Assembly (NCBI GenBank): GCA_046757405.1
Contig: JBHHYE010000008.1
Location: forward strand, 1,944-65,943
Direction: 5' to 3'
DNA from: Acidobacteriota bacterium
Lineage (GTDB): Bacteria > Acidobacteriota > Polarisedimenticolia > SMYD01
DNA length: 64,000 nucleotides
Notes under the pieces: generated by a model
Seen by the model: only the letters and a program-made list of their open reading frames with translations
The model's database searches: none
Told to the model about the DNA's origin: nothing
Shown here: in pieces, positions 1 through 64,000 of the stretch
Layout of the letters: each line of letters opens with the position of its first letter
How positions within the stretch are numbered: the stretch's first letter is position 1
Position numbers and translations under genes: made by a program

Positions 1-1350
1 GGCCCACCTGTAATGACCCTGATACTTGGCCATCACCTGGTGTGATTTTCCCGACGGAGACACGAAGGTCCATGGCACCTCCTGCTCTTCAGGCGGCTTG
101 GTCCGCACCCATGTGTCCCGCAGGTCTGTGGTAAATTCTGAGCCAAGGATGATTGGATCGGTTGCCGCGAGCAGCCGAACTTCCAGCCGGTCCCAGTTTG
201 CTCGTATTGGTAAAGGGGTTTGCCGCCAGGATGACGTGTGGCCCGCATGATGACCACGCATCTCTATAGTAGGTGATTCGTAGCCGGTCTCAGGCACAAA
301 ACTGGCGGCGAAGAACGTAGCACCCTCCGTTATCAGGGACGGTAATACATAGGATCTGCCATATTCCAGAAACATTCTTTTTTGGAATTGTTGGGATTCC
401 CGCGGGCTTTCCCACTCTATGAAGAGGTGTGGCCTCCATTTGATGTTGCGATTGTCGCCGTGGTTGCCTGACTCCAAGCTGATCCCCGTTCCAAGGTGAT
501 CTTCATAATAGTCAGGCAGTTTCAACAGAAGAAGCAAAGGCTTGTGTTGCTGAACGCGTCTGGATATGTACTGCGCCAGATCGGAAGATGAAAATTCCAG
601 TGTTTCTTCACCTGGACGGTAACGAGCCTCCGCCAGGGGCATCGCCTTGGTATCAGCGTCCGGATCACTGTCGGAGGCAAACCCCAACCCAGGCAGCCCC
701 CAGGATCTTTCCTGGTACGCGACGTCATTCCACCACACTTCGCCCTGTTGGGGCGGGCTAGTATTGTCATGGTGGGTGCCGCCTTCTCCAGGCACCCAAT
801 CTTTATTCACCTCATAGAGAAGAACGGGCATTTCGGTCGACGGCCCGTGTTCAACGGTGATGCTCAGGCGCGCCTGCACGATGCGGGTTGAAGGGGGCAG
901 CTCGATGTGGTCCCAACGCTGTATGGATCGAAAGAGTTCGAGTTCCCCGTATCTTGGAGCTGTCATCCGGCGACCCGCGCGGAAATGCACCTGGCCCGGC
1001 TGGTTCCACCCATACTTGAAGACACCGTCAAGAAAGCCTCGCAGGTCGTTATCTTCCATGCCGGCATAGTGGCGCCCGTTGACGAAGACTGACAGGTGCC
1101 GAAGAGGCGCCTGCTGACTCACCTTGGCGTTGTCAGCGTAACAAGAAATCCGCAGTGTGCCGCGTACGGATTCTGGCGCCACGGTGATATGGGGAAGAAT
1201 CCCCAGGTTCTCCTGTCCATGCCGATGCATCCCCGCGAGACCGAGCAGGAGCATGATCATCCCCGCCAGGGATAACACTATGATTTTGCCCACCCCCAGT
1301 CTCTCGATCACCCGGCGATAGAGTGGATGACGTTGAAATGAGCGTTGCAT
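1..1350 (-). CDS. Hypothetical membrane-anchored protein, partial (3' end beyond window start); conspicuously low GC
   Basis: I checked forward frame 1 across 1-1350 for tta/cta/tca and found none, so the minus-strand frame is open for 450 codons from ATG (revcomp cat at 1348-1350) to the window edge. It is absent from the ORF track only because it has no in-window stop. The N-terminus MQRSFQRHPLYRRVIERLGVGKIIVLSLAGMIMLLLGLAGM is a single TM anchor followed by a soluble domain. Local GC is ~42-63%, well below the ~68% flanks. Confidence 0.6.
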   Translation of the reverse strand, partial: MQRSFQRHPLYRRVIERLGVGKIIVLSLAGMIMLLLGLAGMHRHGQENLGILPHITVAPESVRGTLRISCYADNAKVSQQAPLRHLSVFVNGRHYAGMEDNDLRGFLDGVFKYGWNQPGQVHFRAGRRMTAPRYGELELFRSIQRWDHIELPPSTRIVQARLSITVEHGPSTEMPVLLYEVNKDWVPGEGGTHHDNTSPPQQGEVWWNDVAYQERSWGLPGLGFASDSDPDADTKAMPLAEARYRPGEETLEFSSSDLAQYISRRVQQHKPLLLLLKLPDYYEDHLGTGISLESGNHGDNRNIKWRPHLFIEWESPRESQQFQKRMFLEYGRSYVLPSLITEGATFFAASFVPETGYESPTIEMRGHHAGHTSSWRQTPLPIRANWDRLEVRLLAATDPIILGSEFTTDLRDTWVRTKPPEEQEVPWTFVSPSGKSHQVMAKYQGHYRWA

Positions 1351-1925
1351 GAAGGGACCCTTTCTTTATGCCAGTGGAAAGTGTGCAGTTCTAGTTGGAT
1401 AATGAAGCGGCTCCAAACCCTGTGGTTCGATGACGGTACCAACCCGCATTCAGTCGCAAGAGCAAGGAGCCCAGAAGGAAAGTATCGTGTGATCTGTCCA
1501 GAAACGCAAGGAAGCCAGAGGAATGGACCTGGCCACGGCGGCCCTGCAGGGAGCACCGGCCGTGTGGCAGGATATCGATTTCTGGTTTGACAATCTTCAG
1601 CGTCTGAAGGTGGCGCCGAAGTCCGTGGGTGGCACGGTCAACGCGCCCGGTTTCGTGGCCTTGAGCTCGCTGGCTGCCGACCCTGATTCACAAGCCCTGG
1701 AGGTCTCCGTGCAAGCGGGGCTACCAGGTTGAGCCTGGCCAGATCCTCCGGCCTCACCCGTCCGCGCCGTCGCAGCAAGCCGAGAAGCGAGAGTGGGGTG
1801 AACCCGGGATCCTTGCCGCATGCGGCCCAGCACAGCGCGATCCGCCTCGAATGCCTCGGCGACGCGCTGCTCGGAGTCGTGAAAGTAGTCGAAGTCGTTG
1901 CTGTAACGCTCGGTGTTGGGCTCGA

Positions 1926-3221
1926 TCAAGATCGCGGCACCACCCGCGCCGGCCGATCCCCGAGCATCTCCGCCAGGGCCTCGGCCACCAGCCGGTTGGC
2001 CCGGGCCGTGGGATGCCCGTCGTCGCGCATGAAATCGGTCACCGGGATCCCTTCCCGGCGCGCCGCCTGGGTGAAGAGATCTCTGGTGTTGAGAACCGGG
2101 ACATGGCCCTGTTCCAGGACCCGGTCCAGGAGACGCTCCCGCCATCCGGCGGCCGGAGCGTCCAGCCGGGCCGCGAACGTCACGAACAGAAGCGGCAGGT
2201 CATGGTCGCGCGCCTCCTGGATGATGGCCTCCAGGAGCCGCCGGTTGAGGTCGATCTTCTCACGCCGGCGGTAGTCGAGCTCGTACATGTCGCCGCCGCC
2301 CGCCAGGATCCGCCAGCTCCGCAGCAGGTAAGCCAGCAGATAGCTCTTGAGGCGCGGCTGGTAGCGGGCCCGCCAGCGGGGAGAGTCTTCCTCCATGGGA
2401 GCCCCGTGCAGAACCAGCCGGCCGTCCTCGAGGACGAAGTACGGCTTGGGGCCGGTCCGGAAGGTCAGGACACTGCGGTCCAGGTCGGTGGCCATCACCC
2501 CGATGATGACGGTTGGTTTCTTGAATCGCGCGTGGGACAGCTTGAAACGCAGGTAGATCTGCCCCAGGCCGAACCCTCCCACGCCGTAGTTGAAGACCTG
2601 GAGGTCCGGCAGCAACCGGTCCAGGATCTGCGGGATGCGCGATTCCATCGGCACGGCGGATCCCGCCACGAACGAATCGCCGTAGAAGAGAACCGCTTGG
2701 GCGCCGGGATCGTACCGGTTCGGGACCGCGGCGGTGATCCCCAGGGGATTGTCCGCGGTTTCCGGTGGAGCCCAGCCCAGCATCGGATGGAAGCGCCCCA
2801 CCACGTTGTCTGATTGCTCCGGAAGCCATTTCTGGTGCAGGCGGAAATAGTCGCCGTCGGACAGGTAGTCGGCGTACAGGCCGGGCTGGCGGACCTTGGG
2901 CATCCCCAGGGCGATGCCGGCCCGGAGCCCCGCCTCGGCCAGGACCGGCGTGATGATGACGATGCTGGCCGCCATCAGGTTCAGGTTGGCCATGGCCTCG
3001 CGGCGGCGGAAGCGCAGGGTCACCAGTCCCCAGCCGGCCAGGAGCAAGCCGGCGCCCAGGAGGAGGCGCCGGCCCAGGGCGCCCCAGATCCGGTGCTCCG
3101 GAGCGATGAGTTGATGGATCAGGGGATCGCTGGCGGCCAGGAGCAGGCCAACCAGGAGATAAACGACGCCCAGCCCGGTCAGGACCTTGAGGCGGAGGGG
3201 CGGGGGAGACGGCGTCATCAT
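1926..3221 (-). CDS. SGNH/GDSL-family hydrolase, membrane-anchored (candidate polysaccharide O-acetyl esterase/transferase)
   Basis: 431-aa ORF with N-terminal hydrophobic segments. GDSL block I is FYGDSFVAG, block II-like is NYGVGG, and a C-terminal DDGHP supplies the catalytic Asp/His. It lies 10 nt downstream of the Wzx stop on the same strand. Confidence 0.7.
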   Translation of the reverse strand: MMTPSPPPLRLKVLTGLGVVYLLVGLLLAASDPLIHQLIAPEHRIWGALGRRLLLGAGLLLAGWGLVTLRFRRREAMANLNLMAASIVIITPVLAEAGLRAGIALGMPKVRQPGLYADYLSDGDYFRLHQKWLPEQSDNVVGRFHPMLGWAPPETADNPLGITAAVPNRYDPGAQAVLFYGDSFVAGSAVPMESRIPQILDRLLPDLQVFNYGVGGFGLGQIYLRFKLSHARFKKPTVIIGVMATDLDRSVLTFRTGPKPYFVLEDGRLVLHGAPMEEDSPRWRARYQPRLKSYLLAYLLRSWRILAGGGDMYELDYRRREKIDLNRRLLEAIIQEARDHDLPLLFVTFAARLDAPAAGWRERLLDRVLEQGHVPVLNTRDLFTQAARREGIPVTDFMRDDGHPTARANRLVAEALAEMLGDRPARVVPRS

Positions 3222-3231
3222 GGGAGGGTGC

Positions 3232-4707
3232 TCACGGCAGCCGCCGGAGAGCGCGGATCACCGGGAGCCGGGACAGGACAGTGCGGATCTTCTCTTTCTC
3301 CTCCTGCCGGAAGAAGCCGGAGAGCCACAATGCGGGAGGATACAGGAGCAGCAGGAGGAGCTTCGCGAGAAGACGCGCGGGCAGGGAAGGGAACGGAATC
3401 AGGAGCGAGCCCGCGCCGATGGCGGCCAGCAGAACGGCGGCCCGGGCGAGGCGGTTCCATTCCAGCCGCAGAGGGTAGAGCCGGCGGCTGACCAGGTAGA
3501 CGGCGGCGGGAACCAGGATGTAGGTGGCCAGGGTCGTGCCGGCCGCCGCCAGCATGCCGAACCTGGGGATGAGAAGCAGGTTCAGGGCGATGTTGGCACC
3601 GGCCCCTCCCAGGAACACCACCGAGAGAAGATGCATCCTGCCGGTGACATCGATCCCCAGCCCCAGAAGGGGGACCAGCCCGAAGAGAAAGTAAGCGAAC
3701 ACCGCCAGGGGAATCACACGATAGGCGGCGTGAAACTTGGGGTCGGCCACCAGAATGAGCTCCGGGGCGTAGATCGCCACCCCCGTGCAGAGATACCCGA
3801 TGCCGGCCGTGTAGTAGTTCACCAGCCGCTGGAAGAGAAGAGGCCCCTGGGGGGTCCGGGCCTCGGTGAAGAGAACCTTGGGGAAGGCAAACTTGAAGGC
3901 ATTGGTGAGGATGTAAACGCCCATGCCGAACTTGTACCCCAGGTTGTAGAGGCCGATCTCCGCACCGCTGCGGAAGATCCTGAGGATATAGATGTCGCTC
4001 AGGTTCATGGCCCACAGGGCCAGGGTGCTGGGAATGAGGGGAAGACCGTACCCCAGCAGGTCGCGGCAGATGCCGGCGGAGATTCCCCGGCGGAGCTGCC
4101 GCAAGCTCCAGGGAAGGAAGAGGGCGGCCATCACCGCCACGGAGGCCATGTTGGCGCTCATGGCGCCCCAGGCCCCCTGGCCCCGGCCCACCACCAGGTA
4201 AACGGCCAGGGCCAGGTTGAGGGCGAACGCCAGTAACGTGAAGATGGAGAAGCGGATCGACTGGTCCTGCATGCGGAAATGGGTGTTGCGGACCGCCTGG
4301 AAGATGTAGGCGAAGTTGAGCCAGGCGATGAGCACCACGAAGCCCACCTGCCGGTCCGATCCGAAGAGCCAGAAGGCCAGCGGCCGCCTGAGAACCAGGA
4401 GGAGCAGCAGAATGGCCGCGCCGGCGATCAAGAGGGCCGCTAGGCCGGTTCCCAGCACCTTGCGCTTCTCCTGGTCCGAGCGGGCCGTCAGGAGGTACGA
4501 GCGGAAGAGGGCGGTGGGGATCCCGGCCAGGCTGACGATTTTCAGGATCCCCACGGTGGCGGTGCACAGGGCCAGGACCCCGTAGTCGGCCGGGGTCAGG
4601 TACCGGGTGTAGACGGGAATGAGCAGGAATCCGAGCACCCGGGTGCCCAGGGAGCCGACGCCGTAGACCAGGGAATGCTTGCCCAGGCGGGCGATTTTTC
4701 GATACAC
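3232..4707 (-). CDS. wzx: Wzx-like oligosaccharide flippase / polysaccharide biosynthesis protein (MOP superfamily)
   Basis: Polytopic protein with 12 or more hydrophobic segments and the typical N-terminus YRKIARLGKHSLVYGVGSLGTRVLGFLLIPVYTRYLTPADYG. The track ORF extends to 4809. I place the start at GTG (forward 4705-4707), preceded by a GGGGGAAG RBS; an upstream ATG would overlap the divergent gene. Confidence 0.75.
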   Translation of the reverse strand: MYRKIARLGKHSLVYGVGSLGTRVLGFLLIPVYTRYLTPADYGVLALCTATVGILKIVSLAGIPTALFRSYLLTARSDQEKRKVLGTGLAALLIAGAAILLLLLVLRRPLAFWLFGSDRQVGFVVLIAWLNFAYIFQAVRNTHFRMQDQSIRFSIFTLLAFALNLALAVYLVVGRGQGAWGAMSANMASVAVMAALFLPWSLRQLRRGISAGICRDLLGYGLPLIPSTLALWAMNLSDIYILRIFRSGAEIGLYNLGYKFGMGVYILTNAFKFAFPKVLFTEARTPQGPLLFQRLVNYYTAGIGYLCTGVAIYAPELILVADPKFHAAYRVIPLAVFAYFLFGLVPLLGLGIDVTGRMHLLSVVFLGGAGANIALNLLLIPRFGMLAAAGTTLATYILVPAAVYLVSRRLYPLRLEWNRLARAAVLLAAIGAGSLLIPFPSLPARLLAKLLLLLLYPPALWLSGFFRQEEKEKIRTVLSRLPVIRALRRLP

Positions 4708-4868
4708 GGGCTTCCCCCGCCGGCCGCCCTCCTCCGGCCCATCCGGGGGGGGCGCGGGCGTGCTACTCCTGTGCCCGGCACAGTTTACAGGGTTTGACCC
4801 GGCGGACACCCTTGAAATGGTCCGGTTTGAGGGTATATATACGTGCGTCCATCCAGGGGGAATTCAAC

Positions 4869-5849
<981 letters not shown>

Positions 5850-5862
5850 CGGGAGGTTCCCT

Positions 5863-7677
5863 TTGCGAGCACTCGTCTCGTTCTTGGTGGCGCTGGGCGC
5901 TGCCTCCGCCCTGACGCCGCTGGTCATGGTGATGGCGCGCCGGAATGGGCTGGTCTCCCGTCCCCAGCCGGACCGCTGGCATTCCCGGGCGACGCCCCTC
6001 CTGGGAGGGGTGGCCATCTTTCTCTCCTTCATCTTCACGGCCGTCTTTCTGACTCCCTTCCATTCTCCTTCCCTTCGCCTGGGGTTCGCGGGAGTGCTCA
6101 TCGGCTCCACCGTCATGTTCTTCCTCGGGTTGCTGGACGATTTCATGCACCTGGGGGCGGCCACCAAGCTCATCGGCCAGGTGGTGGCGGCCTGTATCCT
6201 GGTTTATTGCGGCGTGTATTTCGATATTCTCGGCCGGCCCTTGCTGACCATTCCCTTGACCATCTTGTGGGTGGTGGGAATCACCAATGCCTTCAACCTC
6301 CTGGACAACATGGACGGCCTGGCATCGGGGATCGCAGCCATCTGCGCGCTCACCATCTTTGCCCTCAACCAGGTGCTGGGCATCGACCCCAGCCTCGGAC
6401 TGGTGGCGCTGAGCTTCGCGGGAGCCCTCCTGGGATTCCTGATCTTCAATTTTAACCCAGCCCGTATCTTCATGGGGGACAGCGGCTCGATGATGATCGG
6501 CTTCACGCTGGCCGGCCTCTCCATCGCCGGCACGTGGCATCAGGCTTCCAACGTTTTTCTCCTGCTCCTGGTCCCGGTCCTGATTCTCGGGGTGCCCATT
6601 TTCGATACGACCTTCGTCACGGTCACGCGGCACCTGCGCGGCCAGTCGATTGCCGTGGGGGGGCGGGACCACACATCCCACCGGCTCGTGGGGCTGGGGT
6701 TGAGCGAGAGACAGGCTGTCCTGATTCTCTACGGCATTTCCCTGGCGTTCGCGGTGATTGCGGTCCTGGCGTTGCGTTACAATGTCTTCATCGCCGGCAT
6801 CCTGGTGATCCTGCTGGCCACCGTCGCCCTGATCTTCGGGATGTTCCTGGGGCAATCCAGGCTCTCTCAAGAGGTGGCGCCTGCCGCGGCCGGGCCGGAG
6901 GGGAACGGGAAGGACGCCAGGCGCGGGTTCGTCCTGAACACCCTGGTGATGCACAAGCGCCGGATGGCGGAGGTCCTGATCGACCTGTGCCTGTTCGGGG
7001 TCGCCTTCGTGGCCGCCTATCTTCTGAGGTTTGAGGGCGCCATGCTTCCGCAAACAGAGCGCCTTCTTCTCTTTGCCCTGCCGATCGTCGTTCCGATCAA
7101 GCTGATCACCTTCTGGTCCTTCGGCCTCTACCGGCGGGTCTGGGATTTCATGGGGATCCACGACCTGGTGGTCATCACCAAGGCCGTCTTGACGTCCAGC
7201 CTGATCTGCATCATGGTCCTCTGGGGCCTGACCCGCCTGGAGACGTTCTCCCGCGCGGCCTTCCTGATGGACGGCATTCTTCTCCTCCTGCTCACCGCAG
7301 GGAGCCGCATCCTGTATCGTGTGTTCCAGGAGTCGTTTTTGGAGGAGTGTCCGGAAGGGAAACGGCTCCTCATCGTCGGGGCCGGGCAGGCGGGGGCGCT
7401 GGCCCTGCGCGAGATCCGCCGGAACCCGGCGCTGGGTTACCAGACGGTCGGTTTCCTGGATGATGATCCGGACAAGTGGGGCCGGAGGATCCAGGGTGCC
7501 CGCATCCTGGGAGGGCGCGACATGATCGCCAATCTCTCGTCCGAAGGGATCGACGAGATTCTGATCGCGATTCCCTCCCTTCCCCAGGACCAGCAGGCGG
7601 CCCTCGCTCAACTCTGTCGCGCCACCGGCAAGACCACGCGGATCATGCAGCGGGTCAGCAGCACCTTCCTTCATTGA
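5863..7677 (+). CDS. wecA: WecA/WbpL-family polyprenyl-phosphate HexNAc-1-phosphate transferase fused to a C-terminal TM + CoA_binding_3-like Rossmann domain
   Basis: MraY/WecA motifs NAFNLLDNMDGLASG and GDSGSMMIGF sit in the first ~350 aa. The extra ~240 aa carry TM helices then LLIVGAGQAGALALREIRRNPALGYQTVGFLDDDPDKWGRRIQGARILGG, which resembles the N-terminal NAD/CoA-binding-like domain of WbpM/CapD/WbaP-type proteins. Confidence 0.75.
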   Translation: MRALVSFLVALGAASALTPLVMVMARRNGLVSRPQPDRWHSRATPLLGGVAIFLSFIFTAVFLTPFHSPSLRLGFAGVLIGSTVMFFLGLLDDFMHLGAATKLIGQVVAACILVYCGVYFDILGRPLLTIPLTILWVVGITNAFNLLDNMDGLASGIAAICALTIFALNQVLGIDPSLGLVALSFAGALLGFLIFNFNPARIFMGDSGSMMIGFTLAGLSIAGTWHQASNVFLLLLVPVLILGVPIFDTTFVTVTRHLRGQSIAVGGRDHTSHRLVGLGLSERQAVLILYGISLAFAVIAVLALRYNVFIAGILVILLATVALIFGMFLGQSRLSQEVAPAAAGPEGNGKDARRGFVLNTLVMHKRRMAEVLIDLCLFGVAFVAAYLLRFEGAMLPQTERLLLFALPIVVPIKLITFWSFGLYRRVWDFMGIHDLVVITKAVLTSSLICIMVLWGLTRLETFSRAAFLMDGILLLLLTAGSRILYRVFQESFLEECPEGKRLLIVGAGQAGALALREIRRNPALGYQTVGFLDDDPDKWGRRIQGARILGGRDMIANLSSEGIDEILIAIPSLPQDQQAALAQLCRATGKTTRIMQRVSSTFLH

Positions 7678-9029
7678 TGGGCCGGACAGGCAAGTTGGCC
7701 CTCCTCCTGCTGGGCGGAGTTCTGGCAGCCGGCCAGGGGCTGATCTTCGCCCAGGGCGCGGACCAGGGGATCCCCCTGGGGAAGGGGATCTTCTACCCGG
7801 CCATCGCCATCGAGGGGGCCAGCGATGACAACCTGTTCCAGCAAGAGGATGACCGGATCTCGGTGAACTCCACGGCCATCGGCCCCGATCTGGAATGGCA
7901 TCTGCCGCTTTCCCGCAGCCTGCTCACCCTCATCTACAAGCCCCGCCTGCGTCGGTACGAGAATAACGTCATTCCCTCCACCACGTCGCACCGGTTCGAC
8001 GGCGAGTTTACCTTGGAGCTGCCCAGCGACACCCTCTTCACCGTCAAGGACAGTTTCGAGCGCGGAAACCTGGAGATCCGGGAGTTCACCGGGGGGGAGC
8101 CGACCTTCGGCGGCGACCGGTTCACGCGCAACGTCTACCAGGCCGGTTTCGAGATGCCGATCGGCCCGCGGCAGAAGGTGGAGATCGGGCTGTTCGGGGG
8201 GTCGACTCGGTTCGACGAGCTAGAGTCCGCCTCCTTCATCGACCTCTCGGACCAGGGTGTCCTGGCGAGCTGGTCCATCTCGCTGACCACGGAGCTGGAC
8301 TACCGGGTCGAGGCCCGGGGCTCCCGGGTGCGCGAGGATCGTCCCCCGGTGCGATTCCTCGATTTCCAGTCGCAGATGCCCATCCTGCTGCAAGATCTGG
8401 TGGCCGATCAGTTCGACCAGCGATCGATCCGGTCGGGTCTCGAGGGGCGCATCGGAAAGGTCCTGGAGACCCGCACCTTCCTGGGGTTCACCATCCAGGA
8501 TTTTGAGGATTCGGCGCAATCCGATTACCGGGGTCCGACCCTGGAGAGTGAGTGGAGACTGCGCCTGACATCCTCCCTGGGTGTTCGTGTGCTCGCCCGC
8601 CGCCAGCCGTTCGCTTCCGCCTTCAACGTCGCCAACTTCTTCGTCGCGGAGGACGCCAGCGCCTTCCTGGAGTGGCAGACGCCGCGCCGGCTGACAGTGA
8701 GCGTGGGGGGGAGCCGGCAGAAGAACAGCTACAAGGACCCCATCCAGACCAACCTGGACGGGAGCACCGCGACCGGGATCAACGCGGCGGGCGACGACAT
8801 TTTACCGGACCCTTCTACCGGTTTCGTAACCGGCGTCTTCCGCAAGGACCGCATCCGGCGGGTCGAGGGACGGGTGGAGTTCGCCTTCCGTCCGCACCGG
8901 CTCGCCGCCTTCGTGGAACTCATCGACGAGAGACGCGCCTCCAACATCACCTTCTCCCAGTTCAACCGCCGGGTGGTCCGTCTGGGGCTCCGTTTCGGGT
9001 GGTTCCGGTCGGGATCTGGTGGTATATAA
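7677..9029 (+). CDS. Outer-membrane beta-barrel protein (polysaccharide-export associated, uncharacterised)
   Basis: ATG 7677 overlaps the wecA stop (TGATG). Signal peptide MGRTGKLALLLLGGVLAAGQGLIFAQGA, alternating-hydrophobic beta-strand pattern, aromatic-rich C-terminal region (LGLRFGWF). It sits immediately upstream of wza. Confidence 0.55.
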   Translation: MGRTGKLALLLLGGVLAAGQGLIFAQGADQGIPLGKGIFYPAIAIEGASDDNLFQQEDDRISVNSTAIGPDLEWHLPLSRSLLTLIYKPRLRRYENNVIPSTTSHRFDGEFTLELPSDTLFTVKDSFERGNLEIREFTGGEPTFGGDRFTRNVYQAGFEMPIGPRQKVEIGLFGGSTRFDELESASFIDLSDQGVLASWSISLTTELDYRVEARGSRVREDRPPVRFLDFQSQMPILLQDLVADQFDQRSIRSGLEGRIGKVLETRTFLGFTIQDFEDSAQSDYRGPTLESEWRLRLTSSLGVRVLARRQPFASAFNVANFFVAEDASAFLEWQTPRRLTVSVGGSRQKNSYKDPIQTNLDGSTATGINAAGDDILPDPSTGFVTGVFRKDRIRRVEGRVEFAFRPHRLAAFVELIDERRASNITFSQFNRRVVRLGLRFGWFRSGSGGI

Positions 9030-9062
9030 TCATTCTCCAGATATCTGAATAGGTAGGTCGAG

Positions 9063-10214
9063 ATGACTCTTGGCAGGATGTGCCTGGTGGTGGCCACCGT
9101 TGCTGTCTGGGCGGGCGGGCCGGTCCCGGCCTGGGCGGGCCCGGGCGAAGACCAGGGCGCCGTGCCGGCCAGCCCGGTACTCCAGGTGTCGCACCATGCG
9201 GAGGGGGATCGGCAGGTGATCGAGATCCGCGGGCCCGGAGCCGGGCGGCACACGCTCGAGCGGCTCGGGAATGGCACGTTCGCCCTGCGCTTCGAGCGCG
9301 CGCGGTTGCCGGATCAGGCTCGGGCGGCCGTGGCTCCGTTGCGGTTCGGCACGGGGGATCCCCAGAGCCTGATCATTCCCGCCGGCCTGCGCCTGAGTAG
9401 CCTCCAGTCGGAGCCTTCCCTTCTGAGACTTGTGCTGGATCCCCTGACCGGCCCGGCCCCCGGGGAATACCGGCTCGGAGTGGGCGACAAGGTCCGCCTG
9501 AACATCTACGGAGATGACGAGTTCAAGAACAAGGAGATGCGCATCGTGGACGACGGCACCCTGTCCGTGCCTTATCTCGGCGCCGTCCAGATCGCGGGGC
9601 TCACTGTGACCGAGGCCGCCGCGGAGATTTCCCGGCGTCTCTCCGCCGGTTACCTGGTGGAGCCCAAGGTGGGCCTGGAGGTGGTGGAGTACCAGAGCCA
9701 GTGGGTCAACGTGTCAGGGCAGGTGGCGCGGCCCGGACGATACGTTCTCGAAGGCACGACCCGGCTCATGGACATCATCGCCCGCGCCGGAGGTCTGCGC
9801 AACGAAGCCGGCAACGAGATCCGGATCACTCGCCGGGAGACCGCGGGAGCCGGCCACCGGGTGATAGTCTTTGACCGAAACTCCCTGTACCAGGCGGACG
9901 GGCCGCATGAGAACCCGGTCCTGGAGAGCGGTGATACCATCACCGTTTCGCCGGAGGAATACTTCTTCATCAAGGGAGAGGTTCGTTCTCCCGGCCGTTA
10001 TCCTCTGGGAGCCCATACGACCATTCTCACGGCGATCTCCCTGGCCGGCGGGTTCGAGCAGTATGCCAACCAGAAGAAGATCGAGGTTCTGCGCAAGCAG
10101 GGAGACGAAACCATTCGCCTGGTGATCAACGTGGAGCGGATCGAGAACAGGAAAGACGATGATGTGCCGCTGTTGCCTGGAGACATCATCAATGTCAAGA
10201 CCCGCTTCCTCTGA
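9063..10214 (+). CDS. wza: Polysaccharide export protein Wza-like (Poly_export + SLBB domains) with N-terminal ~100-aa extension
   Basis: Signal peptide present. The core GDKVRLNIYGDDEF...LSVPYLGAVQIAGLTVTEAAAEISRRL...GQVARPGRYVL...LPGDIINV is typical of Wza/KpsD-like exporters. An unusual N-terminal region lies between the signal peptide and the Poly_export domain. Confidence 0.8.
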   Translation: MTLGRMCLVVATVAVWAGGPVPAWAGPGEDQGAVPASPVLQVSHHAEGDRQVIEIRGPGAGRHTLERLGNGTFALRFERARLPDQARAAVAPLRFGTGDPQSLIIPAGLRLSSLQSEPSLLRLVLDPLTGPAPGEYRLGVGDKVRLNIYGDDEFKNKEMRIVDDGTLSVPYLGAVQIAGLTVTEAAAEISRRLSAGYLVEPKVGLEVVEYQSQWVNVSGQVARPGRYVLEGTTRLMDIIARAGGLRNEAGNEIRITRRETAGAGHRVIVFDRNSLYQADGPHENPVLESGDTITVSPEEYFFIKGEVRSPGRYPLGAHTTILTAISLAGGFEQYANQKKIEVLRKQGDETIRLVINVERIENRKDDDVPLLPGDIINVKTRFL

Positions 10215-10232
10215 GGGAGCACGGAGTCCCGA

Positions 10233-12341
10233 ATGGAATTGACGAACGTGGCACAGAGTGATCGCCGGGAGGTGCACCTCCTCGAATACTGGCGGGTGAT
10301 CTGGTCGGGCAAGTGGACCATTGCCGCGGTCAGCGTGGTGGTCCTGGCGACGGTGGCCATCGCCACCTTTCTCCAGACTCCCGTCTACCGCGCCACGGTG
10401 CGGGTGGAGGTCTCCCCCCGCACCAAGAGTGTGGCTCCGGGGAGTGATTTCTCGCAGCTCGGGGCGGGCTGGGGCTGGCTCGCCGAGGAGCGGTACCTGA
10501 ACACCCAGCTCGAGATCCTCAAGAGCCGGGACCTGGCGGCGCGGGTGCTCCAGGATCTCGGGCTCGATCAGGTACCCGGCGCCCCCCGGGTCGGCGACCC
10601 GGTGGAAGCCCTGAGGAGCCGCATCGAGGTGGAGGCCATTCCGGACGCCAACATCCTGGAAATCAGCATGGAAGGAACCGATCCCGCGGAGATCCAGCGT
10701 CGTGTCAACACCCTGGCCCGAGTCTACGTGGACCGCAACGTGGAGATCGCGGTGGAGGCCACTTCCCGGACCCTGGACGAGCTTCTCCGCCAGATGCAGC
10801 CTCTGCGCGAAAAGATTCGCACCAGGGAGCACACCCTTCTCGCCATGGCCCGGGAGAAGAAGCTTTACATTCCCGAGAGCCAGACGACGACCATGGGCGA
10901 GCGGATCAGCCAGCTCCAGGCAGAGCTGACCAATGTCCAGATCGAACGCGGGAGGCTGGAGGCGGTCTTCCAGGAGATTTCCCGGCTGGAAAGCGAAGGG
11001 GGAGACTACCAGACCCTGCCCCAGGTGGCCGACGACGAGGCGGTCCAGGATCTCGATCGCCAGGCCAAGAGCCTGGAGAAGGACCTGGAGCGCATGTCGG
11101 TCTCCTATCTGGACAAGCATCCGAAGATGATCGAAGCGCGATCCCAGCTCGCGGAGATCCGGCGGAAGCTTGGACGGGAGATCGACCGGATCATTTCAAA
11201 GATCAAGGCCGAGCATTCCATCGCCCGGCAGAGGGAGCGCAACCTCGAGGAGCGTCTCACCCGGGCCAAGGAAGAATCTCTGGATCTGACCGTGGCCTCC
11301 ACCGACTACAAGATCCTCAAGTCGGAGATCCAGGAAGACAAGCGGATCTACGACCTGATTCTCTCCCGGATCAAGGAGATCGACCTGAATCAGGAAACCT
11401 TGAACAACAACATCAGGGTCCTCGATCAGGCGGTTCTGCCCACGGCCCCGGTGCGCCCCAGGAAGGCCCTCAATCTCCTGGCCGGCGGCCTCCTGGGGCT
11501 CCTCCTGGGCATGGGAACCGTGATCTTCATGGACTACCTGGACAACACCGTGAAATCGGCCGAGGATGTGGAACAGTACCTGGGGTTGCATATCCTGGCG
11601 GTGGTTCCCCGGAAGCGCAAGGACACCAGCAGCTCGGTGAAGGAGGCCTTCCAGACCCTGCGCACGTCGTTGCTGTTCTCCAGCAAGGCGCGCAGCCTGA
11701 ACACCTTGCTGGTCACCAGCGCCGGTCCCGGCGAGGGGAAAACCAGCACGGGGGTGGGCCTGGCCCGCAAGCTCGCCTCGGCCGGCGACCGGGTCATCCT
11801 CGTCGACGCGGATCTCCGCCGGCCCACGGTGCACACCCAGCTCGGCATCGAGAGGGGCGGCGGATTGACCAACTACCTGCTGTCCACCGAGGGAGGGCAG
11901 GCCTGGCTCCGGTACCTGAAGGAGATCCCGGCCGCACCCAACTTGAAGGCGATCACCTGCGGACCGATCCCCCCCAATCCGCCGGAGCTGTTCAGCACCG
12001 AGAAATTCATCGACCTGATGACCCAGTTGAAGAAAAACTTCGACTGGGTGGTCCTCGACTCTCCGCCGCTGGCGAGCCTCTCCGACTCGCTGGTTCTCGC
12101 ATCCCTGGTGGACATGGTCGCCCTGGTGATCAAGCACAACCAGAACGATCGGGATCTGATCAGACGATCCACGGTCAGCCTGAAAAAGATCAACGCCAAT
12201 ATCATCGGCGCGGTCCTCAACAATATCGACCTTTCCCGCAGCACCTACAAGGATTACTACTACGCCGGCTACTATTACTACGGCCGGGGCCGCGAGGAAG
12301 AAGACGTGGAAACGCCCGTGGAGGCGGGCGAGCGCGCGTGA
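10233..12341 (+). CDS. wzc: Polysaccharide co-polymerase / BY-tyrosine autokinase (Wzc-like)
   Basis: Wzz-type N-terminal region with two TM helices and a long coiled-coil periplasmic domain. The C-terminal P-loop kinase has Walker A SAGPGEGKTST, A' VILVDADLRRP and B VVLDSPP, ending in the Tyr cluster YKDYYYAGYYYYGRG. Confidence 0.85.
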   Translation: MELTNVAQSDRREVHLLEYWRVIWSGKWTIAAVSVVVLATVAIATFLQTPVYRATVRVEVSPRTKSVAPGSDFSQLGAGWGWLAEERYLNTQLEILKSRDLAARVLQDLGLDQVPGAPRVGDPVEALRSRIEVEAIPDANILEISMEGTDPAEIQRRVNTLARVYVDRNVEIAVEATSRTLDELLRQMQPLREKIRTREHTLLAMAREKKLYIPESQTTTMGERISQLQAELTNVQIERGRLEAVFQEISRLESEGGDYQTLPQVADDEAVQDLDRQAKSLEKDLERMSVSYLDKHPKMIEARSQLAEIRRKLGREIDRIISKIKAEHSIARQRERNLEERLTRAKEESLDLTVASTDYKILKSEIQEDKRIYDLILSRIKEIDLNQETLNNNIRVLDQAVLPTAPVRPRKALNLLAGGLLGLLLGMGTVIFMDYLDNTVKSAEDVEQYLGLHILAVVPRKRKDTSSSVKEAFQTLRTSLLFSSKARSLNTLLVTSAGPGEGKTSTGVGLARKLASAGDRVILVDADLRRPTVHTQLGIERGGGLTNYLLSTEGGQAWLRYLKEIPAAPNLKAITCGPIPPNPPELFSTEKFIDLMTQLKKNFDWVVLDSPPLASLSDSLVLASLVDMVALVIKHNQNDRDLIRRSTVSLKKINANIIGAVLNNIDLSRSTYKDYYYAGYYYYGRGREEEDVETPVEAGERA

Positions 12342-12769
12342 TCCCGGCGCCGGTGCGGTCGGTCCTGTGCCTGGCGGCCGCGGCCGCTCTTTCGTCCGGC
12401 TGTCAGAAGCCGGACCCCCTGGCCTGGAGTCTCGCCCAGCGCCGTCTGTACCAGGTGGCGGTGGTCACTTTCAGCCAGAGAGAGGGCGGGGATTACCTGG
12501 TGGAGCTGGAGGTCCGCACGCCGATGGGCGGGAAGCTGAAAACACTGACCGCCACGCTGCGCCAGCACGACGCGTCCCACGCCGTCCTGAGAGAAGACCG
12601 GGTGCCGCTGGATCTGACCCCCATGGATGCGACCGGGAGCTTGCGAGTCTATGCGCGGATTCCGGCCGCTAACGGGCCTGTGGATTCCCTGAGCGCCCTG
12701 GTCGAGCTCGATCCGCCGCGCTCCGACTACAATCAGTTTCCCGAGCTTGATGACCTGGTTGCTCATTAG
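12338..12769 (+). CDS. Hypothetical secreted protein / probable lipoprotein
   Basis: GTG start overlaps the wzc stop. Signal peptide with a Cys (LCLAAAAALSSGCQ). No recognisable domain. Confidence 0.5.
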   Translation: MIPAPVRSVLCLAAAAALSSGCQKPDPLAWSLAQRRLYQVAVVTFSQREGGDYLVELEVRTPMGGKLKTLTATLRQHDASHAVLREDRVPLDLTPMDATGSLRVYARIPAANGPVDSLSALVELDPPRSDYNQFPELDDLVAH

Positions 12770-12802
12770 CCCGGTGAAGTCGTAGGCGGGGCTCCCTTTT
12801 CC

Positions 12803-13468
12803 GTGGCTTCCGCTGCAGGACGCGCGTCAGGCCTTGGCGCACCGGTGATCTCCCTGGTCGCCGCCGGTTTCATCCGGCTGCTGAGATCCACCATGCGGCT
12901 GCGGCACCTGGGGCGCGAGGAGCTCGAGGAGCTGGAAGCGCAGGGCCGGGCCTGCATCCTCGCCTTCTGGCACGGGCGCTTTCTGATGATGCCGTATTGT
13001 TACCGGCGCGGGCGCATCACCATCTTGATCTCCCGGAACCGGGACGGGGAGCTGATTGCGCGCACCATGAGCTGGTTCGGTCATGACGCCACGCGGGGCT
13101 CGTCGTCCCGCGGCGGTGCGGCGGCGCTCAAGGAGGTGGTCAAGCGCCTCCGGGACGGCTGGGACGTGGCCTTCACACCGGACGGCCCCCGGGGACCCAG
13201 GTTCAGGGTTCAGCCGGGCGTCATCCAGGCGGCGCGGCTCAGCGGAGCCCCCATCATCCCCGTCGGCTTTTCGGCCCGGCCGGCCGTGAGCTTTCATTCG
13301 TGGGACCGGTTTCTCCTTCCCTTGCCGTTCTCGCGCGGGACCTTCTCCTACGGACGGTCGCTGGAGGTGCCACGCGATGCGGACGGGGCCCTCATGGAGC
13401 GGCTCCGGGTGGAGCTGGAGGCGCGCATGCGCGCTCTCAGCGGGCCCGCTGAAGGCTCCCCTGAATGA
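12803..13468 (+). CDS. DUF374-family lysophospholipid-acyltransferase-like protein
   Basis: ILAFWHGRFLMMPY...GELIARTMSWFGHDATRGSS.RGGAAALKE...DGPRGPRF.VQPG matches the DUF374/LPLAT-like family. Confidence 0.6.
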   Translation: MASAAGRASGLGAPVISLVAAGFIRLLRSTMRLRHLGREELEELEAQGRACILAFWHGRFLMMPYCYRRGRITILISRNRDGELIARTMSWFGHDATRGSSSRGGAAALKEVVKRLRDGWDVAFTPDGPRGPRFRVQPGVIQAARLSGAPIIPVGFSARPAVSFHSWDRFLLPLPFSRGTFSYGRSLEVPRDADGALMERLRVELEARMRALSGPAEGSPE

Positions 13469-13471
13469 GTC

Positions 13472-14845
13472 TCAGAACCGGCGGACCACGGCCCGGAACT
13501 TCCCGCGGCTCGTCCTGGCGATGGCGTCCACCGGGCGCACCAGGATCTCCACGGACGGCCCGAGGCGCTCGGCCAGTGCTCCGGCGAGAGCCGGCCCGGT
13601 GTCCGGTGCGAAGCCCGGTCCGGGCACGACCTTCATCACCACGCGGCCGGGCGTTTCCTGGATGATCTGAACCTCGTCGATTCCCCGCATTCCCTTGAAG
13701 ACCGGATCCAGCCGGCCCACCCGGCGGCCGTCGGGCAGGATGAGAAGATCGTCGGTCCGTCCGACCACCTTCTGGAGGACGGGATAAGGGCGGCCGCAGG
13801 CGCAGGTGCCGGAGCCGAGGGACACCGTGTCGCCGACCCGGAAGCGGATGAGCGGCATGGCCCGGTTCATGTAGCCCGTGGTGATCACTTCTCCGGTGGC
13901 CGCGCCGCCCCTGCCATCCGGGCCGAGGATCTCGGTGTAGGAGTATGCCGTATCCAGGTGGAGACAGCCCTGCCGGCAGTCCCCGGCAAAGATGCTCATC
14001 TCGGCATTTCCGTACTGGTTGAACACGGGGCAGTGGAAGGCGTCACGCAAGAGGCGCCGATCCTCCGGGACCAGGGTCTCGGCGCTCAGAAGGATGGCTC
14101 GGGGCCGGGGAAGGTCCTGTCCTGTCCGGAGGGCGAAGCGCGCCAGGGTGAGCAGCGCCGAGGGATAGGCCTGGATCTCCTCCGGCTGGAGCCGGAGCAG
14201 ATGGCGGATGTAGGCCGGCAGGGTGGCGGGGCTCATATGGTAAACGGAGAAGAGTGTGTTGTCCTGGGCCCAATCCCGGACCCAGAAGGGAGGGCGATGG
14301 CGGGCGGCCGGCCAGAGAACCCGCCCGTTGAAGGTGGCCCGCCGCCGCGCGCGGTGGGTTCCAGCCCAGATCCGGAACCGCTCGTAGTAAGCGTAGTGAA
14401 GCCGCAGCGACTCCAGATCGACCGGCACCGCCAGGGGAGAGCCGGTGGTGCCGGAGGTTTCCCGGACGGCCAGGGGGGGACGGACCGCGCGGCTGAGGAA
14501 CTGGCGGGGAGAGGAACGGACGGTGGCCTTGTCCAGGATTGGGATGTGCTCCAGGCCGGATGGGAGGGGCAGCGTCGCCGGGTCGATCCCTTCCTGGCGG
14601 AACAGGCGGCGGTAGAAAGGCACGTCCCGGCCGGCCCGCACCAGCGTCCGACGGAGCCGTTCCAGGGAGAGTTGCTCCAGGGCCTCCGGCGAGAGACGCT
14701 CCTCGGCCAGGACCGCCTGCAGGCGCCTGGCCACGCCGCCGCCGTACCGCCGGCGGTTGAGGCCCCATCCGTAGAGCGAGCACAGGATGTCCTTCAGGGG
14801 GCGGGGACTCTGGCGGAAGACCTGCTCGGAAAGGCGGGCACCCAC
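13472..14845 (-). CDS. Phenylacetate-CoA ligase-like adenylate-forming enzyme (CapK / F390-synthetase family)
   Basis: AMP-binding motif TSGTTGSP and PaaK-like architecture, as in capsule CapK proteins. Convergent with the DUF374 gene. Confidence 0.7.
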   Translation of the reverse strand: MGARLSEQVFRQSPRPLKDILCSLYGWGLNRRRYGGGVARRLQAVLAEERLSPEALEQLSLERLRRTLVRAGRDVPFYRRLFRQEGIDPATLPLPSGLEHIPILDKATVRSSPRQFLSRAVRPPLAVRETSGTTGSPLAVPVDLESLRLHYAYYERFRIWAGTHRARRRATFNGRVLWPAARHRPPFWVRDWAQDNTLFSVYHMSPATLPAYIRHLLRLQPEEIQAYPSALLTLARFALRTGQDLPRPRAILLSAETLVPEDRRLLRDAFHCPVFNQYGNAEMSIFAGDCRQGCLHLDTAYSYTEILGPDGRGGAATGEVITTGYMNRAMPLIRFRVGDTVSLGSGTCACGRPYPVLQKVVGRTDDLLILPDGRRVGRLDPVFKGMRGIDEVQIIQETPGRVVMKVVPGPGFAPDTGPALAGALAERLGPSVEILVRPVDAIARTSRGKFRAVVRRF

Positions 14846-14902
14846 CTGCGCAGTATAGGTCTTTCTTGACCTGGTGGTGGGGGGTCGCTACGATCATCTG
14901 TC

Positions 14903-15478
14903 ATGCCGATCCGCGAGATCCCATCCGATGCGCTCCGGTCGGAGCCCGGCGGTTCCGAGGCCGCCGGGTTCAAGCACCTGATGTTCACCACCCGTGTCCA
15001 GGATCTGGTCAACTGGTCGCGAAAAAACTCGCTCTGGCCCATGCCCCTGGGGCTCGCCTGCTGCGCCATCGAGATGATGGCCACGGTGGCGCCCCGGTAC
15101 GACCTGGCCCGCTTCGGCGCCGAGGCCATGCGTTTCACGCCGCGCCAGTGCGATCTGATGATCGTGGCCGGGACGCTGACCAAGAAGATGGCGGGACCGG
15201 CGCGCAAGGTTTATGACCAGATGCCGAGTCCCAAGTGGGTGATCGCCATGGGAGCGTGTGCGTCCACCGGAGGAATGTACGGCACCTATTCCACGGTCCA
15301 GGGGTGCGACTGCATCTTCCCGGTGGATGTCTACATCCCGGGCTGCCCTCCCCGGCCCGAGGCGCTGATCCATGGGGTCATGGCGATCCAGCGCCAGATC
15401 GGCGAGGGACGGCCCAGCGCCGCGGAACGCTCGGAGGCGGCGATGGAAGCCGCCATGGCCCGTCCTTCCTCCCGCTGA
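14903..15478 (+). CDS. nuoB: NADH-quinone oxidoreductase subunit B (NuoB / 20-kDa PSST), orphan copy
   Basis: Near-canonical NuoB core [17 protein letters not shown]...[42 protein letters not shown]...[17 protein letters not shown], with all four N2-cluster Cys. No other nuo genes are adjacent. The start may instead be the internal ATG at ~14981 ([12 protein letters not shown]). Confidence 0.85.
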
Positions 15479-15491
15479 CCGGGGGGCCGGG

Positions 15492-16685
15492 ATGGTTCAT
15501 CGGCCCGCTCCTCCCGATCATCCTGGAGAGCCCGGGCTGGTGGCGATCATCCTGCAGGAGATCCGAGAGAGCGGACCGCTGCCGTTTTCCCGGTTCCAGG
15601 ATCTGGCGCTCTACCACCCGGAGTTTGGTTACTACAGCCGCGGCGCCGGCCCCGGGCGCGGGGAAGGCGATTTTCTCACCGCGCCGGAGATATCGGCCGG
15701 CTTCGGCGAGCTGGTGGGCGTCCAGGTGGCCGAGATGGCCGGGAAGCTGGGCCATCCCCCCGATTTTCAGGTCGTGGAGTGCGGCGGCGGGCGGGGCTCG
15801 CTGGCGGCCTCCCTCCTGGACTCCTGGAAGCGTTCCCGGGCGCCGCTCTACCGCCCGGCCGTCTATCACCTGGTGGAACGGAGCGCCGCCCTCGAGGAGG
15901 AGCAGCGCAGGGCGCTGGCGGGCCATGGCGATGTTGTGGTGTGGGACGCCGCCCGGGAGGACGGCCCCGGCAGGAGCTCGAGCCGGCCGCCCGGAGTGAT
16001 CCTCATGAACGAGGTCCTTGACGCGCTTCCCGTGGACCGGATCGTGCGGGGCCGGGACGGCCTGGAGGAGATCTGCGTGGGGGTCCGGGATGGGCGGCTG
16101 GTGGAGGTCCGGCAACCGCTGCGGGAGGATCTCATGCGGGAGGTTTCCGCCTGCCTGCCCGCAGGGTGCGGCAGCCTGGCGCCCGGGCAGCAGGTGGAGA
16201 TCCGCCCTGGTCTGGCCCGGTTTCTGCGCCAGGCCGCGGCCCGCATCGGCAGAGGTTACCTGCTGGTGATCGATTACGGCCTGCCGGCGGCGGAGCTTTA
16301 CGGAGCCCGAAGAAAGCAGGGGACTCTGCTCGCCTACTTTCAGCATCAGGCCACGGAAGACCTCCTGTCCCGGGTGGGATGGCAGGATCTCACGGCCCAT
16401 GTGGATCTGACCCGCCTGACCCGGGCGGCGGCGGAGCTGCGGTTCCGGCGGGCGGGCGAGACGACCCAGATGCGTTTTCTCCTGGCCCTGGGCCTGGGGA
16501 CCCGGATCGAGACGCTGGCGGCCGGGGAGCAATCGCCGGCCCGGGTCCGGGAGCGGGTCGATCTGACCGCCCTCATCCGGCCGGGCGGAATGGGGGATCT
16601 GTTCCGTGTCTGGATCGGCGCGCGGCAGGCCTCGGCGGAGGTGGCGGGCCTGCGCGAGCCGGATCTGCCGTCTTCACAGCAGTGA
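15492..16685 (+). CDS. NDUFAF7/MidA-family (DUF185, Methyltransf_28) SAM-dependent methyltransferase
   Basis: GDFLTAPEISAGFGELVG...FQVVECGGGRGSL aligns with the GDFITSPEISQIFGELLG...FQLVELGPGRGTL region of NDUFAF7. The track ORF starts at 15372 inside nuoB; I place the start at ATG 15492. Confidence 0.7.
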   Translation: MVHRPAPPDHPGEPGLVAIILQEIRESGPLPFSRFQDLALYHPEFGYYSRGAGPGRGEGDFLTAPEISAGFGELVGVQVAEMAGKLGHPPDFQVVECGGGRGSLAASLLDSWKRSRAPLYRPAVYHLVERSAALEEEQRRALAGHGDVVVWDAAREDGPGRSSSRPPGVILMNEVLDALPVDRIVRGRDGLEEICVGVRDGRLVEVRQPLREDLMREVSACLPAGCGSLAPGQQVEIRPGLARFLRQAAARIGRGYLLVIDYGLPAAELYGARRKQGTLLAYFQHQATEDLLSRVGWQDLTAHVDLTRLTRAAAELRFRRAGETTQMRFLLALGLGTRIETLAAGEQSPARVRERVDLTALIRPGGMGDLFRVWIGARQASAEVAGLREPDLPSSQQ

Positions 16686-16775
16686 GGCCATGGCTTCCTC
16701 GGATCGGCTGAAGCTCCCGGTAGGCTCCCAGTCCGCGTGCCGGAGCTCGTAACGATAGGCGAAGTACTGTTCCAT

Positions 16776-17933
16776 TCAGCCAGGCCCGGGGTCCAGGAGG
16801 GTCTCGTAGACCGCCTGGACGCGGGACACGTGAAGCCTGGGAGCGAAGCGCCGGAGAGCCTGCCGGCGCGCCTGGGCCGACAGCTCCTGATACCGCCCGG
16901 GGTCGTCAAGACAGTCCATGGCGGCCCGGGCGATCTCCTCGATGTGGTCCGCCTGAACGATCCGCCCGGTGACCCCGTCCTCGACCACTTCGGGCACCCC
17001 GCCGGAGGCCACCGCGACCACCGGGATCCCGCGCGCCATGGCCTCCATGAGCACGCGGCCGAATGCCTCGTGCACGCCCGGGTGGACCAGCAGGTCGAGC
17101 TGCCGGTAGACCTCTTCCGGGTCGGGCACGAAGCCGGGCCAGTGAAAGCGGTGCTCCAGTCCCAGCGCCCGGACCCGCTCCTGGAGACGTTCCACCATCT
17201 GTTCCTCTCCGGAGGTGGGCCGCCCGGCGACGATAAAGCGCGCCCGGGGAAAACGGGCCGCCAGGAGACCGGCGACCTCGATGAAGACGCTGGTCCGTTT
17301 CTGAGGGCTGATGAACCCCAGACAGCCGATGACCGGTCCTGCGCCGGTGGCGGGCCGCCGGAGCGGCGGGCAAGACTCCAGCGCATTCGGGATCACCACG
17401 GCCTTCTGGCGGGCCGCGGGAGGGACCGAGACGCGCCGCACATATTCGCTGATGCAGATCATCCGGTCGGCCAGCCCGGCGATGATGCGGAGGCTCAGGC
17501 CGCGTCCGAACCGCAGGTCGTATCGGGCGTAATCCAGTCCCTCGCGCAGGTGCCAGACGTGGGGCACCGGGGCCAGGCGGGCGGCCAGCCCTCCGCCCAG
17601 AGGAAAGACCGTGTTGGTGTGAACCAGCCGCACGGACTCCCGCTCCATGAGCGATCCCAGGCGGACCAGGTTGAGCCCGTTGCGGGCGGCGGCCTTGGCC
17701 CGGGCCACGGCCGGTCCGGTCCGCCGGGTCAGGGTGGAGAGGGGGAGCAGGGTCCACGGGACCTCCAGGTCGCGCAGCCGGTCGAGGAACGGCCCCGGTC
17801 CCGGCGCCACGGCCAGGGGGCGAAAGCGGGCGCGATCCAGACCGGAGAGGAGCACGGCGAGGCTCCGGTTGGCCCCGCCGCTGGTGGTGCTGTTCAGGAT
17901 GTAGAGAATGGTCTGGCGCCGCGGATCGCTCAT
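16776..17933 (-). CDS. Glycosyltransferase family 4 (GT-B, RfaB/WcaL-like)
   Basis: GT4 C-terminal motifs LLVHPGVHEAFGRVLMEAMARGIPVVAVASGGVPEVVEDGVTG. I place the start at MSDPRRQTILYILNST (ATG 17933); the 5' part of the track ORF is Arg/Pro-rich and implausible. Confidence 0.75.
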   Translation of the reverse strand: MSDPRRQTILYILNSTTSGGANRSLAVLLSGLDRARFRPLAVAPGPGPFLDRLRDLEVPWTLLPLSTLTRRTGPAVARAKAAARNGLNLVRLGSLMERESVRLVHTNTVFPLGGGLAARLAPVPHVWHLREGLDYARYDLRFGRGLSLRIIAGLADRMICISEYVRRVSVPPAARQKAVVIPNALESCPPLRRPATGAGPVIGCLGFISPQKRTSVFIEVAGLLAARFPRARFIVAGRPTSGEEQMVERLQERVRALGLEHRFHWPGFVPDPEEVYRQLDLLVHPGVHEAFGRVLMEAMARGIPVVAVASGGVPEVVEDGVTGRIVQADHIEEIARAAMDCLDDPGRYQELSAQARRQALRRFAPRLHVSRVQAVYETLLDPGPG

Positions 17934-18033
17934 CTGGTCAGCCGGGGGAACGGGGGCCTGATGGAGGGGCGGGGGGAAGCCGGGGGAAAGGGCACCAGGG
18001 GAGGTCCGGGGCGATCTCCCGGCGCGGCGGCCT

Positions 18034-19188
18034 CTACGCCCGCTCGTCCAGGGGCTGGAACCTCCTGTCATGTGGGCCCACGTATTCGCACCGGGGACGG
18101 ATCAGGCGGTTGTCGGCGAGCTGCTCCATCACGTGGCTGGACCAGCCGGCGATCCGCGAGCAGGCGAAGACGGCCGGGAAAATGCGCGGCGGGATCCCCA
18201 GGGAGCGGTACGCGGACGCCGAATAGAAATCCACGTTGGGGTAGAGACCCTTCTCCTGCATCATCACCTCCCCCATGGCCGCCGACATGTCGAACCAGCG
18301 GCTGTCTCCGGCATTCCGGCCCAGGGCCTCGGCCATCTTCTTGAGGTGCACCGCCCGGGGATCCATGGTGCGGTAGACCCGGTGTCCGAAACCCATCACC
18401 CTCTCCTTGCGGCGGAGCTTTTCCTTGACCCAGGCCGGGACCCGTTCCACCGTGCCGATCTCCTCCAGGGCTTGCATCACGGCTCGGTTGGCGCCGCCGT
18501 GCAGAGGTCCCTTGAGAGTGGCAATGGCGGCCACCGTGGCGGAGTGCATGTCGGCAAGCGTCGAGGCGGCCACCCGCGCCGCGAACGTCGAAGCGTTGAA
18601 ACCGTGCTCCCCATGCAATACCAGCGCCAGATCTAAGGCTTCCACGGCCGTTCGAGACGGTTCCTCGCCCCCGAGCATGGCCAGGAAGCTGGCGGCCTGC
18701 CCGTGGCGCGGGTCCGGCGGCACGGGCTCCAGGCCCTGGGAAAGCCGTGTGTGCGCCGCGAGGATGGTGCCCATCTGCGCGGTCAGCCGGATGGCCTTGC
18801 GGTGATTCGCCTCCGGTGAGGATCGGGCGGTATCGGGGTCGAAGATCGAGGCGAGGGAGACGGCGCTTCGCAAGCTCTCCATGGCGCCGGCCGACTTCGG
18901 GAGAGAGCGCAGCATGGCCATGACGGGTGCGGCAAGCGGACGACCGGCCGCCAGGGCGTCCCGGAGCTGATCCAGCTCCTGGCGGTTGGGCAGCTCTCCC
19001 GTCCAGAGGAGGTGTGCGGTTTCCTCGAAGCTGGCCCGGCCGGCCAGCTCATGGATGTTGTAGCCGCGATAGGCCAGGATTCCCTCGGCTCCGTCGATGA
19101 AGCACCGGGAACTGGTGGTGATGACGACCCCGGCGAGACCGGCGGCGGTGTCGGGCGGGCCACTGGGAGGGGGCGGTGTCGTGCTCAT
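18034..19188 (-). CDS. Citrate synthase family (citrate / 2-methylcitrate synthase, ~380-aa type)
   Basis: Citrate-synthase signatures GFGHRVYRTMDPRA and GYNIHELA, with catalytic His/Asp context and the expected length. Confidence 0.8.
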   Translation of the reverse strand: MSTTPPPPSGPPDTAAGLAGVVITTSSRCFIDGAEGILAYRGYNIHELAGRASFEETAHLLWTGELPNRQELDQLRDALAAGRPLAAPVMAMLRSLPKSAGAMESLRSAVSLASIFDPDTARSSPEANHRKAIRLTAQMGTILAAHTRLSQGLEPVPPDPRHGQAASFLAMLGGEEPSRTAVEALDLALVLHGEHGFNASTFAARVAASTLADMHSATVAAIATLKGPLHGGANRAVMQALEEIGTVERVPAWVKEKLRRKERVMGFGHRVYRTMDPRAVHLKKMAEALGRNAGDSRWFDMSAAMGEVMMQEKGLYPNVDFYSASAYRSLGIPPRIFPAVFACSRIAGWSSHVMEQLADNRLIRPRCEYVGPHDRRFQPLDERA

Positions 19189-21908
19189 GATCCATCTTTT
19201 ACCACACGTGGCGCGAGACGGCGGCGCATCTGCTCCAGGAGCGAGAGAGCGTCCAGCGGCCTCAGAGCCTCCGGGTGGATGGAGCGCAGCTGCTCCAGGA
19301 TTTCGATTTCCGCGGGCGTCCGTTCCGGGTGCCGGGGTTCGCGCCCGCGCCGCGCCTCCGCCTGCTCCTGCACGAGAGCGGCGGCGCGCCCTCCCAGGTG
19401 CGGCGCCCGGGGACGCGGAGCAAACAGTCCCATCTGAAAGCGGTTCTTGGCGTGGCGCGCCAGCCGCGGGCGCCCATCCCGGCCGACGGCCTTGGCCTCC
19501 AGGCTGGCGAGGATCTCCCGGGCCCGGCCCACCACCTCGGGCGGGACGCCGGCCAGGGCGGCCACCTGGATGCCGTACGACTGATCGGCCGCTCCCGGCT
19601 CCAGCCGGTGCAGGAAGATGATCCGCCCGTCGTGTTCCCGGGCGGTGATGCGGTGATTGGTCACGCGCGGCAGAACCGTGGCCAGCTCGGTCAATTCGTG
19701 ATAGTGAGTGGCGAAGAGGGTTCGCGCCGCCACCGCCTCGCGCTCGTGAAGTTGTTCCACCACCGCCCAGGCGATGGAGAGGCCGTCAAAGGTTGCCGTG
19801 CCCCGGCCGATCTCGTCGAGGAGAACCAAGCTGCGGGGCGTGGCATGGTGCAGGATATTGGCCGTCTCTGTCATCTCCACCATGAAGGTGGACTGACCCT
19901 GGGCCAGGTCGTCGGACGCGCCCACCCGGCAGAAGATGCGGTCGGCGACGCCGATGCGCGCCGCCTTGGCCGGTACGAACGACCCCGCCTGCGCCAGGAG
20001 GACCATGAGGCCGGTTTGCCGGAGCAGGGTTGACTTGCCGCCCATGTTCGGTCCCGTGATGATCTGGATCTGGGAGTCGATCGCGTTCAGGTGAACATCG
20101 TTCGGCACGAACCGGTCCGATCCCACGGCAGCTTCCACCACCGGGTGGCGGCCCGCCGTGATCCGGATGGTGTCGCCGTCATCCACCTGGGGCCGGCACC
20201 ATCCGCTTCGAGACGCCACTTCCGCCAGGGTGGCGGCGACGTCCAGCTCGGCCAGCCGGGAAGCCGTCGTCCGGATCCGTCCGGCATGCTCCAGGACCTG
20301 CTGGCGCAGGGACTCGAAGAGTCTGGCCTCCAGGGCCAGACTCTGTTCCTGGGCCGAAAGGATCTTCTCCTCCATGGCCTTGAGCTCCGGCGTGGCGTAC
20401 CGCTCGGCGCTGGTCAGGGTCTGCTTGCGGATGTAGTCGCCGGGGATCTTGGCAGCATGGGTCTTGCTCGCCTCGATGAAGTAGCCGAACACCCGGTTAT
20501 AGCCCACCTTCAGCGAGCCAATGCCCGTTCGCCGCCGTTCCCGCTCCTCCAAGGCGGTCATGAACTCCTTTCCGCTGCGGGATATCTTGCGGAGCTCGTC
20601 CAGGCCGGGGTCAAAACCGCCCCGGATCAGGCCTCCTTCACGGATTCCGGCAGGGGGGGCCTCCACCAGGGCCCGTGATGTGAGGTCGCTGACCTCGGGC
20701 ACCGGGTCCAGGCTCTCCAGGAGCTCCCGCAGGGGCCGGGAGGATACCTCCCGGTGCACGAGGACCAGCGGTGGGGTGCAGGCCAGGGAAGCTCCCAGGC
20801 CCTGGAGATCGCGCGGACCCGCCGTGCCCAGGGTCAGCCGTCCCAGAAGCCGCTCCAGGTCGGCCACCGGCGACATCAGGCCCCTGATGCGGGCCCGGAG
20901 CTGGCCATGCTCCTCGAGGTCGGCCACGGCGGCCAGGCGCCGGCGGATACGCTCCGGATCCCGGAGCGGATGGAGGAGGCGTTCCTTCAGGAGCCGGCCG
21001 CCCATGCGGGTGACCGTGTGGTCTATCAATCCCAGCAAGGAACCGCGGCGGGTACCGTCGCGCTGGGTCCGCAGGATCTCCAGGTTCGCCAGCGTGGTGG
21101 AATCCAGGATGAGATGGGCGTCTTCCTGCAGGTGTGTGATCCGGTCGATGTGCTTGAGATCGGTTTTCTGGGTCTCCTGGAGGTAGGCGAGCAGGGCACC
21201 GGCGGCGCCGAGACCCAGGGTCAGTGTCTCGACACCGAACCCTGCGAGATGGGCGGTGCCAAACTGTTCCTGGAGAATCTCGCGGGCCGGGTCGGGCGCA
21301 AACCGCCAGTCCTCCAGGCGAGTGACAGAAACGCCGGCCAGCCCGCCGGAAAGCGCAACCTCGGTCTGTTCATCCAGAAGGATTTCGCGGCAGTTGAACC
21401 GGGACAGAAGATCGGTGCTTCGGGCAAGCGCGGCCTCTCCATGGAACTGGGCGAGACGGAAGTCGCCGGTGGAGAGATCCACCCAGGCCACTCCCGCCCC
21501 ATGGTCGCCGGGGTTGAGCGCACCCAGGGAACGGGCCTCGCCGGACTGGCTGTGCTCGCTCTCCGTGCAGGTTCCCGGGGTCACCACCCGGACCACGTCC
21601 CGGCGCACCAGACCCTTGGCGCATGAGGGGTCCTCCAGTTGCTCGCAGATGGCCACCTTGAACCCGGCATCCGTCAGCTTGGCGATGTAGCCGTCCACGG
21701 AGTGGTGGGGCACGCCGCACATGGGAGCTTCCGAGCGGGTCCCCTTGCCGCGCTTGGTCAAGGTGATCTCGAGCGTCTGCGCGGCGGACAGGGCGTCGTC
21801 GTAAAACATCTCGTAGAAATCGCCCATCCGGAACAAGAGAATGGCATCGTGGTAGCGCGACTTGATGTCGCGGTATTGCCTGAACATGGGCGTGACTTGG
21901 GACGACAT
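19185..21908 (-). CDS. mutS: DNA mismatch repair protein MutS
   Basis: 907 aa. N-terminal mismatch-binding MFRQYRDIKSRYHDAILLFRMGDFYEMF and C-terminal ABC ATPase GPNMGGKSTLLRQTGL...DEIGRGTATFDG. Confidence 0.95.
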   Translation of the reverse strand: MSSQVTPMFRQYRDIKSRYHDAILLFRMGDFYEMFYDDALSAAQTLEITLTKRGKGTRSEAPMCGVPHHSVDGYIAKLTDAGFKVAICEQLEDPSCAKGLVRRDVVRVVTPGTCTESEHSQSGEARSLGALNPGDHGAGVAWVDLSTGDFRLAQFHGEAALARSTDLLSRFNCREILLDEQTEVALSGGLAGVSVTRLEDWRFAPDPAREILQEQFGTAHLAGFGVETLTLGLGAAGALLAYLQETQKTDLKHIDRITHLQEDAHLILDSTTLANLEILRTQRDGTRRGSLLGLIDHTVTRMGGRLLKERLLHPLRDPERIRRRLAAVADLEEHGQLRARIRGLMSPVADLERLLGRLTLGTAGPRDLQGLGASLACTPPLVLVHREVSSRPLRELLESLDPVPEVSDLTSRALVEAPPAGIREGGLIRGGFDPGLDELRKISRSGKEFMTALEERERRRTGIGSLKVGYNRVFGYFIEASKTHAAKIPGDYIRKQTLTSAERYATPELKAMEEKILSAQEQSLALEARLFESLRQQVLEHAGRIRTTASRLAELDVAATLAEVASRSGWCRPQVDDGDTIRITAGRHPVVEAAVGSDRFVPNDVHLNAIDSQIQIITGPNMGGKSTLLRQTGLMVLLAQAGSFVPAKAARIGVADRIFCRVGASDDLAQGQSTFMVEMTETANILHHATPRSLVLLDEIGRGTATFDGLSIAWAVVEQLHEREAVAARTLFATHYHELTELATVLPRVTNHRITAREHDGRIIFLHRLEPGAADQSYGIQVAALAGVPPEVVGRAREILASLEAKAVGRDGRPRLARHAKNRFQMGLFAPRPRAPHLGGRAAALVQEQAEARRGREPRHPERTPAEIEILEQLRSIHPEALRPLDALSLLEQMRRRLAPRVVKDGS

Positions 21909-22021
21909 GAGAAACCGGGGATCGCGCCGGCACCGCCGTGCAGACGCCGACGCGTGAAAACCTCAGTCTACCACAGGCATCGCTTGACTTTTGCCCGCGG
22001 GCGCGGTATCAACCGCCGGTG

Positions 22022-22402
22022 ATGATCGAGGATGAACCGGACATCCCTTCCCCGGCCGGAACCGGCGAGCCACTCACGGATGAAGATCGAGTCCTCCTGG
22101 TTTTTTCGTATCTGGGACCGCTGGCCTTGGTCGCCTTTCTGGCGGCCAGGCGGGACTACGTCCGGTGGCACGCCCGGCAGGGGTTGGTGTTCTTCCTCGT
22201 GGCCTTCGGTGTGATTCTCGCAACGAGCACCCTGGAAGCGATCGCGGGCTCGATCCACTGGTTCCTGGGGCAGACCACCGCCATGTTCAATTCCATGATT
22301 TACCTCTGCCTGTTTGGAATCGCCTTGCTGTCCATGGTGAAGGCGCTCAAGGGTGAACGCTGGCGTCTTCCCTTCCTGCACGAACTGGCGGATCGGATCT
22401 AG
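22022..22402 (+). CDS. DUF4870-family small membrane protein
   Basis: LLVFSYLGPLALVAFLAARRDYVRWHARQGLVFFLV matches the DUF4870 pattern. Start chosen at ATG 22022 (track ORF starts at 21938). A TTGACT-N17-TATCAA sigma70-like element lies at 21984-22012. Confidence 0.55.
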   Translation: MIEDEPDIPSPAGTGEPLTDEDRVLLVFSYLGPLALVAFLAARRDYVRWHARQGLVFFLVAFGVILATSTLEAIAGSIHWFLGQTTAMFNSMIYLCLFGIALLSMVKALKGERWRLPFLHELADRI

Positions 22403-23730
22403 CGCTCGCCGTCTCCGGAGGTTTTCTGCCGGGCGGCTCGTCTCTCGCGCCGGGCTTTTTTCCGCGTCTGGATGACCCTCTTCCGTTCCCCATCCTCCGC
22501 GCTCCCAGCGGCAGTGGGGGAGGCGGCGGTCGATGCGTCGAGGAATCGCATCATGGGGAGTTTCCAGGTACGCAGGGCCGATTGCAAGCCGTTGGTGAAC
22601 GCGTAATCCCGGATGGGGTGGCCCTGGTCGATATACGCTCCGGCCACCCGGGCCAGGCGGAACTTGAGATCGCGCAACGTTTTCATCTGGATGCGTTTCG
22701 CGCTTGCTTGTTTCTTTTTTCTGGGAAGAAAGCCCCGGGCCGCCGCCTCGGGCGGCAATTCCTTGGCGATGGCGGTCATCTGAGCGGAAATCTCCCGGAG
22801 TTTCTTTTCCAGATCGGCGCGGGAGAGGGAGCTCACGTCCTCCAGCGGATGCGAGGGGTCCAGAAGCAGGTCCTTCTGCGTCAGCGTCCTCATGATGAAC
22901 TCGGCGTAGATGGCTTCCGTGGAGCGGGCCGGATCCTCCGTACGGAGGAGATGCCACTGGTTGGCTGCTTCTTTGTAATCGCCCTGGCGGTAAAGGATGC
23001 GTGCATAAAGGAGACGGGCGGCGGGCTGGGGCTGATCGGGCTGAAGGGACAGGACTTGCTCGAGGGCCTTGCGGCCCTCCGCGAGATGGTTCGCTTCCAG
23101 ATCGGCCCGGGCCACCTCCATCAGGGAACGAGCCAGGTAACGGGTATTGGGGTGTTCCTCGGCGCCCAGCCGCGCGGCGGCGTGTGAAAAGAATGAAATC
23201 TGAAGCGCGCGGTCGCCGGCGTCTGTCGCCATCCGGCCCAGCCGGAAGAGATCCTCGCTGGAGAAATTTTCTTCTTGGCCGAACTGGCCCCCTCGATACC
23301 GGTTGAGGGCTTCCTGGGCGGTGCGCCGGGCCGTGGCCGTATCGCCCACCGTGGTCGAGGCGGCCACCATGTAGTAGTAGTCCGCCAGCTCCGCTTTCGC
23401 GGGCTGAGCCTGCAGGCGCTGCCGCAGGGCTCCGATGGCCTCGTTCATGGTCTGGCGCACGAGGGCATCCGGTTTCCCCGTGGTCTGCTGGCAGAAAGCA
23501 GCTTGGTAGAGCACGCGGCCGTCCCGAACCCCGCCGGCCAGAGCCTTGTTGAATTCCACCAGGGCCTCCGCGTACTTCTCCTGGGCGTACAGTGACTGGG
23601 CCTTCCGGGCGGCGGCCTTGGCCGCGTCGGGCGGGGCGGCGACGGCCAGCTGCAGGGCCGCCACGGCCAGAACGATCGGCCCTAGGAGCGTGGCCCGCCG
23701 CGGGATGAAGGCTGGCCGCGCCTCATCCAC
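22399..23730 (-). CDS. TPR-repeat protein, secreted, with Lys/Arg-rich C-terminal tail
   Basis: Signal peptide, multiple TPR-like helical repeats, and a C-terminal KKARRERRAARQK basic tail. Confidence 0.6.
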   Translation of the reverse strand: MDEARPAFIPRRATLLGPIVLAVAALQLAVAAPPDAAKAAARKAQSLYAQEKYAEALVEFNKALAGGVRDGRVLYQAAFCQQTTGKPDALVRQTMNEAIGALRQRLQAQPAKAELADYYYMVAASTTVGDTATARRTAQEALNRYRGGQFGQEENFSSEDLFRLGRMATDAGDRALQISFFSHAAARLGAEEHPNTRYLARSLMEVARADLEANHLAEGRKALEQVLSLQPDQPQPAARLLYARILYRQGDYKEAANQWHLLRTEDPARSTEAIYAEFIMRTLTQKDLLLDPSHPLEDVSSLSRADLEKKLREISAQMTAIAKELPPEAAARGFLPRKKKQASAKRIQMKTLRDLKFRLARVAGAYIDQGHPIRDYAFTNGLQSALRTWKLPMMRFLDASTAASPTAAGSAEDGERKRVIQTRKKARRERRAARQKTSGDGER

Positions 23731-24946
23731 GGCTGGCGGCTTGCCGGATGGAGGAGAGGAAGTCCTTGTTGGAGGCGGTCTTGGACAGACGGTCGAGAAG
23801 CTTCTCCATGGCTGAGAGGGGATCCATCTTGGCGAAGGCTCGGCGCAGCAGGTGAATCGCCTGCATCTCGGTGGGATCGTACAGCTTCTCTTCCTTCCGG
23901 GTTCCCGAGCGGCTGATGTCGATGGCCGGGAATAGGCGGCGCTCGGCCAGCCGGCGGTCGAGGATGAGCTCCATGTTGCCGGTCCCCTTGAATTCCTCGA
24001 AGATCACGTCGTCCATGCGGCTTCCGGTGTCCACGAGAACCGTGCCCAGAATGGTCAGGCTTCCCCCTTCTTCGATGTTGCGGGCGGCGCCGAAAATGCG
24101 CTTGGGATGTTGGAGGGCGGTGGACTCCACGCCGCCCGAGAGGATCTTGCCGGAGCCTCGGACCTGATTGTTGTAGGCGCGGCCCAGGCGGGTGAGCGAA
24201 TCGAGAAGAACGACGACATCATGGCCGTATTCAGCCCAACGCTTGGCTTTTTCCAGCGCCATCTCGGCGACCTTGACATGCTCCGCCGTATGCCCGTCCG
24301 AAGAGGAAGCCACCACCTCACCCTGCACCGAGCGGCGCATGTCGGTGACTTCTTCCGGCCTTTCATCCACGAGCAGGATCATCTGTTGCACGTCGGGATA
24401 GTTGGTCGAGATGGCGAGGGAAATCGCCTTGAGGAGCATGGTCTTGCCGGCCTTGGGAGGCGAGACGATGAGGCCCCGTTGCCCGCGCCCCACGGGGGTG
24501 ATGAGATCCACCGCCCGGGTGGAGAGCTCCTCGGGGGTGGTTTCGAGGATGAACCGGCTCTCCGGATCCAGGCTGGTGAGCTGGCGGAACTCGGGGATCT
24601 CCAGATGTTTTTCCGGAGCATTTCCGTTGATCTGGTCGATCTCGTGGAGGCGTAAGGAGCCATTGGAACGCCCGCCTCCCGGCGCGGCCTTGCCTTCGAT
24701 CCAGGCGCCCTCGCGAACGTGCCACTTGCGCAACAGTTGCTGGCCGATGAACGGATCGTTCTTGGAAGCCAGGTAGCTGGACTGGCCGGATCGCAGGAAG
24801 CCGCTGCCGTCCTTCATGATCTCCACGGCGCCGGTGACCTGGACCAGTTCGTCCGGGTTGACGGGCCTCGGCGGACCGGACGGCCTCATTCTGCGCCGCG
24901 GATGGTCCCCACGGTTACGCCGGTGGTAATTTCTTCTTCGCCCCAT
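23723..24946 (-). CDS. rho: Transcription termination factor Rho
   Basis: OB-fold RNP motif [14 protein letters not shown], Walker [16 protein letters not shown], and Q/R loops. Start set at ATG 24946 ([13 protein letters not shown]...). The track ORF reaches 25075, which would overlap the divergent gene. Confidence 0.9.
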
Positions 24947-25052
24947 TTTTTCCAGGAAAGCTCCCGACGATCCCGTGGGACGACGTCCCACACCTTCATC
25001 AACAGTTTGACCAGCGCCGGAAGCATTCGTAATATAGCATCCTCGCCGGCAC

Positions 25053-28000
25053 GTGACAAACCATCCACAGAGCAAGGAGGCCCCGGCCGCCCGGAAGAGC
25101 CCGTTTCACGGGCCCAGGCGGTTGATTGTGGGCCTTTTCTTTCTGACCCTGGCGGCCACGGGGTGCCAGGGAGGCGCCTCCCATCCTCTAACAGATGGGC
25201 GCCAGGCGGCCCGGCGGCATGTGAGCCGCGGGGTGGCCTACCTGGCCCAGTTCTTGCCTGAAAAGGCGATTCTCGAGTTTCAGGCGGCCCTGGACCAGGA
25301 CCCGGAGAACCGGGCGGCGACGGTCGACCTGGGTATCGCCTACCGGGTGTCGTCGGATCTTCCGGCGGCGCGGGAATGGCTGGAGAAGGCCTTGTCCCGG
25401 GACCCGGACAGTCTCCCTGCACATTACAACCTGGCTCTGGTAGCGCGGCTGCAGGGCCAGCCCCGGGTCGCGCTGGAACACCTTGAGAAGGCCGTGGCGC
25501 TCGATCCCCGGGATCCGGATGTCCATTACAACCTGGCGCTGATCTATGCGCAACAGCGCGATGAGCAGCGGGCCCTGGAGGAATTCGACGCGGTCCTCGC
25601 CCGCAATCCTCTTTATGCGTCGGCTCTGTACGGGAAGGGGCGCGCGCTGCTGGCCATGGGACGCGAGGAAGAAGCCATGAAGGCCCTGGAGGCCAGCCAG
25701 GCGCTCTCGGGCGGACATCTCACCACCACCTCCGGCCAGCAGTATGGCGAACAGGGAGTGCACTCGCTGGCCATCGAGGACATGCCAGCGGATCCTGCGG
25801 CGGGCCCCCGGGTGCCGGCCGCCTTCACGGATGTGACCGCCTCCAGCGGCGTCGTGTTTCACCATGGCGGCGGACCGGTCGACCGGAACGGACGATCGAT
25901 CGGCAGTGGTGTGGCCGTGTTTGACTACGACGGCGACGGCGATCTGGATCTCTACTTCGTGAATGCGGGGGTCGGGGATTCCTCCGGCCAGGGGATGGTT
26001 CCGGCTCCGAACGGCTTGTTCCGGAACCGCGGCCATGGAAGATTCGAAGACGTGAGTCGAGAGAGCGGACTCGACGATCCGGGTGCCGGCGCGGGAGTCA
26101 CGGTGGGCGACTTCGACAACGACGGCAAGCCCGATCTCTACCTCGGGAACTGGGGAACCAACCGCCTGTTCCGAAACCGCGGAGACGGAACCTTCCAGGA
26201 CGTCACCGGCGCGGCCGGCGTGGGCCACCCGGGGCGCGCCATGTCCGTCGCGTTCGGAGATGCCGACCATGACGGGGATCTGGACCTGGTGGTGGCGAAC
26301 CGCGATGCCCGGGATTCCTTGGTTTACTACCGCAACAACGGCGACGGCACGTTCGCGGACCGGACCCGCGAGGATGGGTTCCACCATGAAGGCGGCGCCG
26401 CCCAGGTCCTGTTCCTGGATCTGGACGCCGACCGCGACATCGATCTTCTGGTGAGTGGTGCCCGCGGCGCCAGCGTGCAGCTCAACGATCGGGATGGAAG
26501 CTTTTCTGCCGGGGCAAACCGCCTGGGCCTGGCGGTCCTCCCGGAGCGGCTCGGGGTGGTGGCCCTGGATCTGCTCAAGGATGGGCGTCCCGACCTGGTC
26601 CTCACGGGACGTGATTCCTCCCGATCCATCGAGGTCTGGGCGAACGAGGGCGGCGCCTTCCGCCCGCGGGCCGACGCGCTCCCGGCGCCATCGGCGACGG
26701 TGGCTTATGGCCTTGTCGTCCTGGATTACGACCTGGACGGTTTCGCCGACCTGGGCGTGGTGGTCGGGGAAGGAGCCGCCGCACAGGTGCGGCTGTACCG
26801 CAATCTGGGGCGCGCCCGTTTTCAGGAGGTGACCGCGGCGGTCGGCCTGGACAGGGTGGCGGCCAGCGGAGCCCGGGGGCTCCAGGCCGCCGATCTGGAT
26901 GGAGACGGCGACCAGGATCTGGTGGTATCGCGCTCCGGGGAAAGCCCGCTGATTCTGCGGAACGACCTGGGTGGCGGGCATCACTGGCTGAAGGTCCGGC
27001 TGGAGGGACTGCATTCCAACCGATCCGGCGTCGGCACCCGGGTCGCGGTCCGCGCCGGGTCCCTCTGGCAGCAACGGAGCACCGCCGCGTCGGGGGGTTA
27101 TCTGGGCTCGGGGCCGGCCGAGCTCCTGCTGGGAATCGGAGAAGAAAAAGAAGCGGAGGCCGTCTCGGTCCTGTGGCCCGGCGGCGTCCTTCAGGATGAG
27201 TTGGATGTGCCGGCCGACACCAGCCGCCGCATCAAGGAACTGGACCGCAAGGGATCATCCTGTCCCACCCTGTTCGGCTGGAACGGGACACGTTTCGCCT
27301 ACGTGGCTGATTTCATCGGGGGCGGTGTCCTGGGTCTCTACCTGGCGCCGGGCGTCATCTACCAGCCGGATCCGGAGGAGCTGCACCTGATCCGGCCGGA
27401 GTTCGGCCTGCAACCGGATGCGCACGGACAGATTGCCTTCCGCCTCACCGACAATCTGGAGGAGGTGACCTACCTGGACCGGGTCTTCCTGCGGGCGGTG
27501 GACCACCCGGAGGGACGCCGGGTCCTGCCGCTTGAAGGGCTCCGTCCCCATCCTCCCTATCCTTCTCCCTCCCTCCACCTGATGCGCCATCTGCTGAACC
27601 CGGTGGAGGCTCGGGATGGAGGAGGAACGGACTGGCTCCCCGAGCTGTCCCGGATCGACCGGTCCTACCCCACCTTTCCTCTCGGCACCGCTCAGGGTTA
27701 TGCGAAACCCCACGAGCTCCGGGTCACCTTCCCGAACCCCCGCGCGGCGGGCAGGGTCTGGCTCTGGGGCCAGGGCACCCTGGAGTTTTCCAATTCCACG
27801 CCGCACTTCGGAGCGGCCCAGCACGGCGGGGGACTGATCTGGCCGTCGCTGGAGATCAGGGAAGCGGATGGCTCGTTCCGGGTCCTGGAAGAGACCATGC
27901 CGGTTCCCATGGGGGTGGACAAGCCGGTCCTGGTCGATCTGTCCGGGCGGCTGCCGGACATGGACCAGGTGACCTTGCGCATCCGCACCAGCATGGCGGT

Positions 28001-28565
28001 TTACTGGGACCGGCTCGCCCTGGCCATCGAGGATGAGACGCCGCATGCCATGCGGGTCACGGATCTGGCTCCGGCGGTGGCCCGGCTCCGCCCCCTGGGT
28101 TTTCCGCTCTGGGCCAGTGAGGATGGCCGTCGGCCGCGCACCTTCGTCTATGCGGACGCGCGGCCGGCCGACACCTGGAAGCGGATTCCGGGTCTGTATA
28201 CCCGGTTTGGCCCGGTGGGAGAGTTGCTGGGGGCCACCGACGATCGGCTGGTGGTGATGGCGCCAGGGGATGAGGTGATGCTGGCCTTCGATGCGGACTC
28301 CATACCTCCCCTTCCGAGTGGATTCATCCGCACCTGGTTCCTCTACGGTTTTGGCTGGGTGAAGGACATGGACCTCCATACTCCTGCCTCGGGCCAGGTG
28401 GATCCCCTCCCGTTCCGGGGCATGGGGCCGTTCCCACCCTCTCCCGGAGCCTACTTCTCGGATCCGGTCCGGGCGAAAACAGCGGCCCGCTACAACACAC
28501 GCCGCATCCTGGAACGCGATCCGATACGCCAGCCGCCGACAAGGTCTGCGGTAGCGGTCCCCTGA
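25053..28565 (+). CDS. TPR + FG-GAP/VCBS-repeat + ASPIC/UnbV (CRTAC1-family) lipoprotein-like protein with uncharacterised ~430-aa C-terminal region
   Basis: N-terminal signal with Cys (LAATGCQG) and a TPR block (~200 aa). Repeated FDYDGDGDLDLYFVNAG / GDFDNDGKPDLYLGNWG / GDADHDGDLDLVVAN FG-GAP-like Ca-binding repeats follow. The ASPIC/UnbV motif is GVGTRVAVRAG...GGYLGSGPAELLLGIG....VLWPGG. The C-terminal third is unannotated. Confidence 0.75.
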   Translation: MTNHPQSKEAPAARKSPFHGPRRLIVGLFFLTLAATGCQGGASHPLTDGRQAARRHVSRGVAYLAQFLPEKAILEFQAALDQDPENRAATVDLGIAYRVSSDLPAAREWLEKALSRDPDSLPAHYNLALVARLQGQPRVALEHLEKAVALDPRDPDVHYNLALIYAQQRDEQRALEEFDAVLARNPLYASALYGKGRALLAMGREEEAMKALEASQALSGGHLTTTSGQQYGEQGVHSLAIEDMPADPAAGPRVPAAFTDVTASSGVVFHHGGGPVDRNGRSIGSGVAVFDYDGDGDLDLYFVNAGVGDSSGQGMVPAPNGLFRNRGHGRFEDVSRESGLDDPGAGAGVTVGDFDNDGKPDLYLGNWGTNRLFRNRGDGTFQDVTGAAGVGHPGRAMSVAFGDADHDGDLDLVVANRDARDSLVYYRNNGDGTFADRTREDGFHHEGGAAQVLFLDLDADRDIDLLVSGARGASVQLNDRDGSFSAGANRLGLAVLPERLGVVALDLLKDGRPDLVLTGRDSSRSIEVWANEGGAFRPRADALPAPSATVAYGLVVLDYDLDGFADLGVVVGEGAAAQVRLYRNLGRARFQEVTAAVGLDRVAASGARGLQAADLDGDGDQDLVVSRSGESPLILRNDLGGGHHWLKVRLEGLHSNRSGVGTRVAVRAGSLWQQRSTAASGGYLGSGPAELLLGIGEEKEAEAVSVLWPGGVLQDELDVPADTSRRIKELDRKGSSCPTLFGWNGTRFAYVADFIGGGVLGLYLAPGVIYQPDPEELHLIRPEFGLQPDAHGQIAFRLTDNLEEVTYLDRVFLRAVDHPEGRRVLPLEGLRPHPPYPSPSLHLMRHLLNPVEARDGGGTDWLPELSRIDRSYPTFPLGTAQGYAKPHELRVTFPNPRAAGRVWLWGQGTLEFSNSTPHFGAAQHGGGLIWPSLEIREADGSFRVLEETMPVPMGVDKPVLVDLSGRLPDMDQVTLRIRTSMAVYWDRLALAIEDETPHAMRVTDLAPAVARLRPLGFPLWASEDGRRPRTFVYADARPADTWKRIPGLYTRFGPVGELLGATDDRLVVMAPGDEVMLAFDADSIPPLPSGFIRTWFLYGFGWVKDMDLHTPASGQVDPLPFRGMGPFPPSPGAYFSDPVRAKTAARYNTRRILERDPIRQPPTRSAVAVP

Positions 28566-28586
28566 GTGACCGGTTAATATCCGCGC

Positions 28587-29882
28587 GTGGCGAAACGATT
28601 CAGTGAATTCGACCTGGGCCCCGAGGTTCTGCGAGCGGTCCAGGAGGCCGGGTACACGGTGTGTACGCCCGTTCAGGAGAAGGCCATCGGACCCATCCTG
28701 GAAGGACATGACCTGACCGGCCTGGCGGAGACGGGTTCCGGAAAGACGGCGGCCTTTCTGCTGCCGATCCTGGATCGGATGAAACTGGGAGGAGAAGACC
28801 CGCGCGCCCTGGTGGTCGCTCCCACACGCGAGCTGGCCCTGCAGGTGGCGGGAGAAGCGGTCAAGCTCGGCGCGCACCGGCAAGCCCGGATTGCGGCCAT
28901 CTACGGAGGCACCGGGCTGGGCTCCCAGAAGAACCAGCTGCTGTCTGGCGTCGATCTGGTCGTGGGGACCCCCGGACGCCTCATCGATTTCATCCAGCAG
29001 ACCTATTTGCGGCTCTCGCGGGTCCGGTATCTGGTCCTGGACGAGGCCGACCGGATGCTGGACATGGGGTTCATCAAGGATGTGGAGTTCATCGTGTCCC
29101 GGGCTCCGTTGTCGCGCCAGACGCTTCTGTTCTCCGCGACGTTGCCTCCCGAAATCCTGGCGCTCGCCGATCGGTTCATGTTCGATCCGGTGCGGGTCGA
29201 GGTGGAGAGGCCGTTGCTCACGGCACAGAATATCGAACAAACCGTTTTCATGGTGGACGATGTCCGGGACAAGATGCGTGTGCTCCGGGGCATACTCAGA
29301 AACAAGGTGACCGAGCAGGCGCTGGTGTTTGTCTCCACCCGGGAGATGACCGTGGAGGTCGCCGAACAGCTGCGTCGCGACGGGGAGCAGGCGGCCTCGA
29401 TCTCGTCTCTTCTCTCACAGACCAACCGGGAGCGGGTGCTGAGCGGGTTCCGGGACCGGTCCTTCCGGGTCCTGGTGGCAACCGACGTGGCCGGGCGCGG
29501 GTTGGACATCGATTCCATCAGCCATGTGATCAATTTCGATGTTCCCGGCGTTCCTGACGACTATGTGCATCGGGTGGGCCGCACGGGCCGGGCCGGCCGG
29601 AAGGGGCGCGCTATCACGCTGGTGGGCCGCCGGGACCGGCCTTTGCTCGCCAATATCGAAGCGCATCTGGGCGTGCACCTGAGCCGTGAAACCTCGAAGG
29701 CCGCCGCTCCCTCGCCGGGCCGGGCGAAACGCGGCGGAGCGAGGGCAACGGAGGACAGGGGAAGAGGGCGAGGCGGATCGCGAGGCCCGGGCAGGCGGCG
29801 CGAAAGGGGCTCCGGAAGCGGGCGGCGGGGGCGACATGGTCGTGGACCCAAGAAGCCTGCCGGGGGGCGAACCACCCGGTAG
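28587..29882 (+). CDS. DEAD-box ATP-dependent RNA helicase with Arg/Gly-rich C-terminal tail
   Basis: Q-motif, Walker A AETGSGKT, DEAD box VLDEADRMLDMGF, SAT, HRVGRTGRAGRKG, and a C-terminal RGRGGSRGPGRRRERG tail. Confidence 0.9.
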   Translation: MAKRFSEFDLGPEVLRAVQEAGYTVCTPVQEKAIGPILEGHDLTGLAETGSGKTAAFLLPILDRMKLGGEDPRALVVAPTRELALQVAGEAVKLGAHRQARIAAIYGGTGLGSQKNQLLSGVDLVVGTPGRLIDFIQQTYLRLSRVRYLVLDEADRMLDMGFIKDVEFIVSRAPLSRQTLLFSATLPPEILALADRFMFDPVRVEVERPLLTAQNIEQTVFMVDDVRDKMRVLRGILRNKVTEQALVFVSTREMTVEVAEQLRRDGEQAASISSLLSQTNRERVLSGFRDRSFRVLVATDVAGRGLDIDSISHVINFDVPGVPDDYVHRVGRTGRAGRKGRAITLVGRRDRPLLANIEAHLGVHLSRETSKAAAPSPGRAKRGGARATEDRGRGRGGSRGPGRRRERGSGSGRRGRHGRGPKKPAGGRTTR

Positions 29883-29943
29883 GAGAGGCGAACGCGGGTT
29901 CGATTGATGGCTTGAAATGATTGCATGGAAAGGAGTTCGCGTC

Positions 29944-29972
29944 TTGACACCTCTTCTGGGCCGTGATATAAG
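29944..29972 (+). promoter_or_regulatory. Sigma70-type promoter for tRNA-Gln (TTGACA-N17-TATAAG)
   Basis: Perfect -35 hexamer TTGACA at 29944-29949, a 17-nt spacer, and -10 TATAAG at 29967-29972, ~47 nt upstream of the tRNA 5' end. Confidence 0.5.
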
Positions 29973-30018
29973 TCACCGCCCCGCGGAGCTCTTGAGAGGT
30001 CGAGGGAAGGGTTTCTCG

Positions 30019-30093
30019 TGGGGCGTCGACAAGTGGTAAGTCACCGGTCTTTGGAACCGGCCATCGGAGGTTCGAATCCTCCCGCCCCAGCCA
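30019..30093 (+). tRNA. tRNA-Gln (anticodon UUG), CCA encoded
   Basis: TGGGGCGTCGACAAGTGGTAAGTCACCGGTCTTTGGAACCGGCCATCGGAGGTTCGAATCCTCCCGCCCCAGCCA. Cloverleaf with 7-bp acceptor (TGGGGCG/CGCCCCA), anticodon stem CCGGT/ACCGG, loop CTTTGGA (anticodon TTG), T-arm GGAGG-TTCGAATC-CCTCC. Closely parallels E. coli tRNA-Gln. Confidence 0.9.
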
Positions 30094-30154
30094 GCCGCTT
30101 GTTTTTGGCCCATGAGCCGGGTTTCCGGCCGGCCGTATCGAGGATGACAAGGTC

Positions 30155-31105
30155 ATGTCACTGAGAGGCGCGCAGATCAAGATCTTCTCCGGCCAGGCTC
30201 ATCCGGATCTGGCCAGGGACATTCTCAACTACCTGGATTTGCCCATGGGCCGCGTGAACCTGGTCCGATTCCCGGACGGGGAGTCCTATTGCCAGTTTCA
30301 GGAGAATGTCCGGGGTGCCGATCTTTTCATCATCCAGCCGACCTGTTTTCCTGTCAACGAGAACCTGATGGAGCTGCTGCTGATGCTGGATGCAGCCAAG
30401 CGCGCTTCGGCGGAGCGGATCACGGCCGTGATGCCTTACTATGGGTATGCCCGCCAGGATCGCAAGGACAAGCCCAGGGTCCCCATCTCGTCCAAGCTGG
30501 TGGCCGATCTGCTCGCTGCGGCCGGCGCCAATCGCATCCTGGCCATGGACCTGCATGCTCCGGCCATCCAGGGGTTCTTCGATATCCCCGTGGATCACCT
30601 CTTCGCCTCCCCCGTTCTGGTGGAGGAGGTCCAGAAGATGAAGCTGAAGGACCTGTCTGTGGTGTCCCCTGATGCCGGCGGCGTGGAGCGGGCCCGCGCC
30701 TACGCCAAGCGTCTGGGTGCGGACCTTGTCATCGTGGATAAGCGCCGGGCGGGAGCCGCCACCAGCAAGGTGATGCACGTGATCGGCGAGGTCGAGGGCC
30801 GGACGTGCCTCATCGTGGACGATATCATTGCCACGGCGGGAACTCTGGTCGGAACCTCCCGGGCTCTCATCGAGAACGGCGCCGCCAGGGTCCTGGGATG
30901 CTTCTCGCACGCGGTCTTGGCCGGGCCGGCCATGGAACGTATCCGGGAGGCCAAACTGTCCGAGTTGATTGTGACCAACACCATTCCACTGGCCGAAGAA
31001 AAGGTGCAGGCGGCCCAGATCCATGTGGTGAACATCGCGTCATTGCTGGGTGAGGCGATCGTGCGGATCCACAACAATTCATCCGTTTCCAGCCTTTTCG
31101 TGTGA
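30155..31105 (+). CDS. prs: Ribose-phosphate pyrophosphokinase (PRPP synthetase)
   Basis: Full-length Prs: IKIFSGQAHPDLARDI...NLVRFPDGE, the PRPP-binding loop VDDIIATAGTL, and a 316-aa length. Confidence 0.95.
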   Translation: MSLRGAQIKIFSGQAHPDLARDILNYLDLPMGRVNLVRFPDGESYCQFQENVRGADLFIIQPTCFPVNENLMELLLMLDAAKRASAERITAVMPYYGYARQDRKDKPRVPISSKLVADLLAAAGANRILAMDLHAPAIQGFFDIPVDHLFASPVLVEEVQKMKLKDLSVVSPDAGGVERARAYAKRLGADLVIVDKRRAGAATSKVMHVIGEVEGRTCLIVDDIIATAGTLVGTSRALIENGAARVLGCFSHAVLAGPAMERIREAKLSELIVTNTIPLAEEKVQAAQIHVVNIASLLGEAIVRIHNNSSVSSLFV

Positions 31106-31136
31106 CCAGGGAAGAGACCCTTCCAGCGGAGGAGAG

Positions 31137-31838
31137 ATGGGCAGCGTTGTCATCGAGGTGGAGGAAAGAAGCGCGCGGGGGAAGAATGCATCGCGCCGCT
31201 TGCGCCGCAGTGGAAGAATTCCCGCGGTTCTCTATGGCTCCGGGAAACCGGTCCTCTCCGTGACCGTGGATCCGAAGGCCATCGAGGGTGTGCTGTACTC
31301 GGGAGCTGGCGAGAATGCCTTGATCGAGCTGCACCTCAAGGGCAAGAACCTGCAGCGTCAAGCCATGATCAAGGAGTATCAAACGGATCCCGTCTCGGGA
31401 GATGTCCTGCACGCTGATTTTGTCCGCATCGATCTGGACACGCGGGTGGAGGTCTCGGTGCCGGTGGCGGTCCGCGGCACGGCGCCCGGCGTGAAGGAGC
31501 AGGGGGGCCTGCTCGAGATGGTCCATCGGCAGCTGAAGATCCAGTGCCTCCCGGGCGATATTCCCGAGCATGTGGATGTCGATATCAGCACTCTTCGGAT
31601 CGGCGACCAGGTGCGAGTGCAGGACCTGAAGATGGGTGGAACCATCGTCCTGCAGGAAAAGCCCGACACGGTCGTGGTCACGGTGACGCCGCCCAGGCTG
31701 GCCGAGGAAGTGGAAACAGAGGCCGAGGCGGCTGAGGTGGCCGCTGAGCCGGAAGTCATCCTCAAGGGAAAGAAGGAGGACGCAGAGAAGGGCAAGGCAG
31801 AGGGGGAGGGCAAGGCAGAGGGAAAGGGCGCCAAGTAG
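31137..31838 (+). CDS. rplY: 50S ribosomal protein L25 / general stress protein Ctc (long form with acidic/lysine-rich C-terminal extension)
   Basis: ERSARGKNASRRLRRSGRIPAVLYG...; the conserved prs-ctc-pth order supports the call. Start at ATG 31137 (track ORF starts at 31050). Confidence 0.85.
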   Translation: MGSVVIEVEERSARGKNASRRLRRSGRIPAVLYGSGKPVLSVTVDPKAIEGVLYSGAGENALIELHLKGKNLQRQAMIKEYQTDPVSGDVLHADFVRIDLDTRVEVSVPVAVRGTAPGVKEQGGLLEMVHRQLKIQCLPGDIPEHVDVDISTLRIGDQVRVQDLKMGGTIVLQEKPDTVVVTVTPPRLAEEVETEAEAAEVAAEPEVILKGKKEDAEKGKAEGEGKAEGKGAK

Positions 31839-31877
31839 GTCCCCTTCCGGCGTTCTCCTGGTGATGCAGGGAGTTTC

Positions 31878-32468
31878 GTGTGGATCCTCCTGGGGCTCGG
31901 GAATCCCGGCTCGTCCTACGCAAACAACCGCCATAACATCGGTTTCTGGTGCGCCGATGAGCTCGCCCGGCGGGCCGGCGTCCGCTTGCGGCGGGCCGGA
32001 GAGCACGCGCGGGAGGCGGTCGGGCAGGTGGCCGGTGAACCCGTTGTGCTGGTCGAGCCGAGAACCTTCATGAACCGTTCCGGATTGGCCGCCCGCTGGG
32101 CGCTATCCTGGCATGGGATGTGTGTCCAGGACCTGATTGCCGTGCACGATGACGTGGATCTGCCGCTGGGAACCCTGCGCATCAAGCAAGGAGGTGGGCA
32201 TGGAGGGCATAACGGGCTGCGCTCCATCATCGATGAGCTGACAGCGGATTTCATCCGGGTCCGGCTGGGGATCGGTCGGCCTTCTTCCCGCCGGGAGGAT
32301 TTGGCGGAGTGGGTTCTGTCTGATTTCGACGCGGCTGAACATCAACACGGCCGCGAACTCGCCGTAAGAGGAGCCGACGCGGTGGAGACCATCTTGATCT
32401 CCGGCGTGACGGCCGCCATGAACCGATTCAACGCCTCCTCAGGACAGGAGCAAGTGAGGACCGACTAG
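31878..32468 (+). CDS. pth: Peptidyl-tRNA hydrolase
   Basis: GLGNPGSSYANNRHNIGFW...HGGHNGLRSI signature; GTG start. Confidence 0.9.
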   Translation: MWILLGLGNPGSSYANNRHNIGFWCADELARRAGVRLRRAGEHAREAVGQVAGEPVVLVEPRTFMNRSGLAARWALSWHGMCVQDLIAVHDDVDLPLGTLRIKQGGGHGGHNGLRSIIDELTADFIRVRLGIGRPSSRREDLAEWVLSDFDAAEHQHGRELAVRGADAVETILISGVTAAMNRFNASSGQEQVRTD

Positions 32469-34607
32469 ATGAGTACTCAAGAGCTGTTGATGAACCTGGT
32501 ACCCGTGCTTGGCGGAGTCGGCTTGGCCATCGCCGGCATCCTCTACATGGTGGTCCGGCGCGCCCCGGTGGGAACCGATCGCATGAGAGAGATCTCGGAC
32601 GCGATTCACCAGGGGGCCATGGTGTTCCTGCGCCGCGAATATACCATCCTCCTGGTCTTCATCTCGCTGGTGTTCGTGCTCCTGTCCGGAGCCGTGGGCA
32701 TGAAGACCGGCGTCGCCTTTCTCGCCGGAGCCATTTCTTCGATGCTGGCCGGCTTCATCGGCATGAAGGCGGCCACCCGCGCCAATGTCCGGACATCGGA
32801 AGCGGCTCGTTCCACAGGCCAGGCGATGGCTCTGGAAGTGGCGTTCACCGGCGGATCGGTCATGGGGCTTGCGGTGGCCAGCCTCGGCCTTCTCGGGGTC
32901 GGAGGGTTCTTTCTTCTCTACGGCCATCCGGACACCGCCAGCATCATCAACGGGTTTGCCATGGGGGCGTCCTCGATTGCTCTCTTCGCGCGGGTCGGGG
33001 GCGGCATCTACACCAAGGCGGCGGACGTGGGAGCCGATCTCGTCGGCAAGATCGAGGCCGGCATTCCCGAGGATGATCCGCGCAATCCCGGCGTCATTGC
33101 CGACAACGTGGGCGACAACGTGGGCGATGTGGCGGGTATGGGCGCGGATATCTTCGAGTCATATGTCGGTTCCATCGTCGCCACCATCGCCATCGGGGCG
33201 ACCCTTTTCGGCGGCGCACTCAAGCGTTTGCTGGACCCGGGCCGGGCCGACCTGGGGGATGCGGTGCTCAAGGAGGCGCTCATGGCCCTGCCCCTGCTTC
33301 TCGCCGCCATCGGGCTGCTGGCCTCCCTGGTGGGCATTGCCTCCATGCGCCTGCTCAAGAACATCAATCCGGCCGGGGCTCTGCGCTACGCAACGTTCAT
33401 CGCCGCGGGCCTGTTTCTGGCGGCATCGTGGGTGGTCATCGATCTTCAGCCCATATCCAATCGCATCTTCTGGGCCGTTTTCTGGGGAACCCTGGGCGGA
33501 GTGCTCATCGGCCTGTTCACCGAGTACTACACGTCCATGGCGCCCATCCGGCGCATTGCCCACGCTTCCCGCACCGGTCCCGCCACCAATATCATCAACG
33601 GGCTCGCGGTCGGTCTGGAGTCCACTGCCCTGCCCGTGCTCGCCATCTGTGCGGTCATCATGGTGGCGAACCATGTGGCCGGCCTTTACGGCATCGGCCT
33701 TGCCGCGGTCGGCATGCTGGCAACGGTGGGCATCACCATGAGTGTGGATGCCTACGGGCCTGTGGCCGACAACGCCGGTGGTATCGCGGAGATGGCCGGC
33801 CTGGGTCCCGATGTCCGCAGGATCACCGACGGTCTCGATGCGCTGGGCAACACCACCGCCGCCATGGGAAAGGGGTTCGCGATCGGGTCGGCTGCCTTGA
33901 CGGCGCTGGCCCTCTTCTCAGCCTATGCCCAGGCCGTGAACCTGGCCATTATCCACCGGCTGAAGACCCTGGGCGGCCAGGCTCCCGCCGGCCGCTACGT
34001 TGAGTACGCAGCCGCTGTCGCCCGCGGAGATGCGCCGCTTCAGGTGGTGATCACGAACCCACCGGTGGTCATTGGCCTCTTTCTCGGCGGCATCCTGCCG
34101 TTCTTGATCGCGGCGATGACCATGACGTCGGTGGGGCGCGCGGCAGGCCGCATGGTGGGGGAGATCCGGCGCCAGTTCCGGGAGATCCCCGGACTCCTGG
34201 CCGGTGAACCGGGAGTGTTCCCCGATTCAGCCCGGTGCGTGGAGATTTCCACGGCGGCGGCGCTGCGCGAAATGATTGTGCCCGGGCTGACAGCGGTCGC
34301 CTCGCCGGTGGCGGTCGGCTTTCTTCTGGGTCCCGAGGCGCTGGGGGGGATGCTGGCGGGCGCCACCCTGGCGGGCGTTCTTCTGGCGCTCATGATGGCC
34401 AATGCCGGTGGCGCCTGGGACAACGCCAAGAAAGCCATTGAAAAAGGCGAGATCAAGGGGGAGCAGAAGGGGAGCGAGGCCCATATGGCGGCCGTGGTGG
34501 GCGATACGGTGGGTGATCCCTTCAAGGACACTTCGGGCCCGTCCATGAATATTCTCATCAAGCTCATGTCCGTGGTCTCCCTGGTCATTGCTCCGCTCCT
34601 GGCCTAA
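32469..34607 (+). CDS. hppA: Membrane-bound H+(or Na+)-translocating pyrophosphatase, K+-dependent subtype
   Basis: 712 aa with ~16 TM segments. M-PPase motifs [26 protein letters not shown] and [15 protein letters not shown]; the Ala in GNTTAA marks the K+-dependent class. Confidence 0.9.
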
Positions 34608-34731
34608 GGGGGACACGGACCGCATGGACACCGCGCCGGGAGACCTGCTAAGATAAATGTTTCTCACACTCCTTGCTCCGTCCAAGGACGCCTTGCCCGA
34701 AGAGACGGGGTTTCAGCCAGAGGGAGATCGA

Positions 34732-35193
34732 ATGCGCCGTTACGAAACCATCTTCGTTGCTGATCCTGGCCTTCCCGACGAGGACGTCGAAGCTCTTCAT
34801 GGGGTCTTCGCGGATGCCATCACGGGCCGGAACGGAGCCGTGCTCAAGGTGGAGAACTGGGGCAAGAGGAAGCTGGCCTACGAGGTCCGCAAGCAAAGAG
34901 AGGGGCACTATTTGCTTCTCGAGTATTCCTGCCCTGATGCCTCACTCCCCCACGAGATTGAACGGCGCCTTCGCCTCCATGAGAAGGTGTTCAAGTTCCT
35001 CACGGTGCGCATCGACAACGACAAGAAGCGCCTGGCCTGGGAGGTCAAACAGGCGGAGAAAGAGAAGGAGCGCGCCGCGCGCCGCGAGGCGGAAAGGCAT
35101 CTCGAGGACAGGAAACCCTCCCCGGGCGCCGCACCCGCCGCCCCGGTGCCGGCCGCGCCGCCGTCCCATCCTGTGGAGGAGGTCGAGACATGA
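34732..35193 (+). CDS. rpsF: 30S ribosomal protein S6
   Basis: [14 protein letters not shown]...[11 protein letters not shown], plus a Pro/Ala-rich C-terminal tail. Confidence 0.9.
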
Positions 35194-35453
35194 AGAGATC
35201 TCCCGCGGCCAAGAAGCGCAAGTCCTCGCGGAGCAAGCTGCTATTCAAGCGCCGGAAGTTCTGCAAGTTCTGTGATGACAAGGTTTCCTGGATTGATTAC
35301 CGAGAGCCTCGCTTGCTGAATAACTACATTCCCGAGCGGGCCAAGATCCAGCCGCGGCGCACCTCGGGCACCTGTGCAACTCACCAGCGCCAGTTGCGTC
35401 AGGCCATCCAGCGGGCTCGGAATATCGCGCTCCTTCCGTTCACGATGGAATGA
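35190..35453 (+). CDS. rpsR: 30S ribosomal protein S18
   Basis: KRRKFCKFC...[42 protein letters not shown]. Its start overlaps the rpsF stop (ATGA). Confidence 0.9.
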
Positions 35454-35475
35454 CGGGGCAGCCGGGAGAGCGAGC

Positions 35476-35925
35476 ATGAGAATCCTGCTCAAGGAGACCG
35501 TGGACAACCTGGGGAAGGCAGGCGAGCTGGTCGAGGTGGCGAACGGCTACGCGCGCAATTTCTTGCTTCCCAAGGGGCTGGCATTGACGGCCACGCCGGG
35601 CAACCTGAAAAATTTCGAGGCCTGGCGCAAACGCCGTGAGGTGCTCAAGCTCAAGGAGAAAGAAGCTGCTGAGGCCCTGGCCCAGAAGATGACCCGGATA
35701 CCTTTGCAACTGGCCCACAGGGCCGGTGATACAGAGACTATCTATGGGGCGGTCACGTCCGCCGAGATTGCCTATGCTCTGGAGGAGAAGGGGATCGAGA
35801 TCGACCGCCGTTGCATCCGCCTGGAAAACCCCATCAAGTCTCTCGGGACCTATCACGTTGCCGTCAAGCTGCACCCGGAAGTGACGGCCCAGTTGACGGT
35901 CGACGTGATCAGGGAAGAAGTCTGA
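35476..35925 (+). CDS. rplI: 50S ribosomal protein L9
   Basis: MRILLKETVDNLGKAGELVEVANGYARNFLLPKGLA; 149 aa. No ssb gene lies between rpsF and rpsR. Confidence 0.9.
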   Translation: MRILLKETVDNLGKAGELVEVANGYARNFLLPKGLALTATPGNLKNFEAWRKRREVLKLKEKEAAEALAQKMTRIPLQLAHRAGDTETIYGAVTSAEIAYALEEKGIEIDRRCIRLENPIKSLGTYHVAVKLHPEVTAQLTVDVIREEV

Positions 35926-35929
35926 GGAC

Positions 35930-36478
35930 ATGGCGGCGCCTGCTTCCGCCCGGTCAGAGCCCGGCCATCGATTGAGCCCGGCCGAGACCAGGGCGCCCTT
36001 CATTCCCTGCTTCATCGCCTGGCTGGTGCCCGGGGCGGGCCATCTGATGCTGGGCCGCGTGACCCAGGCTCTTGTCTTTGCCGCGGTCGTCGGCTTGACC
36101 TTCTTCACCGGTCTGGCTCTTGAAGGGACGGTTTACGCGTTTGATCGAGAGCAGCCGCTGTCCTATCTGGCGACCCTGGCTGACCTGGGGGTGGGGCCTC
36201 TGGATCTTTGGGCCCGGGCGGATACCTACGGTTCCCTGCGCTTCCGGGTGCCGGATTCCCAGGTCGATCCCGTCACCCGGGCCAAGATTCTCCGCCGGCT
36301 CCGGCAGCGGGTCAGCGCTCAGACTCACACCTATGGACGGACCTTTCTCCTGACGGCGGGTCTCATGAACCTCCTCCTGGTCCTCGATGTCTACGATTAC
36401 TGCATCGGGCGGAAGGGCGCGCTTCTCCGCCCCGAAGCCGGTCCCCAGGATACCGCCCCGGCCCAGGGCGGAGGGTAG
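35930..36478 (+). CDS. Hypothetical integral membrane protein
   Basis: 182-aa ORF with about three TM helices (FIPCFIAWLVPGAGHLMLG...). It follows rplI on the same strand with a 4-nt gap. Confidence 0.5.
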   Translation: MAAPASARSEPGHRLSPAETRAPFIPCFIAWLVPGAGHLMLGRVTQALVFAAVVGLTFFTGLALEGTVYAFDREQPLSYLATLADLGVGPLDLWARADTYGSLRFRVPDSQVDPVTRAKILRRLRQRVSAQTHTYGRTFLLTAGLMNLLLVLDVYDYCIGRKGALLRPEAGPQDTAPAQGGG

Positions 36479-36482
36479 GGGC

Positions 36483-36665
36483 GTGAGTCACCTTCTCTTG
36501 ATGGGGCTGCATGCCCTGCTGGTGGGGGTCTTTTTTGCCTTTCTCACCCAGACCCGTCCGGCCAGGCGATGGAAGGTTTTTCTGTTCATCTTCTGTGGAA
36601 TGTTGCTGGGCGCCCTGGCCCTGGCCTGGTTCATGTATCCGTACCCGGTCCAGGGTGCGCCCTGA
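36483..36665 (+). CDS. Small hypothetical membrane protein (2 TM)
   Basis: GTG 36483 (or ATG 36501) gives ~54-60 aa: LLMGLHALLVGVFFAFL...VFLFIFCGMLLGALALAWFM. It is tightly packed between neighbouring genes. Confidence 0.35.
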   Translation: MSHLLLMGLHALLVGVFFAFLTQTRPARRWKVFLFIFCGMLLGALALAWFMYPYPVQGAP

Positions 36666-36667
36666 CC

Positions 36668-37312
36668 ATGCGCTGGATCAAGCTGTGGGCGCCGGTGGCC
36701 GGCATCGCTCTCTTCATGGTTCTGCTCTCCCACATGTCCCACCCCCCCAGACCATCGGGGGTGGCGGACTGGCTCCTGCACGGGCTGGAATACGCCGCCC
36801 TGGGATTCGCACTCCTCCGGGCCCTCGGTGGAGGGCTTCGGCTGCGGGTCCCGTGGAAGATCCTTCCCTGGGCACTGGCGCTGGGGATCCTGTTCGGAGC
36901 CCTGGATGAATTCCATCAGTCGTTTATCCCCTTCCGGCAGGCCGATCTCAAGGATCTGGCCGCCGACGCGGCAGGCACTTTGGCGGGGGCCGTGATTGCG
37001 GTTTTCGTTTCCGGCTCGCTCGCCGGCGCGCGAACCGAATCACGCGCGGCGGCGCCGGCCCTCTCCCTCACGCTGGTCACCGGGCCGGGATGCCCTCTCT
37101 GTGAAGAAGCCCGTGTGATCCTGGAACGGATCAGACAGCGCATCTCCCTGTGCCTGGAGGAACGTTCCATTGCTGACGAACCCGAGCTCATGTCGCTGTA
37201 TGGAGAACAAATCCCGGTCGTACTGGTGAATGGCCGCCGTGTCGCAAACGGACGGGTCGACGAAGGCAGGCTGGTGGCCAGTTTGAAGTCCCGTGTGGGA
37301 CGGCCGGCATGA
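36668..37312 (+). CDS. VanZ-like membrane domain fused to C-terminal glutaredoxin-like (CxxC thioredoxin-fold) domain
   Basis: VanZ-like TM helices with LDEFHQSFIPFRQADLKDLAADAAGTLAG, then GCPLCEEARVILE...EQIPVVLVNGRRV, a Grx/DUF836-like CPxC motif. Start at ATG 36668. Confidence 0.6.
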   Translation: MRWIKLWAPVAGIALFMVLLSHMSHPPRPSGVADWLLHGLEYAALGFALLRALGGGLRLRVPWKILPWALALGILFGALDEFHQSFIPFRQADLKDLAADAAGTLAGAVIAVFVSGSLAGARTESRAAAPALSLTLVTGPGCPLCEEARVILERIRQRISLCLEERSIADEPELMSLYGEQIPVVLVNGRRVANGRVDEGRLVASLKSRVGRPA

Positions 37313-38367
37313 CCCGGGCCTTGAGAATCGCCGTCGTGGCCGGTGACGGCATCGGTCCGGAGGTCACCCGTGTTGCGCTCAGGGTGTTGCAGCAGGTGTC
37401 CGCCTCCAGCGGCCGGGAGATTCAGTTCCAGGAATTTCCGTTCGGCGCAGATCATTATTTGCGCACCGGAGTGACTCTGCCCCCGGAGACGCTGGAGGAA
37501 TGGAAGGGGTTCGATGCGATCTTCATGGGGGCATTCGGCGACCCACGTGTTCCGGATATGCGGCACGCTGCCGATATTCTGCTCGGGACCCGCTTTCAGC
37601 TCGACCTGTACGCAAATGTCAGACCTGTGCGCTGCCTGGATGACCGCCTTTGCCCCCTGAAGGGGAAGACCTCCGGCGATGTGGATATGGTGGTGTTCCG
37701 GGAGAACACCGAAGGCCTCTATGTGGGCATGGGCGGGAACTTCAAGAAGGGGTCGGCCGATGAAATCGCCATCCAGGAGGACCTGAACACCCGCAAGGGT
37801 GTGGAGCGAATCATTCGGAAGGCCTTCGATCATGCCGTGGCTCACCAGAAGTCCAAGGTCGTCATGTCGGACAAGGCCAATGTTCTCACCTATGGCCACG
37901 ATCTCTGGCAGCGGGTTTTCAGGGACGTGGGCGCCCAGTATCCGGGAATCGAAGCCTCACACCTCTACGTGGATGTTCTGGCCATGCAGATGCTGCGCCG
38001 GCCCGAAGCTTTCCAGGTGATTGTCACCTGCAACATGTTCGGAGACATTGTCACGGACCTCGGCGCGGCGCTCCAGGGCGGCCTGGGCATGGCGGCCAGC
38101 GGCAACATTCATCCCGGACAGATATCCATGTTCGAGCCGGTTCACGGCTCGGCGCCCAAGTATGCGGGCGAGGATGTGGCGAATCCCATGGGAGCTGTCC
38201 TCACGGCGGCGCTGATGGTGGAACACCTGGGCGAGGAGACGATGGCGGCGCACATCGAGAGAGCCGTGAAGAAGTGCATTCAGTCGGGCCGCACCACCCG
38301 GGATCTGGGCGGCGTCCTGGGAACGCGCGCGGTGGGCGAGGCGATCTGTTCGGCCCTGGAGGATTAG
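37309..38367 (+). CDS. Isocitrate/isopropylmalate dehydrogenase family protein (tartrate-dehydrogenase-like / LeuB-like)
   Basis: GDGIGPEV, VVFRENTEGLY and SMFEPVHGSAPKYAGEDVANPMGA, the beta-decarboxylating dehydrogenase signature. 352 aa. Confidence 0.8.
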   Translation: MTRALRIAVVAGDGIGPEVTRVALRVLQQVSASSGREIQFQEFPFGADHYLRTGVTLPPETLEEWKGFDAIFMGAFGDPRVPDMRHAADILLGTRFQLDLYANVRPVRCLDDRLCPLKGKTSGDVDMVVFRENTEGLYVGMGGNFKKGSADEIAIQEDLNTRKGVERIIRKAFDHAVAHQKSKVVMSDKANVLTYGHDLWQRVFRDVGAQYPGIEASHLYVDVLAMQMLRRPEAFQVIVTCNMFGDIVTDLGAALQGGLGMAASGNIHPGQISMFEPVHGSAPKYAGEDVANPMGAVLTAALMVEHLGEETMAAHIERAVKKCIQSGRTTRDLGGVLGTRAVGEAICSALED

Positions 38368-38765
38368 CCTTTTTTCGGCGCCAGCGCGCGCACGGAAACG
38401 GCGACTCCGGTTTCCGAATTCACCGTGACCTTGACGGTCATGCCCGCCTTGAGGGAGGAGACCAGGTCCAGGCCGCCCTTCTGCTTTTTCACCCGGATCT
38501 TGGTTTTCGGGCTGAGGTTGACCTTGACCTTCTTCTCCGTCTTGGACTCGCTCAGGTAGAGGATCTTTTCTTCGGCGTCTGCACGGACGACCGTTCCGAT
38601 CACGGTCTTGAAGGCGGATGCATGCTCTGAAACCGTGCTGTGGGGGTTGGCCCTGTCCTTAGAATGGTCCGTTCCGTAGTCGCGCATCTGAGCCGGGGCC
38701 AGCGTGGCCACGGGGAGGAGGACGACACTCAGAAAGGCGAGGCGGCTCAGGAGGGGCGTTTTCAT
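38364..38765 (-). CDS. Hypothetical secreted Lys-rich protein
   Basis: Signal peptide MKTPLLSRLAFLSVVLLPVATLAPA followed by a lysine-rich ~105-aa domain. No known domain. Confidence 0.5.
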   Translation of the reverse strand: MKTPLLSRLAFLSVVLLPVATLAPAQMRDYGTDHSKDRANPHSTVSEHASAFKTVIGTVVRADAEEKILYLSESKTEKKVKVNLSPKTKIRVKKQKGGLDLVSSLKAGMTVKVTVNSETGVAVSVRALAPKKG

Positions 38766-38905
38766 GGAAGCTCCTTTCTCAGGGACACGATAAGCACTCC
38801 AGATGTTAGCATCTCCTATCCGGGCGGACTGGACGGAAGGGAATGTCCGGCCGGCCTGGAAGCGTTGAAGGGATCCATGGTGGACCTGATGTCGGGTGCC
38901 TGGTC

Positions 38906-39838
38906 ATGAGAGAGAAGAGATGGCTGGGTGTCGCCTTGGGTGCGGCGGTGTTGCTGGGCGCGCTGCTGGGCGCTGCGCCTCCCCGGCAGACGGAGCGCCA
39001 TCGCCACCCGCCCCTCGAGTGGCGGGTGGCGGAAGGCGTGGAGGGCCTCGAGCCGGCCGCGCCGGTGCGGGTGCTGGTGGCCGACAGCATTCCGATCAGT
39101 GCCGTGAACGAGAGGTACGGCTTGGTGCAATCGGTGGTGTACCTGTATCACCACCGGCAGCCCGGCGCCGACCGGATCGATGGGGTGGCGCAGCGCTCCG
39201 GCTTGACGTTGACGCGGGCCGGGCCGGAGACCCAGGATCCGGTTCTTTCCGGCGAGATGCGCGTGAGCCTGGAGATCCCGGGAATGGAAGACGACGACTA
39301 TGCGGTGGGCATCTTTCTGGGGCGTCCCGTGAAGGTCAACGGCGTGCCCGAGACCCGGGTGGACGGCGTGGAGTCCGACACCATCCAGCCCGGGGCTTTG
39401 CGGGTGGACCAGGATGATCTCGAAGATCGGAGGAGGTGGGCCCCCGACACGCTCATTCTTCCCGGTCAAGAACGGATCGTCTGGGAGGGCACCTTGCCTC
39501 TCCGCGTGGACCGCATTTACGCGGATTACCTGGCCATCCGGGCCGGGAGCCGGAACGGTTCGTCCGCGCCCGAGCGGAGGGGTGTCCGCCTGGACACACC
39601 GGAAGGCGGAATCCTGGACATCCCTCCCACCTTGACGCCGAAGAGCGGCCTCGAGAGACTGGTCAGCACGGGTGTCGCGGTGGTGCGCCCGGAGGGTGCC
39701 CGGCTCCGCTCCATCAAGCTTCTCCAGGGCCATCTCAATCTGATCCGGATCGAGGCGGCCTTGGATGCCACCGGCGGGTACGGGATCGAGGTGACTCTGG
39801 AAACCGAGCCCCTGCCGCCGCCGGGAGAAGGACTCTAG
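38906..39838 (+). CDS. Hypothetical secreted protein
   Basis: Signal peptide MREKRWLGVALGAAVLLGALLGAAPP; balanced composition rich in D/E/V/L. Preferred over the antisense Arg/His/Pro-rich 400-aa ORF at 38816-40018. Confidence 0.5.
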   Translation: MREKRWLGVALGAAVLLGALLGAAPPRQTERHRHPPLEWRVAEGVEGLEPAAPVRVLVADSIPISAVNERYGLVQSVVYLYHHRQPGADRIDGVAQRSGLTLTRAGPETQDPVLSGEMRVSLEIPGMEDDDYAVGIFLGRPVKVNGVPETRVDGVESDTIQPGALRVDQDDLEDRRRWAPDTLILPGQERIVWEGTLPLRVDRIYADYLAIRAGSRNGSSAPERRGVRLDTPEGGILDIPPTLTPKSGLERLVSTGVAVVRPEGARLRSIKLLQGHLNLIRIEAALDATGGYGIEVTLETEPLPPPGEGL

Positions 39839-41058
39839 TCGTAGTAACCCGAAGGAGCGTGCACGCGCAAGCCACGGCGGGCCATCCTGAAGTGCAGCCG
39901 ATGCCGCCGGGGCGGCCCTTCTTTCTCCGGTGCGAAGACGACTCGGTAGCGTCCCTTGAGGTGGCTGGCCAGTTTCTCGAATGTGGGCACAATGTCGCTG
40001 GGATCCCGGATGGTCCACTCCTCCCCCCCGGTGTCCCGGACCAGGGTTCGCATGCGCTTCAGCAGCCGTGTGGAATAGGACCAGTCTCCGGCCGGTCTGC
40101 GGCCGAAGCGGATCAGGTCGATGCGGATGTTGGCCCGCTGGATGACTTCGGCGACCTTCTTGTAGGAGAGCTCGCTGCCGGTGTCGAAAGTATCTGTGAA
40201 GACGGCGATGGAGCGCTGGCCCGGTTGCACATTGATGGATTCCACCGACCGCGCCAGGGCGTCGTAGAGATGGGAGCCGTATGGTCTCAGGTCCGGCAAG
40301 TCGTCCTGAAACCGGAACGTCAAGATGGTGGATCGATTCCCGATGTGGTCGGTGCCGAAGGGGGCGATCGTCTGGGTGGAACCGGCGAAAACGCTGACCT
40401 CCGTGCCGTCATCCGAGCTCATGAAAGAAATGAAACGGCTGGCAGCCCGGCGGATCTCGGGAAAATAGGGCACCGTGCTGCCGGACACATCCAGGAGAAG
40501 CTCGACCGCCAGGGGACGCTGGTCGAGAGCCACCTGAACCAGCGCTTCCTTGGCCCCATCGACTCTCATTTCGAAATCGCTGCGTTGAAGATCCCTGACG
40601 GGATTCTTGCGCCGATCGAGCACTCCAACCAGGAGGAGTTCCTTGGCGACGCGCCCCGTCCGCACATCCATTTCTTCGATGAAGCTCACGTACCGGGTGG
40701 TCGCGAAATCAGCGGCCAGGCGGCCCTGGTCATCCACGGCCTCCGCCCTCAAGGTATGCGACCTGAAAGACTGGCCGGCGTCGAAGGTGGTCTCGTAAGG
40801 CGGCGAGGCGAGGACCGCCACCTTCCGTCCGTTCACGAACAATCGCACCTGGACAATGCGCCGGCCGGTGGCGGCCTCCGCCTTGACGGCAAACCGGGTC
40901 GGGCCCGCGACGACCTGGTGTGGCGGCGGGGCGATGATCTGGACCCGGAGGGCGGAAGAGGACGGCTGCGTGGTTTCCTCTTGTGGGCGGGCGCTCCCAT
41001 CGGGCGCGGTTGCAAGAAGAACCAGGAGCAGGAGGCTGGATGCCATGGGGCGGCTCAT
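39835..41058 (-). CDS. von Willebrand factor A (VWA) domain protein with N-terminal Ig-like domain, secreted
   Basis: Signal peptide MSRPMASSLLLLVLLATAP, Ig-like stretch, and a VWA MIDAS motif LLLDVSGST. Start set at ATG 41058; the upstream part of the track ORF is Arg/Pro/Gly-rich. Confidence 0.65.
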   Translation of the reverse strand: MSRPMASSLLLLVLLATAPDGSARPQEETTQPSSSALRVQIIAPPPHQVVAGPTRFAVKAEAATGRRIVQVRLFVNGRKVAVLASPPYETTFDAGQSFRSHTLRAEAVDDQGRLAADFATTRYVSFIEEMDVRTGRVAKELLLVGVLDRRKNPVRDLQRSDFEMRVDGAKEALVQVALDQRPLAVELLLDVSGSTVPYFPEIRRAASRFISFMSSDDGTEVSVFAGSTQTIAPFGTDHIGNRSTILTFRFQDDLPDLRPYGSHLYDALARSVESINVQPGQRSIAVFTDTFDTGSELSYKKVAEVIQRANIRIDLIRFGRRPAGDWSYSTRLLKRMRTLVRDTGGEEWTIRDPSDIVPTFEKLASHLKGRYRVVFAPEKEGPPRRHRLHFRMARRGLRVHAPSGYYD

Positions 41059-41792
41059 CCTGGCGCGACCTCCTTGCGGCGCCCGATCGGCGGCCCGGCC
41101 GCCTCCAGCACGGGGTTCTGGCCCGGAAGGAGGCGGCCACCGGAGAGGGCCAGCAGGTTCTGGCGGACCGTTTCTGCAAACTCGCGGTCGGTCCGCCGTC
41201 CCTCTCCGGGCGGTAGATGAGATGGGCCCGGCGAGAAGAGGGTCTGGCCGAAGAGAACCTCCACGGGACGGGCTCTCGGCAGGGCGCACCCCGGAGGCCA
41301 GGCATCGAATGCGCCCAGCAAGGCGATGGGAAGCACCGGGGATCCGGTGACACGGGCCAGGTGGGCGAAGCCGCGCCTGAAGGGCAGGACGCGGCCGTCA
41401 GGGCTTCGCTGCCCCTCGGGGAAAAGTTCCAGAATGTCGCCGGCGCGGAGCAGGCGGAGAACGGTCTTCACCGTTCGCACCGGAAAATCGTCTCCAACGG
41501 GCATTCCGCCGAAGTACCGGATCCCCGGGCCCAGGAGAGGATGGTCCATGTACGGGCGATAGACCAGGTAGCGCGGCCGGAGACGCAAGGCGGCGCCGAT
41601 GAGAAAGGGGTCCAGGTATGACGGGTGGTTGGCAACCAGAAGGAGAGGGCCGCTCTCGGGGACGCGCTCCAGACCGCGGTACCGAACGCGAAAAACCATG
41701 CCCGACACGGCACGAACCAGCCCGCGCAGCAGAGGGTAGGCAAGGCGTGAGCGGGCAGCACGGGATCTGGAATACGGATGGCCCAAGGGCAT
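41055..41792 (-). CDS. plsC: 1-acyl-sn-glycerol-3-phosphate acyltransferase (PlsC/LPLAT family)
   Basis: Acyltransferase motifs I NHPSYLDP (HX4D), III FPEGQRS and IV VLPIALLG. Confidence 0.8.
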   Translation of the reverse strand: MPLGHPYSRSRAARSRLAYPLLRGLVRAVSGMVFRVRYRGLERVPESGPLLLVANHPSYLDPFLIGAALRLRPRYLVYRPYMDHPLLGPGIRYFGGMPVGDDFPVRTVKTVLRLLRAGDILELFPEGQRSPDGRVLPFRRGFAHLARVTGSPVLPIALLGAFDAWPPGCALPRARPVEVLFGQTLFSPGPSHLPPGEGRRTDREFAETVRQNLLALSGGRLLPGQNPVLEAAGPPIGRRKEVAPG

Positions 41793-41959
41793 GAGTCTCC
41801 AAACGCCTCCCCCCTCCGAAAGCAAGCGTAAGCGGGCCCCGGTTGCCTTGTCAACGGAACATGCCGGGGAACATGCCGGGCCTGCGAGATTGATTCGCCC
41901 CGAGAGGACGTGTTAGGCTTCGTCGCCCGCCGGTCACGCCGGGGCCGAAGGGCGGGTCT

Positions 41960-42460
<501 letters not shown>

Positions 42461-42495
42461 ACATCGACCCGGCGATCCATGCGGATGGGCTCGGC

Positions 42496-43893
42496 ATGTT
42501 CAAGAAGATCCTAATTGCCAATCGCGGAGAAATTGCCCTGCGGGTCATCTGGGCCTGCCGGGAACTGGGCATCAAGACCGTCGCCGTGCATTCGGAGGCC
42601 GACAATGATTCGCTGCATGTCAAGTTCGCCGATGATGACGTGTGCATTGGGCCGGCACGCGCGTCGGAGTCGTATCTGAACGTGAGCGCGCTCATCGCCG
42701 CGGCCGAGATCACGGGCGCCGACGCGATTCACCCTGGCTACGGCTTTCTGGCGGAATCCGCCCATTTCGCCGAGGTGTGCGACGCTTGCAATCTGACGTT
42801 CATCGGTCCCAGCCCGAAAGTGATGTGGTTGATGGGGGACAAGGCCCGGGCGCGGGAAACCATGGCTCGCGCCGGAGTCGTCTGTGTTCCCGGCTCCGGG
42901 ATCATCGAGCGCGAGGCCGAGGCCGAGGCAGCCGCCGAGCGGTTCGGGTTTCCGTTGCTGATCAAGGCGGCGGCGGGCGGCGGCGGGAAAGGGATGCGGG
43001 TGGTGGGCAGCCGCGAGGAGCTGCTCCACCGCCTTCCCCAGGTCAGGAACGAAGCCGGACAGGCCTTTGGCTCCGACGCGGTCTACCTGGAGAAGTATCT
43101 GGATCGCCCGCGCCACGTGGAGTTCCAGATCTTCGGCGACGGGACGGGGCGCGTGGTCCACCTGGGCGAGCGGGAATGTTCCATCCAGAGACGCCACCAG
43201 AAGCTCATCGAGGAGTCGCCGTCGCCGGCGCTGGACGACGTCCTCCGGCGGAAGATGGCAACCGCAGCCGTCAAGGCGGCGCGGACCGTTCACTATACCA
43301 ATGCGGGTACGGTGGAGTTTCTCTTGGATGAAAACCGAGATTTTTTCTTCATCGAGATGAATACGCGTATCCAGGTGGAGCATCCGGTGACGGAGGGGGT
43401 CACGGGGACCGACCTGGTGAAGGAGCAGATCCAGGTGGCCAGTGGCGAACCGCTGTCATTCCGGCAGGAGGATGTCAGCCTGCACGGACATGCCATGGAG
43501 TGCCGGATCAATGCCGAGGACCCGGAGACCTTCGTTCCCAGCCCCGGCAGGATCACGGCCTTTCACATTCCCGGGGGCCCCGGCCTGCGGGTGGACACGG
43601 CGGCCCACACCGACTGCGTGATCTCCCCTTATTACGATTCCATGATTGCCAAGGTCATCACCCGGGGCGGCAGCCGGGAGGAAGCGCTGTCGCGCATGCG
43701 GCGTGCCCTGGACTCCTTCATTGTCGAGGGCATCAAGACCAGCATGTCTCTGCAGCTCCGCATTCTTTCCGATCCCGACTTCATCGCCGGCCGGTTCGAT
43801 ATTCATTTCCTGGAGCGCTTCCTCGCCCGCTCAGGCGCCCGAGGTGGCCTTGAAGGAGGAGAGGGCGGGAAGACGTCCACCCCGGCAGTGTGA
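42496..43893 (+). CDS. accC: Acetyl-CoA carboxylase biotin carboxylase subunit
   Basis: [25 protein letters not shown]...; ATP-grasp fold throughout. Confidence 0.95.
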
Positions 43894-43917
43894 ACCGCCC
43901 ACGGGTGGGGAGGCGAG

Positions 43918-45369
43918 GTGGCAAGAAGACGTGAGGAGTTCAGCAGCCGGTGGGGCCTGATCCTCGCCTCCCTGGGAATGGCCGTGGGGACGGGAAATAT
44001 CTGGCGCTTCCCTCGGGTCGTGGCGGAGAACGGCGGTGGATCCTTTCTTCTTCCCTGGCTCCTGGCCCTTTTCTTCTGGTCGATTCCTCTCCTCATGGTG
44101 GAGTTCGCCATCGGGAAGACGACCCGGAAGGGAACCATCGGGGCGTTCGCCCGGCTGCTGGGGAAGCGGTTCGCGTGGATGGGAGGTTTCGTCGGCGTTT
44201 GTACCCTGGCCATTCTCTTTTACTACTCGGTGGTGACGGGCTGGTGCCTGCGTTACTTCTTGTCAGCGGCCCTGGGCCGCCTGAGTGGAGACACGGAGTC
44301 TTTCTGGACCTCCTTCGCCGACGCCGGGGGATGGGAGCCCGTGCTGTTCCATGGCCTGGCGCTGGGGCTGGGCCTGATCATCATCGACCGGGGAGTGGTC
44401 AGGGGCATCGAGAGGGCGAACCGGGTGCTGATCCCGGCTCTCTTCCTCTTGCTCGGCGTGGCAGCGTTCCGTGCCGTGACGCTGGAGGGCGCGGCCCGCG
44501 GGCTGGAGTTCTTGTTCCGCCCCGAGCTCCACCGCCTCGCCGACCACCGGATCTGGCTGGCGGCTCTCTCCCAGTCGGCATGGTCCACGGGAGCGGGGTG
44601 GGGGCTGATCCTGACCTATGCGTGCTACATGCGCCGGGACGAGGACATCCCGCTGAATTCCCTGGTGGCGGGGCTGGGAAACAATTCGGCCTCCCTCCTG
44701 GCGGCCATGGCCATCCTCCCCACGGTCTTTGCGTTTCTCTCCACCCAGGAGGCCCTCTCGGTCATGAAATCGGGCAACAACGGGCTGGCTTTCATCTGGA
44801 TTCCCCGCCTCTTCGCCCGGATCCCCGCCGGAGGCGTCTTCGTGACCGTGTTCTTTCTGGCCCTGAGCGTGGCGGCTCTCTCTTCCCTCATCGCCATGCT
44901 CGAGCTGGGCGTCCGACTGTTCATGGACGCGGGGTTGAGCCGCCGGCGGGGGATCGTCGTGGTGGGATCGACCGCGTTCCTGCTGGGAATTCCCTCGGCC
45001 CTGTGGATGTCCGTGTTCGAGAATCAGGACTGGGTTTGGAGCGTCGGCCTGATCGTGTCGGGCGCCTTCGTGGCGTTCGCGGCGTTGCGCTACGGCGTGG
45101 ATCGCTTCCGGCAAGAGTGTATCAACGGTTTGGGCTCCGACCTGCGGGTCGGCAAGTGGTTCAATATTCTGCTGGTCGCGGTGATTCCCCTGGAATTCGG
45201 AGCAATGCTAGCCTGGTGGTTCTTTCTTTCGGTGACCGACTTCGATCGAACAGGATGGTGGAACCCATTTCATGTCAGTTCTGTGGGAACCTGCCTCTTG
45301 CAGTGGGGAGTGGTTCTCTCCTTGCTGGGGCTGTTCAACGCCCGGCTGGCGCGCTGGAGCCATTCATGA
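43918..45369 (+). CDS. Sodium-dependent transporter, NSS (SNF) family, copy 1
   Basis: NSS signature WGLILASLGMAVGTGNIWRFP...GGGSFLLPW and 11-12 TM segments. Confidence 0.85.
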   Translation: MARRREEFSSRWGLILASLGMAVGTGNIWRFPRVVAENGGGSFLLPWLLALFFWSIPLLMVEFAIGKTTRKGTIGAFARLLGKRFAWMGGFVGVCTLAILFYYSVVTGWCLRYFLSAALGRLSGDTESFWTSFADAGGWEPVLFHGLALGLGLIIIDRGVVRGIERANRVLIPALFLLLGVAAFRAVTLEGAARGLEFLFRPELHRLADHRIWLAALSQSAWSTGAGWGLILTYACYMRRDEDIPLNSLVAGLGNNSASLLAAMAILPTVFAFLSTQEALSVMKSGNNGLAFIWIPRLFARIPAGGVFVTVFFLALSVAALSSLIAMLELGVRLFMDAGLSRRRGIVVVGSTAFLLGIPSALWMSVFENQDWVWSVGLIVSGAFVAFAALRYGVDRFRQECINGLGSDLRVGKWFNILLVAVIPLEFGAMLAWWFFLSVTDFDRTGWWNPFHVSSVGTCLLQWGVVLSLLGLFNARLARWSHS

Positions 45370-45530
45370 GTCGTTCCGCCTGGATCGCCATGGGGACCAT
45401 CCTGGTCCTGGTGTGGGGGGGGTTCGCGGCCGCCGTGGGGCTGGCGATTTCGTACGAACGGAGAAAACATGAAAACCGCGCCCCGCGGACCTGTCCTCCC
45501 GGGCCGCCCGTTCCAGGGAAAGGGAGCTGA
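45366..45530 (+). CDS. Small single-TM protein between the NSS transporters (candidate MetS-like small subunit)
   Basis: 54 aa: MSRSAWIAMGTILVLVWGGFAAAVGLAISYERRKHEN.... Its ATG overlaps the stop of NSS copy 1 (ATGA) and its TGA overlaps the ATG of copy 2 (TGATG). Confidence 0.45.
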   Translation: MSRSAWIAMGTILVLVWGGFAAAVGLAISYERRKHENRAPRTCPPGPPVPGKGS

Positions 45531-46939
45531 TGGTGGAACGAGACGGGTCGGCTGCGGGACGAGGCGAATGGCGTAACCGCGCGGGTTTTGTGCTCGCGGC
45601 CGCCGGTTCCGCGATTGGCCTGGGGAACATCTGGCGTTTTCCTTCCGAGACCGCGCGCAACGGCGGGGCGGCTTTTCTGGTGGTTTATCTGGCCTGCGTG
45701 GCCTTGGTTGGCGTGCCGGTGATGCTTGCCGAGCTATCCATCGGCCGCCGCACGCGGCGGAATCCCGTCGGAGCCTTCATGATGCTGCGGCCGCGCACGG
45801 CCTGGCCGCTCCTGGGAGGACTTGGAGTCTTGACCGGGATTGCCATCCTTTCGTTCTATTCGGTGGTGGCCGGGTGGACGATCGGCTATCTGCTCAAGGC
45901 GGTCCGCGGGGATTTTTCCACGGTGGAGAAGGCTTCCCATGCCGAGAGCTTCTTCCGCCAGGCCGTGGGCAACGGGCACTGGAACCTTCTGCTCCACGGT
46001 CTGTTTCTCGCCTTGACGGTTTTCATCGTGGTCGGGGGGATCAAGAAGGGGATCGAGCTTGCCTCCCGGATCATGATGCCTGTGTTGCTGGTCCTGCTTC
46101 TGGGCCTGGTGTTTTTTTCCATCAGCCTGGAGGGCTCCGGGTCGGGCCTGTCGTTCTACCTGAAGCCGCACTGGAGCGATATCACGCCACAGGTCGTCGT
46201 CGCGGCAATGGGGCAGGCCTTCTTTTCTCTTTCCCTGGGAATGGGAGCCATGATCACCTACGGCTCGTACCTGAACCGGAAGGAGAACCTGCTCTCCTCC
46301 GCTTGTCTCGTGGCGGGGATGGACACTCTCATCGCTTTCCTGGCCGGGCTGGCCATCTTCCCCGCCTTCGCGGCGGCGGGAGCCAACCTGGAAGGTCTCG
46401 AGGGGGGAGCGGGCCTGATTTTTGTCGTGCTGCCCACGATCTTCTCCTCCATTCCGTTCCAGCCAATCGGCGGCATTCTGTTCGGCGGCGCCTTTTTTCT
46501 CCTGCTTTCCCTGGCTGCCCTCACCTCCACCATCTCGCTCCTGGAGGTGGGAGTTTCCTGGGCGGTGGACGAGTTGCGCTGGACCCGGCTCAAGGCGTCG
46601 ATTCTCCTGGGCCTGGCCGCCTTCATGCTGGGGATCCCATCGGCCTTCGCCAATGGCGGAAGCCGGTTGTTCAGCGGAAAGCACTGGCTGGGCATGAATT
46701 TCATGGATGCCATGGCCATGATCTTTATCACGTACAGCCTCACGGTGGGCGCCTGGTTGATCTGCATCTTTGCCGGCTGGGTCTGGGGGACCAAGGCAGC
46801 CGCCGAGGAGGTGCGGGCCGGCTGCGAGAACGTGTCCCTGGTGCGTGCGTGGACCGTCCTGGTGCGCTATCTCTGTCCCCTTGCCATCGCCATCATCCTG
46901 GCGGTGATCTATTTCCGGCCCGGTGTCATCCCCACCTGA
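45530..46939 (+). CDS. Sodium-dependent transporter, NSS (SNF) family, copy 2
   Basis: NSS signature FVLAAAGSAIGLGNIWRFP...GGAAFLVVY; polytopic. Confidence 0.85.
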   Translation: MVERDGSAAGRGEWRNRAGFVLAAAGSAIGLGNIWRFPSETARNGGAAFLVVYLACVALVGVPVMLAELSIGRRTRRNPVGAFMMLRPRTAWPLLGGLGVLTGIAILSFYSVVAGWTIGYLLKAVRGDFSTVEKASHAESFFRQAVGNGHWNLLLHGLFLALTVFIVVGGIKKGIELASRIMMPVLLVLLLGLVFFSISLEGSGSGLSFYLKPHWSDITPQVVVAAMGQAFFSLSLGMGAMITYGSYLNRKENLLSSACLVAGMDTLIAFLAGLAIFPAFAAAGANLEGLEGGAGLIFVVLPTIFSSIPFQPIGGILFGGAFFLLLSLAALTSTISLLEVGVSWAVDELRWTRLKASILLGLAAFMLGIPSAFANGGSRLFSGKHWLGMNFMDAMAMIFITYSLTVGAWLICIFAGWVWGTKAAAEEVRAGCENVSLVRAWTVLVRYLCPLAIAIILAVIYFRPGVIPT

Positions 46940-47447
46940 TGGCCCCGTCTGGCTGATTGGCTTTCCGGGGGCCGGAAAGACCACCGTGGGCCGGCTGCTG
47001 GCTCGCTTGCTCGAGCGTCCCTTCGTCGACCTCGATACCCTCATCGAGGAGCAGGCGGGCTGTAGCATCGCACTCCTCTTTTCCCGGGAGGGCGAAGAGC
47101 AGTTCCGTCGGCACGAGATGCGGGCGGTGGCCGGCATCGTCCAGGGGAAAGGCCCGTCTCCGGTGGTGGCGTGCGGCGGCGGCCTGGTGAGCCGCAAGGC
47201 CAACCGGGAGCGGCTGGCGGCTTCCGGTCCCGTGTTCTGGCTGGATGTTCCGTGGGAAGAGGCGGCCCGGCGTTGCGCCCTCCAGGCCTCCCCCAGACCG
47301 TTGCTCGGCGACCCGGCCGCATTCCGCCGGCGTCTCCCGCGGCGCCTGTTCCACTACCGCGCCCTGGGGAGGCGGGTCGATGCGCGCCTGCCTCCCGGGG
47401 AGATTGCCGGACGGATCATGGAACTGCTCCAGCATCCTGGCGATTGA
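46923..47447 (+). CDS. aroK: Shikimate kinase
   Basis: P-loop LIGFPGAGKTTVGRLLA and the shikimate-binding region. GTG start overlaps the end of NSS copy 2. Confidence 0.8.
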   Translation: MSSPPDGPVWLIGFPGAGKTTVGRLLARLLERPFVDLDTLIEEQAGCSIALLFSREGEEQFRRHEMRAVAGIVQGKGPSPVVACGGGLVSRKANRERLAASGPVFWLDVPWEEAARRCALQASPRPLLGDPAAFRRRLPRRLFHYRALGRRVDARLPPGEIAGRIMELLQHPGD

Positions 47448-47555
47448 GACCGTCTCTGTCTCTTCATGGGACAGAGGGGCACCTGCACTGTCCTCTTCCG
47501 GGTCAGGGGAATCGACGCCCGCTCCGCCGCACGGGATACTGAGGAACGGACTCGC

Positions 47556-47571
47556 CTGGCATCCGGTTTGC
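47556..47571 (+). promoter_or_regulatory. Sigma54 (-24/-12) promoter candidate upstream of minor-pilin operon
   Basis: cTGGCATccggtTTGCt matches the TGGCAC-N5-TTGCW consensus with GG and GC correctly spaced. Confidence 0.5.
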
Positions 47572-47587
47572 TCACCCTCCGGCCGGC

Positions 47588-48109
47588 ATGCAAAGGATCT
47601 CGAAACCGCGGACGGGCCGCTGGAGTCCCCCCGGGAGGGTCTTCTCCGGCCGGTTCCCGGCAAGACGCCGCCTGGGCGGGCCCCGCGGTCCTGGCCGGGT
47701 GGCGCCCACGGGGCAGAGGGGCTTCACGCTTCTGGAGACCTTGGTGGCCATGGTTGTTCTCAGCCTGGCCCTCATGTCGGCAGCTCGGCTCACGGTCGAG
47801 GCCGCACAGATCGTGGAGCGTGCGGTTCGGGGCACCGAGGCGCTGGCCCTTGCGTCCTCGGTGAGCGAGGTGCTGCAGGCGGCCCCGGCAGACGCTCCCT
47901 GGGTCGCTCCGGGAGGGGCGCTCGACCGGCCGGTCTCCTCCTCGGATGGCAAGTGGTTCCTGGATGCCGGCCGGTTTCAGGTCCGCTGGCGCGTCGAGAG
48001 CGCCGGGCCCTCCCTGCGACGCATTCATCTCGCCGTGGTGGACCGGTCCGCCAGCCGGGCCGCCGCGTCCATGGTCATCGAGAGTGTGCTTCTCAGGTCT
48101 TCCCGGTGA
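47588..48109 (+). CDS. Prepilin-type N-terminal cleavage/methylation domain protein (minor pilin/pseudopilin 1)
   Basis: GQRG|FTLLETLVAMVVLSLAL carries the class III signal motif with E at +5. ATG 47588 gives an unusually long 45-aa leader; the in-frame GTG 47699 (VAPTGQRG|F...) would give a typical 8-aa leader. Confidence 0.65.
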   Translation: MQRISKPRTGRWSPPGRVFSGRFPARRRLGGPRGPGRVAPTGQRGFTLLETLVAMVVLSLALMSAARLTVEAAQIVERAVRGTEALALASSVSEVLQAAPADAPWVAPGGALDRPVSSSDGKWFLDAGRFQVRWRVESAGPSLRRIHLAVVDRSASRAAASMVIESVLLRSSR

Positions 48110-48960
48110 AGCCGGACAGAACGAGACAGGCCCAGTCCGGCTCGGTGCTCCTGGAGTCCCTGGTCTCCCTCGCCCTGGGGCTGATCGTGATCGCCGTGGC
48201 CTTGCCTTTGCTCCTCTGGTCGCGCTGTGCGGCAGCCGACACGGCGGATCGCGCCGCGCGGGCCGATGGCGCGCGGCTGTCCGTGCTGCGATTGATCCGC
48301 GAATCGCGACGGGCCGGGTTCGGACTGGCGGGCGAGATGGAGGCCTTCAGGGTCGCGGAGACCGGTGACCGGGTCTCCTTGGTTTTTCTCGAAGGGGGTT
48401 TCCGTGGCGGCCTTCCCGTGTTGGAGCCCGCCCCCTCCGGGGCCCGCTCGATCGTCCTGGGCGCCCTGGGGACGCTCCGCGCCGGGGACGAGGTGGCCCT
48501 GCGGGATCGGGAGGGGCGCTTCGCCTCCGGGAGGATCGAGAGATTGACCCGGGATCCGCTCACGGTGGTTCTGGCGGCGGGTCTTCCTTTTCCGGTGTCG
48601 CCCGAGAGTGGCGCGCGCCTTTATCGCGTGTGCCGGAGGGAATGGCTTCTGGCAGGCGGCGTCTTGCGAAGGGATGGACAGCCCATCCTGGATCCTCCCG
48701 TCGGTTTCTCCCTCACCGCCGGGGCCGGCGCCCCGGACGAGGCCTTATCCTGGGTGGTCGCCAGGGGGCTTGCCGGTTCGCCGGGAAGTGTGGCCGGGCC
48801 GCTCCTGATGGCACAGCTGACGGTGGGGAGCGGCCGCCCAGGCCAAGCGGCTCCAGGATCTCCGTGCGCCGGCCATGCGCTCCGGGAAGTCCGCCTTCCG
48901 GTGGTGGTCCAGCCCCAGCATGGCTGGCCGGAGAATCTCGCTGCGAGTCCGTTGCCATGA
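48106..48960 (+). CDS. Prepilin-type minor pilin 2 (PilW-like)
   Basis: GTG start overlaps the upstream stop (GTGA). QSG|SVLLESLVSLALGLIVIAVAL has E at +5. Confidence 0.6.
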   Translation: MKPDRTRQAQSGSVLLESLVSLALGLIVIAVALPLLLWSRCAAADTADRAARADGARLSVLRLIRESRRAGFGLAGEMEAFRVAETGDRVSLVFLEGGFRGGLPVLEPAPSGARSIVLGALGTLRAGDEVALRDREGRFASGRIERLTRDPLTVVLAAGLPFPVSPESGARLYRVCRREWLLAGGVLRRDGQPILDPPVGFSLTAGAGAPDEALSWVVARGLAGSPGSVAGPLLMAQLTVGSGRPGQAAPGSPCAGHALREVRLPVVVQPQHGWPENLAASPLP

Positions 48961-50369
48961 AACCGCCGGGTGCCGCGGGTGGAGCGCTTCCGGCGGCCCT
49001 GGTCCTGCTCCTGGTCTTGACCCTGGTGGCGACGCATCTGTCGTTGATGGCGCTGACCGCCCGGCTCGGCGTTGCCCGCGCCGCGGCCGGGGACCAGAGC
49101 TACCGGATCGCGGAGGGGCTGATCCTCCTGGCGGCCACCAAGAACGCGGGGGCGCTGGCCGCTTCCCTTGCGGATGGCACGCCTCTTGGCCTGGACATGG
49201 GGGTTCTGGGTCAACCGAGGTCCGCCGGGTCGGTCCGGGTCATGGATGACCTGGATGGTGACGGGGATCCGGCCGTGGACGCCAACGGAAGACTCTTCCT
49301 GACAGCGGAAGGCCGGTTTCCAGTGGGCGGGGTGATCCGCGCCAGCCGCCGGGTTCTGAGCCAGGAGGCCCTGGTGGGCGGGTTGACTCCCTTGCCGGCC
49401 GCCATCGTGGACTGCCAGGGCCTCGCGGCGATGTGCGGGGGGACGGCCGGGTGCCCGGTCCCGGCTTCCCGCGTGGACGGCGGCTCACGGCCCGCCCTGG
49501 CGGCGACCGCCACCGGGCAAGACCGCCTCCGGCAGCGCCTGTTCCTCCTCTATCGGGAGATCCTCCGCGCCGCCGATCTCAGGTGCGGCACCGGGTCGTC
49601 AGCCTGCACCCCAGACGATGAGGACCTGAGGCGGGCCGCCAGCACCGACGTGCTCCGGGCGATGGAGGATCCGTCCGCAGATGCGCTGGGCCTTGACTCC
49701 CTGGAAATGAGCCGGCTCATTTCCAACCTCTTGATGCTGTCCGGGGATGAATCGGGAGCCGGCACCGCCGTCTGGTTCGACGGATCGGCGCGGCCGGTCA
49801 CCGATCGAGCTTTGCTGGTGGCTGCCACGGAGAATCTCGGCCGGCCGGCGGGGCATGTCCCCGATCTGGCCGGGCATCCCGTGACCCTCCTTCTGGAGGC
49901 GGGCAAACCGCTGGGTTCCGATGGCGGGCTCTGCCGCCGTCTCGCGGCCCTGTTGCCGGCCGCCATGGTCCGCGCCATGGAGATCCCGGCCGCGGCCATC
50001 GGCCCGGCTCCGGGGCCGCCTCCCGCGAGAGGCACCTTCGTTCTGAGCCGCGACCTCCGCCTGGAGCCGGGCCAGGCCCTGGCTGGAGAAGGGCTCCTGG
50101 TGGTGGAGGCCACCCTGCGGATCGATACGGGCGCGGAAATCCACTGGTCGGGCGCTCTCGTGCTCGCCGGCGGGCGCATCCAGGGCCCCGGAATCGTGCA
50201 GGTGGAAGGCGGTGTCCTGGACAGCGGCCGGCGGGCGGATGGCTCCCCGGGGCTCGACCTGTCGGCAAGCCAGTGGCAGGTGCAGGCCGACCCGGCGCGA
50301 AACGCGGCCGCCTGGGCTCCGGCCGGAACGGTTCTCCTGTCGTCGTGGGAGGAGGTGCCGGGAGAATGA
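48957..50369 (+). CDS. PilX-like minor pilin with large C-terminal domain
   Basis: ATG overlaps the upstream stop (ATGA). N-terminal hydrophobic helix MKPPGAAGGALPAALVLLLVLTLVATHLSLMAL; a ~420-aa soluble domain follows. Confidence 0.55.
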   Translation: MKPPGAAGGALPAALVLLLVLTLVATHLSLMALTARLGVARAAAGDQSYRIAEGLILLAATKNAGALAASLADGTPLGLDMGVLGQPRSAGSVRVMDDLDGDGDPAVDANGRLFLTAEGRFPVGGVIRASRRVLSQEALVGGLTPLPAAIVDCQGLAAMCGGTAGCPVPASRVDGGSRPALAATATGQDRLRQRLFLLYREILRAADLRCGTGSSACTPDDEDLRRAASTDVLRAMEDPSADALGLDSLEMSRLISNLLMLSGDESGAGTAVWFDGSARPVTDRALLVAATENLGRPAGHVPDLAGHPVTLLLEAGKPLGSDGGLCRRLAALLPAAMVRAMEIPAAAIGPAPGPPPARGTFVLSRDLRLEPGQALAGEGLLVVEATLRIDTGAEIHWSGALVLAGGRIQGPGIVQVEGGVLDSGRRADGSPGLDLSASQWQVQADPARNAAAWAPAGTVLLSSWEEVPGE

Positions 50370-50538
50370 GGGGGTCCAGTTCCCGCGCCGGCAGTCGGCG
50401 GAGCGGGCGTTCAGAAACTTGATTCCCTGGATCGCGAAACCCATATTGATCCCGGTCTCCGGCCGGGCAAAAACCCGCGGGTTGACCGGAAACCGGCGCC
50501 ACGGACTCGCCTGTCGGGCCGTCAGAAGGGGAAACTCC

Positions 50539-52254
50539 ATGGCTATAAAGCTGGGCTGGATGCTAGTGAATGCCAATATCATCACCGATGCCCAGCTGCA
50601 GGAGACCCTGGAATACCAGAAGAAGAACGGCGGAAAGCTCGGCTTCAACCTGGTCAAGCTGGGTTTTTGTACGGAAGAGGAGATCACCGAGTTCCTCTCC
50701 CAGCAGTACGGCGTTCCCAGCGTCAACCTGCGCCACTTCGAGACCGATGAGGAAGTTTACAAGCTGATCCCGGCGGAAGTGGCGCAGAAATATCTCATCA
50801 TGCCCCTGTCCCGGACGGGGGCCACCCTCACCATCGCCATGGTGGATCCCACCAATGTCTTCGCCATGGATGACATCAAGTTCATGACCGGTTACAACGT
50901 GGAACCGGTGGTTGCCTCCGAGATGGCGATCAAGGAAGCCATCGAGAAGTACTACGGATCCAGCCATTCTCTCGAGCTCAAGAAGGTCATGGATGAAATG
51001 GCCGCCAGCACCACCGAGGAGCTCGAGGTTCTGGACGAGGACGAGGAGCTCGATCTCAGAAGCCTCGAACAGGCTTCCGAAGAAGCCCCCGTCGTCAAGC
51101 TGGTGAATATCATCCTGACCGATTCCATCAAACGCGGCGCCTCGGACATCCACATCGAGCCGTACGAGAAGGATTTCCGCGTCCGGTTTCGTATTGACGG
51201 CGTCTTGTACGAGATCATGCACCCACCGCTGAAACTACGGGATGCCATTCTTTCGCGGCTCAAGATCATGTCCAAGCTCGACATCTCTGAGAAGCGATTG
51301 CCGCAGGATGGGCGCATCAAGATCAAGATGAAGGTGGCGGGACGGAACAAGGAGATGGACTTCCGTGTCTCGGTGCTGCCGACTCTTTATGGTGAAAAGA
51401 TCGTCCTGCGTCTCCTCGACAAGGATAACCTGGTCCTGGACATGCGCCGCCTGGGCTTCGACGACGAATCCCTGGAAAAGTTCGAGCGCGCCATCTTTCG
51501 TCCGTATGGAATGGTCCTGGTCACGGGGCCGACGGGATCGGGGAAAACGAACACGCTGTACTCGGCCATTCATACGGTGAACACTCCCGAGACCAACATC
51601 ATGACGGCCGAGGATCCGGTGGAGTTCAACCTGCACGGGGTCAACCAGGTGCAGGTCAGAGAGGCCATCGGGCTGACCTTCGCGGCCTCTCTGCGGTCTT
51701 TCTTGCGCCAGGACCCCAACATCGTTCTGGTCGGAGAGATCCGCGACTTCGAGACCGCGGAAATCGCGGTGAAGGCGGCCTTGACCGGGCACCTGGTTCT
51801 CTCCACCTTGCACACCAATGATGCTCCCTCCACCATCAACCGCCTGATGAACATGGGGATCGAGCCGTTCATGGTTTCCACCTCGGTCCATCTGATCTGC
51901 GCACAGAGGCTCGTGCGGCGGATCTGCAAGGAGTGCAAGGAGCCGTTCCGCCTGGCCCCGCAGGCGTTGATCGATATCGGCCTGGACGAGACAGAGGCGG
52001 CGAAGCTCAAGCTCTTCAAAGGGGCAGGCTGTCAGACATGCAACAACACGGGATACAAGGGCCGTGTTGGACTGTATGAAGTCATGGAAATCGGCGAGGG
52101 TCTCAGGGAGATGATTCTTTGCGGCGCGTCGTCGGTCGAGCTCAAGAAAAAGGCCATCGAGGACGGGATGATGACCTTGCGTGCCAGCGGACTTCAAAAG
52201 ATCAAGATGGGAATCACGACGGTGGAAGAGGTCATTCGGGAGACCGTCCAGTAA
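50539..52254 (+). CDS. pilB: Type IV pilus assembly ATPase PilB (GspE family)
   Basis: N-terminal GSPII domain, Walker A VTGPTGSGKTNTLYSAI, Asp/His boxes, and the tetracysteine CKECKE...CQTCNNTGYKGR. Confidence 0.9.
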   Translation: MAIKLGWMLVNANIITDAQLQETLEYQKKNGGKLGFNLVKLGFCTEEEITEFLSQQYGVPSVNLRHFETDEEVYKLIPAEVAQKYLIMPLSRTGATLTIAMVDPTNVFAMDDIKFMTGYNVEPVVASEMAIKEAIEKYYGSSHSLELKKVMDEMAASTTEELEVLDEDEELDLRSLEQASEEAPVVKLVNIILTDSIKRGASDIHIEPYEKDFRVRFRIDGVLYEIMHPPLKLRDAILSRLKIMSKLDISEKRLPQDGRIKIKMKVAGRNKEMDFRVSVLPTLYGEKIVLRLLDKDNLVLDMRRLGFDDESLEKFERAIFRPYGMVLVTGPTGSGKTNTLYSAIHTVNTPETNIMTAEDPVEFNLHGVNQVQVREAIGLTFAASLRSFLRQDPNIVLVGEIRDFETAEIAVKAALTGHLVLSTLHTNDAPSTINRLMNMGIEPFMVSTSVHLICAQRLVRRICKECKEPFRLAPQALIDIGLDETEAAKLKLFKGAGCQTCNNTGYKGRVGLYEVMEIGEGLREMILCGASSVELKKKAIEDGMMTLRASGLQKIKMGITTVEEVIRETVQ

Positions 52255-52280
52255 CCGCGCTGCCAGGAGGAAGAGCGCAG

Positions 52281-53402
52281 ATGGCAATCACATTGCACCA
52301 GCTCCTGAAGACTCTCGTGGAACAGGGTGGCACTGATTTGCATGTCACCACCAATTCCCCGCCCCAGATCCGTATCAATGGCCGTCTGGTCCCCTTGCAA
52401 CTGCCGCCCATGACGGCTTCCGAGACGAAGCAGCTCATCTATTCGGTGCTCACGGATAACCAGAAGCACCGGTTCGAGGAGAACCTGGAGCTCGACCTGT
52501 CGTTCGGGGTGAAGGGGCTCGCCCGGTTCCGTGCCAACGTTTTCCTGCAACGGGGAGCCGTGTGCGCCGCCTTCCGGACCATCCCCTGGGAAATCAAGGG
52601 GTTCAAGGAGCTCGGCCTTCCCGACATCGTCGAGAAGCTCAGCGACAGGCCGCGCGGACTGGTCCTGGTGACGGGCCCGACGGGATCGGGGAAATCCACC
52701 ACGCTGGCCGCCATGCTCGACAGGATCAACACGGAGCGCAACAGCCACATCGTCACCATCGAGGATCCAGTCGAGTTTCTTCACTCCCACAAGAAATGCA
52801 TTGTCAATCAGCGCGAGCTCAATGCCGATACGTTGTCATTCAGCAACGCCCTGCGCTCTGTTCTGCGCCAGGATCCCGATGTTGTTCTCATCGGCGAGAT
52901 GCGTGATCTTGAAACCATCGAGGCGGCGCTGAGAATTGCAGAGACCGGGCACCTGACATTCGCGACTCTGCACACCAATTCCACGGTTCAGACCATCAAC
53001 CGGATCATCGACGTCTTTCCGGCGTACCAGCAAAGCCAGGTGCGGGCCCAGCTCTCCTTTGTGCTCGAGGGGATTCTCTGCCAGACGTTGCTGCCCATGT
53101 CCACCAATGCGGGGCGGGTCATGAGCATGGAAATCATGGTTCCCAACGCCGCCATCCGGAACCTCATCCGGGAAGACAAGATCCATCAGATCTACTCCAT
53201 CATGCAGACGGGGCAGGCCAAATTCGGTATGCAAACTTTCAACCAGTCGCTGGCCTCCTTGTTCCTCAAGAAGAAGATCACTCTGGAGGTCGCGCGCAGC
53301 GCGTCGTCCAAGCCCGAAGAACTCGACGACATGATCAGCCGGGGCTCCGGGCTTATCTATGAGACCCGGCCCAATGCCGCGGCCCGCAGGGCCCGGCGGT
53401 AG
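52281..53402 (+). CDS. pilT: Twitching-motility retraction ATPase PilT
   Basis: Walker A VTGPTGSGKSTT, the PilT-specific AIRNLIRE motif, ~370 aa. It lacks the long N-terminal extension of PilB. Confidence 0.9.
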   Translation: MAITLHQLLKTLVEQGGTDLHVTTNSPPQIRINGRLVPLQLPPMTASETKQLIYSVLTDNQKHRFEENLELDLSFGVKGLARFRANVFLQRGAVCAAFRTIPWEIKGFKELGLPDIVEKLSDRPRGLVLVTGPTGSGKSTTLAAMLDRINTERNSHIVTIEDPVEFLHSHKKCIVNQRELNADTLSFSNALRSVLRQDPDVVLIGEMRDLETIEAALRIAETGHLTFATLHTNSTVQTINRIIDVFPAYQQSQVRAQLSFVLEGILCQTLLPMSTNAGRVMSMEIMVPNAAIRNLIREDKIHQIYSIMQTGQAKFGMQTFNQSLASLFLKKKITLEVARSASSKPEELDDMISRGSGLIYETRPNAAARRARR

Positions 53403-53435
53403 GCCAGCCCGGAACCGGCCCGAAGGAGGTACCTG

Positions 53436-54638
53436 ATGCCGACCTATTCATGGAAAGGGCGCAACCCCGCAGGTGTCATGCAGGAAGGCGTCCTGTCCGC
53501 GGACAGCAAGGAAGCGCTGGTGGGCATGCTGCGCAAGCAGCAAATCCTGGTCACGGCCGTGACCGAGAAGGGGAAGGAATTCGCCCTGCCCAAGTTCGGG
53601 GGCGGAGTCAAGCAAAAAGAGATCGCCATCTTCACCCGGCAGTTCAGTGTCATGATCGATGCAGGTTTGCCACTGGTCCAGTGCTTGGAAATCCTGGCTG
53701 GACAGCAGGTCAACCGGGTCTTCAAGAAGGTTCTGGTCAATGTCCGGCAGGATGTGGAAGCCGGGGCTACCTTGGCCGATTCCCTACGGAAACATCCGAA
53801 AGTCTTCAACGCTCTGTACTCCAACATGGTGGCCGCCGGCGAGACCGGCGGTATTCTTGACACGATCCTGCAGCGCCTTTCCACCTACATTGAGAAGATT
53901 GTCAAGCTGCGCGGCGCGGTGCGCTCAGCCTCCGTCTATCCGGTCGCCGTGATTACCATCGCCGTGGGGGTGGTGACGATCATTCTGTGGAGAGTCATCC
54001 CGACTTTCGCGACTCTCTTCGAGGGGCTAGGCGCCCAGCTGCCGCTGCCGACGCGGATCACCATCGCCATTTCCGAGTTCCTGGGACGATGGATGCCGGT
54101 GCTGGTTCTCATGGTCGGCCTGCTCATTTTCGCGATCTTCCGTTACCACAAGACCCATTCGGGCAGGCGGTGGATCGACCGCTTGGTCCTCAAGATACCC
54201 GTGCTCGGCTCCCTGTTGCGAAAGATCGCCGTGGCGCGATTTTGCCGGACTCTCGGGACGTTGATCTCATCGGGTGTTCCGATCCTCGAGGGGCTGGAAG
54301 TCACGGCCAAGACGGCCGGCAACTCGATCGTCGAGGATGCCATCATGGCGACCCGGAAGAGCGTGGAGGAGGGGAAGAATCTGGCGGTGCCCCTGGGAGA
54401 CACCAAGGTCTTCCCTTCCATGGTCGTGCAGATGATCGCCGTGGGCGAACAGACGGGCGCCATGGACGCCATGCTGGCCAAGATCGCGGACTTTTACGAG
54501 GACGAAGTGGACGAGGCAGTGGCCAATCTTCTTGCCCTGATGGAACCGGTGATGATAGTCTTCCTGGGGACGATCATCGGCGGCATCGTGATTTCCATGT
54601 ATATGCCGCTGTTCTCGCTGATCAACAAGATCGGGTGA
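53436..54638 (+). CDS. pilC: Type IV pilus inner-membrane platform protein PilC (GspF family)
   Basis: Two GspF repeats (FTRQFSVMIDAGLPLVQCLEIL... and ...FCRTLGTLISSGVPILEGLEV), ~400 aa. Confidence 0.9.
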   Translation: MPTYSWKGRNPAGVMQEGVLSADSKEALVGMLRKQQILVTAVTEKGKEFALPKFGGGVKQKEIAIFTRQFSVMIDAGLPLVQCLEILAGQQVNRVFKKVLVNVRQDVEAGATLADSLRKHPKVFNALYSNMVAAGETGGILDTILQRLSTYIEKIVKLRGAVRSASVYPVAVITIAVGVVTIILWRVIPTFATLFEGLGAQLPLPTRITIAISEFLGRWMPVLVLMVGLLIFAIFRYHKTHSGRRWIDRLVLKIPVLGSLLRKIAVARFCRTLGTLISSGVPILEGLEVTAKTAGNSIVEDAIMATRKSVEEGKNLAVPLGDTKVFPSMVVQMIAVGEQTGAMDAMLAKIADFYEDEVDEAVANLLALMEPVMIVFLGTIIGGIVISMYMPLFSLINKIG

Positions 54639-54751
54639 GAGAGACGAATCGTCTCCGGCTCGGATGGGGAGCTTGAACCAGTCAGGCGGTGCGCCTCGAC
54701 GGCTGAGAGCGCATTGATGCCATTGGGCGCGCGACTCCGCATACCGGCTCT

Positions 54752-56446
54752 ATGACAGACACCCTCTACAAAATCCGGCTCTTGATGGTGGTCCGGGTGG
54801 TGGCGGTGACGGCCCTGCTCGTGGTGGCCTTCCTGGTAGAGTTATGGTTCCAGCCGGCACGCTCGCTTCGCCCTCTTTATATTCTCACCGCGGCCACTTA
54901 CTCCCTCACCATCATCTATGGATTGCTCTATGCGACTCTCCGCGAGCAGCAGGTCTTCATCCATTTACAGCTGATCGGCGACATCCTGGCCAGTTCGGCT
55001 TTTGTCTACATAACGGGCGGGACGACCAGCCCTTTTTCATTTCTCTATGTTCCGGTCATTCTCGCCGCGGGCATGCTGCTCTACCAGCGGGGCGCGTACA
55101 CCTTCGCCTGTCTCTCCTCCCTGGCCTACGGAACCCTGGTTGTGGCCATCTTGACGGGAGTGCTCCCGGTGTATCCCCCCGGGTCGATGCAGATCTCCGC
55201 AGCGGAGTTCAAGCGCGCCAGTTTTGCACTTATGGTCCACTTCCTGGGGTTCGGACTGGTGGCCATCCTGGCCTCGGCCCTGTCGGAAAGTCTCCGTCGG
55301 ACCGGCGAGGAGCTGGGAACCACCCGCGAGAATCTGGAAGACCTGCAGGTGTTCAATGCCCTGATCATTGATTCGGTGAATTCGGGCCTGATCACCGCCG
55401 ATCCGGCCGGCCGGATTACCTTCCTGAACCGCGCCGCCCGGGAAATAACGGGGCTCATGGAATCATTCGCCCGGGAGCGATCCATTCAGGATCTTTTTGA
55501 TTTGCCGGATGATTTCATCGAACGCCTCAACCGATGCCTGGCGCGGGCCCGCCGTTTTCGATTCGAGGTGCGCTACCAGGTAGCGGCGGGCGTCAACCGG
55601 ATCCTTGGATTCACCGCGGGACTGCTTCGCGACAAGGAGCGCATGCCACTGGGCTATATCTTCACCTTCCAGGATCTCACGGAGATCAAGGCTCTGGAAA
55701 AAGAAGTGCTGGTACGTGAGAGAATGGCAGCCGTGGGAGAGATGGCGGCCGGGATGGCCCATGAGCTGCGGAATCCACTGGCATCCATGAGTGGTTCGGT
55801 ACAAGTTCTCGGAACCGGTATTCCCACGGAGCGGCGCGACCAGATGGAGCTCCTGGAAATCATCCAGAGGGAGTCCCTGCGCCTTGACCAGGTGTTGAAA
55901 GATTTTCTTTCCTTCGCCCGGCCGCGGCCTTTCAATCCAGAATTGACCGATCTGGTCGGTCTCCTGACCGATCTTGTCCGCTTGCTCAAGAATTCTCCAG
56001 GATTGCTTCCCGCCCACCAGGTCGTGACCACCTTTGCATGCCAGTCGCTTCCCTGTCACGTGGATGTCGATCGCATCAAACAGGTTTTCTGGAACCTTGC
56101 CAGTAATGCTCTGCGGGCCATGCCCGCGGGCGGACGCCTGGAGATCTCCGCCGGCCCCGCCCGGGATGGCATGGTGGCCTTCTCGTTCACGGACACGGGC
56201 CACGGGATGACCGCCGAAGAGATGAGGAATTTTTTCAGGCCGTTCCGCTCCCGGTTTGACGGGGGGACCGGGCTCGGAACCGCCATCGTCTACCGTATTG
56301 TGCAGGAGCACAACGGACGCACGACCGTTGACTCGGAACCGGGGCGCGGCACCAAGGTCGTGGTGTCGATCCCGGCGCAGCCCGTAGGGACGACCGATTA
56401 TCGTGAGGAGAATCGATGGGAGCAATTGGTCGAGCACGTGTCCTGA
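54752..56446 (+). CDS. pilS: Sensor histidine kinase PilS-like (polytopic N-terminus, PAS, HisKA, HATPase_c)
   Basis: Six N-terminal TM helices, then the H-box MAAGMAHELRNPL and N/G boxes (GGRLEISAG..., GTGLGTAIV). It is adjacent and co-oriented with pilR. Confidence 0.8.
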   Translation: MTDTLYKIRLLMVVRVVAVTALLVVAFLVELWFQPARSLRPLYILTAATYSLTIIYGLLYATLREQQVFIHLQLIGDILASSAFVYITGGTTSPFSFLYVPVILAAGMLLYQRGAYTFACLSSLAYGTLVVAILTGVLPVYPPGSMQISAAEFKRASFALMVHFLGFGLVAILASALSESLRRTGEELGTTRENLEDLQVFNALIIDSVNSGLITADPAGRITFLNRAAREITGLMESFARERSIQDLFDLPDDFIERLNRCLARARRFRFEVRYQVAAGVNRILGFTAGLLRDKERMPLGYIFTFQDLTEIKALEKEVLVRERMAAVGEMAAGMAHELRNPLASMSGSVQVLGTGIPTERRDQMELLEIIQRESLRLDQVLKDFLSFARPRPFNPELTDLVGLLTDLVRLLKNSPGLLPAHQVVTTFACQSLPCHVDVDRIKQVFWNLASNALRAMPAGGRLEISAGPARDGMVAFSFTDTGHGMTAEEMRNFFRPFRSRFDGGTGLGTAIVYRIVQEHNGRTTVDSEPGRGTKVVVSIPAQPVGTTDYREENRWEQLVEHVS

Positions 56447-57876
56447 TCGTCGACGACGAGAAGTCGATGCGGGAATTGCTGGCGATTGCCCTGGAGCCTG
56501 ACCAGCTCGAGGTGAAGGCGGTTGCCTCGGTGGCCGATGCCCGGAGGGCGATGCAGGAAAGTCCTTTTGACCTGGTGGTGTCTGACATCGCCATGCCCGG
56601 AGAAAGCGGCATGGAGCTCCTGGCCGAGCTCCGCCGGTCCAGCCCCCAGCTCCCTGTCATTCTCATCACCGCCTACGCATCCATGGAGTCGGCGAAACGC
56701 GCTTTTTCATTGGGTGTTTATGATTGCGTCGACAAGGGCGCGAGCTTCAACATCGAGGAATTCCGCGCGACGGTGCGCAACGCCATCCAGTCGCGCCAGG
56801 TGCTTCAAGAGAACCAGATCCTCAAGAAGCAGCTCAAGAACCGGCATGGACCCGGGACCCTGGTGGCCCGCTCCCGGAAAATGCAAGCCGTCTGCGATCT
56901 CATTGATCGGGTGGCGCCGACGCGCTCCACGCTGTTGATCACCGGCGAGAGCGGCACAGGCAAGGAAGTGGTGGCCCGGACCATTCATTATTCCGGCCCA
57001 GGGGCCGAGGCCCCCTTTGTCTCCATTAACTGCGGCGCCATGCCCTCGGAATTGCTGGAGAGCGAGCTGTTCGGCCACATGAAGGGTGCGTTCACCGGCG
57101 CCCTGGCGGCCAAGCAAGGATTGTTTCAAGCGGCCCGCGAGGGTACGGTCTTTCTGGATGAGATCGGAGAGATGCCGCCGTCAGCGCAGGTGAGACTCCT
57201 CCGGGTCTTGCAGGAACGGACCATCCGGATGGTGGGTGGGACCGAGGAGATCGAAGTCGAGGCGCGGGTGGTGGCGGCCACCAACGCAGACCTGGCCGCC
57301 AAGGTCGAGCAGGGTGCCTTCCGGGCGGACCTTTACTACCGGATCAATGTCATTCCCATTCATCTACCGCCTCTCCGTGAGCGCCTGGAAGACATCTCGG
57401 CTCTTGCCCAGCTCTTCGTCCGGAGATTCGCCCGCGAGCTCGGCCGTGAGGCGCCTGAGTTTTCGCCGGAGTCCCTGCGCGCGCTGGAAGAGTACGCCTG
57501 GCCCGGGAACGTGCGCGAGCTGGAGAATGCGATCCAGCGGGCCGTGACCCTGGCCGGTGAGGGGGCCATCACGCCGGATGTGCTGCCGGCGGCGATCACG
57601 GAAAAAGACGCCGTGGGCGCTCCACCAGGAGAAGGGCGCCTGGAGACCGTCTCGCCCACGCTGATCCCGGAAGGACAGAACCTGGACCAGTACCTGGGAA
57701 CCATCAAGGCCTCGCTCATGGAGCGGGCCCTGGAGGAGTCCAACCATGTCCAGGTGGAGGCGGCGCGGCGCCTGGGCATGTCGTTCCGGTCGTTCCGGTA
57801 CTTCGCCAAGCAGCTGGGAGTTCACGTTCATCCGGAGAGCCGTGAGCGAGAGGGCGGACGAGGGTCCAAAGGGTGA
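56416..57876 (+). CDS. pilR: Sigma54-dependent response regulator PilR (NtrC family)
   Basis: REC domain (VLIVDDE...D at the phospho-site), AAA+ sigma54-activator core (GESGTGKE, GAFRADLYYRINVIPIHLPPLRER), and a C-terminal Fis-type HTH. Confidence 0.9.
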   Translation: MGAIGRARVLIVDDEKSMRELLAIALEPDQLEVKAVASVADARRAMQESPFDLVVSDIAMPGESGMELLAELRRSSPQLPVILITAYASMESAKRAFSLGVYDCVDKGASFNIEEFRATVRNAIQSRQVLQENQILKKQLKNRHGPGTLVARSRKMQAVCDLIDRVAPTRSTLLITGESGTGKEVVARTIHYSGPGAEAPFVSINCGAMPSELLESELFGHMKGAFTGALAAKQGLFQAAREGTVFLDEIGEMPPSAQVRLLRVLQERTIRMVGGTEEIEVEARVVAATNADLAAKVEQGAFRADLYYRINVIPIHLPPLRERLEDISALAQLFVRRFARELGREAPEFSPESLRALEEYAWPGNVRELENAIQRAVTLAGEGAITPDVLPAAITEKDAVGAPPGEGRLETVSPTLIPEGQNLDQYLGTIKASLMERALEESNHVQVEAARRLGMSFRSFRYFAKQLGVHVHPESREREGGRGSKG

Positions 57877-60347
57877 CGGTCACTTCCGGCAGGGGCCGGT
57901 TCATGGCCCCGCCGATCCTGGGCGTTACCCTGGCGGCCTTCGCCGGAGCCCTGAGCGGCGGCACCCTCTATTTTCGAGACCTGATTCTTCTTCACCGTCC
58001 TGTCCGCGTGGCCATCCGCCGCCTGTGGAGAGCGGGAATCGTGCCTCTCTGGGATCCCTGGCAGGATGGTGGGCGCGTTCTCCTCGCCAACCCGAACCAC
58101 CAGGTTCTCCATCCGACGGCTCTCCTGGACCTCTTCTTCTCGGTGGACACCGCCCTTGCCGCCGCCATGGTCGTGCAGGTTTTCCTGGCCGGCTGGGGAC
58201 TGGCCCTGTTCCTCAAGGACCGGGGCGCGACCCCCGCCGCGGCCCGGATGGGAGGGATGACCTACGCGCTTTCCGGCCCCGTGCTGTCGCTGGGCAATCT
58301 TCCCAACCTGATGGGGTCGATTGCCTGGGTGCCCCTGGTGCTCTGGGCCGGCTGCCGGGCGTTCCGATCGCCGGGGCTCTGGGTCCCGCTCGCCGCGTTC
58401 CTGGCCGCGATTCCGGCCTTGAGCGGCGGCGTCGAATCTCTCGGAGTGGCCGCGCTGATCCTCGGGGCTTTGGCCCTCTGGCACCCGGACCGGTTGCGGC
58501 GGCTCGGTATCACCGCGAGCATCACCGTGGGGGGACTCATGCTGGCGGCGGTGCAGCTTCTTCCCGCCTGGGAGACCTTGCGCGACTCCGAGCGCGGGCT
58601 GGGATTCCAGCCGGACCAGATCTTTTACTGGTCCTTTTCTCCCATTCGTTTCCTGGAAGCCGCCATCCCCCGGCTCTGGGGCCTGCCCACCGACCGGGCC
58701 GCCTGGTGGGGCGAGGCGGTGTTCGACGGGGGATGGCCTCTCATCCTCTCGACGTACCTGGGGGCCGGTGTGCTGGTCCTGGCCGGGGTTGGCGGCAGCG
58801 TGGCCATCGGACGTTTCGTCGGGCGCGCCGGACGCTTCCGGCGAATGGCCGCGGCGCGGTTGCCGGACGAGATGTGGCAGTCCACGCTGGTCGCAGGATG
58901 GACCGGGACCGGTCTCATGCTGCTGGCTCTGGGACGTCACAATCCGCTCCTGACGCTCTGGGGCGGCCTGCCCAGGGCAGGGGGGGCCATTCTTCGTTAT
59001 CCGGAGCGACTGGTCCCGCTGGCTGTGCTGGCCGTTGCGGTGGCTGCCGCAGCCGGCTGGCAGGTGCTGGCGGCGGCGAGACAGGAAAAGGAGGCTCTGC
59101 CACGGAGCTGGTGGATGGCGGCCGCCACCATGGTCCTCCTGCTCGGTCTGGCCGGAGCCATGGCGCGGTGGGCCGGCCTCCATCCCGTCGGACTGTACCA
59201 GCCGGCGCTTTCGGCGCGGGCTGCGGCTGCCCTGGTCCTCCCCGTGGTCAAGGCCGTGGCAGGGCTCTGGGTGGTGGCCGTGTGTGTCTGGATGGCCGGC
59301 CGGCCGCGGCGCGAATCTCTTGCCGCGGGCCTTCTGTTCCTTGCCCTGTCGGCGGATCTCCTGGCTGCGAACGGAGCACTGAATCCCACCATGGATCCAG
59401 GGCTGATGGCGTCCGAGCCCGCGGCGGCCAGGTTCCTTGCCTCGCTGGAGAGCAGCGATCGTCCGGAGGAGAGGCCCTGTGTCGTGCGTGGTGTCGAGCC
59501 CCGTGGGCCGTGGGCCGCGGCTCCGTCCGGCGAGGCGGCCGTCTGGTCCCGCCACAGCCTGGCTCTCAGGATCCCGGAGGAGTTCGGGTTGGCGACCTCC
59601 TTGACCCGGGACGTGGACCGCTCCACCCCCCTGGGCAACGCGTATCTGCGTGTCGCCCACCGGCAAGCCACGGGTGCATCCCGGGAGCGGCTGGCGGATC
59701 GTGCCGGAGCCTCCTGGGAGCTGGGATTCGATCCCGGGCCGTCCCCGATTCCCGCGGGCGCTCCCTTCCACCAGAAGGTCCTGCCCGGGGCTCCGGCCGT
59801 GGTCCTCTGGCCGCGGCCCGACGCGGCGCCGCGGATCAGCATCGTGCCCCGCGGGATCGCCCTGGGAAGGCTTGCCGCGCCGGGAGGGCTTCAACGGCTC
59901 CTGGCCCGGCTCGGCGACCCCGGCTCCGACCCGCGGCGCGAGGTTTTTCTCTCAGGGCGCCAGTCCCGCCCCGTGGAGGGACACTGGGAGCCCGCGGCGG
60001 GACGCGCCGACCTGGTCGTGGAGACGCCGCTCCACCTCGAGATCGCCACGCAGGCGCCCGGCCCCGGGGTTCTGGTGGTCCGCGATTCACTGGCGCGCGG
60101 CTGGCAGGCGCGTCTGGACGGGCGCCGGGTCGAGGTTGTGCGCGCTGACCTGGCCTGGCGGGGAGTCGTCCTGCCGGCCGGCCTCCACCGGGTAAGCTTC
60201 GTGTACCGCCAGCCGGGCCTGGTTGCCGGGACCGCGTGCAGCGCGATGGCCCTGGCGGTTCTCCTGGGCGTGGCCGGCCGATCGGTACGCCGTCACGGGC
60301 GGTGGCAGGCAGCCCGCCAGGCCGAGAACGGCCGGAGGGCCGCTTGA
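57873..60347 (+). CDS. YfhO-family-like polytopic membrane protein (GT-C-fold glycosyltransferase candidate)
   Basis: About 13 N-terminal TM helices and a ~300-aa extracytoplasmic C-terminal domain. It ends GWQARLDGRRVEVVRADLAWRGVVLPAGLHRVSFVYRQPG plus a terminal TM helix, closely resembling the conserved YfhO C-terminus (..W.A.VDGK.V...AN.AFRGV.LPAG.H.V.F.Y.P). Confidence 0.6.
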   Translation: MTVTSGRGRFMAPPILGVTLAAFAGALSGGTLYFRDLILLHRPVRVAIRRLWRAGIVPLWDPWQDGGRVLLANPNHQVLHPTALLDLFFSVDTALAAAMVVQVFLAGWGLALFLKDRGATPAAARMGGMTYALSGPVLSLGNLPNLMGSIAWVPLVLWAGCRAFRSPGLWVPLAAFLAAIPALSGGVESLGVAALILGALALWHPDRLRRLGITASITVGGLMLAAVQLLPAWETLRDSERGLGFQPDQIFYWSFSPIRFLEAAIPRLWGLPTDRAAWWGEAVFDGGWPLILSTYLGAGVLVLAGVGGSVAIGRFVGRAGRFRRMAAARLPDEMWQSTLVAGWTGTGLMLLALGRHNPLLTLWGGLPRAGGAILRYPERLVPLAVLAVAVAAAAGWQVLAAARQEKEALPRSWWMAAATMVLLLGLAGAMARWAGLHPVGLYQPALSARAAAALVLPVVKAVAGLWVVAVCVWMAGRPRRESLAAGLLFLALSADLLAANGALNPTMDPGLMASEPAAARFLASLESSDRPEERPCVVRGVEPRGPWAAAPSGEAAVWSRHSLALRIPEEFGLATSLTRDVDRSTPLGNAYLRVAHRQATGASRERLADRAGASWELGFDPGPSPIPAGAPFHQKVLPGAPAVVLWPRPDAAPRISIVPRGIALGRLAAPGGLQRLLARLGDPGSDPRREVFLSGRQSRPVEGHWEPAAGRADLVVETPLHLEIATQAPGPGVLVVRDSLARGWQARLDGRRVEVVRADLAWRGVVLPAGLHRVSFVYRQPGLVAGTACSAMALAVLLGVAGRSVRRHGRWQAARQAENGRRAA

Positions 60348-62098
60348 GAAGGTGGGCCACGATTCTGGTTCTTGCCGCGTTAGGATGCGCCGCTCTCTCT
60401 GCGGGAAGCGGCGCCATACGCTCGTTTGACTTCGGCTGGCACCTGCGCGCCGGAGAGTCGATTCTCGAGCATCATGGGCGGCCTCCTCGGGCCGACCCCA
60501 TTGCTTATACCAGCGGATCCGCCGAGTGGATCGACCACGAGTGGCTTTTCCAGCTGATCCTGGCTCTCCTGGTCCAGGCGGGAGGTCTGAAGGGGGCGTG
60601 GCTGCTGAAACAGACTCTCATCCTGGTCGGGGTGCTGGTTCCGGCCGCCTGGCTGTTGCGGATGAATCACTCTCCCTTGGCGGTGGCCTCCTTGGGGGTT
60701 CTGGCTCTGGCGGGCGGCCGGTTCCGTTTTTCTGCGCGGCCGGAGATGGTCGCCGTCGCCTTCTTGCCCGCTCTCCTGATCGTCCTGGTGGTCGCCCACC
60801 GACGCGCACGGCGGGGAGCGCGGATGGTCCCACTCCTGGCGCTGGTCCCGATCCTGGTGCTGGGCTGGGTGAACCTGCATCTTTCCGCCTTGCTGGCAGC
60901 TCTCCTGGTTGTCGTCTTCGCCCTGGCCGTGCTCATCGAGCAACGGGGAACCGATCGGATCAGCCGGCCGTTCCTGGTGACGGCTGTTCTGGCGGGGGCC
61001 GCTCTCCTGGCCAACCCGTACGGGACCCGTCTCCTGGCGGTTCCTTTTTCCATTCATACAGCCCTCACCAGCGGGGGATTGACCAACCCCGAGTGGGGAA
61101 GTGCACTGCACAGCCGTTTCGGGCTTTTCTGGACGGTCTTGCTCGCCGCCGGCACCGGCCTCCTCCTGGCCCGCCGGGCAGGCAGGAGAATGGTCCTGCC
61201 GGTGGCGGCCTGTGCGGCGGTTCTGGCTGTCGCCGGGGGTGCTGCCGCTCGCACCCTGAGTTGCTTCTACATGGCCTTGCCGGTCTGCGCCCTCGCCGTC
61301 ACCACCGGCAAGCAGTCCGGTGCGGCACAGGAAGTGCGGGCGGGATGGCGTGGCCGGGTTTCGGCCGGGGCGGCCGTCGGTCTTCCGCTCCTGGCAGCGG
61401 GTCTCTTCATGCTCTTTCCCGGGGGAGCTCCAGGGGGAGTCGGACTGGCCCCGGGACGCTTTCCCGAGGCGATGGCGTCCACCTACCAGGAGATGGGACT
61501 GCGCGGCCCGATCTACAATCCGGTCCGTTTCGGTGGATATCTTTCCTGGGCCCTGGCGCCCCAGAAGGTGTTCATCGATGGACGCAACGAGGTCCACGGA
61601 GAGCTCCTCTCCCGCCTGGCGGCCTGCCGGATGGCGACCCGACTGGAGTGCTGGGATCGGCTCGTGGAGCGATGGGATACTCAGGCGGCGTTCGTGGAAT
61701 ATGATCCACGCCGCATTCCGGTCCGCCTGCCTGATGGACGCTTCATCTCACGCAGCGTGTCATCGGTCTACTTCAGGCGGGATTCCTGGGCGCTGGTGGA
61801 CTGGGATGACGTCGCCATGCTTCTGGTCCGGCGAGGCGGCCGGAACGCCGAGCGGATCGACGGCCAGGAGGACCGGGTACTGATGCCCGAGGATCCAGAA
61901 TATTTTTACCGGGAGCTCAGAGCGGGGCGGATCGACTGGCGGGAAGCCCAGCGAGAGGTGAGCCGGCGGCTGGCCCGGCATCCAGATTCCCGGAAGGCCC
62001 GCCTGCTCCAGGAGATCGTGCGCCGGCTGGAGGTTGAGGTGAATGAGGGGAAAAATCGTCCACCGGTGGTCCGGGTGACGGGCAGTGGCGGGGACTGA
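60344..62098 (+). CDS. Polytopic membrane protein with acidic first-loop motif (GT-C-like glycosyltransferase candidate) and ~190-aa C-terminal soluble domain
   Basis: TTG 60344 overlaps the upstream stop. TM1 is followed by a periplasmic-loop motif SAEWIDHEWLFQ (GT-C-like DxD/ExD position), then 10 or more TM helices and an Arg/Glu-rich soluble C-terminus. Confidence 0.55.
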   Translation: MRRWATILVLAALGCAALSAGSGAIRSFDFGWHLRAGESILEHHGRPPRADPIAYTSGSAEWIDHEWLFQLILALLVQAGGLKGAWLLKQTLILVGVLVPAAWLLRMNHSPLAVASLGVLALAGGRFRFSARPEMVAVAFLPALLIVLVVAHRRARRGARMVPLLALVPILVLGWVNLHLSALLAALLVVVFALAVLIEQRGTDRISRPFLVTAVLAGAALLANPYGTRLLAVPFSIHTALTSGGLTNPEWGSALHSRFGLFWTVLLAAGTGLLLARRAGRRMVLPVAACAAVLAVAGGAAARTLSCFYMALPVCALAVTTGKQSGAAQEVRAGWRGRVSAGAAVGLPLLAAGLFMLFPGGAPGGVGLAPGRFPEAMASTYQEMGLRGPIYNPVRFGGYLSWALAPQKVFIDGRNEVHGELLSRLAACRMATRLECWDRLVERWDTQAAFVEYDPRRIPVRLPDGRFISRSVSSVYFRRDSWALVDWDDVAMLLVRRGGRNAERIDGQEDRVLMPEDPEYFYRELRAGRIDWREAQREVSRRLARHPDSRKARLLQEIVRRLEVEVNEGKNRPPVVRVTGSGGD

Positions 62099-62259
62099 CA
62101 TCGAGTGTCCACAAAGCTGACAATATCTGGCAGGTCCGGGAGCCCTCGGGAGTCTCGCCTGGGAATGGGCCCAGGCAGACAAGCACTCGTAAAATGTAAG
62201 TTACTGAATACAATGTACTTATAATTCTAACCTGCTCTCCCCGGCCCGCTCGGGTCGGC

Positions 62260-62275
62260 TGGCATTCCCTTTGCG
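62260..62275 (+). promoter_or_regulatory. Sigma54 (-24/-12) promoter candidate for pilA
   Basis: cTGGCATtccctTTGCg matches TGGCAC-N5-TTGCW, ~37 nt upstream of the pilA start, with an AAGGAGG RBS at 62297-62303. An AT-rich stretch at 62190-62235 is a possible UAS/IHF region. Confidence 0.55.
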
Positions 62276-62311
62276 ACAGGGTCAAGCCAAACTCTAAAGG
62301 AGGTGACTGTG

Positions 62312-62785
62312 GTGAACAGAAAGCAAGAAGGATTCACACTGATCGAGCTGCTGATTGTCGTGGCGATTATCGGTATCATCGCCGCCATCGCCATCCCGAA
62401 CCTGCTCAATGCCATCGATCGCGGCAAGCAGAAGCGGAGCATGGCTGATCTTCGGTCCGTCGGAACAGCCGTGGAAGAGTATGCCATTGACAACTCTTTC
62501 TATCCCAACGTGGCTGCCGAGGCCAACATCGCCGGTTCCGCCGTGGAGACCTCGATCGAGCCGGTCTATATCCGCAATGCTCCGACCGAGGATGGGTGGG
62601 GCTTCAACATGCGGTATATCAGCGACACGACCGTCTACACGGTTGGTTCCCTGGCCAAGGATGGTGCGGCGGGCGGCAATCTCACCATCAACAGCACCAA
62701 CGGTCGGACCACCGACTTTGACTGCGACATCATTTTCTCCAACGGCTCCTTTGTCCAGTGGCCGGAAGGAACGCAGGCTGACTGA
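62312..62785 (+). CDS. pilA: Type IV major pilin PilA (T4a, GspG-like fold)
   Basis: A short leader precedes G|FTLIELLIVVAIIGIIAAIAIPN (E+5). GTG starts are possible at 62303, 62309 or 62312, downstream of a strong RBS. C-terminal disulfide-pair Cys (DFDCD). Confidence 0.85.
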   Translation: MNRKQEGFTLIELLIVVAIIGIIAAIAIPNLLNAIDRGKQKRSMADLRSVGTAVEEYAIDNSFYPNVAAEANIAGSAVETSIEPVYIRNAPTEDGWGFNMRYISDTTVYTVGSLAKDGAAGGNLTINSTNGRTTDFDCDIIFSNGSFVQWPEGTQAD

Positions 62786-62806
62786 GCCTGATAGGCCGTG
62801 AGGAAT

Positions 62807-62850
62807 AGCGGCGGTGGCCTCGAGGGAGTCCACCGCCGCTTTCCCTTTCT
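62807..62850 (+). terminator. Intrinsic terminator-like hairpin after pilA
   Basis: 11-bp GC-rich stem AGCGGCGGTGG/CCACCGCCGCT with a 12-nt loop, followed by TTCCCTTTCT. Confidence 0.5.
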
Positions 62851-62879
62851 CGCGCCAGGGATCCAGGAGGGCCGCCAGG

Positions 62880-63335
62880 ATGTTCGAGACCCGGGGGAAC
62901 AATCATCGTGCGGAGGGGTTCACCCTCATCGAGCTTCTGGTCGCGGTCACCATCATCGGGATCGTTGCCACCATCGCGGTGCCGGCGCTGAACACGGCCA
63001 TGGAGAAATCCCGCCAGCGCGCGACCGTCGCCAACATGCGCGCCGTGGGGAACGCGCTCCAGATCTACCAGAACGATCTGACGTCGTTCCCCCCGGGCAC
63101 GCTGGATATCAACCAGCTGGCGGTCGCCCTCCTGGGAGTCACCAAACGGCCGATCCCGGTACACGATTCATGGGGCCGGGATTTCGACTATCGTTCGGAC
63201 GGGCTGGTGGAGTATTCAGTGGAGAGCTTTGGCCGCGACGGGGTGCCTGGAGCCGACATTTCTCCCGCGCAAGCCAATAACTTTGACCTGGATATCGTCC
63301 TGAGCGACGGTATCTTCGTCGCCTCGGTCAACTGA
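62880..63335 (+). CDS. Second type IV pilin (PilA paralogue, GspG-like)
   Basis: MFETRGNNHRAEG|FTLIELLVAVTIIGIVATIAVP (E+5). It is paralogous to pilA (SMADLRSVGTAVEEY vs TVANMRAVGNALQIY). Start at ATG 62880. Confidence 0.8.
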   Translation: MFETRGNNHRAEGFTLIELLVAVTIIGIVATIAVPALNTAMEKSRQRATVANMRAVGNALQIYQNDLTSFPPGTLDINQLAVALLGVTKRPIPVHDSWGRDFDYRSDGLVEYSVESFGRDGVPGADISPAQANNFDLDIVLSDGIFVASVN

Positions 63336-63393
63336 CCGGAGTCCGGGCGGCTCCGCCGGCCGCCGGTCGTGACCGAAACCGGGGAACCGGGCG

Positions 63394-64000
63394 CATGGTC
63401 GCCGACGCCGGAGAGAAACCTTCTCTCCTCTTTTTTCTTCTTTGCGGTTTACTGGGCACGCTCTGGGTCGCTCCGCCGGAGATTTACCCCGGGGCCGCGT
63501 TTCTCGCCGCCTTGCTGCTTCCCGCCCTGGGGGGAACGCTCCTCTGGACCGGCTGGTTGCCGGACCGCGGCCAGAGATGGTTCCTGGCGGCGCTCGTCTT
63601 GCCGCTGGCGATCTCCCACCATTTCGCCCTGGACAACGGTGGATCTCTGCACAGCATGATCCGGTTGGCCGGGGCTCTGATCCTGTTTGCGGCCGCACGG
63701 CGGGTCTCCCCGGCGGAGGCGCGTGGCTTGCTGATGCTCCTGGCGGGAGGGATGGCGGTTCTTTCCCTCCATGGTCTCTGGCAGTACCTGGTGGGCTTCG
63801 ATCGCCTTCTGGCGGACCGGGGCCTGCCGGCCGGCGTGGTGGAACGGCTGCAGACCTACCGGGTCTTCGGCCGCTCGGTTCTGCCATCGGTGTTCGCGTC
63901 CCTGCTTTTCCTGGCTCTTCCGGTCTCTGTGGGCCTTGCTTCCGCCGCCCGTGGTCTGGCCCGGCTCGCCTGGGGAATGGCCGCCCTTCTCTCCGGCGTG
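63394..64000 (+). CDS. O-antigen ligase (Wzy_C) family-like membrane protein, partial (candidate pilin O-oligosaccharyltransferase, PglL/TfpO-like)
   Basis: ATG 63394 opens a frame without stops to the window end (not in the track because it has no stop). Multiple TM helices, and RVFGRSVLPSVFASLLFLALPV resembles the Wzy_C motif R..G...NPN..A..L....P. Confidence 0.5.

Follow-up and report, generated by a model that had tools for sequence, protein, structure and literature searches.

A 64,000-nucleotide stretch of contig JBHHYE010000008.1 from an Acidobacteriota bacterium (the window) contains an open reading frame (ORF) in which a WecA-type initiating transferase runs on into a CoA_binding_3-like domain. 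This raises the question of how the two came to share one chain, and what the added domain could do for a transferase.

Architecture of the fused transferase

The ORF is uninterrupted from its TTG start to a TGA stop at 7675-7677 (Table 1), and its 604-residue product is identical to ACE5HD_03530, a protein of an Acidobacteriota metagenome-assembled genome. Hydropathy and AlphaFold2 (AF2) gave 11 + 4 transmembrane (TM) helices. The domain-HMM check suggested by a sequence-only reading of the window was run with Pfam and found both of the domains that the reading had placed in a single ORF: Glycos_transf_4 (PF00953) at aa 76-223 (E 5e-34, 118 bits, cutoff 27) and, in the C-terminal region, CoA_binding_3 (PF13727) at aa 438-585 (E 1.6e-12, 48.3 bits, cutoff 25). 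Neither a Polysacc_synt_2 dehydratase domain (PF02719), which is marked by TGAGGSIG, S-T-D-K and M-x3-K motifs, nor a Bac_transf domain (PF02397) was matched by Pfam within the ORF, and the next gene begins at the stop codon, in agreement with the earlier claim that no dehydratase or phosphotransferase catalytic domain is present. An ORF on the opposite strand (5842..7674, 610 aa) was set aside as a high-GC shadow ORF.

Table 1. Positions of the fused transferase, its parts and the neighbouring genes in the window.
Feature	Position (nt)	Strand	Basis or remark
Extended-SDR gene, UDP-glucuronate-decarboxylase (UXS1)-like, conserved partner	4794..5849	+	Pfam Epimerase/GDP_Man_Dehyd
GGGAGG ribosome-binding site (Shine-Dalgarno), 6 nt ahead of the TTG start	5851-5856	+	sequence reading
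Whole ORF, fused transferase (polytopic PGT + 4TMH + PF13727 domain), 604 aa	5863..7677	+	
Residues 1-330, 11-TM polytopic phosphoglycosyl transferase (PGT) domain (PF00953, WecA/WbpL/MraY superfamily)	5863..6852	+	Pfam, Foldseek, hydropathy, AF2
D92-D93, counterpart of E. coli WecA D90/D91 (Mg2+/diphosphate-binding pair)	6136..6141	+	alignment
N142-x2-N145-x2-D148-N149-x-D151-G152 motif, aligned with WecA D156/D159	6286..6318	+	alignment
D269-H270-T-S-H273, aligned with the WecA His motif (HIHH)	6667..6681	+	alignment
Residues 331-349, low-confidence cytoplasmic linker joining the modules	6853..6909	+	pLDDT 49-50 (blocks 331-350); low-complexity AAAGPEGNGKDARR
Residues 350-492, four long TM helices (4TMH bundle)	6910..7338	+	AF2, invariant residues, Foldseek
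Residues 498-604, cytoplasmic Rossmann-like PF13727 ('CoA_binding_3'/DUF) domain, strands b1-b5	7354..7674	+	Pfam, AF2
GAGQAG, aa 506-511, Rossmann glycine-rich loop; G506, A507, G508, G511 invariant	7378..7395	+	
D533-D534-D-P-D-K538 past strand b2; D533, D534, K538 invariant	7459..7476	+	
EpsL-like outer-membrane beta-barrel gene	7677..9029	+	signal peptide MGRTGKLALLLLGGVLAAGQGLIFAQG
Wza/EpsE-like polysaccharide export protein	9063..10214	+	
Wzc-like co-polymerase / tyrosine autokinase	10233..12341	+	

The N-terminal half (aa 1-330), with 11 hydrophobic helices according to hydropathy and AF2, matched structures of the MraY/GPT fold in Foldseek, among them MraY 6oz6 and 8cxr (E ~1e-9, target-normalised TM-score 0.70-0.75). 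We aligned this half with E. coli WecA and with WbpL-like proteins of P. aeruginosa and Ampullimonas. Canonical WecA/WbpL motifs had been proposed for the first ~350 residues, and all catalytic residues are indeed present: D92/D93, D148/D151, D206 and H270 have their counterparts in the E. coli WecA alignment and do not vary among 78 homologs. The 11-TM fold and all catalytic Asp/His motifs are common to E. coli WecA, MraY, human GPT and the fused transferase, but the characterised members consist of the PGT only, whereas the fused transferase has 255 further residues. Polytopic PGTs have been tabulated as 'PGT only', without accessory domains (Table 1 in PMC10942596). Against the enterobacterial WecA equivalog model (NCBIfam TIGR02380) the score was 107.8 bits, under the trusted cutoff of 326, so that GlcNAc-1-P specificity cannot be assumed; judged by these sequence comparisons, the fused transferase is a member of the WecA family in the broad sense and not a WecA ortholog.

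The extra TM helices and the GAGxAG...GFLDDDP.K.G pattern that had been read in the C-terminal extension were both found, the helices at residues 350-389, 396-419, 432-457 and 464-492 in the AF2 model and the second part of the pattern as GFLDDDPDKWG at aa 530-540. Sixteen residues of this module are invariant in the 78 homologs (down to 42% identity), being D374, F417, Y423, W427, R464 and F467 in the TM part and G506, A507, G508, G511, R516, E517, D533, D534, K538 and G550 in the Rossmann part. Conservation in an alignment of mostly dehydratase-linked modules also included R389, F417, W427, R464, D470, the GAGxxG loop, R516/E517, D533/D534 and G550. The best solved-structure match of the 4TMH bundle and DUF was WbaP (8t53_A; Foldseek E 1.9e-6 over 263 columns), with an rmsd of 12.8 A that is high because the sub-domains differ in orientation; the Rossmann part fitted the WbpM-like fragment 3nkl_B with an rmsd of 2.0 A over 102 columns. 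The AF2 model lacks the b-hairpin through which WbaP makes its domain-swapped dimer: strands b1-b5 and a short helix are followed by the stop codon. The WbaP dimer mechanism therefore cannot be copied directly.

Genomic setting and proposed function

The ATG of the EpsL-like gene overlaps the stop of the transferase (TGATG), and the synteny of the operon is kept in locus L095. The best solved-structure match of the upstream SDR was human UXS1 (4lk3, E 5.7e-55). We considered this SDR as a counterpart of the P. aeruginosa WbpK/WbpV 4-reductase and rejected the assignment, as it is UXS1-like and resembles the P. aeruginosa SDR only weakly (32 bits). Neither a dehydratase nor a monotopic PGT was found within 10 kb on either side of the fused genes in the related loci.

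The best explanation overall, in which we place moderate confidence, is an active PGT with a retained dehydratase module that would probably bind a uridine nucleotide or UDP-sugar and have a regulatory role. From its sequence, the product is predicted to be a 15-TM inner-membrane protein whose first 330 residues act as a polytopic PGT of the WecA/WbpL/TagO kind. This half would move a 2-acetamido-sugar-1-phosphate from a UDP-sugar onto undecaprenyl phosphate, releasing UMP, and the reaction would prime the polysaccharide exported by the products of the downstream EpsL-Wza-Wzc genes, which are translationally coupled. The C-terminal 255 residues would form a membrane-anchor/regulatory module of the sort that usually makes up the N-terminus of WbpM/PglF/CapD UDP-GlcNAc 4,6-dehydratases, and by binding a uridine nucleotide or UDP-sugar the module may tune the transferase and/or hold a dimer or pathway complex. 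[quoted passage not shown] CapD is reportedly inhibited by UDP-MurNAc-pentapeptide and lipid II (PMC6441080). By analogy, the module of the fused transferase is probably a sensor of uridine nucleotides, a stabiliser of a dimer, or both.

Alternatively, the module could be a docking platform and not a sensor: once the covalently joined dehydratase was lost, it would bring a soluble nucleotide-sugar enzyme to the membrane and thereby channel the donor sugar to the transferase, with the UXS-like SDR as the candidate partner. In ~14 of the 32 related loci the SDR gene comes immediately before the fused PGT gene, as it also does in L095 and L096; the two genes overlap or are closely coupled, and the SDR (52-70% identity) is more conserved than the transferase halves (40-48% and 28-43%). 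One database entry (P0009) carries SDR and transferase in a single chain, and WbpM and PglF use the same module as a membrane tether for an SDR. However, the adjoining SDR is missing from about half of the related loci, shared pathway function accounts equally well for the adjacency, and P0009 resembles a damaged gene call. We regard docking as an unlikely role for the module.

Descent of the module

In P. aeruginosa, WbpL is the initiating transferase and WbpM a membrane-bound UDP-GlcNAc 4,6-dehydratase. Their adjacent O-antigen genes (L094), like those of Ampullimonas (L037), have the same transferase-then-module order as the fused protein; its N-terminal half is homologous to WbpL (31% identity) and its C-terminal half to the 4TM + PF13727 region at the N-terminus of WbpM-type proteins, but the fused protein is one polypeptide from which the whole SDR dehydratase domain (~350 aa) is missing. 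The P. aeruginosa WbpM module is relatively distant (48 bits in pairwise comparison), homologs from Deinococcus, Leptospira and Ampullimonas being closer (110-116 bits). Ampullimonas wbpL and wbpM share a reading frame, and a stop codon and 3 nt lie between them; Ampullimonas aquatilis, which had the appearance of an intact triple fusion in tblastn, was discarded as such on finding this stop codon.

Triple fusions of the WbpL-WbpM-like kind with intact dehydratase motifs do exist (P0267, P0242), and in both domain trees the 600-aa family is joined by a clade whose dehydratase motifs have decayed (P0132, P0051, P0123, P0045, P0047). The main fused clade, which is this 600-aa family, is monophyletic in the transferase-domain tree (93% bootstrap). 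The neighbour-joining tree of the 250-aa module had deep bootstraps near 0 and an outgroup of large monotopic PGTs (Lg-PGTs) that was not monophyletic; from it we used the well-supported local groupings alone, beside HMM scores, so the direction of change, towards loss of the dehydratase and not its later gain in one clade, rests on parsimony and the decayed motifs and not on a rooted tree. Going by these sequences, wbpL and wbpM most likely fused first, after which the dehydratase was lost and its membrane module kept. Adjacent genes would have been fused by read-through, and the dehydratase domain would have lost its catalytic residues first and been deleted afterwards. The module would have stayed on the transferase, held by selection in a monophyletic family of many phyla.

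The sequence-only reading had offered two options for the extension, a regulatory or docking domain and a remnant of a wbpL-wbpM fusion; the fusions and the decayed clade favour a remnant by descent, but the options are not alternatives to each other. Such a remnant could also be a non-functional leftover, tolerated because insertion into the membrane would suffer if four TM helices were lost, and two observations are in keeping with this: the module descends from a dehydratase that has lost its catalytic domain, and its identity in tblastn (28-43%) lies below that of the transferase half (40-48%). We judge it improbable, given the 16 invariant module residues, which include a glycine-rich loop and an acidic pair of the Rossmann domain that play no role in membrane insertion. 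Most of the invariant positions are also conserved in modules attached to a working dehydratase, and length does not vary among 28 species-level genomes of many phyla. Conservation of the module across a large family spanning many phyla argues that it is functional.

The extension had been likened to the module of WbpM, PglF and WbaP, and of these the dehydratases proved the nearer in sequence. Pairwise comparison gave 48-116 bits for dehydratase modules against at most 33 for those of Lg-PGTs, and the family HMM gave 108-192 bits against 20-52 bits or no match. The top 60 tblastn matches in plasmids were all WbpM/PglF-like dehydratases. An exhaustive module search covered 1.84 billion representatives, and among the longer non-fused proteins classified in the best 150 of its 11,827 matches, none had the module followed by Bac_transf, compared with ~20 dehydratases. 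These scores place the module with those of the WbpM/PglF/CapD dehydratases and not with the WbaP/WcaJ type. Capture of the module from an Lg-PGT, by domain shuffling between initiating transferases, would agree with WbaP 8t53 being the top solved-structure match and with the matches of aa 372-600 to the NCBIfam WcaJ/EPS/WbaP sugar-transferase models (E 9e-23 to 6e-13), in which only positions 1-230, the N-terminal accessory part, are involved. These WbaP-type matches may be biased, since NCBIfam yielded no dehydratase-family match for aa 372-600 and the structural matches contained no full-length dehydratase chain. Fusions that still carry the dehydratase linker and domain also exist, and together with the scores above they make an Lg-PGT origin very unlikely.

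The fused architecture is real and widespread in uncultured bacteria. Among 32 related GTDB loci, drawn from at least 600 stretches in a genome scan, 28 are single in-frame ORFs of constant length with a stop just past the module, and their phyla include Acidobacteriota, Omnitrophota, Desulfobacterota, Actinomycetota, Chloroflexota and Bacillota; L027, L036 and L041 are interrupted. All 120 homologs listed as best matches combine PF00953 and PF13727 at ~590-610 aa. The search of representatives also returned 34 'module-only' proteins, but of the two examined P0221 results from a broken gene call within a fused gene and P0183 lay on an uninformative 1.5-kb contig, and we make no claim for a module that stands alone. 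The ORF of the window is one gene, neither a frameshift artefact nor a one-off. That an assembly or sequencing artefact had fused two genes, which the sequence-only reading named as a way in which it could be wrong, might be suspected because the window derives from a metagenome-assembled genome and a few relatives are interrupted (the three loci above and P0221), but we reject this as almost certainly false: the same unbroken ORF recurs in 28 of the 32 independent genomes, hundreds of database proteins have equal length, the two halves have an equal GC3 of 0.85, which makes the coding signal uniform along the ORF and constant over the junction, and the topology fits, the C-terminal end of WecA being cytoplasmic and the four further helices bringing the chain back to the cytoplasm.

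Comparison with other module-bearing enzymes

PglF of Campylobacter jejuni and CapD of Staphylococcus aureus have the N-terminal 4TMH + PF13727 module in common with the fused transferase, but in these enzymes an active Polysacc_synt_2 domain follows the module and no transferase precedes it. The role of the shared module in dehydratases has been termed 'puzzling' (PMC10942596). WbaP (Salmonella enterica, PDB 8T53), WcaJ, CpsE and EpsZ likewise combine an initiating transferase with a 4TMH + PF13727 accessory module. Their catalytic domain is unrelated, however, having the monotopic Bac_transf fold instead of the polytopic PNPT fold, and their module is N-terminal and not C-terminal. The b-hairpin of WbaP is missing from the M. 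xanthus EpsZ module, as it is from the fused transferase. To our knowledge, WbaP, through its UMP binding and dimer interface, provides the sole experimental clue to the PF13727 domain.

The architecture is not described in the literature covered on PF13727/CoA_binding_3, polytopic PGT fusions and WbpL-WbpM, most of it outside subscription journals, and the combination of PGT and module is apparently undescribed in papers. In public records the ~600-aa fused proteins are named 'hypothetical protein', 'glycosyl transferase' or plain WecA; naming the family is of value for annotation. It represents a third, unrelated enzyme class that carries the PF13727 module, and retention of the module after loss of the dehydratase supports a function independent of the catalytic partner. 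The family is also a simple system for testing this: the module is C-terminal and can be truncated, and assays for this kind of enzyme are established.

Initiating transferases set how scarce undecaprenyl phosphate (Und-P) is divided among the pathways of the cell envelope. The cassette of 4TMH bundle and PF13727 domain occurs on three unrelated folds that handle UDP-sugars, the SDR dehydratase, the monotopic PGT and the polytopic PGT. We suggest, tentatively and as an idea that we would not yet favour, that it could be a portable control cassette, indifferent to the enzyme it is joined to, which serves the first committed steps in the synthesis of surface glycans. If this were true, the module would have outlived its original enzyme and so would act either directly on the transferase or on the common economy of Und-P and UMP, and the fused family would be a natural experiment on the function of the PF13727 domain.

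Integrity and anatomy of the fused gene

The open reading frame 5863..7677 on the forward strand comprises 604 uninterrupted codons, and third-position GC was 0.85 both in its first 1080 bases and in its last 735 bases, indicating an unchanged coding signal across the junction. A genome scan with one genome per species gave at least 32 loci carrying both parts, and 28 of the 32 listed loci likewise have a single uninterrupted frame that stops just past the C-terminal module. The frameshift between two genes that the sequence-only reading had allowed for is thereby ruled out, and the fused frame is real. In the Pfam scan, aa 76-223 matched Glycos_transf_4 (E 5e-34) and aa 438-585 matched CoA_binding_3 (PF13727; E 1.6e-12), both above the gathering score; neither Polysacc_synt_2 nor Bac_transf was found in the 604-aa protein, bearing out the earlier description of a WecA/WbpL-type half followed by a CoA_binding_3 domain with no dehydratase or phosphotransferase catalytic domain. 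In the NCBIfam scan no model reached its cutoff; aa 20-324 matched the WecA model with a score short of the equivalog cutoff, and aa 372-600 matched only positions 1-230, the non-catalytic N-terminal part, of the WcaJ/EPS/WbaP sugar-transferase models.

The layout from hydropathy concurred with that of an AlphaFold2 model (78-sequence alignment, mean pLDDT 85.3, pTM 0.78), and the extra transmembrane helices recognised earlier were found. The GAGxAG...GFLDDDP motif recognised earlier is likewise present in the sequence. The C terminus of WecA is cytoplasmic; with four further helices, the Rossmann-like domain therefore lies in the cytoplasm and the topology is self-consistent. Foldseek superposed the N-terminal half on MraY and human GPT (E ~1e-9, target-normalised TM-score 0.70-0.75). 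D92/D93 and D148/D151 aligned with D90/D91 and D156/D159 of E. coli WecA, and H270 fell within the His motif; these residues and the FMGD aspartate were invariant in 78 homologs. The sequence offers no argument against transferase activity, and family membership allows us to predict this reaction with high confidence. When the module was modelled by itself (pLDDT 89.4), its best solved-structure match was WbaP in a liponanoparticle (8t53_A; E 1.9e-6, 263 columns), spanning both helices and domain, and the WbpM-like Rossmann fragment 3nkl superposed on the module with an rmsd of 2.0 Å over 102 columns.

Features of the fused protein, its locus and a candidate precursor gene pair
Feature	Position	Strand	Remark
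DUF374 and GDSL-like lipase/acylhydrolase genes	12803-13468 (+), 1926-3221 (-)	+ / -	accompany the locus
UXS1-like SDR	4794-5849	+	ends 13 bases upstream of fused transferase
Start codon TTG	5863	+	six bases 3' of GGGAGG site
Stop codon TGA	7675-7677	+	
EpsL-like outer-membrane barrel	ATG 7677	+	clear signal peptide; start overlaps transferase stop
Citrate synthase, MutS, TPR protein, Rho	18034-25075	-	housekeeping genes
Eleven TM helices	aa 1-330		hydropathy, AlphaFold2
Cytoplasmic linker	aa 331-349		glycine/alanine-rich, low prediction quality; AlphaFold2
Four long helices	aa 350-492		hydropathy, AlphaFold2
Five-stranded Rossmann-like domain	aa 498-604		AlphaFold2
GAGQAG	aa 506-511		
GFLDDDPDKWG	aa 530-540		
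WbpL-like gene	9890-10963		Ampullimonas aquatilis LMG 28208 (L037, NZ_CP183834.1)
WbpM-like gene	10967-12916		Ampullimonas aquatilis LMG 28208 (L037, NZ_CP183834.1)

An Acidobacteriota MAG encodes the identical protein, named "hypothetical protein", and public names in the fused family are generic. The 120 best database relatives of the window protein, with identities from 100% down to 43%, all combine PF00953 with PF13727, and nearly all are 585-625 aa long. Hosts among the listed loci include Acidobacteriota (Pyrinomonadaceae, Blastocatellia, Terriglobales), Omnitrophota, Desulfobacterales, Desulfovibrionaceae, Gaiellaceae and other Actinomycetota, Chloroflexia, Heliomicrobium and Salinivenus. 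One database protein, P0192 (928 aa), adds to the fused transferase and module a helical, TPR-like C-terminal tail of ~330 aa unrelated to dehydratases. Across 78 homologs, invariant module residues were D374, F417, Y423, W427, R464 and F467 in the helices and G506, A507, G508, G511, R516, E517, D533, D534, K538 and G550 in the Rossmann part. Most of these positions recur in a second alignment, of modules mostly attached to dehydratases, where R389, F417, W427, R464, D470, the GAGxxG loop, R516/E517, D533/D534 and G550 are conserved. Judged by these alignments, the module is under selection.

Affinity and origin of the module

Four kinds of evidence favour assigning the module to the dehydratase branch of PF13727 over the WbaP/WcaJ branch. 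In a tblastn search of 72,556 plasmids with the module, the 60 best rows were all WbpM/PglF-type "nucleoside-diphosphate sugar epimerase/dehydratase" genes. When 1.84 billion representatives were searched exhaustively with HMMER, 11,827 hits were obtained; the best 150 of these 11,827 comprised 74 transferase-module, five or six transferase-module-dehydratase, ~20 module-dehydratase and three Bac_transf-module-dehydratase proteins as well as fragments, and none of the longer proteins classified among them had the module-then-Bac_transf arrangement of large monotopic PGTs (Lg-PGTs). Compared pairwise with the window module, dehydratase modules from Ampullimonas, Leptospira, Deinococcus, Legionella and Priestia scored 84-116 bits, P. 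aeruginosa WbpM 48 bits and the best of seven Lg-PGTs 33 bits, and E. coli WcaJ was undetected. An HMM of the fused-family module scored dehydratase modules at 108-192 bits and Lg-PGT modules at 20-52 bits or not at all. The earlier likening of the module to WbpM, PglF and WbaP jointly can be split by these lines of evidence, which favour the WbpM/PglF part over the WbaP part.

In the cultured betaproteobacterium Ampullimonas aquatilis, a WbpL-like and a WbpM-like gene (L037:9890-12916) share a frame, with only a stop codon and 3 nt between them; the same gene order occurs at the P. aeruginosa locus. A single substitution would suffice to fuse such a pair, and the Ampullimonas pair is a ready-made fusion precursor. 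Transferase-module-dehydratase fusions are of two kinds. The database proteins P0267 and P0242 retain TGAGGSIG or TGAAGSIG, S(T/S)DKA and MGxTKR, with 44-45% identity to the WbpM dehydratase domain, whereas P0132, P0051, P0123 and P0045 have 29-30% identity and carry SIEKA/STSKA/SSIKA/SSMKA and FALSKR/AVATRR/LGATRR/HGATRR at these motifs. In published work on PglF and WbpM, the catalytic residues include the T-D-K Asp and the M-x3-K Lys; these four domains are therefore very likely inactive pseudo-enzymes. P0051, P0045/P0123, P0132 and P0047 form a clade of ~930-975-aa fusions whose dehydratase lacks the catalytic Asp/Met/Lys; the apparently short P0047 is truncated where its contig ends, within the dehydratase linker, and at L097, which surrounds P0051, no SDR lies upstream.

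In a transferase-domain tree that included 49 stand-alone WecA-like proteins, intact fusions formed their own clade (97%) outside the fused family, and the remaining 109 fused sequences, decayed ones included, formed one clade (93% bootstrap) separate from the stand-alone proteins. Decayed-dehydratase proteins clustered in the transferase tree (100/93%) and in the module tree (98/62%), the deep nodes of which had no support. The window protein and its relatives end about ten residues past the last strand, where the dehydratase linker begins. The simplest reading, with an order of events that we infer, is a single wbpL-wbpM fusion: adjacent genes of this type would have been joined into one chain, and the dehydratase domain would then have decayed and been deleted while the module stayed on the transferase. 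Three other database proteins, P0214 (940 aa), P0252 (846 aa) and P0226 (570 aa, partial), combine a small monotopic PGT (Bac_transf), the four helices with PF13727 and Polysacc_synt_2 in one chain, a PglC-like transferase ahead of a PglF-like dehydratase. P0214 and P0252 have intact dehydratase motifs. Fusion to this kind of dehydratase has therefore occurred in both PGT superfamilies.

Genomic context

The fused gene sits in a forward-strand operon. The upstream SDR is closest to human UDP-glucuronate decarboxylase UXS1 (4lk3, E 5.7e-55), has the motifs STSEVYG, YACSK and NTVGPR and stands directly upstream in ~14 of the 32 listed loci. At 52-70% identity across loci it is more conserved than its partner transferase, a hint of an unusual donor sugar, for instance a UDP-pentose or UDP-XylNAc; the donor could, speculatively, be a product of this UXS-like enzyme. 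In P0009 (816 aa), the C-terminal two-thirds of such an SDR and the fused transferase are called as one protein; the joining stretch resembles out-of-frame sequence, so the gene call may be frameshifted and the three-part protein not real.

Stop and start overlap in TGATG (7675-7679), which suggests that the transferase and the EpsL-like gene are translationally coupled. An ORF call of the latter starts at GTG 7476, overlapping the transferase; the ATG, which the signal peptide follows, is the likelier start. Wza-like and Wzc-like genes come next. The locus of a 47%-identical homolog (L095) keeps this gene order and has Wzy_C, GT2 and modifying enzymes on its upstream side. An Omnitrophota genome carries the SDR-transferase pair ahead of an O-antigen-ligase-like gene and two heptosyltransferases. 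Neither a WbpM-type dehydratase nor a monotopic PGT was found within 10 kb of any fused gene at the related loci examined. From this operon and neighbour-gene context, the fused transferase likely initiates a Wzx/Wzy-type surface polysaccharide. The DUF374 and GDSL-like genes recur at L095, where they adjoin LpxB, an arrangement more suggestive of lipid A/LPS-type assembly than of free exopolysaccharide. Housekeeping genes lie beyond the polysaccharide genes, so the cluster is short on that side; the larger ORFs scanned up to 25 kb of the window contained no glycosyltransferase or flippase domain.

Possible role of the module and standing of the family

WecA-type enzymes release UMP, and MraY and GPT are dimers in published structures. 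The only experimental guide to the role of the module is its WbaP homolog: UMP, UDP and UTP stabilise the isolated domain, the domain supplies most of the dimer interface, and UMP inhibits the full-length enzyme (IC50 4.1 µM; PMC10942596). CapD, a dehydratase with the module, is reportedly inhibited by UDP-MurNAc-pentapeptide and lipid II (PMC6441080). Given UMP release, the dimeric MraY and GPT and the WbaP precedent, we tentatively favour a module that would sense nucleotide and/or stabilise a dimer of the transferase. Docking of a partner, such as the conserved upstream SDR, is a serious rival, because the β-hairpin present in WbaP is absent from the AlphaFold2-predicted module, as it is from M. 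xanthus EpsZ, which requires a partner protein for dimerisation. The sequence-only reading had also offered a remnant of a wbpL-wbpM fusion; such descent is favoured, but a purely vestigial module is unlikely because its Rossmann motifs are invariant.

Both parts are of known families, and since their combination is detectable with standard HMMs and common in metagenomes, the gene is unexceptional within a family that already exists but is uncharacterised. No description of the PF00953+PF13727 architecture was found in a search of 8 million full texts. Polytopic PGTs are "PGT only" in the reference PGT-superfamily comparison (PMC10942596), whereas the window protein adds an accessory module. 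This polytopic PGT with an accessory module is new, as are the evidence for a dehydratase origin of the module and the existence of decayed intermediates. The finding overturns nothing, and the function proposed for the module is one that we infer; the fused family provides a handle on PF13727 function that is relevant to specialists in glycoconjugate initiation.

Follow-up and report, generated by a model that had tools for sequence, protein, structure and literature searches.

A detached nuoB-midA gene pair in an Acidobacteriota genome and its relation to the arginine switch beside cluster N2 of complex I

Why should one gene of respiratory complex I stand apart from the other nuo genes and be followed by the gene of a methyltransferase? 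The question is raised by a contig of an Acidobacteriota bacterium, of which a stretch of 64,000 nucleotides (the 64-kb window) was analysed. In mitochondria, NDUFAF7/MidA symmetrically dimethylates Arg85 of the complex I subunit NDUFS2, and its role in assembly has been demonstrated in eukaryotes (PMC3829151). The function of MidA in prokaryotes has been inferred only in silico, according to a 2025 paper (PMC12455994).

Identity and arrangement of the two genes

The features read in this segment of the window are the following.

14866..14894, + strand: sigma-70-like promoter candidate (TTGACC, 17-nt spacer, TACGAT), a consensus match only
14903-15478, + strand: nuoB, 191 aa; Pfam, NCBIfam and PDB matches
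15059..15064, + strand: codons of the tandem Cys53-Cys54, N2 ligands; sequence reading, invariant in the NuoB alignment
15173..15175, + strand: Thr91 codon, the position at which NuoB takes part in the intersubunit arginine switch; counterpart of Thermus Nqo6 Arg83 and Yarrowia NDUFS7 Thr122 in the alignment
15257..15259, + strand: Cys119 codon, N2 ligand (GACAS); sequence reading and alignment
15344..15346, + strand: Cys148 codon, N2 ligand (PGCPPRPE); sequence reading and alignment
15492..16685, + strand: midA, SAM-dependent methyltransferase of the MidA/NDUFAF7 family (PF02636, COG1565); Pfam and PDB matches
15777..15797, + strand: SAM-binding motif I, MidA residues 96-102 (E-C-G-G-G-R-G); alignment to 1zkd and 5ztz

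Profile and structure matches securely identify the first product as a genuine complex I NuoB (Nqo6/PSST/NDUFS7), the subunit carrying the [4Fe-4S] cluster N2. The protein matched Pfam Oxidored_q6 (PF01058; 1.6e-27, 96.2 bits against a cut-off of 27), NCBIfam nuoB_fam (TIGR01957; 225.8 bits, cut-off 142.7) and PRK06411 (234.3 bits, cut-off 116), and stayed under the high cut-offs that the lineage-specific equivalog models PRK14813-14820 set for themselves. Thermus Nqo6 (PDB 2fug/4hea) was matched at 205 bits and NDUFS7 at about 196-199 bits. Residues C53, C54, C119 and C148 line up with the ligand motifs of Thermus Nqo6, and both the CC motif and the full set of four cysteine ligand motifs were kept in 120 of the 120 top NuoB homologues. 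Model scores and alignment together bear out the complete NuoB with four N2 cysteines that an earlier note on this DNA had described. Hydrogenase-type small subunits were matched at 107 bits (6u8y_J), 104 bits (MbhJ) and 92 bits (HycG); a hydrogenase small-subunit identity was rejected on these values (about 92-107 bits for the Mbh, Mrp-type and Hyc proteins versus 205 for Nqo6), which likewise disfavour the hydrogenase-like module that the same note had suggested. Since the 26 N-terminal residues are partially conserved among relatives, ATG 14903 is favoured as the start codon over Met27 of the NCBI annotation.

The assignment of the second gene to the PF02636 family is equally secure on matches of this kind. 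Methyltransf_28 was found at 8.8e-54 and 183 bits (cut-off 23.3) over profile positions 1-242 of 249, and the PDB matches 1zkd (2.8e-38), 4f3n (9e-35) and Dictyostelium MidA 5ztz (3e-20) gave alignments of about 350-365 residues, nearly the full length. SAM motif I reads VECGGGRGSL where 5ztz has VEMGPGRGTL and 1zkd has VEIGPGRG, and the conserved F-x-T-A/S-P-E-x-S segment is represented by FLTAPEIS, aligned with FITAPEVS. The likely start of midA is ATG 15492, which lies 13 nt past the stop codon of nuoB and has a G-rich ribosome-binding stretch ahead of it; GTG 15540 is an alternative that agrees with the 381-aa protein P0001. The start of the longest ORF, ATG 15372, was rejected, as it would overlap nuoB by 107 nt and add 40 residues that lack homologue support. 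A co-oriented NDUFAF7/MidA homologue directly behind nuoB, as previously noticed, is therefore present, and the end given for it, 16685, is the midA stop codon.

Upstream, a 57-nt spacer that contains the promoter candidate (one site versus 0.2 expected from shuffles) separates nuoB from a divergent CapK/PaaK-like gene. The candidate -10 element stops 8 nt before ATG 14903, so that the nuoB mRNA may be leaderless or very short-leadered. A search for an intrinsic terminator downstream of midA gave none. The two genes apparently form a co-transcribed two-gene operon. NuoB was the sole match when NuoA-K references were searched by tblastn over the 64-kb window, and no nuo gene turned up when its other large ORFs were scanned against Pfam, which agrees with the earlier description of a lone nuoB.

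Conservation of the pair and linkage of MidA to nuo genes elsewhere

The possibility, raised in the earlier note, that the pair might be absent from relatives was checked: nuoB followed by MidA was kept in 8 of the 8 looked-up relatives whose NuoB is at least 70% identical, and the retrieved flanks of these eight held none of nuoA, C, D and H. On the P0127 contig, the gene after nuoB, a putative MidA of 381 aa, is cut at the contig end. Two loci (L001 and L167) have the order nuoB-MidA-citrate synthase-MutS in common, and the P0011 contig carries a CapK-like gene, nuoB, MidA and a GT4 gene. The surroundings of the pair are quite unlike these in L164-166 and L169, where lipoate and 2-oxoacid dehydrogenase genes lie nearby, and L168 represents a third context, so that at least three unrelated flanking contexts are known for the pair. 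Spacing between the two genes ranges from an overlap of 4 nt (L164) to a gap of 127 nt. The adjacency of nuoB and midA is far beyond chance.

Furthermore, MidA genes apparently came to lie in or next to nuo operons repeatedly and independently, as judged from loci of Acidobacteriota, a Nitrospiraceae MAG and similar metagenome loci. The order MidA-nuoABCDEFG... was found in the Nitrospiraceae MAG (L052) and at no fewer than six metagenome loci (at least L085, L086, L092, L094, L095 and L098), MidA-nuoABCDHIJK in Acidobacteriota (L030, L075), nuoA-nuoB-MidA-nuoC-D-H... at three loci (L116, L137, L152) and nuoB-nuoI-nuoB-MidA-Rieske at L006. Some of the Acidobacteriota nuo operons seen here are of the 11-subunit type without nuoEFG. 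The neighbourhood survey of the MidA family in bacteria, which the earlier note had proposed as a check, placed MidA directly against nuo genes at 9 of 80 loci among the matches listed, or at 7 of 35 when only loci flanked on either side by 1.5 kb or more are counted. There are at least four different MidA-nuo arrangements in several MidA lineages, and the nuo-linked MidAs are scattered over several lineages in neighbour-joining trees (distance trees from short alignments, carrying no support values). The closest clade is not among the matches listed for the NuoB contig scan and the MidA metagenome scan, which serve here as samples of neighbourhoods; the best identities there are 72% (NuoB query, genome contigs) and 41% (MidA query, metagenome contigs).

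The arginine switch beside cluster N2

An arginine located 3.7 Å from N2 sits either on NuoB or on NuoD, forming an intersubunit switch, and has been suggested to work as a "key/lock" which keeps NDUFS2 joined to NDUFS7 while the complex is assembled (PMC8042128). Of the alignment columns, that of Thr91 best told apart NuoBs whose partner NuoDs differ in state. Because the window NuoB has threonine here, the N2 arginine is expected to come from its partner, and an Arg-type NuoD is predicted in this genome.

NuoBs adjacent to MidA carried threonine at the switch in 17 of 17 cases of the first tabulation, and orphan NuoBs without MidA carried arginine in 7 of 7 and threonine in none. Among the matches listed, NuoD had arginine at the position of NDUFS2 Arg85 in 9 of 9 MidA-linked operons, versus 17 with arginine, 36 with threonine and 5 with serine in unlinked operons (Fisher p = 7e-5; 0.011 if the data are reduced to four lineages). 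The reciprocal pattern, NuoB-Arg with NuoD-Thr versus NuoB-Thr with NuoD-Arg, was observed in 57 of the 67 typed operons among the matches listed, all exceptions but one being Trp or Ser variants; Thr-type NuoBs were paired 21 times with an Arg-type NuoD and never with a Thr-type one in the same matches. MidA adjacency in the genome sample (again among the matches listed) was restricted to Thr-type NuoBs, with 5 of 21 against 0 of 61 other NuoBs (p=7e-4); the switch-state counts take in related sequences and represent roughly 6-7 independent lineages. In these loci, a link to MidA coincides without exception with a threonine on NuoB or an arginine on NuoD at the N2 site, whichever subunit was typed. 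The conserved association of a complex I gene with the NDUFAF7/MidA family, as put forward in the earlier note, is strongly supported by the kept pair, by nuo-linked MidA elsewhere and by this match of switch states.

NuoB of E. coli also has threonine at the switch position. Its partner, NuoCD, has at Arg249 no symmetric dimethylarginine (sDMA) (PMC3750175), so MidA is not a prerequisite for the Arg type.

Among characterised systems, the mitochondrial one shares several features with the window pair. The methyltransferase belongs to the same PF02636 family as NDUFAF7, NuoB is the counterpart of NDUFS7/PSST, and mitochondrial NDUFS7 has threonine at the switch (Yarrowia Thr122), so that the N2 arginine is expected on NDUFS2/NuoD. 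In contrast to the unlinked, nuclear genes of eukaryotes, the methyltransferase gene is here apparently co-transcribed with nuoB, outside the Proteobacteria, and methylation and the assembly role, demonstrated in eukaryotes (PMC3829151), are proposed for the window pair. Nqo6 of Thermus thermophilus is the closest solved NuoB and has identical N2 ligands, but combines Arg83 with a threonine on Nqo4 (PMC8042128), unlike the window NuoB; next to Thermus-like, Arg-type orphan NuoBs, MidA was found in 0 of 7 cases.

We know of no midA-nqo6 operon link in Paracoccus denitrificans, an alphaproteobacterium which, unlike the present genome segment, has a canonical nuo/nqo cluster and in which the methylating enzyme was not shown experimentally. 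Its complex I, also bacterial, carries sDMA on the same HRGxE arginine (Nqo4 Arg65), which makes it the one bacterial complex I in which this modification is chemically documented (PMC3750175). Co-location of a PF02636 gene with nuo genes, read as that of an assembly accessory, has been described in Ca. Actinomarina (bioRxiv 10.1101/2021.02.01.429150); there, NDUFAF7 comes after nuoN, the last subunit gene of a complete 11-subunit operon of Actinobacteria, rather than a detached nuoB, and that report is without a switch-state correlation. A prediction that bacterial MidA methylates NuoD already stands in a review (PMC9006661). The novelty implied by the earlier note is reduced by these three precedents. 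The detached pair itself is confirmed. The main new point is the match between MidA linkage and the arginine-switch state of NuoB and NuoD: within the sampled loci, MidA is linked to nuo genes only where the arginine beside N2 is missing from NuoB and present on NuoD.

Proposed role of the operon and alternative explanations

We infer, with a probability of roughly 0.7, that nuoB-midA is an operon for cluster N2 and the quinone-reduction site of a complex I encoded elsewhere, in which MidA dimethylates the arginine of NuoD. The pair would supply two components of this site, the remaining complex I genes being located elsewhere in the genome. NuoB would bring cluster N2 but, in place of the N2-packing arginine, Thr91, and the arginine beside N2 would be provided by the HRGxE motif of NuoD. 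Using SAM, MidA might symmetrically dimethylate this arginine, and the modified NuoD might then dock onto NuoB, which would finish the N2 site. By being co-transcribed, NuoB and the enzyme that prepares its partner would be supplied together. The sequence comparisons suggest that bacterial MidA, too, acts for complex I, and add specific comparative evidence for NuoD arginine methylation as a bacterial trait beyond Proteobacteria; this strengthens the expected function of MidA and does not overturn current views. The motif AG-T versus AG-R in NuoB may offer a sequence rule for predicting methylated complex I.

Acidobacteriota encode both types of complex I, with arginine on NuoB and threonine on NuoD or the reverse. 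Although we consider it unlikely, nuoB-midA might be a separately regulated cassette that switches the cell between two versions of the N2 site. Under particular conditions, the Thr-type NuoB and the methylase would build complex I with, or convert it to, a methyl-arginine environment of N2, and the potential of N2 or the preference for quinones could thereby differ. Arginine methylation would in that case be an ancient and widespread regulatory device for complex I of bacteria and not a proteobacterial or mitochondrial invention.

The operon could also be real, and MidA serve complex I, with NuoB or another Q-module subunit as its substrate in place of NuoD. Consistent with this view, the neighbour of midA is nuoB and not nuoD, both among the relatives of the window pair and at the nuoA-nuoB-MidA-nuoC loci, and NuoB has conserved arginines, among them the residue found hydroxylated in mammalian PSST (PMC3750175). 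The characterised substrate is, however, NDUFS2/NuoD Arg85 (PMC3829151), MidA is linked where NuoD has the arginine and the NuoB switch position does not, and MidA precedes nuoA, away from nuoB, in the Nitrospiraceae-type loci as well as in L030 and L075, all of which makes a substrate other than NuoD unlikely.

Similarly improbable is a NuoB that belongs to a non-canonical oxidoreductase, with a NuoI-like ferredoxin and a Rieske protein or in a hydrogenase-like complex, and is matured by MidA. No other nuo gene lies near the pair in the retrieved flanks of any clade member, and Rieske and NuoI-like Fer4 genes recur near it in relatives: besides the Rieske gene of L006, Rieske fragments are situated just upstream in L168, and Rieske and Fer4 genes 6-10 kb downstream in L164 and L169. 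In the 64-kb window itself, no Rieske or NuoI-like gene was found. The window NuoB is, moreover, 60-64% identical to operon-encoded NuoBs, and with its score against Nqo6 and the NuoB subfamily cut-offs it exceeds, this argues for a canonical subunit; in a neighbour-joining tree from a short alignment, without support values, it clusters with the NuoBs of Arg-type nuo operons.

We regard as very improbable a function of MidA unrelated to complex I, such as the methylation of DNA, as proposed for Wolbachia MidA, or of another protein, which would make its place beside nuoB meaningless. Preliminary DNA methylation was reported in E. coli expressing Wolbachia MidA (PMC12455994), and about 80-90% of the sampled MidA genes, among the matches listed, are not beside nuo genes. 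Against such a function, adjacency persists across the unrelated flanking contexts, recurs in different arrangements and MidA lineages and is confined to the NuoB-Thr/NuoD-Arg class. ORF clustering within 2.5 kb at the 80 loci revealed no recurrent neighbour of MidA across lineages (e.g., a ribosomal gene) except nuo genes, the Macro-domain and Peptidase_M1 neighbours being limited to one syntenic clade.

It is hardly credible that the lone nuoB is a duplicate, redundant or in decay: extra copies are common (L014 has a full operon and, at a distance of 8 kb, an orphan nuoB, L006 has two nuoB genes, and orphans occur at other Acidobacteriota loci), but the ligand motifs are intact throughout the top homologues, NuoB is 76-84% identical across the clade by BLASTP (72-79% over the full length in the alignment) versus 51-58% for the apparently co-transcribed MidA, and the GC3 of the gene, 0.86, is typical of the coding sequence of this genome.

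A detached nuoB-midA pair in the window

In a chromosomal stretch of about 65% GC, our analysis revealed a complete nuoB directly followed by a co-oriented gene of the MidA (NDUFAF7, DUF185) methyltransferase family:

14866-14894: promoter-like site immediately 5' of nuoB
14903-15478, + strand: nuoB, 191 aa; Pfam Oxidored_q6 at 1.6e-27, NCBIfam TIGR01957 and PRK06411 cut-offs exceeded
15492-16685, + strand: midA, ATG 13 nt past the nuoB stop, 397 aa; PF02636 at 8.8e-54

The NuoB protein matched Thermus Nqo6 with 205 bits and carries the N2 ligands Cys53/Cys54, Cys119 and Cys148, none being missing. Two bacterial DUF185 structures, 1zkd and 4f3n, and that of Dictyostelium MidA (5ztz) could be aligned with the window MidA along almost its entire length, and its SAM-binding motif is retained. 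A longer midA ORF starting at 15372 is probably unused. Other nuo genes were not found in the 64-kb window by tblastn with NuoA-K references or by Pfam search. The earlier note's description of a lone nuoB with four N2 cysteines and an adjoining co-oriented MidA gene was thereby confirmed by domain models, alignment and tblastn.

The genes flanking the pair have no evident respiratory link. Downstream of midA lie a GT4 glycosyltransferase, citrate synthase and MutS on the opposite strand, and upstream of nuoB a DUF374 gene, a divergent CapK/PaaK-like ligase and a large exopolysaccharide/capsule cluster (1926-14845, directly 5' of nuoB), which also encodes a GDSL hydrolase, a Wzx-like flippase, an epimerase/dehydratase and a Glycos_transf_4 plus CoA_binding_3 priming transferase; ORF picking returned zero genes in its 1.4-kb stretch 7678-9062. 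Further features of the window are:

9063-10214: Wza, exopolysaccharide cluster
10233-12341: Wzc, exopolysaccharide cluster
12803-13468: DUF374 gene, exopolysaccharide cluster
13472-14845, minus strand: CapK/PaaK-like adenylate-forming enzyme
30019-30093: tRNA-Gln (TTG), the sole RNA gene detected in 64 kb, upstream of a prs-L25-pth-H+-PPase-S6-L9 stretch
38843-39838: ORF of 331 aa, no Pfam match
43918-46939: two tandem SNF-family (sodium:neurotransmitter symporter) paralogues
47245-48960: ORF of 571 aa, GC3 lower at 0.73, no Pfam match
50212-57876: type IV pilus/T2SS-like gene set, with a local fall in GC to about 0.59 at 52-56 kb
50212-52254: PilB-like ATPase
53436-54638: PilC-like platform protein
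54752-56446: PilS-like histidine kinase
56416-57876: sigma-54 PilR-like regulator

Conservation of the pair and wider MidA-nuo linkage

The order nuoB-MidA-citrate synthase-MutS is kept in the relatives L001 (NuoB 84% and MidA 56% identical to the window) and L167 (82% and 57-58%). The contig of homologue P0011 reproduces the window arrangement with a CapK-like gene, nuoB, MidA and GT4, and that of homologue P0127 has the Wza/Wzc/DUF374 neighbourhood in common with the window, and there a 381-aa gene, truncated by the contig end, lies 3' of nuoB. Further relatives with NuoB 70-77% identical (loci L164-166, L168 and L169) have flanks quite unlike those of the window, one distinct type comprising lipoate and 2-oxoacid dehydrogenase genes, a radical SAM gene and DUF2203, another Rieske fragments and dodecin. 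MidA nevertheless lies directly 3' of nuoB in each of them (overlapping it by 4 nt in L164), and nuoA, C, D and H are absent from up to 10 kb of their flanks. Since the pair stays intact while its surroundings change, it behaves as a selected unit, and the gene pairing described in the earlier note is conserved in the relatives examined. Within the close clade NuoB is 76-84% identical and MidA only 51-58%; this high NuoB conservation, together with the three Cys ligand motifs retained in 120/120 of the top homologues, argues that nuoB is not decaying.

A survey of DUF185/MidA gene neighbourhoods in two samples, 80 NuoB loci from reference genomes and 80 MidA loci from metagenomes, both without the clade closest to the window, indicated that nuo linkage recurs. 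Among the matches listed, MidA adjoins 4/80 reference-genome NuoB loci or operons: a Nitrospiraceae MAG (secA-MidA-nuoA-B-CD-E-F-G-H-I-J-K), two Acidobacteriota with the 11-subunit type without nuoEFG (MidA-nuoA-B-C-D-H-I-J-K) and an Acidobacteriota contig (nuoB-nuoI-nuoB-MidA-Rieske). The metagenome MidAs were 30-41% identical to the window MidA, and, among the matches listed, co-oriented nuo genes abut nine of the 80 loci, or 7/35 where at least 1.5 kb of flank exists on both sides. Six of the nine sit upstream of nuoA-G; the other three lie between nuoB and nuoC (nuoA-nuoB-MidA-nuoC-nuoD-nuoH...), with the same nuoB-to-MidA order as the window. In a MidA distance tree the nuo-linked members spread over at least five separate lineages, and neighbour clustering detected no other neighbour recurring beyond single syntenic clades.

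Among these loci, the L075 MidA upstream of an Acidobacteriota nuoABCDHIJK operon was recovered as two tblastn pieces (8376-8918 and 8989-9372), a split that a frameshift, an assembly error or pseudogenization could explain. About 30 sampled MidA loci share a single syntenic arrangement, in which a Macro-domain gene precedes MidA and Peptidase_M1 follows it. In L002 (9732-10004) and L003 (3-281), from a clade in which MidA and nuo genes are not linked, the start codon of MidA is overlapped by an ORF of about 90 aa that gave no Pfam match.

The N2 arginine switch and a proposed function

In mitochondria, NDUFAF7 symmetrically dimethylates Arg85, the HRGxE arginine of the NuoD orthologue NDUFS2 (PMC3829151). 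This residue is 3.7 Å away from cluster N2, where NDUFS2 meets NDUFS7, the NuoB orthologue, and was suggested to act as a 'key/lock' in joining the two subunits during assembly (PMC8042128). Paracoccus Nqo4 also carries this modification, which is absent from E. coli NuoCD (PMC3750175). Thermus has Thr at the NuoD position, the same space being filled by Arg83 of Nqo6/NuoB, and Yarrowia NDUFS7 carries Thr122 at the corresponding NuoB position, an exchange named the 'intersubunit residue switch' (PMC8042128).

Both switch residues were typed in all loci retrieved, the counts including related sequences that represent roughly six or seven independent lineages and four gene arrangements. NuoD carries Arg in 9/9 MidA-linked operons, and in unlinked operons Arg (17), Thr (36) or Ser (5) (Fisher p=7e-5; 0.011 once collapsed to four lineages). 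A blind column search, made independently of the switch paper, identified NuoB residue 91 (window numbering), the published switch position, as best separating NuoBs by partner NuoD state: NuoB has Arg (39) or Trp (2) where the operon NuoD is Thr/Ser, and Thr (12), Trp (4) or Arg (1) where it is Arg. The window NuoB has Thr91. Thr occurs in 17/17 MidA-adjacent NuoBs of the tabulation and in six further nuoB-MidA pairs outside it; Arg occurs in 7/7 orphan NuoBs without MidA. In the genome sample, among the matches listed, MidA adjacency was found for 5/21 Thr-type versus 0/61 other NuoBs (p=7e-4).

A third state, Trp (IVAG-W), was observed in NuoB of Balneolales/Rhodothermia-like and Sumerlaeia loci, with NuoD Arg in L025, L026, L041 and L081 and Ser in L063 and L068. 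We know of no description of this variant.

As the window NuoB lacks its own N2-adjacent arginine, a partner NuoD would have to supply it, and this would be the residue methylated by MidA-family enzymes. By analogy with the eukaryotic and Paracoccus precedents, nuoB-midA would form an operon coupling supply of Thr-type NuoB with a methyltransferase preparing NuoD, which would then dock onto NuoB and complete the N2/quinone site; we assign this reading a probability of about 0.7. The gene identities, their arrangement and conservation and the switch correlation were observed here; the substrate, the modification and the part played in assembly are drawn from those precedents. The correlation is evidence of a necessary rather than a sufficient kind, since Arg-type NuoD of E. 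coli is functional without methylation.

Action of bacterial MidA on complex I is, as a general idea, already published: methylation of NuoD by alphaproteobacterial MidA is a structural and bioinformatic prediction described in PMC9006661 with reference to Shahul Hameed et al. 2018, and a preprint places NDUFAF7 after an 11-subunit nuo operon of Ca. Actinomarina (bioRxiv 10.1101/2021.02.01.429150). Within the literature searched, there appear to be three additions: a detached nuoB-midA module that is conserved in Acidobacteriota, MidA-nuo linkage that is broad and varied outside Proteobacteria, and the finding that this linkage is confined exactly to the NuoB-Thr/NuoD-Arg state.

Alternative readings and other complex I gene sets

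The second or alternative complex I envisaged in the earlier note is plausible in this genome, because the sampled Acidobacteriota loci are diverse in their complex I genes, with 14-subunit operons (NuoB-Arg/NuoD-Thr), 11-subunit operons (NuoB-Thr/NuoD-Arg), orphan Arg-type nuoB genes and nuoB-nuoI pairs. Detached nuoB-nuoI pairs (Arg-type L019, L029, L043, L055, L065 and L072; Thr-type L010 and L045) were often seen in Armatimonadota, Acidobacteriota, Verrucomicrobiota, Planctomycetota and Latescibacterota, as were solitary nuoB genes whose 10-kb surroundings contain no other nuo gene. Orphan nuoB genes were recorded in L013, L014 (10010-10462), L058, L064, L069, L077 and L083, that of L014 being an extra copy, as a full nuoA-B-C-D-H operon lies only 8 kb away.

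The MidA substrate may instead be NuoB itself, or MidA may be a DNA methyltransferase, as proposed for Wolbachia MidA (PMC12455994), though either reading leaves the switch correlation unexplained. It is also conceivable, at low probability, that a non-canonical assembly is what the module serves, to which the recurrence of Rieske and NuoI-like ferredoxin genes near it in some relatives would point; this recurrence may be coincidence or mark a further redox partner, and the window itself has no Rieske gene. A hydrogenase-type role, the other module proposed in the earlier note, is disfavoured by the NuoB similarity scores. The Rieske [2Fe-2S] genes, often accompanied by NuoI-like or CCG/Fer4 proteins, lie immediately 3' of MidA in L006 (11807-12184), immediately 5' of nuoB as two fragments in L168 (9256-9563) and 6-10 kb downstream in L164 (15769-16543) and L169 (17955-20543).

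Follow-up and report, generated by a model that had tools for sequence, protein, structure and literature searches.

A divergent MetS-like open reading frame between two NSS transporter genes of an Acidobacteriota bacterium as a probable small subunit gene

Small partner proteins and solved relatives of NSS transporters

The founding member of the MetS family is reportedly MetS of the MetPS methionine/alanine importer of Corynebacterium glutamicum. To our knowledge, such small subunits have barely been studied since MetPS in 2008, and we know of no solved structure of a complex between an NSS transporter and a small subunit. We are likewise aware of no small subunit of LeuT; MhsT has reportedly been studied and crystallized without any partner, and no requirement for one is known to us. 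Collectrin and ACE2 are one-helix partners of B0AT1/SLC6A19 and are needed for the expression or function of this transporter. MhsT has only 11 TMs (PMC11459141). According to an excerpt from a work citing Trotschel et al. 2008 (doi 10.1021/bi801206t), MetS forms part of a transporter with two subunits; a review of methionine transporters does not mention MetP.

Here, we compare these systems with a locus in a 64-kb stretch of Acidobacteriota DNA (hereafter, the window), in which an open reading frame (ORF) of 54 aa lies between two NSS genes, NSS1 and NSS2. The peptide shares with the MetS family (NF033493; PF16951, MaAIMP_sms) a length of ~30-60 aa, one TM helix with WGG(F/L) in its middle and a basic C-terminal side, and its gene, as is the rule in that family, adjoins an NSS (PF00209) gene, here on the 3' side of NSS1, to which such genes are usually translationally coupled. 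It differs from the family in being divergent and under the cutoff, in its Pro/Gly-rich tail of 17 residues, and in that its gene is directly succeeded by a second NSS gene. NSS1 aligns with LeuT of Aquifex aeolicus (PDB 2a65), a 12-helix NSS protein, and has a C-terminal helix corresponding to TM12; unlike LeuT, it belongs to a clade with an apparently dedicated small subunit. NSS2 matches MhsT of Bacillus halodurans (PDB 4us3), an 11-helix transporter of hydrophobic amino acids, from end to end and stops after TM11, whereas its start, unlike that of MhsT, is translationally coupled to a MetS-like gene. The pairing of collectrin or ACE2 with SLC6 transporters also joins a one-helix membrane protein to a LeuT-fold transporter, but this likeness is an analogy only: those partners are unrelated in sequence, are much larger, have ectodomains and show no operon coupling. 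We consider it probable that the product of the 54-aa ORF is a small subunit of the 12-helix NSS1 and a divergent member of the MetS family, and that the MhsT-like NSS2 is a co-expressed neighbor working without a partner.

Gene order, junctions and transporter architecture

The three same-strand genes (+) follow one another as NSS1 (43918-45369; GTG start, 483 aa), the 54-aa ORF MSRSAWIAMGTILVLVWGGFAAAVGLAISYERRKHENRAPRTCPPGPPVPGKGS (45366-45530; ATG start) and NSS2 (45530-46939; ATG start, 469 aa). At the first junction, ATGA, the small-ORF ATG (45366-45368) and the NSS1 stop TGA (45367-45369) form a 4-nt overlap; at the second, TGATG, the small-ORF stop TGA (45528-45530) runs into the NSS2 ATG (45530-45532). 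By reading, SD-like GGAG/GGAGG sites lie 5' of all three starts, as GGGGAGG at 43907-43913 for NSS1, GGAG at 45356-45359 with a spacing of 6 nt for the small ORF, and GGGAG at 45522-45526 for NSS2. An initial, sequence-only reading of this DNA had described tandem NSS genes bracketing an overlapping single-TM ORF of 54 aa, a description confirmed by the ORF coordinates, both junctions, the Pfam SNF matches and hydropathy. The same reading took the overlaps to imply translational coupling and, with ATGA and TGATG present as described, we agree that the three genes are translationally coupled.

Upstream on the same strand lie accB (41960-42460; Pfam Biotin_lipoyl) and accC (42496-43893; Pfam CPSase_L_D2, Biotin_carb_N and Biotin_carb_C), and because only 24 nt separate the end of accC from the start of NSS1, accBC and the NSS1 cassette probably form one transcription unit. 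Downstream, also on the + strand, is aroK, encoding shikimate kinase (46923-47447; Pfam SKI, E=6.2e-37), the longest ORF of which begins with GTG at 46923 and overlaps the 3' end of NSS2; the gene-caller start lies at ~46986 (called genes of the window's own contig, L001). A promoter/terminator scan found no promoter-like sites in 41500-48500, and its terminator-like matches fell mostly within coding sequence and were taken as chance. NSS1, the peptide gene and NSS2 are probably co-transcribed, and accBC and aroK are likely to be in the same transcript. An Rfam scan of the window at 40-50 kb and of 13 related loci returned tRNAs only, with no riboswitch or regulatory RNA hinting at a substrate.

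Both transporters match Pfam SNF (PF00209) over their full length (NSS1, E=3.5e-60; NSS2, E=2e-58) and carry the TM1 motif GxGNxWRFP in their translations, as GTGNIWRFP and GLGNIWRFP, respectively; they are 36% identical to each other, and NSS1 also matches NCBIfam Na_transp. Their top PDB matches are LeuT and MhsT. The alignment of NSS1 with LeuT covers LeuT residues 3-471 (E about 6e-45), and another 45 residues of NSS1 contain a 12th hydrophobic helix at 455-473. Residues 9-457 of NSS2 align to residues 9-446 of the 455 of MhsT (E=5.9e-101), and the final hydrophobic helix of NSS2, at 442-460 of 469, is followed by nine residues and no TM12. Judged by these alignments and by hydropathy, NSS1 is a 12-helix LeuT-like Na+ symporter and NSS2 an 11-helix MhsT-like one.

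The small ORF, its family and its association with NSS1

The conserved core of the peptide, residues 1-37 (45366-45476, + strand), contains one TM helix with W17-G18-G19-F20 followed by the basic stretch ERRKHE, and hydropathy gives a single peak at residues 10-28, as expected of a single TM helix. The Pro/Gly-rich tail NRAPRTCPPGPPVPGKGS, which together with the stop codon occupies 45477-45530 on the + strand and reaches the NSS2 start at TGATG, is lineage-specific: the peptide of the closest relative, L002, is 38 aa long and lacks it, as does the family consensus.

This G+C-rich stretch is full of mechanical ORFs (56 of at least 30 aa in 6 kb), so that size alone is at chance level, and the ORF might be a spurious, untranslated chance frame between real genes. 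As a single query against a set of 5.8 billion proteins, moreover, the peptide retrieved only itself; this is no sign of non-conservation, because the 5-residue word index of that search is too coarse for a short divergent protein. What lifts the small ORF above chance expectation is its conservation in synteny, which holds at the amino-acid level across phyla of very different base composition. A profile of 60 syntenic small ORFs, taken from other genomes only and leaving out the window peptide, matches the peptide in frame 45366-45476 with E=1.4e-10, and this frame is its sole match when the 64-kb window is searched in six frames (1,233 segments; next best, E=0.39). The SD-like site 6 nt upstream of the start and the match to a curated family also argue against a chance frame. 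Cross-phylum conservation, the family matches of the orthologs and the unique profile match effectively refute the spurious-ORF reading, to which we give almost no chance of being right. Gene callers already have the small ORF, as NCBI ACE5HD_03715, a 'hypothetical protein' of an Acidobacteriota MAG.

Counting against a MetS-family small subunit, the window peptide alone stays under the curated cutoffs: it matches NF033493 (MetS_like_NSS) significantly over profile positions 1-28 of 30 but with E=1.2e-3 and 18.5 bits (NCBIfam cutoff, 25) and PF16951 with E=0.031 and 14.5 bits (Pfam cutoff, 26.2). Among the 61 syntenic small ORFs, however, 58 match NF033493 (E<=0.01; best, 1.8e-12) and 39 match PF16951, and NCBI names the database relatives 'MetS family NSS transporter small subunit'. 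These ortholog matches, together with the profile that leaves out the peptide itself, uphold the earlier suggestion of a MetPS-type single-helix partner. On sequence grounds, the 54-codon ORF is a genuine gene and a divergent, unannotated member of the MetS family (NF033493). The peptide is far from the MetS equivalog level (NF033494; 13.5 bits, cutoff 70), and a methionine/alanine substrate therefore cannot be assumed for this system.

NSS1 has orthologs (48-77% identity) in 80 related genomes that belong to several phyla, and in 61 of these the ortholog is accompanied by a one-helix ORF of 31-57 aa with (V/I)WGGF in mid-helix; the taxa include Acidobacteriota, Ignavibacteria/Bacteroidota, KSB1, Gemmatimonadota, Aminicenantes and Deferribacteres. 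Conservation in synteny had been proposed as a check on the peptide, its lack to be held against it; the small ORF, retained after the NSS1 ortholog in these 61 genomes, is strongly conserved. When the window's own contig is counted with the 80 genomes, the small ORF lies directly 3' of the NSS1 stop in 59 of 81 loci, with a start/stop overlap of 4-11 nt (e.g., ATGA) in 29 of the 59, and is displaced by 0.5-0.75 kb in two loci only (L057 and L066). Across 815 kb read in six frames, there are 50 copies of the strict motif at the 3' end of NSS1 and two elsewhere, both inside long ORFs. Most NSS1-peptide pairs have no second NSS gene nearby (~45 loci without NSS2).

No small ORF was found within ~5 kb of the NSS1 orthologs of Vicinamibacterales (12 loci) and Marinacidobacterales (4 loci); this absence in two Acidobacteriota clades weighs against our main reading and means that NSS1 may do without the peptide or that the peptide gene may lie elsewhere. 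The absence would suit a modulator better than a structural subunit, that is, a peptide that tunes the activity, stability or membrane insertion of NSS1 or acts as a switch, with transport possible without it; the modulation of transporters by small membrane proteins is well known among bacteria (review PMC12648545). However, the two genes are coupled very tightly and in many genomes, their start and stop codons overlapping in 29 of the 59 loci, which suggests that the proteins assemble together at a fixed ratio, and the founder MetS, in the excerpt mentioned above, is a subunit of a two-subunit transporter. A purely modulatory peptide is thus very unlikely in our estimation, and a small subunit of NSS1 remains our preferred reading.

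NSS2, the proposed mechanism and the meaning of the locus

The sequence-only reading considered a peptide between paralogous NSS genes unusual and suggested that it could be a shared accessory subunit. The arrangement is less unusual than supposed: the order NSS1-peptide-NSS2, in which the peptide stop adjoins or overlaps the start of NSS2, recurs in four other loci of Acidobacteriota type (L002, L029, L042 and L055), across which the peptide-NSS2 junction is conserved in neither sequence nor length. Of the 81 loci, only 15 have an NSS2-like gene; nine of these genes lie upstream, five lie downstream and one is on the other strand, and none of the 15 is followed by a dedicated small subunit of its own. 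In the two upstream loci that were read, L020 and L021, a thiE-like gene, so called by eye from a translation resembling thiamine-phosphate synthase, lies between NSS2 and NSS1. The NSS2-like gene of L058 has an internal stop, and its sequence was excluded from the NSS2 alignment. In a tree built by neighbor joining only, NSS2 copies beside NSS1 intermingle with solo copies.

As a shared subunit, the peptide would serve NSS1 and NSS2 alike, adding, for instance, a 13th helix to the former and, in trans, a 12th to the latter, and the locus would be one functional module. All five sandwich loci show translational coupling between the peptide and NSS2, NSS2 is without TM12, and the N-out/C-in orientation predicted for the peptide from its charges equals that of TM12 in 12-helix NSS proteins, which is what suggests an in-trans TM12 role for NSS2. 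The NSS1-peptide pair has NSS2-like neighbors in differing arrangements, a hint of a functional link, and we keep sharing as a rival explanation because the peptide gene is nearby in all 15 loci where both paralogs are neighbors. However, when 80 metagenome loci with NSS2-like genes (38-51% identity) were examined, none had an NSS1 neighbor, and a small hydrophobic ORF lay downstream of these solo genes in 0 of 63 evaluable loci, some contigs of this set having short flanks. The peptide family, conversely, follows the 12-helix NSS1 in the ~45 loci without NSS2; the intervening thiE-like gene and the variable NSS2 junction also speak against sharing, and MhsT, the closest solved relative of NSS2, is said to have been characterized and crystallized partner-free. 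The suggestion of a shared accessory subunit therefore finds no backing in the distribution of the peptide, which tracks NSS1 with or without NSS2. We regard sharing as unlikely, and a MetS-like helix genuinely shared as both NSS1 partner and in-trans 12th helix of NSS2 as quite unlikely. That NSS2 lies near the NSS1-peptide pair again and again in Acidobacteriota is explained by our main reading only as far as co-expression, and we count it against that reading.

For the preferred reading, a small subunit of NSS1, we infer from sequence the physical association of peptide and transporter, the requirement for the peptide, the stoichiometry, the topology and the substrates. A ribosome terminating NSS1 at TGA would reinitiate at the overlapping ATG, and this ATGA coupling would cause the peptide and NSS1 to be made close in time and place. 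The peptide, as a single TM helix with WGGF in mid-membrane and a basic C-terminal side, would take the N-out/C-in orientation expected from its charge distribution under the positive-inside rule and would pack on NSS1, so that the transporter has 12+1 helices. If MetPS of Corynebacterium glutamicum is taken as the analogous system, the peptide may be required for a small solute, probably an amino acid, to be taken up with Na+ in a stable or active manner. The tail, which is not conserved, would bring the ribosome to TGATG for a restart on NSS2, which would be an MhsT-like 11-helix amino-acid symporter working without a partner and not a second client of the peptide.

The sandwich between paralogs is mostly operon packing, and the finding is largely ordinary. 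The name 'hypothetical protein' can give way to MetS-family NSS small subunit, a change of modest practical value. If the helix were shared after all, the overlapping cassette of the five Acidobacteriota-type loci would be a two-transporter, one-subunit module. More generally, one 12-helix NSS clade, spread over many environmental phyla, appears to have a dedicated gene for a WGGF one-helix partner, and the two Acidobacteriota clades without a nearby copy offer a natural with/without comparison for the role of small subunits in LeuT-fold transporters.

The three-gene cassette

The + strand carries three genes arranged head to tail: the transporter gene NSS1 (43918-45369; GTG start, 483 aa), a small ORF (45366-45530; ATG start, 54 aa, with one hydrophobic helix at residues 10-28) and a second transporter gene, NSS2 (45530-46939; ATG start, 469 aa). 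The two transporters share 36% identity, and both belong to the NSS/SNF family (PF00209; E 3.5e-60 for NSS1 and 2e-58 for NSS2). The overlaps described in the sequence-only reading were confirmed in the window sequence; the NSS1 stop and the small-ORF ATG overlap as ATGA (45366-45369), and the small-ORF TGA and the NSS2 ATG overlap as TGATG (45528-45532). A Shine-Dalgarno-like GGAG-type site is positioned 3-6 nt 5' of all three starts, and a promoter/terminator scan detected neither promoter-like sites nor convincing terminators between the cassette genes. Directly upstream of NSS1, accB (biotin carboxyl carrier protein) and accC (biotin carboxylase) occupy 41960-43893, and only 24 nt separate the end of accC from the NSS1 start. 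The cassette would be co-transcribed, probably together with accB/accC upstream and aroK downstream. A shikimate-kinase-like ORF follows NSS2 in the closest relative (locus L002), and thus at least the downstream neighbour is common to this lineage. Beyond aroK, the product of 47588-48109 bears an N-terminal methylation motif of the prepilin type (PF07963, E=7.8e-8), and the next two ORFs (284 and 470 aa; 48106-50369) lack significant Pfam matches; this region, 47588-50369, is possibly a cluster of pseudopilin or type IV pilus-like genes.

A MetS-family gene behind NSS1

Because the window is G+C-rich and crowded with mechanical ORFs, the small ORF by itself proves nothing. It is also predicted by gene callers (ACE5HD_03715, "hypothetical protein", Acidobacteriota MAG). 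Against NF033493 (MetS_like_NSS), the peptide alone gave a significant E-value (1.2e-3), though its score of 18.5 bits is weak and below the curated cutoff of 25; the match to PF16951 was likewise weak and sub-threshold (E=0.031), and a word-indexed protein search recovered solely the peptide itself. We therefore fetched loci with NSS1 orthologs and inspected the DNA 3' of their stops. The sample comprised 80 genome loci with orthologs of 48-77% identity, from Acidobacteriota, Ignavibacteria/Bacteroidota, KSB1, Gemmatimonadota, Aminicenantes, Deferribacteres and others.

Including the window's own contig, 59 of 81 loci carry a one-helix ORF of 31-57 aa whose start lies no more than a few bases from the NSS1 stop, and in two more (L057, about 6960-7022; L066, about 7222-7290) a MetS-like ORF is displaced to 0.5-0.75 kb beyond that stop; the conservation in synteny that the sequence-only reading had proposed as a check is therefore present. 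The small-ORF start overlaps the NSS1 stop in 29 of the 59 loci, 20 times as a 4-nt ATGA/GTGA overlap. The small ORFs have in common the pattern M-x7-M-x4-G-x-(V/I)-W-G-G-F-x3-L-x2-A-x-K-x-E-x2-K, and in the six-frame translation of 815 kb the strict motif was found at the NSS1 3' position 50 times and elsewhere twice, on both occasions within long ORFs. Matches to NF033493 were obtained for 58 of the 61 syntenic peptides (best E 1.8e-12) and to PF16951 for 39 of the 61, and a profile search of a large protein set returned relatives named "MetS family NSS transporter small subunit" by NCBI. A profile from which the window peptide had been left out matched a single frame, 45366-45476, when run against the 1,233 six-frame segments of the window (E=1.4e-10; next best 0.39). 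The syntenic conservation, the family matches and this unique profile match effectively refute the reading of the small ORF as spurious, which we rejected as extremely improbable; judged from sequence, the ORF is a genuine and conserved gene, and it belongs to the MetS family as a divergent member. In size, topology, adjacency and transitive homology it agrees with the MetS family NSS small subunits, and it is a previously unannotated member of this known family.

The peptide scores 13.5 bits against the 70 of the MetS equivalog model and, by this measure, is not a MetS equivalog. Given this distance, a methionine/alanine substrate cannot be assumed; Rfam scans of window positions 40-50 kb and of 13 related loci found no riboswitch as a substrate hint. 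The final 17 residues of the peptide (NRAPRTCPPGPPVPGKGS) show no conservation, and the small subunit of the closest relative ends at 38 aa.

Seven loci (L038, L043, L044, L045, L060, L064 and L079; two Aminicenantes MAGs, the rest labelled uncultured Eubacteriales) encode short 31-aa small subunits, still MetS family by NCBI naming, that start 11 nt within the NSS1 gene (offset -10) and have (C/I)-(L/I)-G-G-F in place of VWGGF. In L026 (about 6467-6530), only a 20-aa remnant without the W of WGGF (MMELGAIRLMIISGGVKGFI) follows the NSS1 stop and may be a decayed small-subunit gene.

The probable partner transporter

The distribution of the peptide follows that of NSS1. An NSS2-like gene is present in only 15 of the 81 NSS1 loci: downstream in five (L001, the window's contig, and L002, L029, L042 and L055), upstream in nine, which form one NSS1 clade, and on the opposite strand in one. 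No separate small hydrophobic ORF follows the NSS2-like gene in any of these 15. A comparison set of 80 metagenome loci was assembled with NSS2-like genes of 38-51% identity, the range of the NSS1-neighbouring copies; none of the 80 has an NSS1 ortholog nearby, and none of the 63 evaluable loci has a hydrophobic small ORF after the NSS2-like stop. In a neighbour-joining tree, NSS1-adjacent NSS2 copies are intermingled with solo copies.

In the two upstream arrangements that were read, a gene of roughly 210 aa lies between the NSS2-like gene and NSS1 (L020, 4321-4992; L021, 3402-4037), and by eye its translation resembles thiamine-phosphate synthase (ThiE); L065, L077 and L058 show a gap of comparable size. 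The L058 NSS2-like gene (904-2250) contains an internal stop, and the NSS2-like regions of L028, L032, L042 and L046 match in fragments only; these five cases could reflect pseudogenes, frameshifts or assembly errors.

The order NSS1-peptide-NSS2 is a minor variant, seen again in four other genomes. In all five such loci the NSS2 start adjoins or overlaps the peptide stop, but not in a uniform way: the overlap is 1 nt in the window and about 8 to 25 nt in L029, L042 and L055, and L002 has a 1-nt gap. Such varied junctions are in keeping with compaction of the operon and not with a functional junction under conservation.

NSS1 is a LeuT-like 12-helix NSS transporter: its alignment covers LeuT residues 3-471, and its 45 further residues hold a 12th helix (455-473). 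The conserved pair therefore consists of a 12-helix transporter and one additional helix. NSS2 and MhsT (PDB 4us3) align over their full lengths (E=5.9e-101; NSS2 9-457 with MhsT 9-446 of 455), and NSS2 ends nine residues beyond its 11th helix; MhsT has "only 11 TMs" (PMC11459141). NSS2 belongs to the MhsT-like 11-helix subclass. MhsT itself was reportedly characterised and crystallised without a partner.

The missing TM12 of NSS2, the predicted peptide orientation, which equals that of TM12, and the bringing together of the two paralogs in more than one arrangement would suit a subunit shared by NSS1 and NSS2, but the peptide accompanies NSS1 in many loci without NSS2, and the evaluable NSS2-type genes elsewhere lack it. 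We consider a shared subunit unlikely, and quite unlikely the reading in which one helix serves both transporters and completes NSS2 in trans. The sequence-only interpretation is partly supported: it was right in proposing a MetPS-type partner, and its suggestion of sharing is unsupported.

Proposed role of the small subunit

We propose that termination-reinitiation at ATGA couples peptide synthesis to NSS1 synthesis, and that the helix inserts N-out/C-in, as predicted by the positive-inside rule from the ERRKHENR...R...K stretch C-terminal to the helix. Its small-residue WGGF face would pack against NSS1, and, by analogy with MetPS, the peptide would be required for a stable or active transporter; the non-conserved tail would just bring ribosomes to the NSS2 start.

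Within about 5 kb of the NSS1 orthologs, no MetS-like ORF was found in 12 Vicinamibacterales loci (L012, L015, L019, L024, L025, L030, L031, L033, L041, L071, L072 and L081) and four Marinacidobacterales loci (L039 and L047-L049). This favours a modulator rather than a subunit, a reading that we regard as very unlikely; the small subunit could have been lost or relocated in these clades. By eye, the gene next downstream of NSS1 in the Vicinamibacterales loci resembles bacilliredoxin (VYPEFMIAPMREELTRFGV...). The two clades offer a natural comparison of NSS1 transporters with and without a nearby MetS-like gene.

Follow-up and report, generated by a model that had tools for sequence, protein, structure and literature searches.

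The window analysed here, a 64-kb stretch of DNA from an Acidobacteriota genome, carries a type IVa pilus cluster in which two genes for large membrane proteins lie between pilR and the pilin genes. We put at about even the chance that this cluster has a built-in periplasmic glycosylation module working by the mechanism proposed below, and our analysis of the locus suggests that a pilin is probably the acceptor of that module. Specifically, the + strand encodes, in order, minor pilins, pilB, pilT, pilC, pilS, pilR, an 814- or 824-aa protein (GT-C 1), a 584-aa protein (GT-C 2), pilin 1 and pilin 2; after pilin 2, the 3′ end of the window holds the first 202 codons of a further membrane protein.

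Results

Gene order and its conservation

All of the open reading frames (ORFs) on which the original prediction was built were recovered on the + strand at the same coordinates, and the features of the locus are collected in Table 1. The pil genes were identified through precomputed Pfam matches on two contigs, L001 (100% identical) and L002 (84–85% identical). The overlap between pilS and pilR is 31 nt. Within the minor-pilin region an N_methyl match falls in the ORF at 47543–48106, and prepilin-like N-termini were recognised from translations together with a GC3 frame plot; the PilW-like and PilX-like ORFs had no Pfam support. The same genome carries, 40 kb upstream of the pil cluster, a separate and complete Wzx/Wza/Wzc polysaccharide locus.

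The order pilBTCSR, YfhO-like gene, gene of the 584-aa type, pilin, Wzy_C, Wzy_C is found in ~24 related loci from Polarisedimenticolia-type Acidobacteriota, which argues that the arrangement did not arise by chance. Because all of these syntenic loci fall within one class-level lineage, the recurrences do not represent independent origins. Across them, the PilB proteins are 78–88% identical and the GT-C proteins 30–50%. Conservation of the gene order in relatives was one of the points on which the original prediction could be checked by computation; it was found, and no computational outcome that would have counted against that prediction was observed.

Table 1. Features of the pilus and glycosylation locus, with the evidence for each
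Feature	Coordinates	Strand	Evidence or remark
Sigma-54 type -24/-12 promoter TGGCATCCGGTTTGC	47557..47571	+	Just upstream of first prepilin-type ORF
Three minor-pilin-like ORFs (GFTLLE prepilin, PilW-like, PilX-like)	47588..50369	+	N_methyl, translations, GC3 frame plot
pilB (assembly ATPase)	50539..52254	+	84% identical to L002 gene with MshEN and T2SSE
pilT (retraction ATPase)	52281..53402	+	85% identical to L002 T2SSE gene
pilC (platform protein)	53436..54638	+	Identical L001 protein with T2SSF_N and T2SSF
pilS (sensor kinase)	54752..56446	+	Identical L001 protein with 6TM_PilS, PAS, HisKA, HATPase_c
pilR (sigma-54 activator)	56416..57876	+	Identical L001 protein with Response_reg, Sigma54_activat, HTH_8
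GT-C 1, predicted GT-C glycosyltransferase, divergent YfhO family	57873..60347	+	Marginal Pfam match, homologues, structure model, conserved Asp
GT-C 2, predicted GT-C-fold glycosyltransferase, unnamed family, 584 aa	60344..62098	+	Structure model, conserved loop-1 residues, profile search
Sigma-54 type -24/-12 promoter TGGCATTCCCTTTGC of pilin 1	62260..62274	+	Motif match, conserved in relatives
Pilin 1, likely major type IVa pilin	62303..62785	+	N_methyl 2.7e-10, T2SSG 1.4e-7
GC-rich hairpin and T-rich run, possible partial terminator after pilin 1	62807..62850	+	RNA fold
Pilin 2, GspG-like, 151-aa precursor	62880..63335	+	N_methyl 7e-9, T2SSG 1.3e-8
Wzy_C gene (O-antigen ligase / O-oligosaccharyltransferase superfamily), first 202 codons	63395..64000	+	Completed on L088

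Two GT-C proteins between pilR and the pilins

The GT-C superfamily is defined by a polytopic membrane fold common to the PMT, OST, ArnT and Emb enzymes. The expectation that both inserted proteins would be GT-C-like is borne out by confident structure models (pLDDT 93) for which GT-C enzymes are the top structural matches, and the acidic first loop that had been read from the letters for the second of them is equally evident; an invariant or near-invariant Asp opens extracytoplasmic loop 1 in each protein. Over this loop the two families align weakly (hhalign E 1.8e-4). PDB profile searches with alignments of all three membrane proteins of the locus returned nothing relevant. The two genes are joined to pilR and to each other by start/stop overlaps: the GTG start of GT-C 1 overlaps the pilR stop (GTGA), and the TTG start of GT-C 2 overlaps the GT-C 1 stop (TTGA).

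GT-C 1 is 824 aa long if read from GTG 57873, or 814 aa from ATG 57903, which is the NCBI call. The description of the 824-aa protein as YfhO-like survives in part, in that Pfam YfhO is matched with 30.0 bits against a cut-off of 28.5, but the match is marginal and limited to the C-terminal 50 residues, covering only profile positions 786–835; the L002 orthologue, with 26.6 bits, lies under the cut-off. PF09586 is present in many homologues, some of which bear the name YfhO. GT-C 1 is probably a diverged member of the YfhO family. Its model (pLDDT 92.9, pTM 0.93), when compared with the PDB by Foldseek, matched AftD (7.8e-9) and ArnT (1.9e-6), followed by AglB, EmbC and AftA. Where extracytoplasmic loop 1 begins, after TM1, every sequence has D26 and at least 90% have R25. 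YfhO enzymes operate as one of three components, the others being a GT2 of GtrB/CsbB type and a small flippase, and these partners can be encoded elsewhere. Neither a GtrB/CsbB-type polyprenyl-phosphate sugar synthase nor the small flippase of such a system was recognised among the window and L088 proteins that were scanned, which represent part of the ORFs. One distant YfhO homologue was found in a non-pilus context, and a distant homologue (L087) does have such a partner.

GT-C 2, correctly foreseen as a polytopic protein, is one codon shorter than the 585 aa originally given. It had no significant match in Pfam or NCBIfam, and its model (pLDDT 93.1, pTM 0.91) shows a polytopic membrane fold of GT-C type with GT-C enzymes as the best structural matches. 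Loop 1, between TM1 (residues 3–20) and TM2, contains conserved D29, D51, H65 and E66, and of these D29, D51 and E66 each occur in 90% or more of 53 homologues. The family is very large, with 41,387 matching cluster representatives in a profile search. Members are often fused to TPR, many relatives having C-terminal TPR repeats; in the 584-aa protein itself Pfam found no TPR. Most members do not adjoin pilus genes. In several loci from Thermoanaerobaculia a pilin lies ~9.4 kb from a homologue, a link that we rejected as functional because the genes in the interval have unrelated housekeeping roles (Wzt ABC transporter, binding protein, methylase, SLT). A single pilus-linked clade within the family was likewise not adopted: a neighbour-joining tree puts the syntenic loci in three groups, and its long branches permit no conclusion.

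Wzy_C genes and the downstream glycan locus

The original prediction placed an O-antigen-ligase-like gene after the pilins. Within the window the 202-aa fragment at 63395 has no Pfam match, Wzy_C included, but the assignment proved right once the gene was completed from L088, a 27-kb contig from the same sample to which the last 3,933 bases of the window are identical, with 0 mismatches. There the ORF extends to 569 aa, with Wzy_C at residues 196–329 (E 1.6e-15) and the His motif RFAHNTYLQ, so that the first ~7 codons of the domain lie within the window. The ORF is 51% identical to the Wzy_C protein of L002, the gap between pilin 2 and this ORF is 59 nt, and relatives have Wzy_C in the same position. 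A hairpin at 63410–63438, considered as a terminator within the ORF, more likely results from the Leu and Phe codons that encode the first membrane helix.

Past the 569-aa gene, L088 encodes a second Wzy_C protein, of 655 aa, and then cytoplasmic glycosyltransferases (a GT2–GT9 fusion and GT4 enzymes); the downstream locus of relatives also has WecA-type, Wzx and AsnB genes. PglL-type O-oligosaccharyltransferases are 550–600 aa long and possess an extra domain beyond Wzy_C (Pfam PglL_A). The 569-aa protein is within this size range, and Wzy_C is its only domain at E ≤ 0.01. The Wzy_C proteins had no match to O-oligosaccharyltransferase-specific models, and weak NCBIfam matches to PEP_O_lig_1 and RfaL were seen on orthologues. 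Since the completed gene is the first of two Wzy_C genes that open a larger glycan-assembly locus, it could serve an envelope polysaccharide.

The pilins and their promoters

Both pilins have the features of type IVa pilins, namely a short leader, a G/FTLIE cleavage and methylation motif and a hydrophobic N-terminal helix. Pilin 1 has three start options (62303, 62309 or 62312) and a mature protein of 150 aa that begins with FTLIELL; its N-terminus matches the Myxococcus PilA model, and it has a variable loop rich in Ser/Thr/Gly/Asn that includes KDGAAGGNLTINSTNGRTTDF. Most syntenic relatives have an orthologue at the corresponding place, with 54–86% identity (43% in L043). For pilin 2, an orthologue is clear in L002, matched separately in L030, uncertain in L043 and absent from the main syntenic clade. 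The pattern TGGCAY-N5-TTGC occurs twice in 64 kb versus 0.25 matches expected, both times ahead of pilin genes, and the element of pilin 1 is kept in 15 of 16 related loci, 63–73 nt upstream of the mature-pilin codon. Folding of the RNA of 62780–62885 gave an 11-bp GC stem followed by UUUCCCUUUCU (z −2.08); a simple terminator scan did not call this hairpin.

The pilins of the window end in ...GTQAD and ...ASVN, without the C-terminal Ser/Thr used by TfpO/TfpM. Among related syntenic orthologues of pilin 1, 12 of 15 (11 distinct sequences) end in ...QT; most pilins of the syntenic loci have ...GTQT, with a C-terminal Thr. Ser/Thr account for 30% of the pilin loop in syntenic loci versus 21% in related pilins without adjoining GT-C/Wzy_C genes, a comparison between related, non-independent sequences. 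N-glycosylation of pilin 1 at its NLT and NST sequons was considered and rejected; there is no evident enzyme of OST type, and orthologues do not conserve these sequons.

Discussion

Several parts of this locus have counterparts in known glycosylation systems. The genes for TfpO (PilO) and TfpM of Pseudomonas, Acinetobacter and Moraxella lie directly 3′ of the pilin gene, and their acceptor is a C-terminal Ser or Thr (PMC9829042). Likewise, a Wzy_C gene immediately follows the pilins here, the pilins of most related loci end in Thr, and a second Wzy_C gene follows the first, as in the pilA-tfpO-pglL tandem of Acinetobacter M2 (PMC3735195, PMC9829042). Unlike TfpO and TfpM, which have 420–470 aa (PMC9829042), the Wzy_C proteins here have 569 and 655 aa and received no sequence-level assignment to either family; furthermore, neither pilin of the window has the terminal Ser/Thr of the cognate pilins, the host belongs to the Acidobacteriota and the pilin is GspG-like. 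A second comparison is with TfpW, the D-arabinofuranosyltransferase of the Pseudomonas Pa5196/PA7 pilin, which is a GT-C membrane enzyme acting on the pilin and encoded beside pilA (bioRxiv 10.1101/2020.04.19.049825). As described, its first periplasmic loop bears an acidic motif, as in the GT-C proteins here, and it is predicted to contain TPR, as many relatives of GT-C 2 do at the C-terminus (bioRxiv 10.1101/2020.04.19.049825). In contrast to TfpW, which is single and 3′ of pilA, the GT-C genes here are two in number and lie 5′ of pilA in the pilSR operon, and no DprE1/DprE2-type arabinose genes, the donor route of TfpW, were seen among the scanned ORFs.

The streptococcal Pgf and GtrB/PgtC2 systems also employ YfhO-type GT-C enzymes, PgfM1 and PgtC2, which act on extracytoplasmic proteins and O-glycosylate their Ser/Thr-rich regions, and in the pgf operon a pair of such GT-C genes accompanies the substrate adhesin genes (PMC12041528), much as the pair here lies next to candidate substrate genes. 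The NCBIfam matches to the C-termini of PgfM1/PgfM2 are weak, at ~18 bits versus family cut-offs of 1400–1500; the streptococcal hosts, unlike ours, are Gram-positive and encode a GT-A partner (PgfS or GtrB) alongside, none being recognised here. With the YfhO of Bacillus and Listeria, which functions in teichoic-acid glycosylation (PMC5836110), GT-C 1 has in common Pfam PF09586 and the GT-C fold, but diderm Acidobacteriota lack the acceptor polymer and the Pfam match is the marginal, C-terminal one described above. In light of these systems, the arrangement is less novel than the original prediction held: the tandem of pilin, Wzy_C and Wzy_C is known from Acinetobacter (PMC3735195), and TfpW is already a GT-C pilin glycosyltransferase adjoining pilA (bioRxiv 10.1101/2020.04.19.049825). 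What does appear undescribed is the GT-C pair itself, in that we found no description in the literature of two GT-C genes co-transcribed with pilSR between pilR and pilA.

In the mechanism that we propose, cytoplasmic enzymes would make undecaprenyl-linked sugars, and a Wzy_C enzyme would move an undecaprenyl-diphosphate-linked glycan onto Ser/Thr of the pilin in the periplasm, like TfpO and PglL. The two GT-C enzymes would add single sugars from undecaprenyl-phosphate-linked donors, either directly to the Ser/Thr-rich surface loop of the pilin, as with TfpW and the YfhO-type PgfM1 and PgtC2, or to a glycan already attached to it. The conserved Asp in the first periplasmic loop would be the catalytic residue of each GT-C enzyme, and co-transcription with pilSR would couple both to pilus expression. 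That the pilins of this lineage are decorated by the full composite pathway, in which a Wzy_C O-oligosaccharyltransferase works alongside a YfhO-like GT-C and a GT-C of the unnamed family, with the GT-C pair supplied from the pilSR operon, is a tentative suggestion that we would sooner doubt than accept.

The main alternative, which we take seriously while leaning against it, is that the GT-C and Wzy_C genes are part of a pathway for an envelope glycan of the O-antigen, LPS-core or exopolysaccharide type and are simply co-located with the pilus genes and perhaps co-regulated, the enzymes polymerising, ligating or decorating a lipid- or polymer-bound glycan and leaving the pilin untouched. The two downstream Wzy_C genes, the GT2–GT9 fusion and the GT4 genes, with the WecA-type, Wzx and AsnB genes of relatives, form a Wzx/Wzy-type set, and YfhO was first characterised in teichoic acid glycosylation (PMC5836110); also pointing this way are the huge 584-aa family, mostly without a pilus link, and the missing Ser/Thr at the C-termini of the window's pilins. 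However, the pilin genes separate the GT-C pair from the glycan locus, and the pair is translationally coupled to pilR instead; its exact position is kept in relatives even though the GT-C proteins are only 30–50% identical; and the genome has the separate, complete Wzx/Wza/Wzc locus upstream. A glycan locus is in any case compatible with the pilin as acceptor, because known O-oligosaccharyltransferases share O-antigen and capsule glycan loci (PMC9829042).

The operon link of the GT-C genes is to pilSR and not to the pilin transcription unit, which would also suit enzymes acting on some other pilus-related or PilSR-controlled target, such as the minor pilins, other proteins of the periplasm or outer membrane (in a general O-glycosylation) or the pool of lipid carriers, with the major pilin not their specific substrate. 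Such breadth has precedent, as the second tandem Wzy_C enzyme of Acinetobacter, PglL, is a general glycosylase (PMC3735195) and the YfhO-type PgtC2 and PgfM1 have many membrane proteins as substrates (PMC12041528). We nonetheless regard this reading as unlikely, given that no alternative substrate candidate is visible and that the pilin gene is the best-conserved neighbour. It seems to us very improbable that the adjacency is inherited gene order without functional coupling, or that either or both of the GT-C proteins serve as scaffolds devoid of catalytic activity; every syntenic locus does come from one class-level lineage, but the start/stop overlaps are retained, the gene order persists even as protein identity drops to ~33%, and the acidic residues of loop 1 are invariant or nearly so.

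Pilin glycosylation affects phage resistance, adhesion and pilus behaviour, and to our knowledge hardly any cases have been described outside a few Proteobacteria, in which one enzyme is encoded after pilA. The locus described here suggests that an abundant uncultured lineage of sediment and soil builds two further membrane glycosyltransferases into its pilus regulatory operon. It also draws attention to a very large family of membrane proteins for which a GT-C fold is confidently predicted but no curated model exists, and the neighbouring pilin offers a concrete candidate substrate for this unnamed 584-aa family. If the composite pathway is true, it would provide a first functional handle on the family, with its 41,387 cluster representatives, as protein-directed glycosyltransferases.

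Results

The window is GC-rich (~65%), and its last 17 kb form a single plus-strand gene array that starts after a shikimate-kinase-like ORF. The pil genes in it were assigned from precomputed Pfam matches on L001, a 100%-identical Logan contig, and from 84–85% identity to the annotated genes of L002, a contig from a relative; exact proteins carry the NCBI locus tags ACE5HD_03770 and ACE5HD_03775 (Acidobacteriota MAG). The pilS and pilR genes overlap by 31 nt, the GTG of the 814/824-aa ORF overlaps the pilR stop (GTGA; NCBI places the start at an ATG 26 nt downstream), and the TTG start of the 584-aa ORF overlaps the stop of the 814/824-aa ORF (TTGA). Because of these stop/start overlaps, the two large genes are most simply read as distal members of the pilS–pilR operon.

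Features of the window and of contigs L087 and L088
Feature	Position	Strand	Remarks
Separate polysaccharide-export locus	1926-18101 (~2-18 kb)		GDSL-like; Wzx-type flippase; NAD epimerase/dehydratase; Glycos_transf_4 + CoA_binding_3 initiating transferase; beta-barrel porin; Wza-type Poly_export; Wzc-type Wzz/GNVR/ATPase; DUF374; GT4
1,175-aa protein	25038-28565		TPR repeats, six FG-GAP-like repeats, ASPIC/UnbV domain
Two tandem paralogous polytopic ORFs	43918-45369, 45530-46939		GNIWRFP motif (from translations), typical of sodium:neurotransmitter symporters
Sigma-54 -24/-12 perfect match	47557-47571		TGGCATCCGGTTTGCT; directly upstream of minor-pilin-like genes
Three minor-pilin-like ORFs	47.6-50.4 kb	+	N_methyl match in one of three
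pilB, pilT, pilC, pilS, pilR	between minor-pilin-like ORFs and 814/824-aa ORF	+	L001 Pfam matches, L002 identity
814/824-aa ORF	57873/57903-60347	+	
584-aa ORF	60344-62098	+	
Sigma-54 -24/-12 match	62260		upstream of pilin 1
Pilin 1	62303-62785	+	
Two N-x-S/T sequons (NLT, NST)	62650-62720		pilin 1 variable loop, residues ~117-131
Pilin 2	62880-63335	+	
ORF cut by window end	from 63395	+	202 codons inside window; completed on L088: 569 aa, Wzy_C residues 196-329, motif RFAHNTYLQ
Terminator-like hairpin and T-run	63410-63438		within codons 6-15 of the Wzy_C ORF
Second Wzy_C gene	L088, next after 569-aa gene		655 aa, E 2.3e-20
GT2-GT9 fusion	L088 6998-9055		685 aa; GT2-like + GT9 (heptosyltransferase family); directly 3' of the two Wzy_C genes
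Further L088 genes	after the two Wzy_C genes		AMP-binding/CapK-like gene, DUF362 gene, GT4 genes
Distant YfhO homologue	L087 7001-12430		beside PMT_2 GT-C and GT2-GtrA fusion, far from pilus genes

The sigma-54 -24/-12 core pattern, TGGCAY-N5-TTGC, has two matches in 64 kb against 0.25 expected. The element before pilin 1 lies 63–73 nt ahead of the mature-pilin codon in 15 of 16 related loci, with the GG and GC elements kept and the spacers varying. Pilin promoters are PilR-dependent in Myxococcus, Geobacter and Pseudomonas; given the conserved element, pilin 1 has its own promoter, which is presumably PilR-dependent as well. The other match suggests that the minor pilins, like pilin 1, are under sigma-54/PilR control. 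Downstream of pilin 1 lies a GC-rich hairpin that ends in a T-rich tail. The second hairpin, inside the Wzy_C ORF, might dampen transcription reading through from the pilins, or its sequence may simply be due to Leu/Phe codons in the first membrane helix.

The 814-aa protein matches Pfam YfhO marginally (30.0 bits, threshold 28.5) and over the last 50 profile positions only, and NCBIfam gives weak PgfM1 and PgfM2 matches at its C-terminus; PF09586 is common among its homologues, some of which are named YfhO. Its AlphaFold model (input 51 homologues) is confident, with pLDDT 92.9 and pTM 0.93, and the best-matching PDB structures are the GT-C enzymes AftD, ArnT, AglB, EmbC and AftA, bearing out the original prediction of a GT-C-like protein. 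Immediately past the first transmembrane helix lie an invariant D26 and an almost invariant R25. The distant YfhO homologue at locus L087 sits in a textbook three-component glycosylation set; the pilus-linked loci differ from it in that no such partner was seen there.

For the 584-aa protein, the GT-C-like reading is likewise supported by the structure model, but no named sequence family matches. Its structural matches include Pmt4 (18.9), AglB (17.3), STT3B (16.1), AftA (15.3), DPY19 (14.9), ArnT (14.4) and PglB (14.3), at 7–15% sequence identity; three of 20 are not transferases but subunits of the GPI transamidase (GAB1 and two PIG-U chains). In the first extracytoplasmic loop, D29, D51, H65 and E66 are present in at least 90% of homologues. 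In a 1.84-billion-protein library, the family profile retrieves 41,387 cluster representatives at E <= 1e-3 and 18,503 at E <= 1e-30. No Pfam model covers the membrane part of sampled members, many of which have TPR repeats at the C-terminus. The protein represents a very large family with a confidently predicted GT-C fold and without a Pfam or NCBIfam model. When the 814-aa and 584-aa families are compared profile to profile, they align weakly in the N-terminal loop-1 region (E 1.8e-4, probability 48%), compatible with a distant common ancestor.

The 202-aa fragment at the window's end has no Pfam or NCBIfam match; it shares 51% identity with the N-terminus of an L002 protein whose Wzy_C domain spans residues 182–313. 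Look-up with pilin 2 found L088, a 27-kb contig from the same sample as L001, which agrees with the last 3,933 window bases with 0 mismatches and adds 9.3 kb. The Wzy_C gene predicted downstream of the pilins is thereby right for the genome (E 1.6e-15), although the domain lies essentially outside the window.

Eighty loci were obtained by scanning species-representative genomes with the 584-aa family, and all window proteins were compared with them by tblastn. About 19 of these, together with L001, L002 and the related loci L084–L086, have the window's gene order, complete or as contig-truncated parts: pilBTCSR, YfhO-like, 584-aa type, pilin, Wzy_C, Wzy_C(+TPR). AsnB, Wzx, GT4, GT2 and WecA-type genes often extend the array in relatives. 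Identities at syntenic loci are 78–88% for PilB, ~30–50% for the two GT-Cs and 43–86% for pilin 1; pilin 2 occurs just in the subclade of the window and in a few further ones. Judging by their titles, the syntenic loci are of Polarisedimenticolia-type Acidobacteriota. The full Acidobacteriota-type syntenic cluster also occurs in MAGs labelled Patescibacteria, Verrucomicrobiia and Binatia (L006, L007, L021); PilB is 78–80% identical in L007 and L021, whereas L006, a 5.8-kb fragment, lacks pilB. These labels are probably binning or labelling errors. In other groups (Thermoanaerobaculia, Holophagae and others) the homologue of the 584-aa protein stands by itself; in several of these loci a pilin gene lies ~9.4 kb away, with unrelated genes between. 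Because homologues elsewhere stand alone or in a non-pilus context, the pilus link is a trait of one deep lineage and not of the 814-aa or 584-aa family overall.

Pilin 1 orthologues differ little in their N-terminal helices and share a conserved end, ...DFxCD...QWP(Q/E)GTQ..., at the C-terminus; a variable Ser/Thr/Gly/Asn-rich loop separates the two. Loop Ser plus Thr is 30% at syntenic loci versus 21% in related pilins without adjacent GT-C or Wzy_C genes, and Ser/Thr/Gly/Asn/Gln 58% versus 36%; the sequences being mutually related, nominal P values are too favourable. The sequons of the window's loop are absent from the L002 and L004 orthologues. TfpO and TfpM are encoded directly 3' of the pilin gene and use a C-terminal Ser or Thr of the cognate pilin as acceptor (PMC9829042). 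Twelve of 15 related syntenic pilin 1 orthologues end in ...QT, ten of these in ...QGTQT, and so have a C-terminal Thr; those of L002 and L004 end in ...GTQSD and the window's own pilin 1 in ...GTQAD. The window's subclade has no such terminal residue, which weakens a strict TfpO/TfpM analogy there.

Discussion

We are confident that the locus is a type IVa pilus cluster, that its pilSR operon encodes two enzymes of predicted GT-C fold, that two Wzy_C enzymes and cytoplasmic glycosyltransferases are encoded after the pilins, and that this arrangement is conserved. By analogy, we infer that the GT-C and Wzy_C enzymes would glycosylate the pilin in the periplasm. Precedents for pilin glycosylation are the Acinetobacter pilA-tfpO-pglL tandem and TfpO/TfpM (PMC9829042, PMC3735195), and TfpW is a GT-C enzyme with pilin as its substrate (bioRxiv 10.1101/2020.04.19.049825). 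The pgf operon places two YfhO-type GT-C genes beside its substrate genes, and the YfhO-type enzymes PgfM1 and PgtC2 O-glycosylate Ser/Thr-rich protein segments (PMC12041528).

The chief alternative is that the module works on an envelope glycan and has only its location or regulation in common with the pilus genes. In its favour are the generic glycan genes after the pilins and the mostly non-pilus distribution of the 814-aa and 584-aa families; against it, the GT-C genes are tightly coupled to pilR, the pilins stand between them and the glycan genes, and the genome has a separate, complete Wzx/Wza/Wzc locus.

It is also worth considering how far pilin glycosylation in this arrangement would be new, as originally predicted. 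Genes for pilin-glycosylating enzymes flanking pilA are well known, which limits that claim; the literature search found no paper on GT-C genes between pilR and pilA, nor on the GT-C/pilin/Wzy_C combination, and to that extent it stands. The unnamed GT-C family of the 584-aa protein is a separate point of interest.
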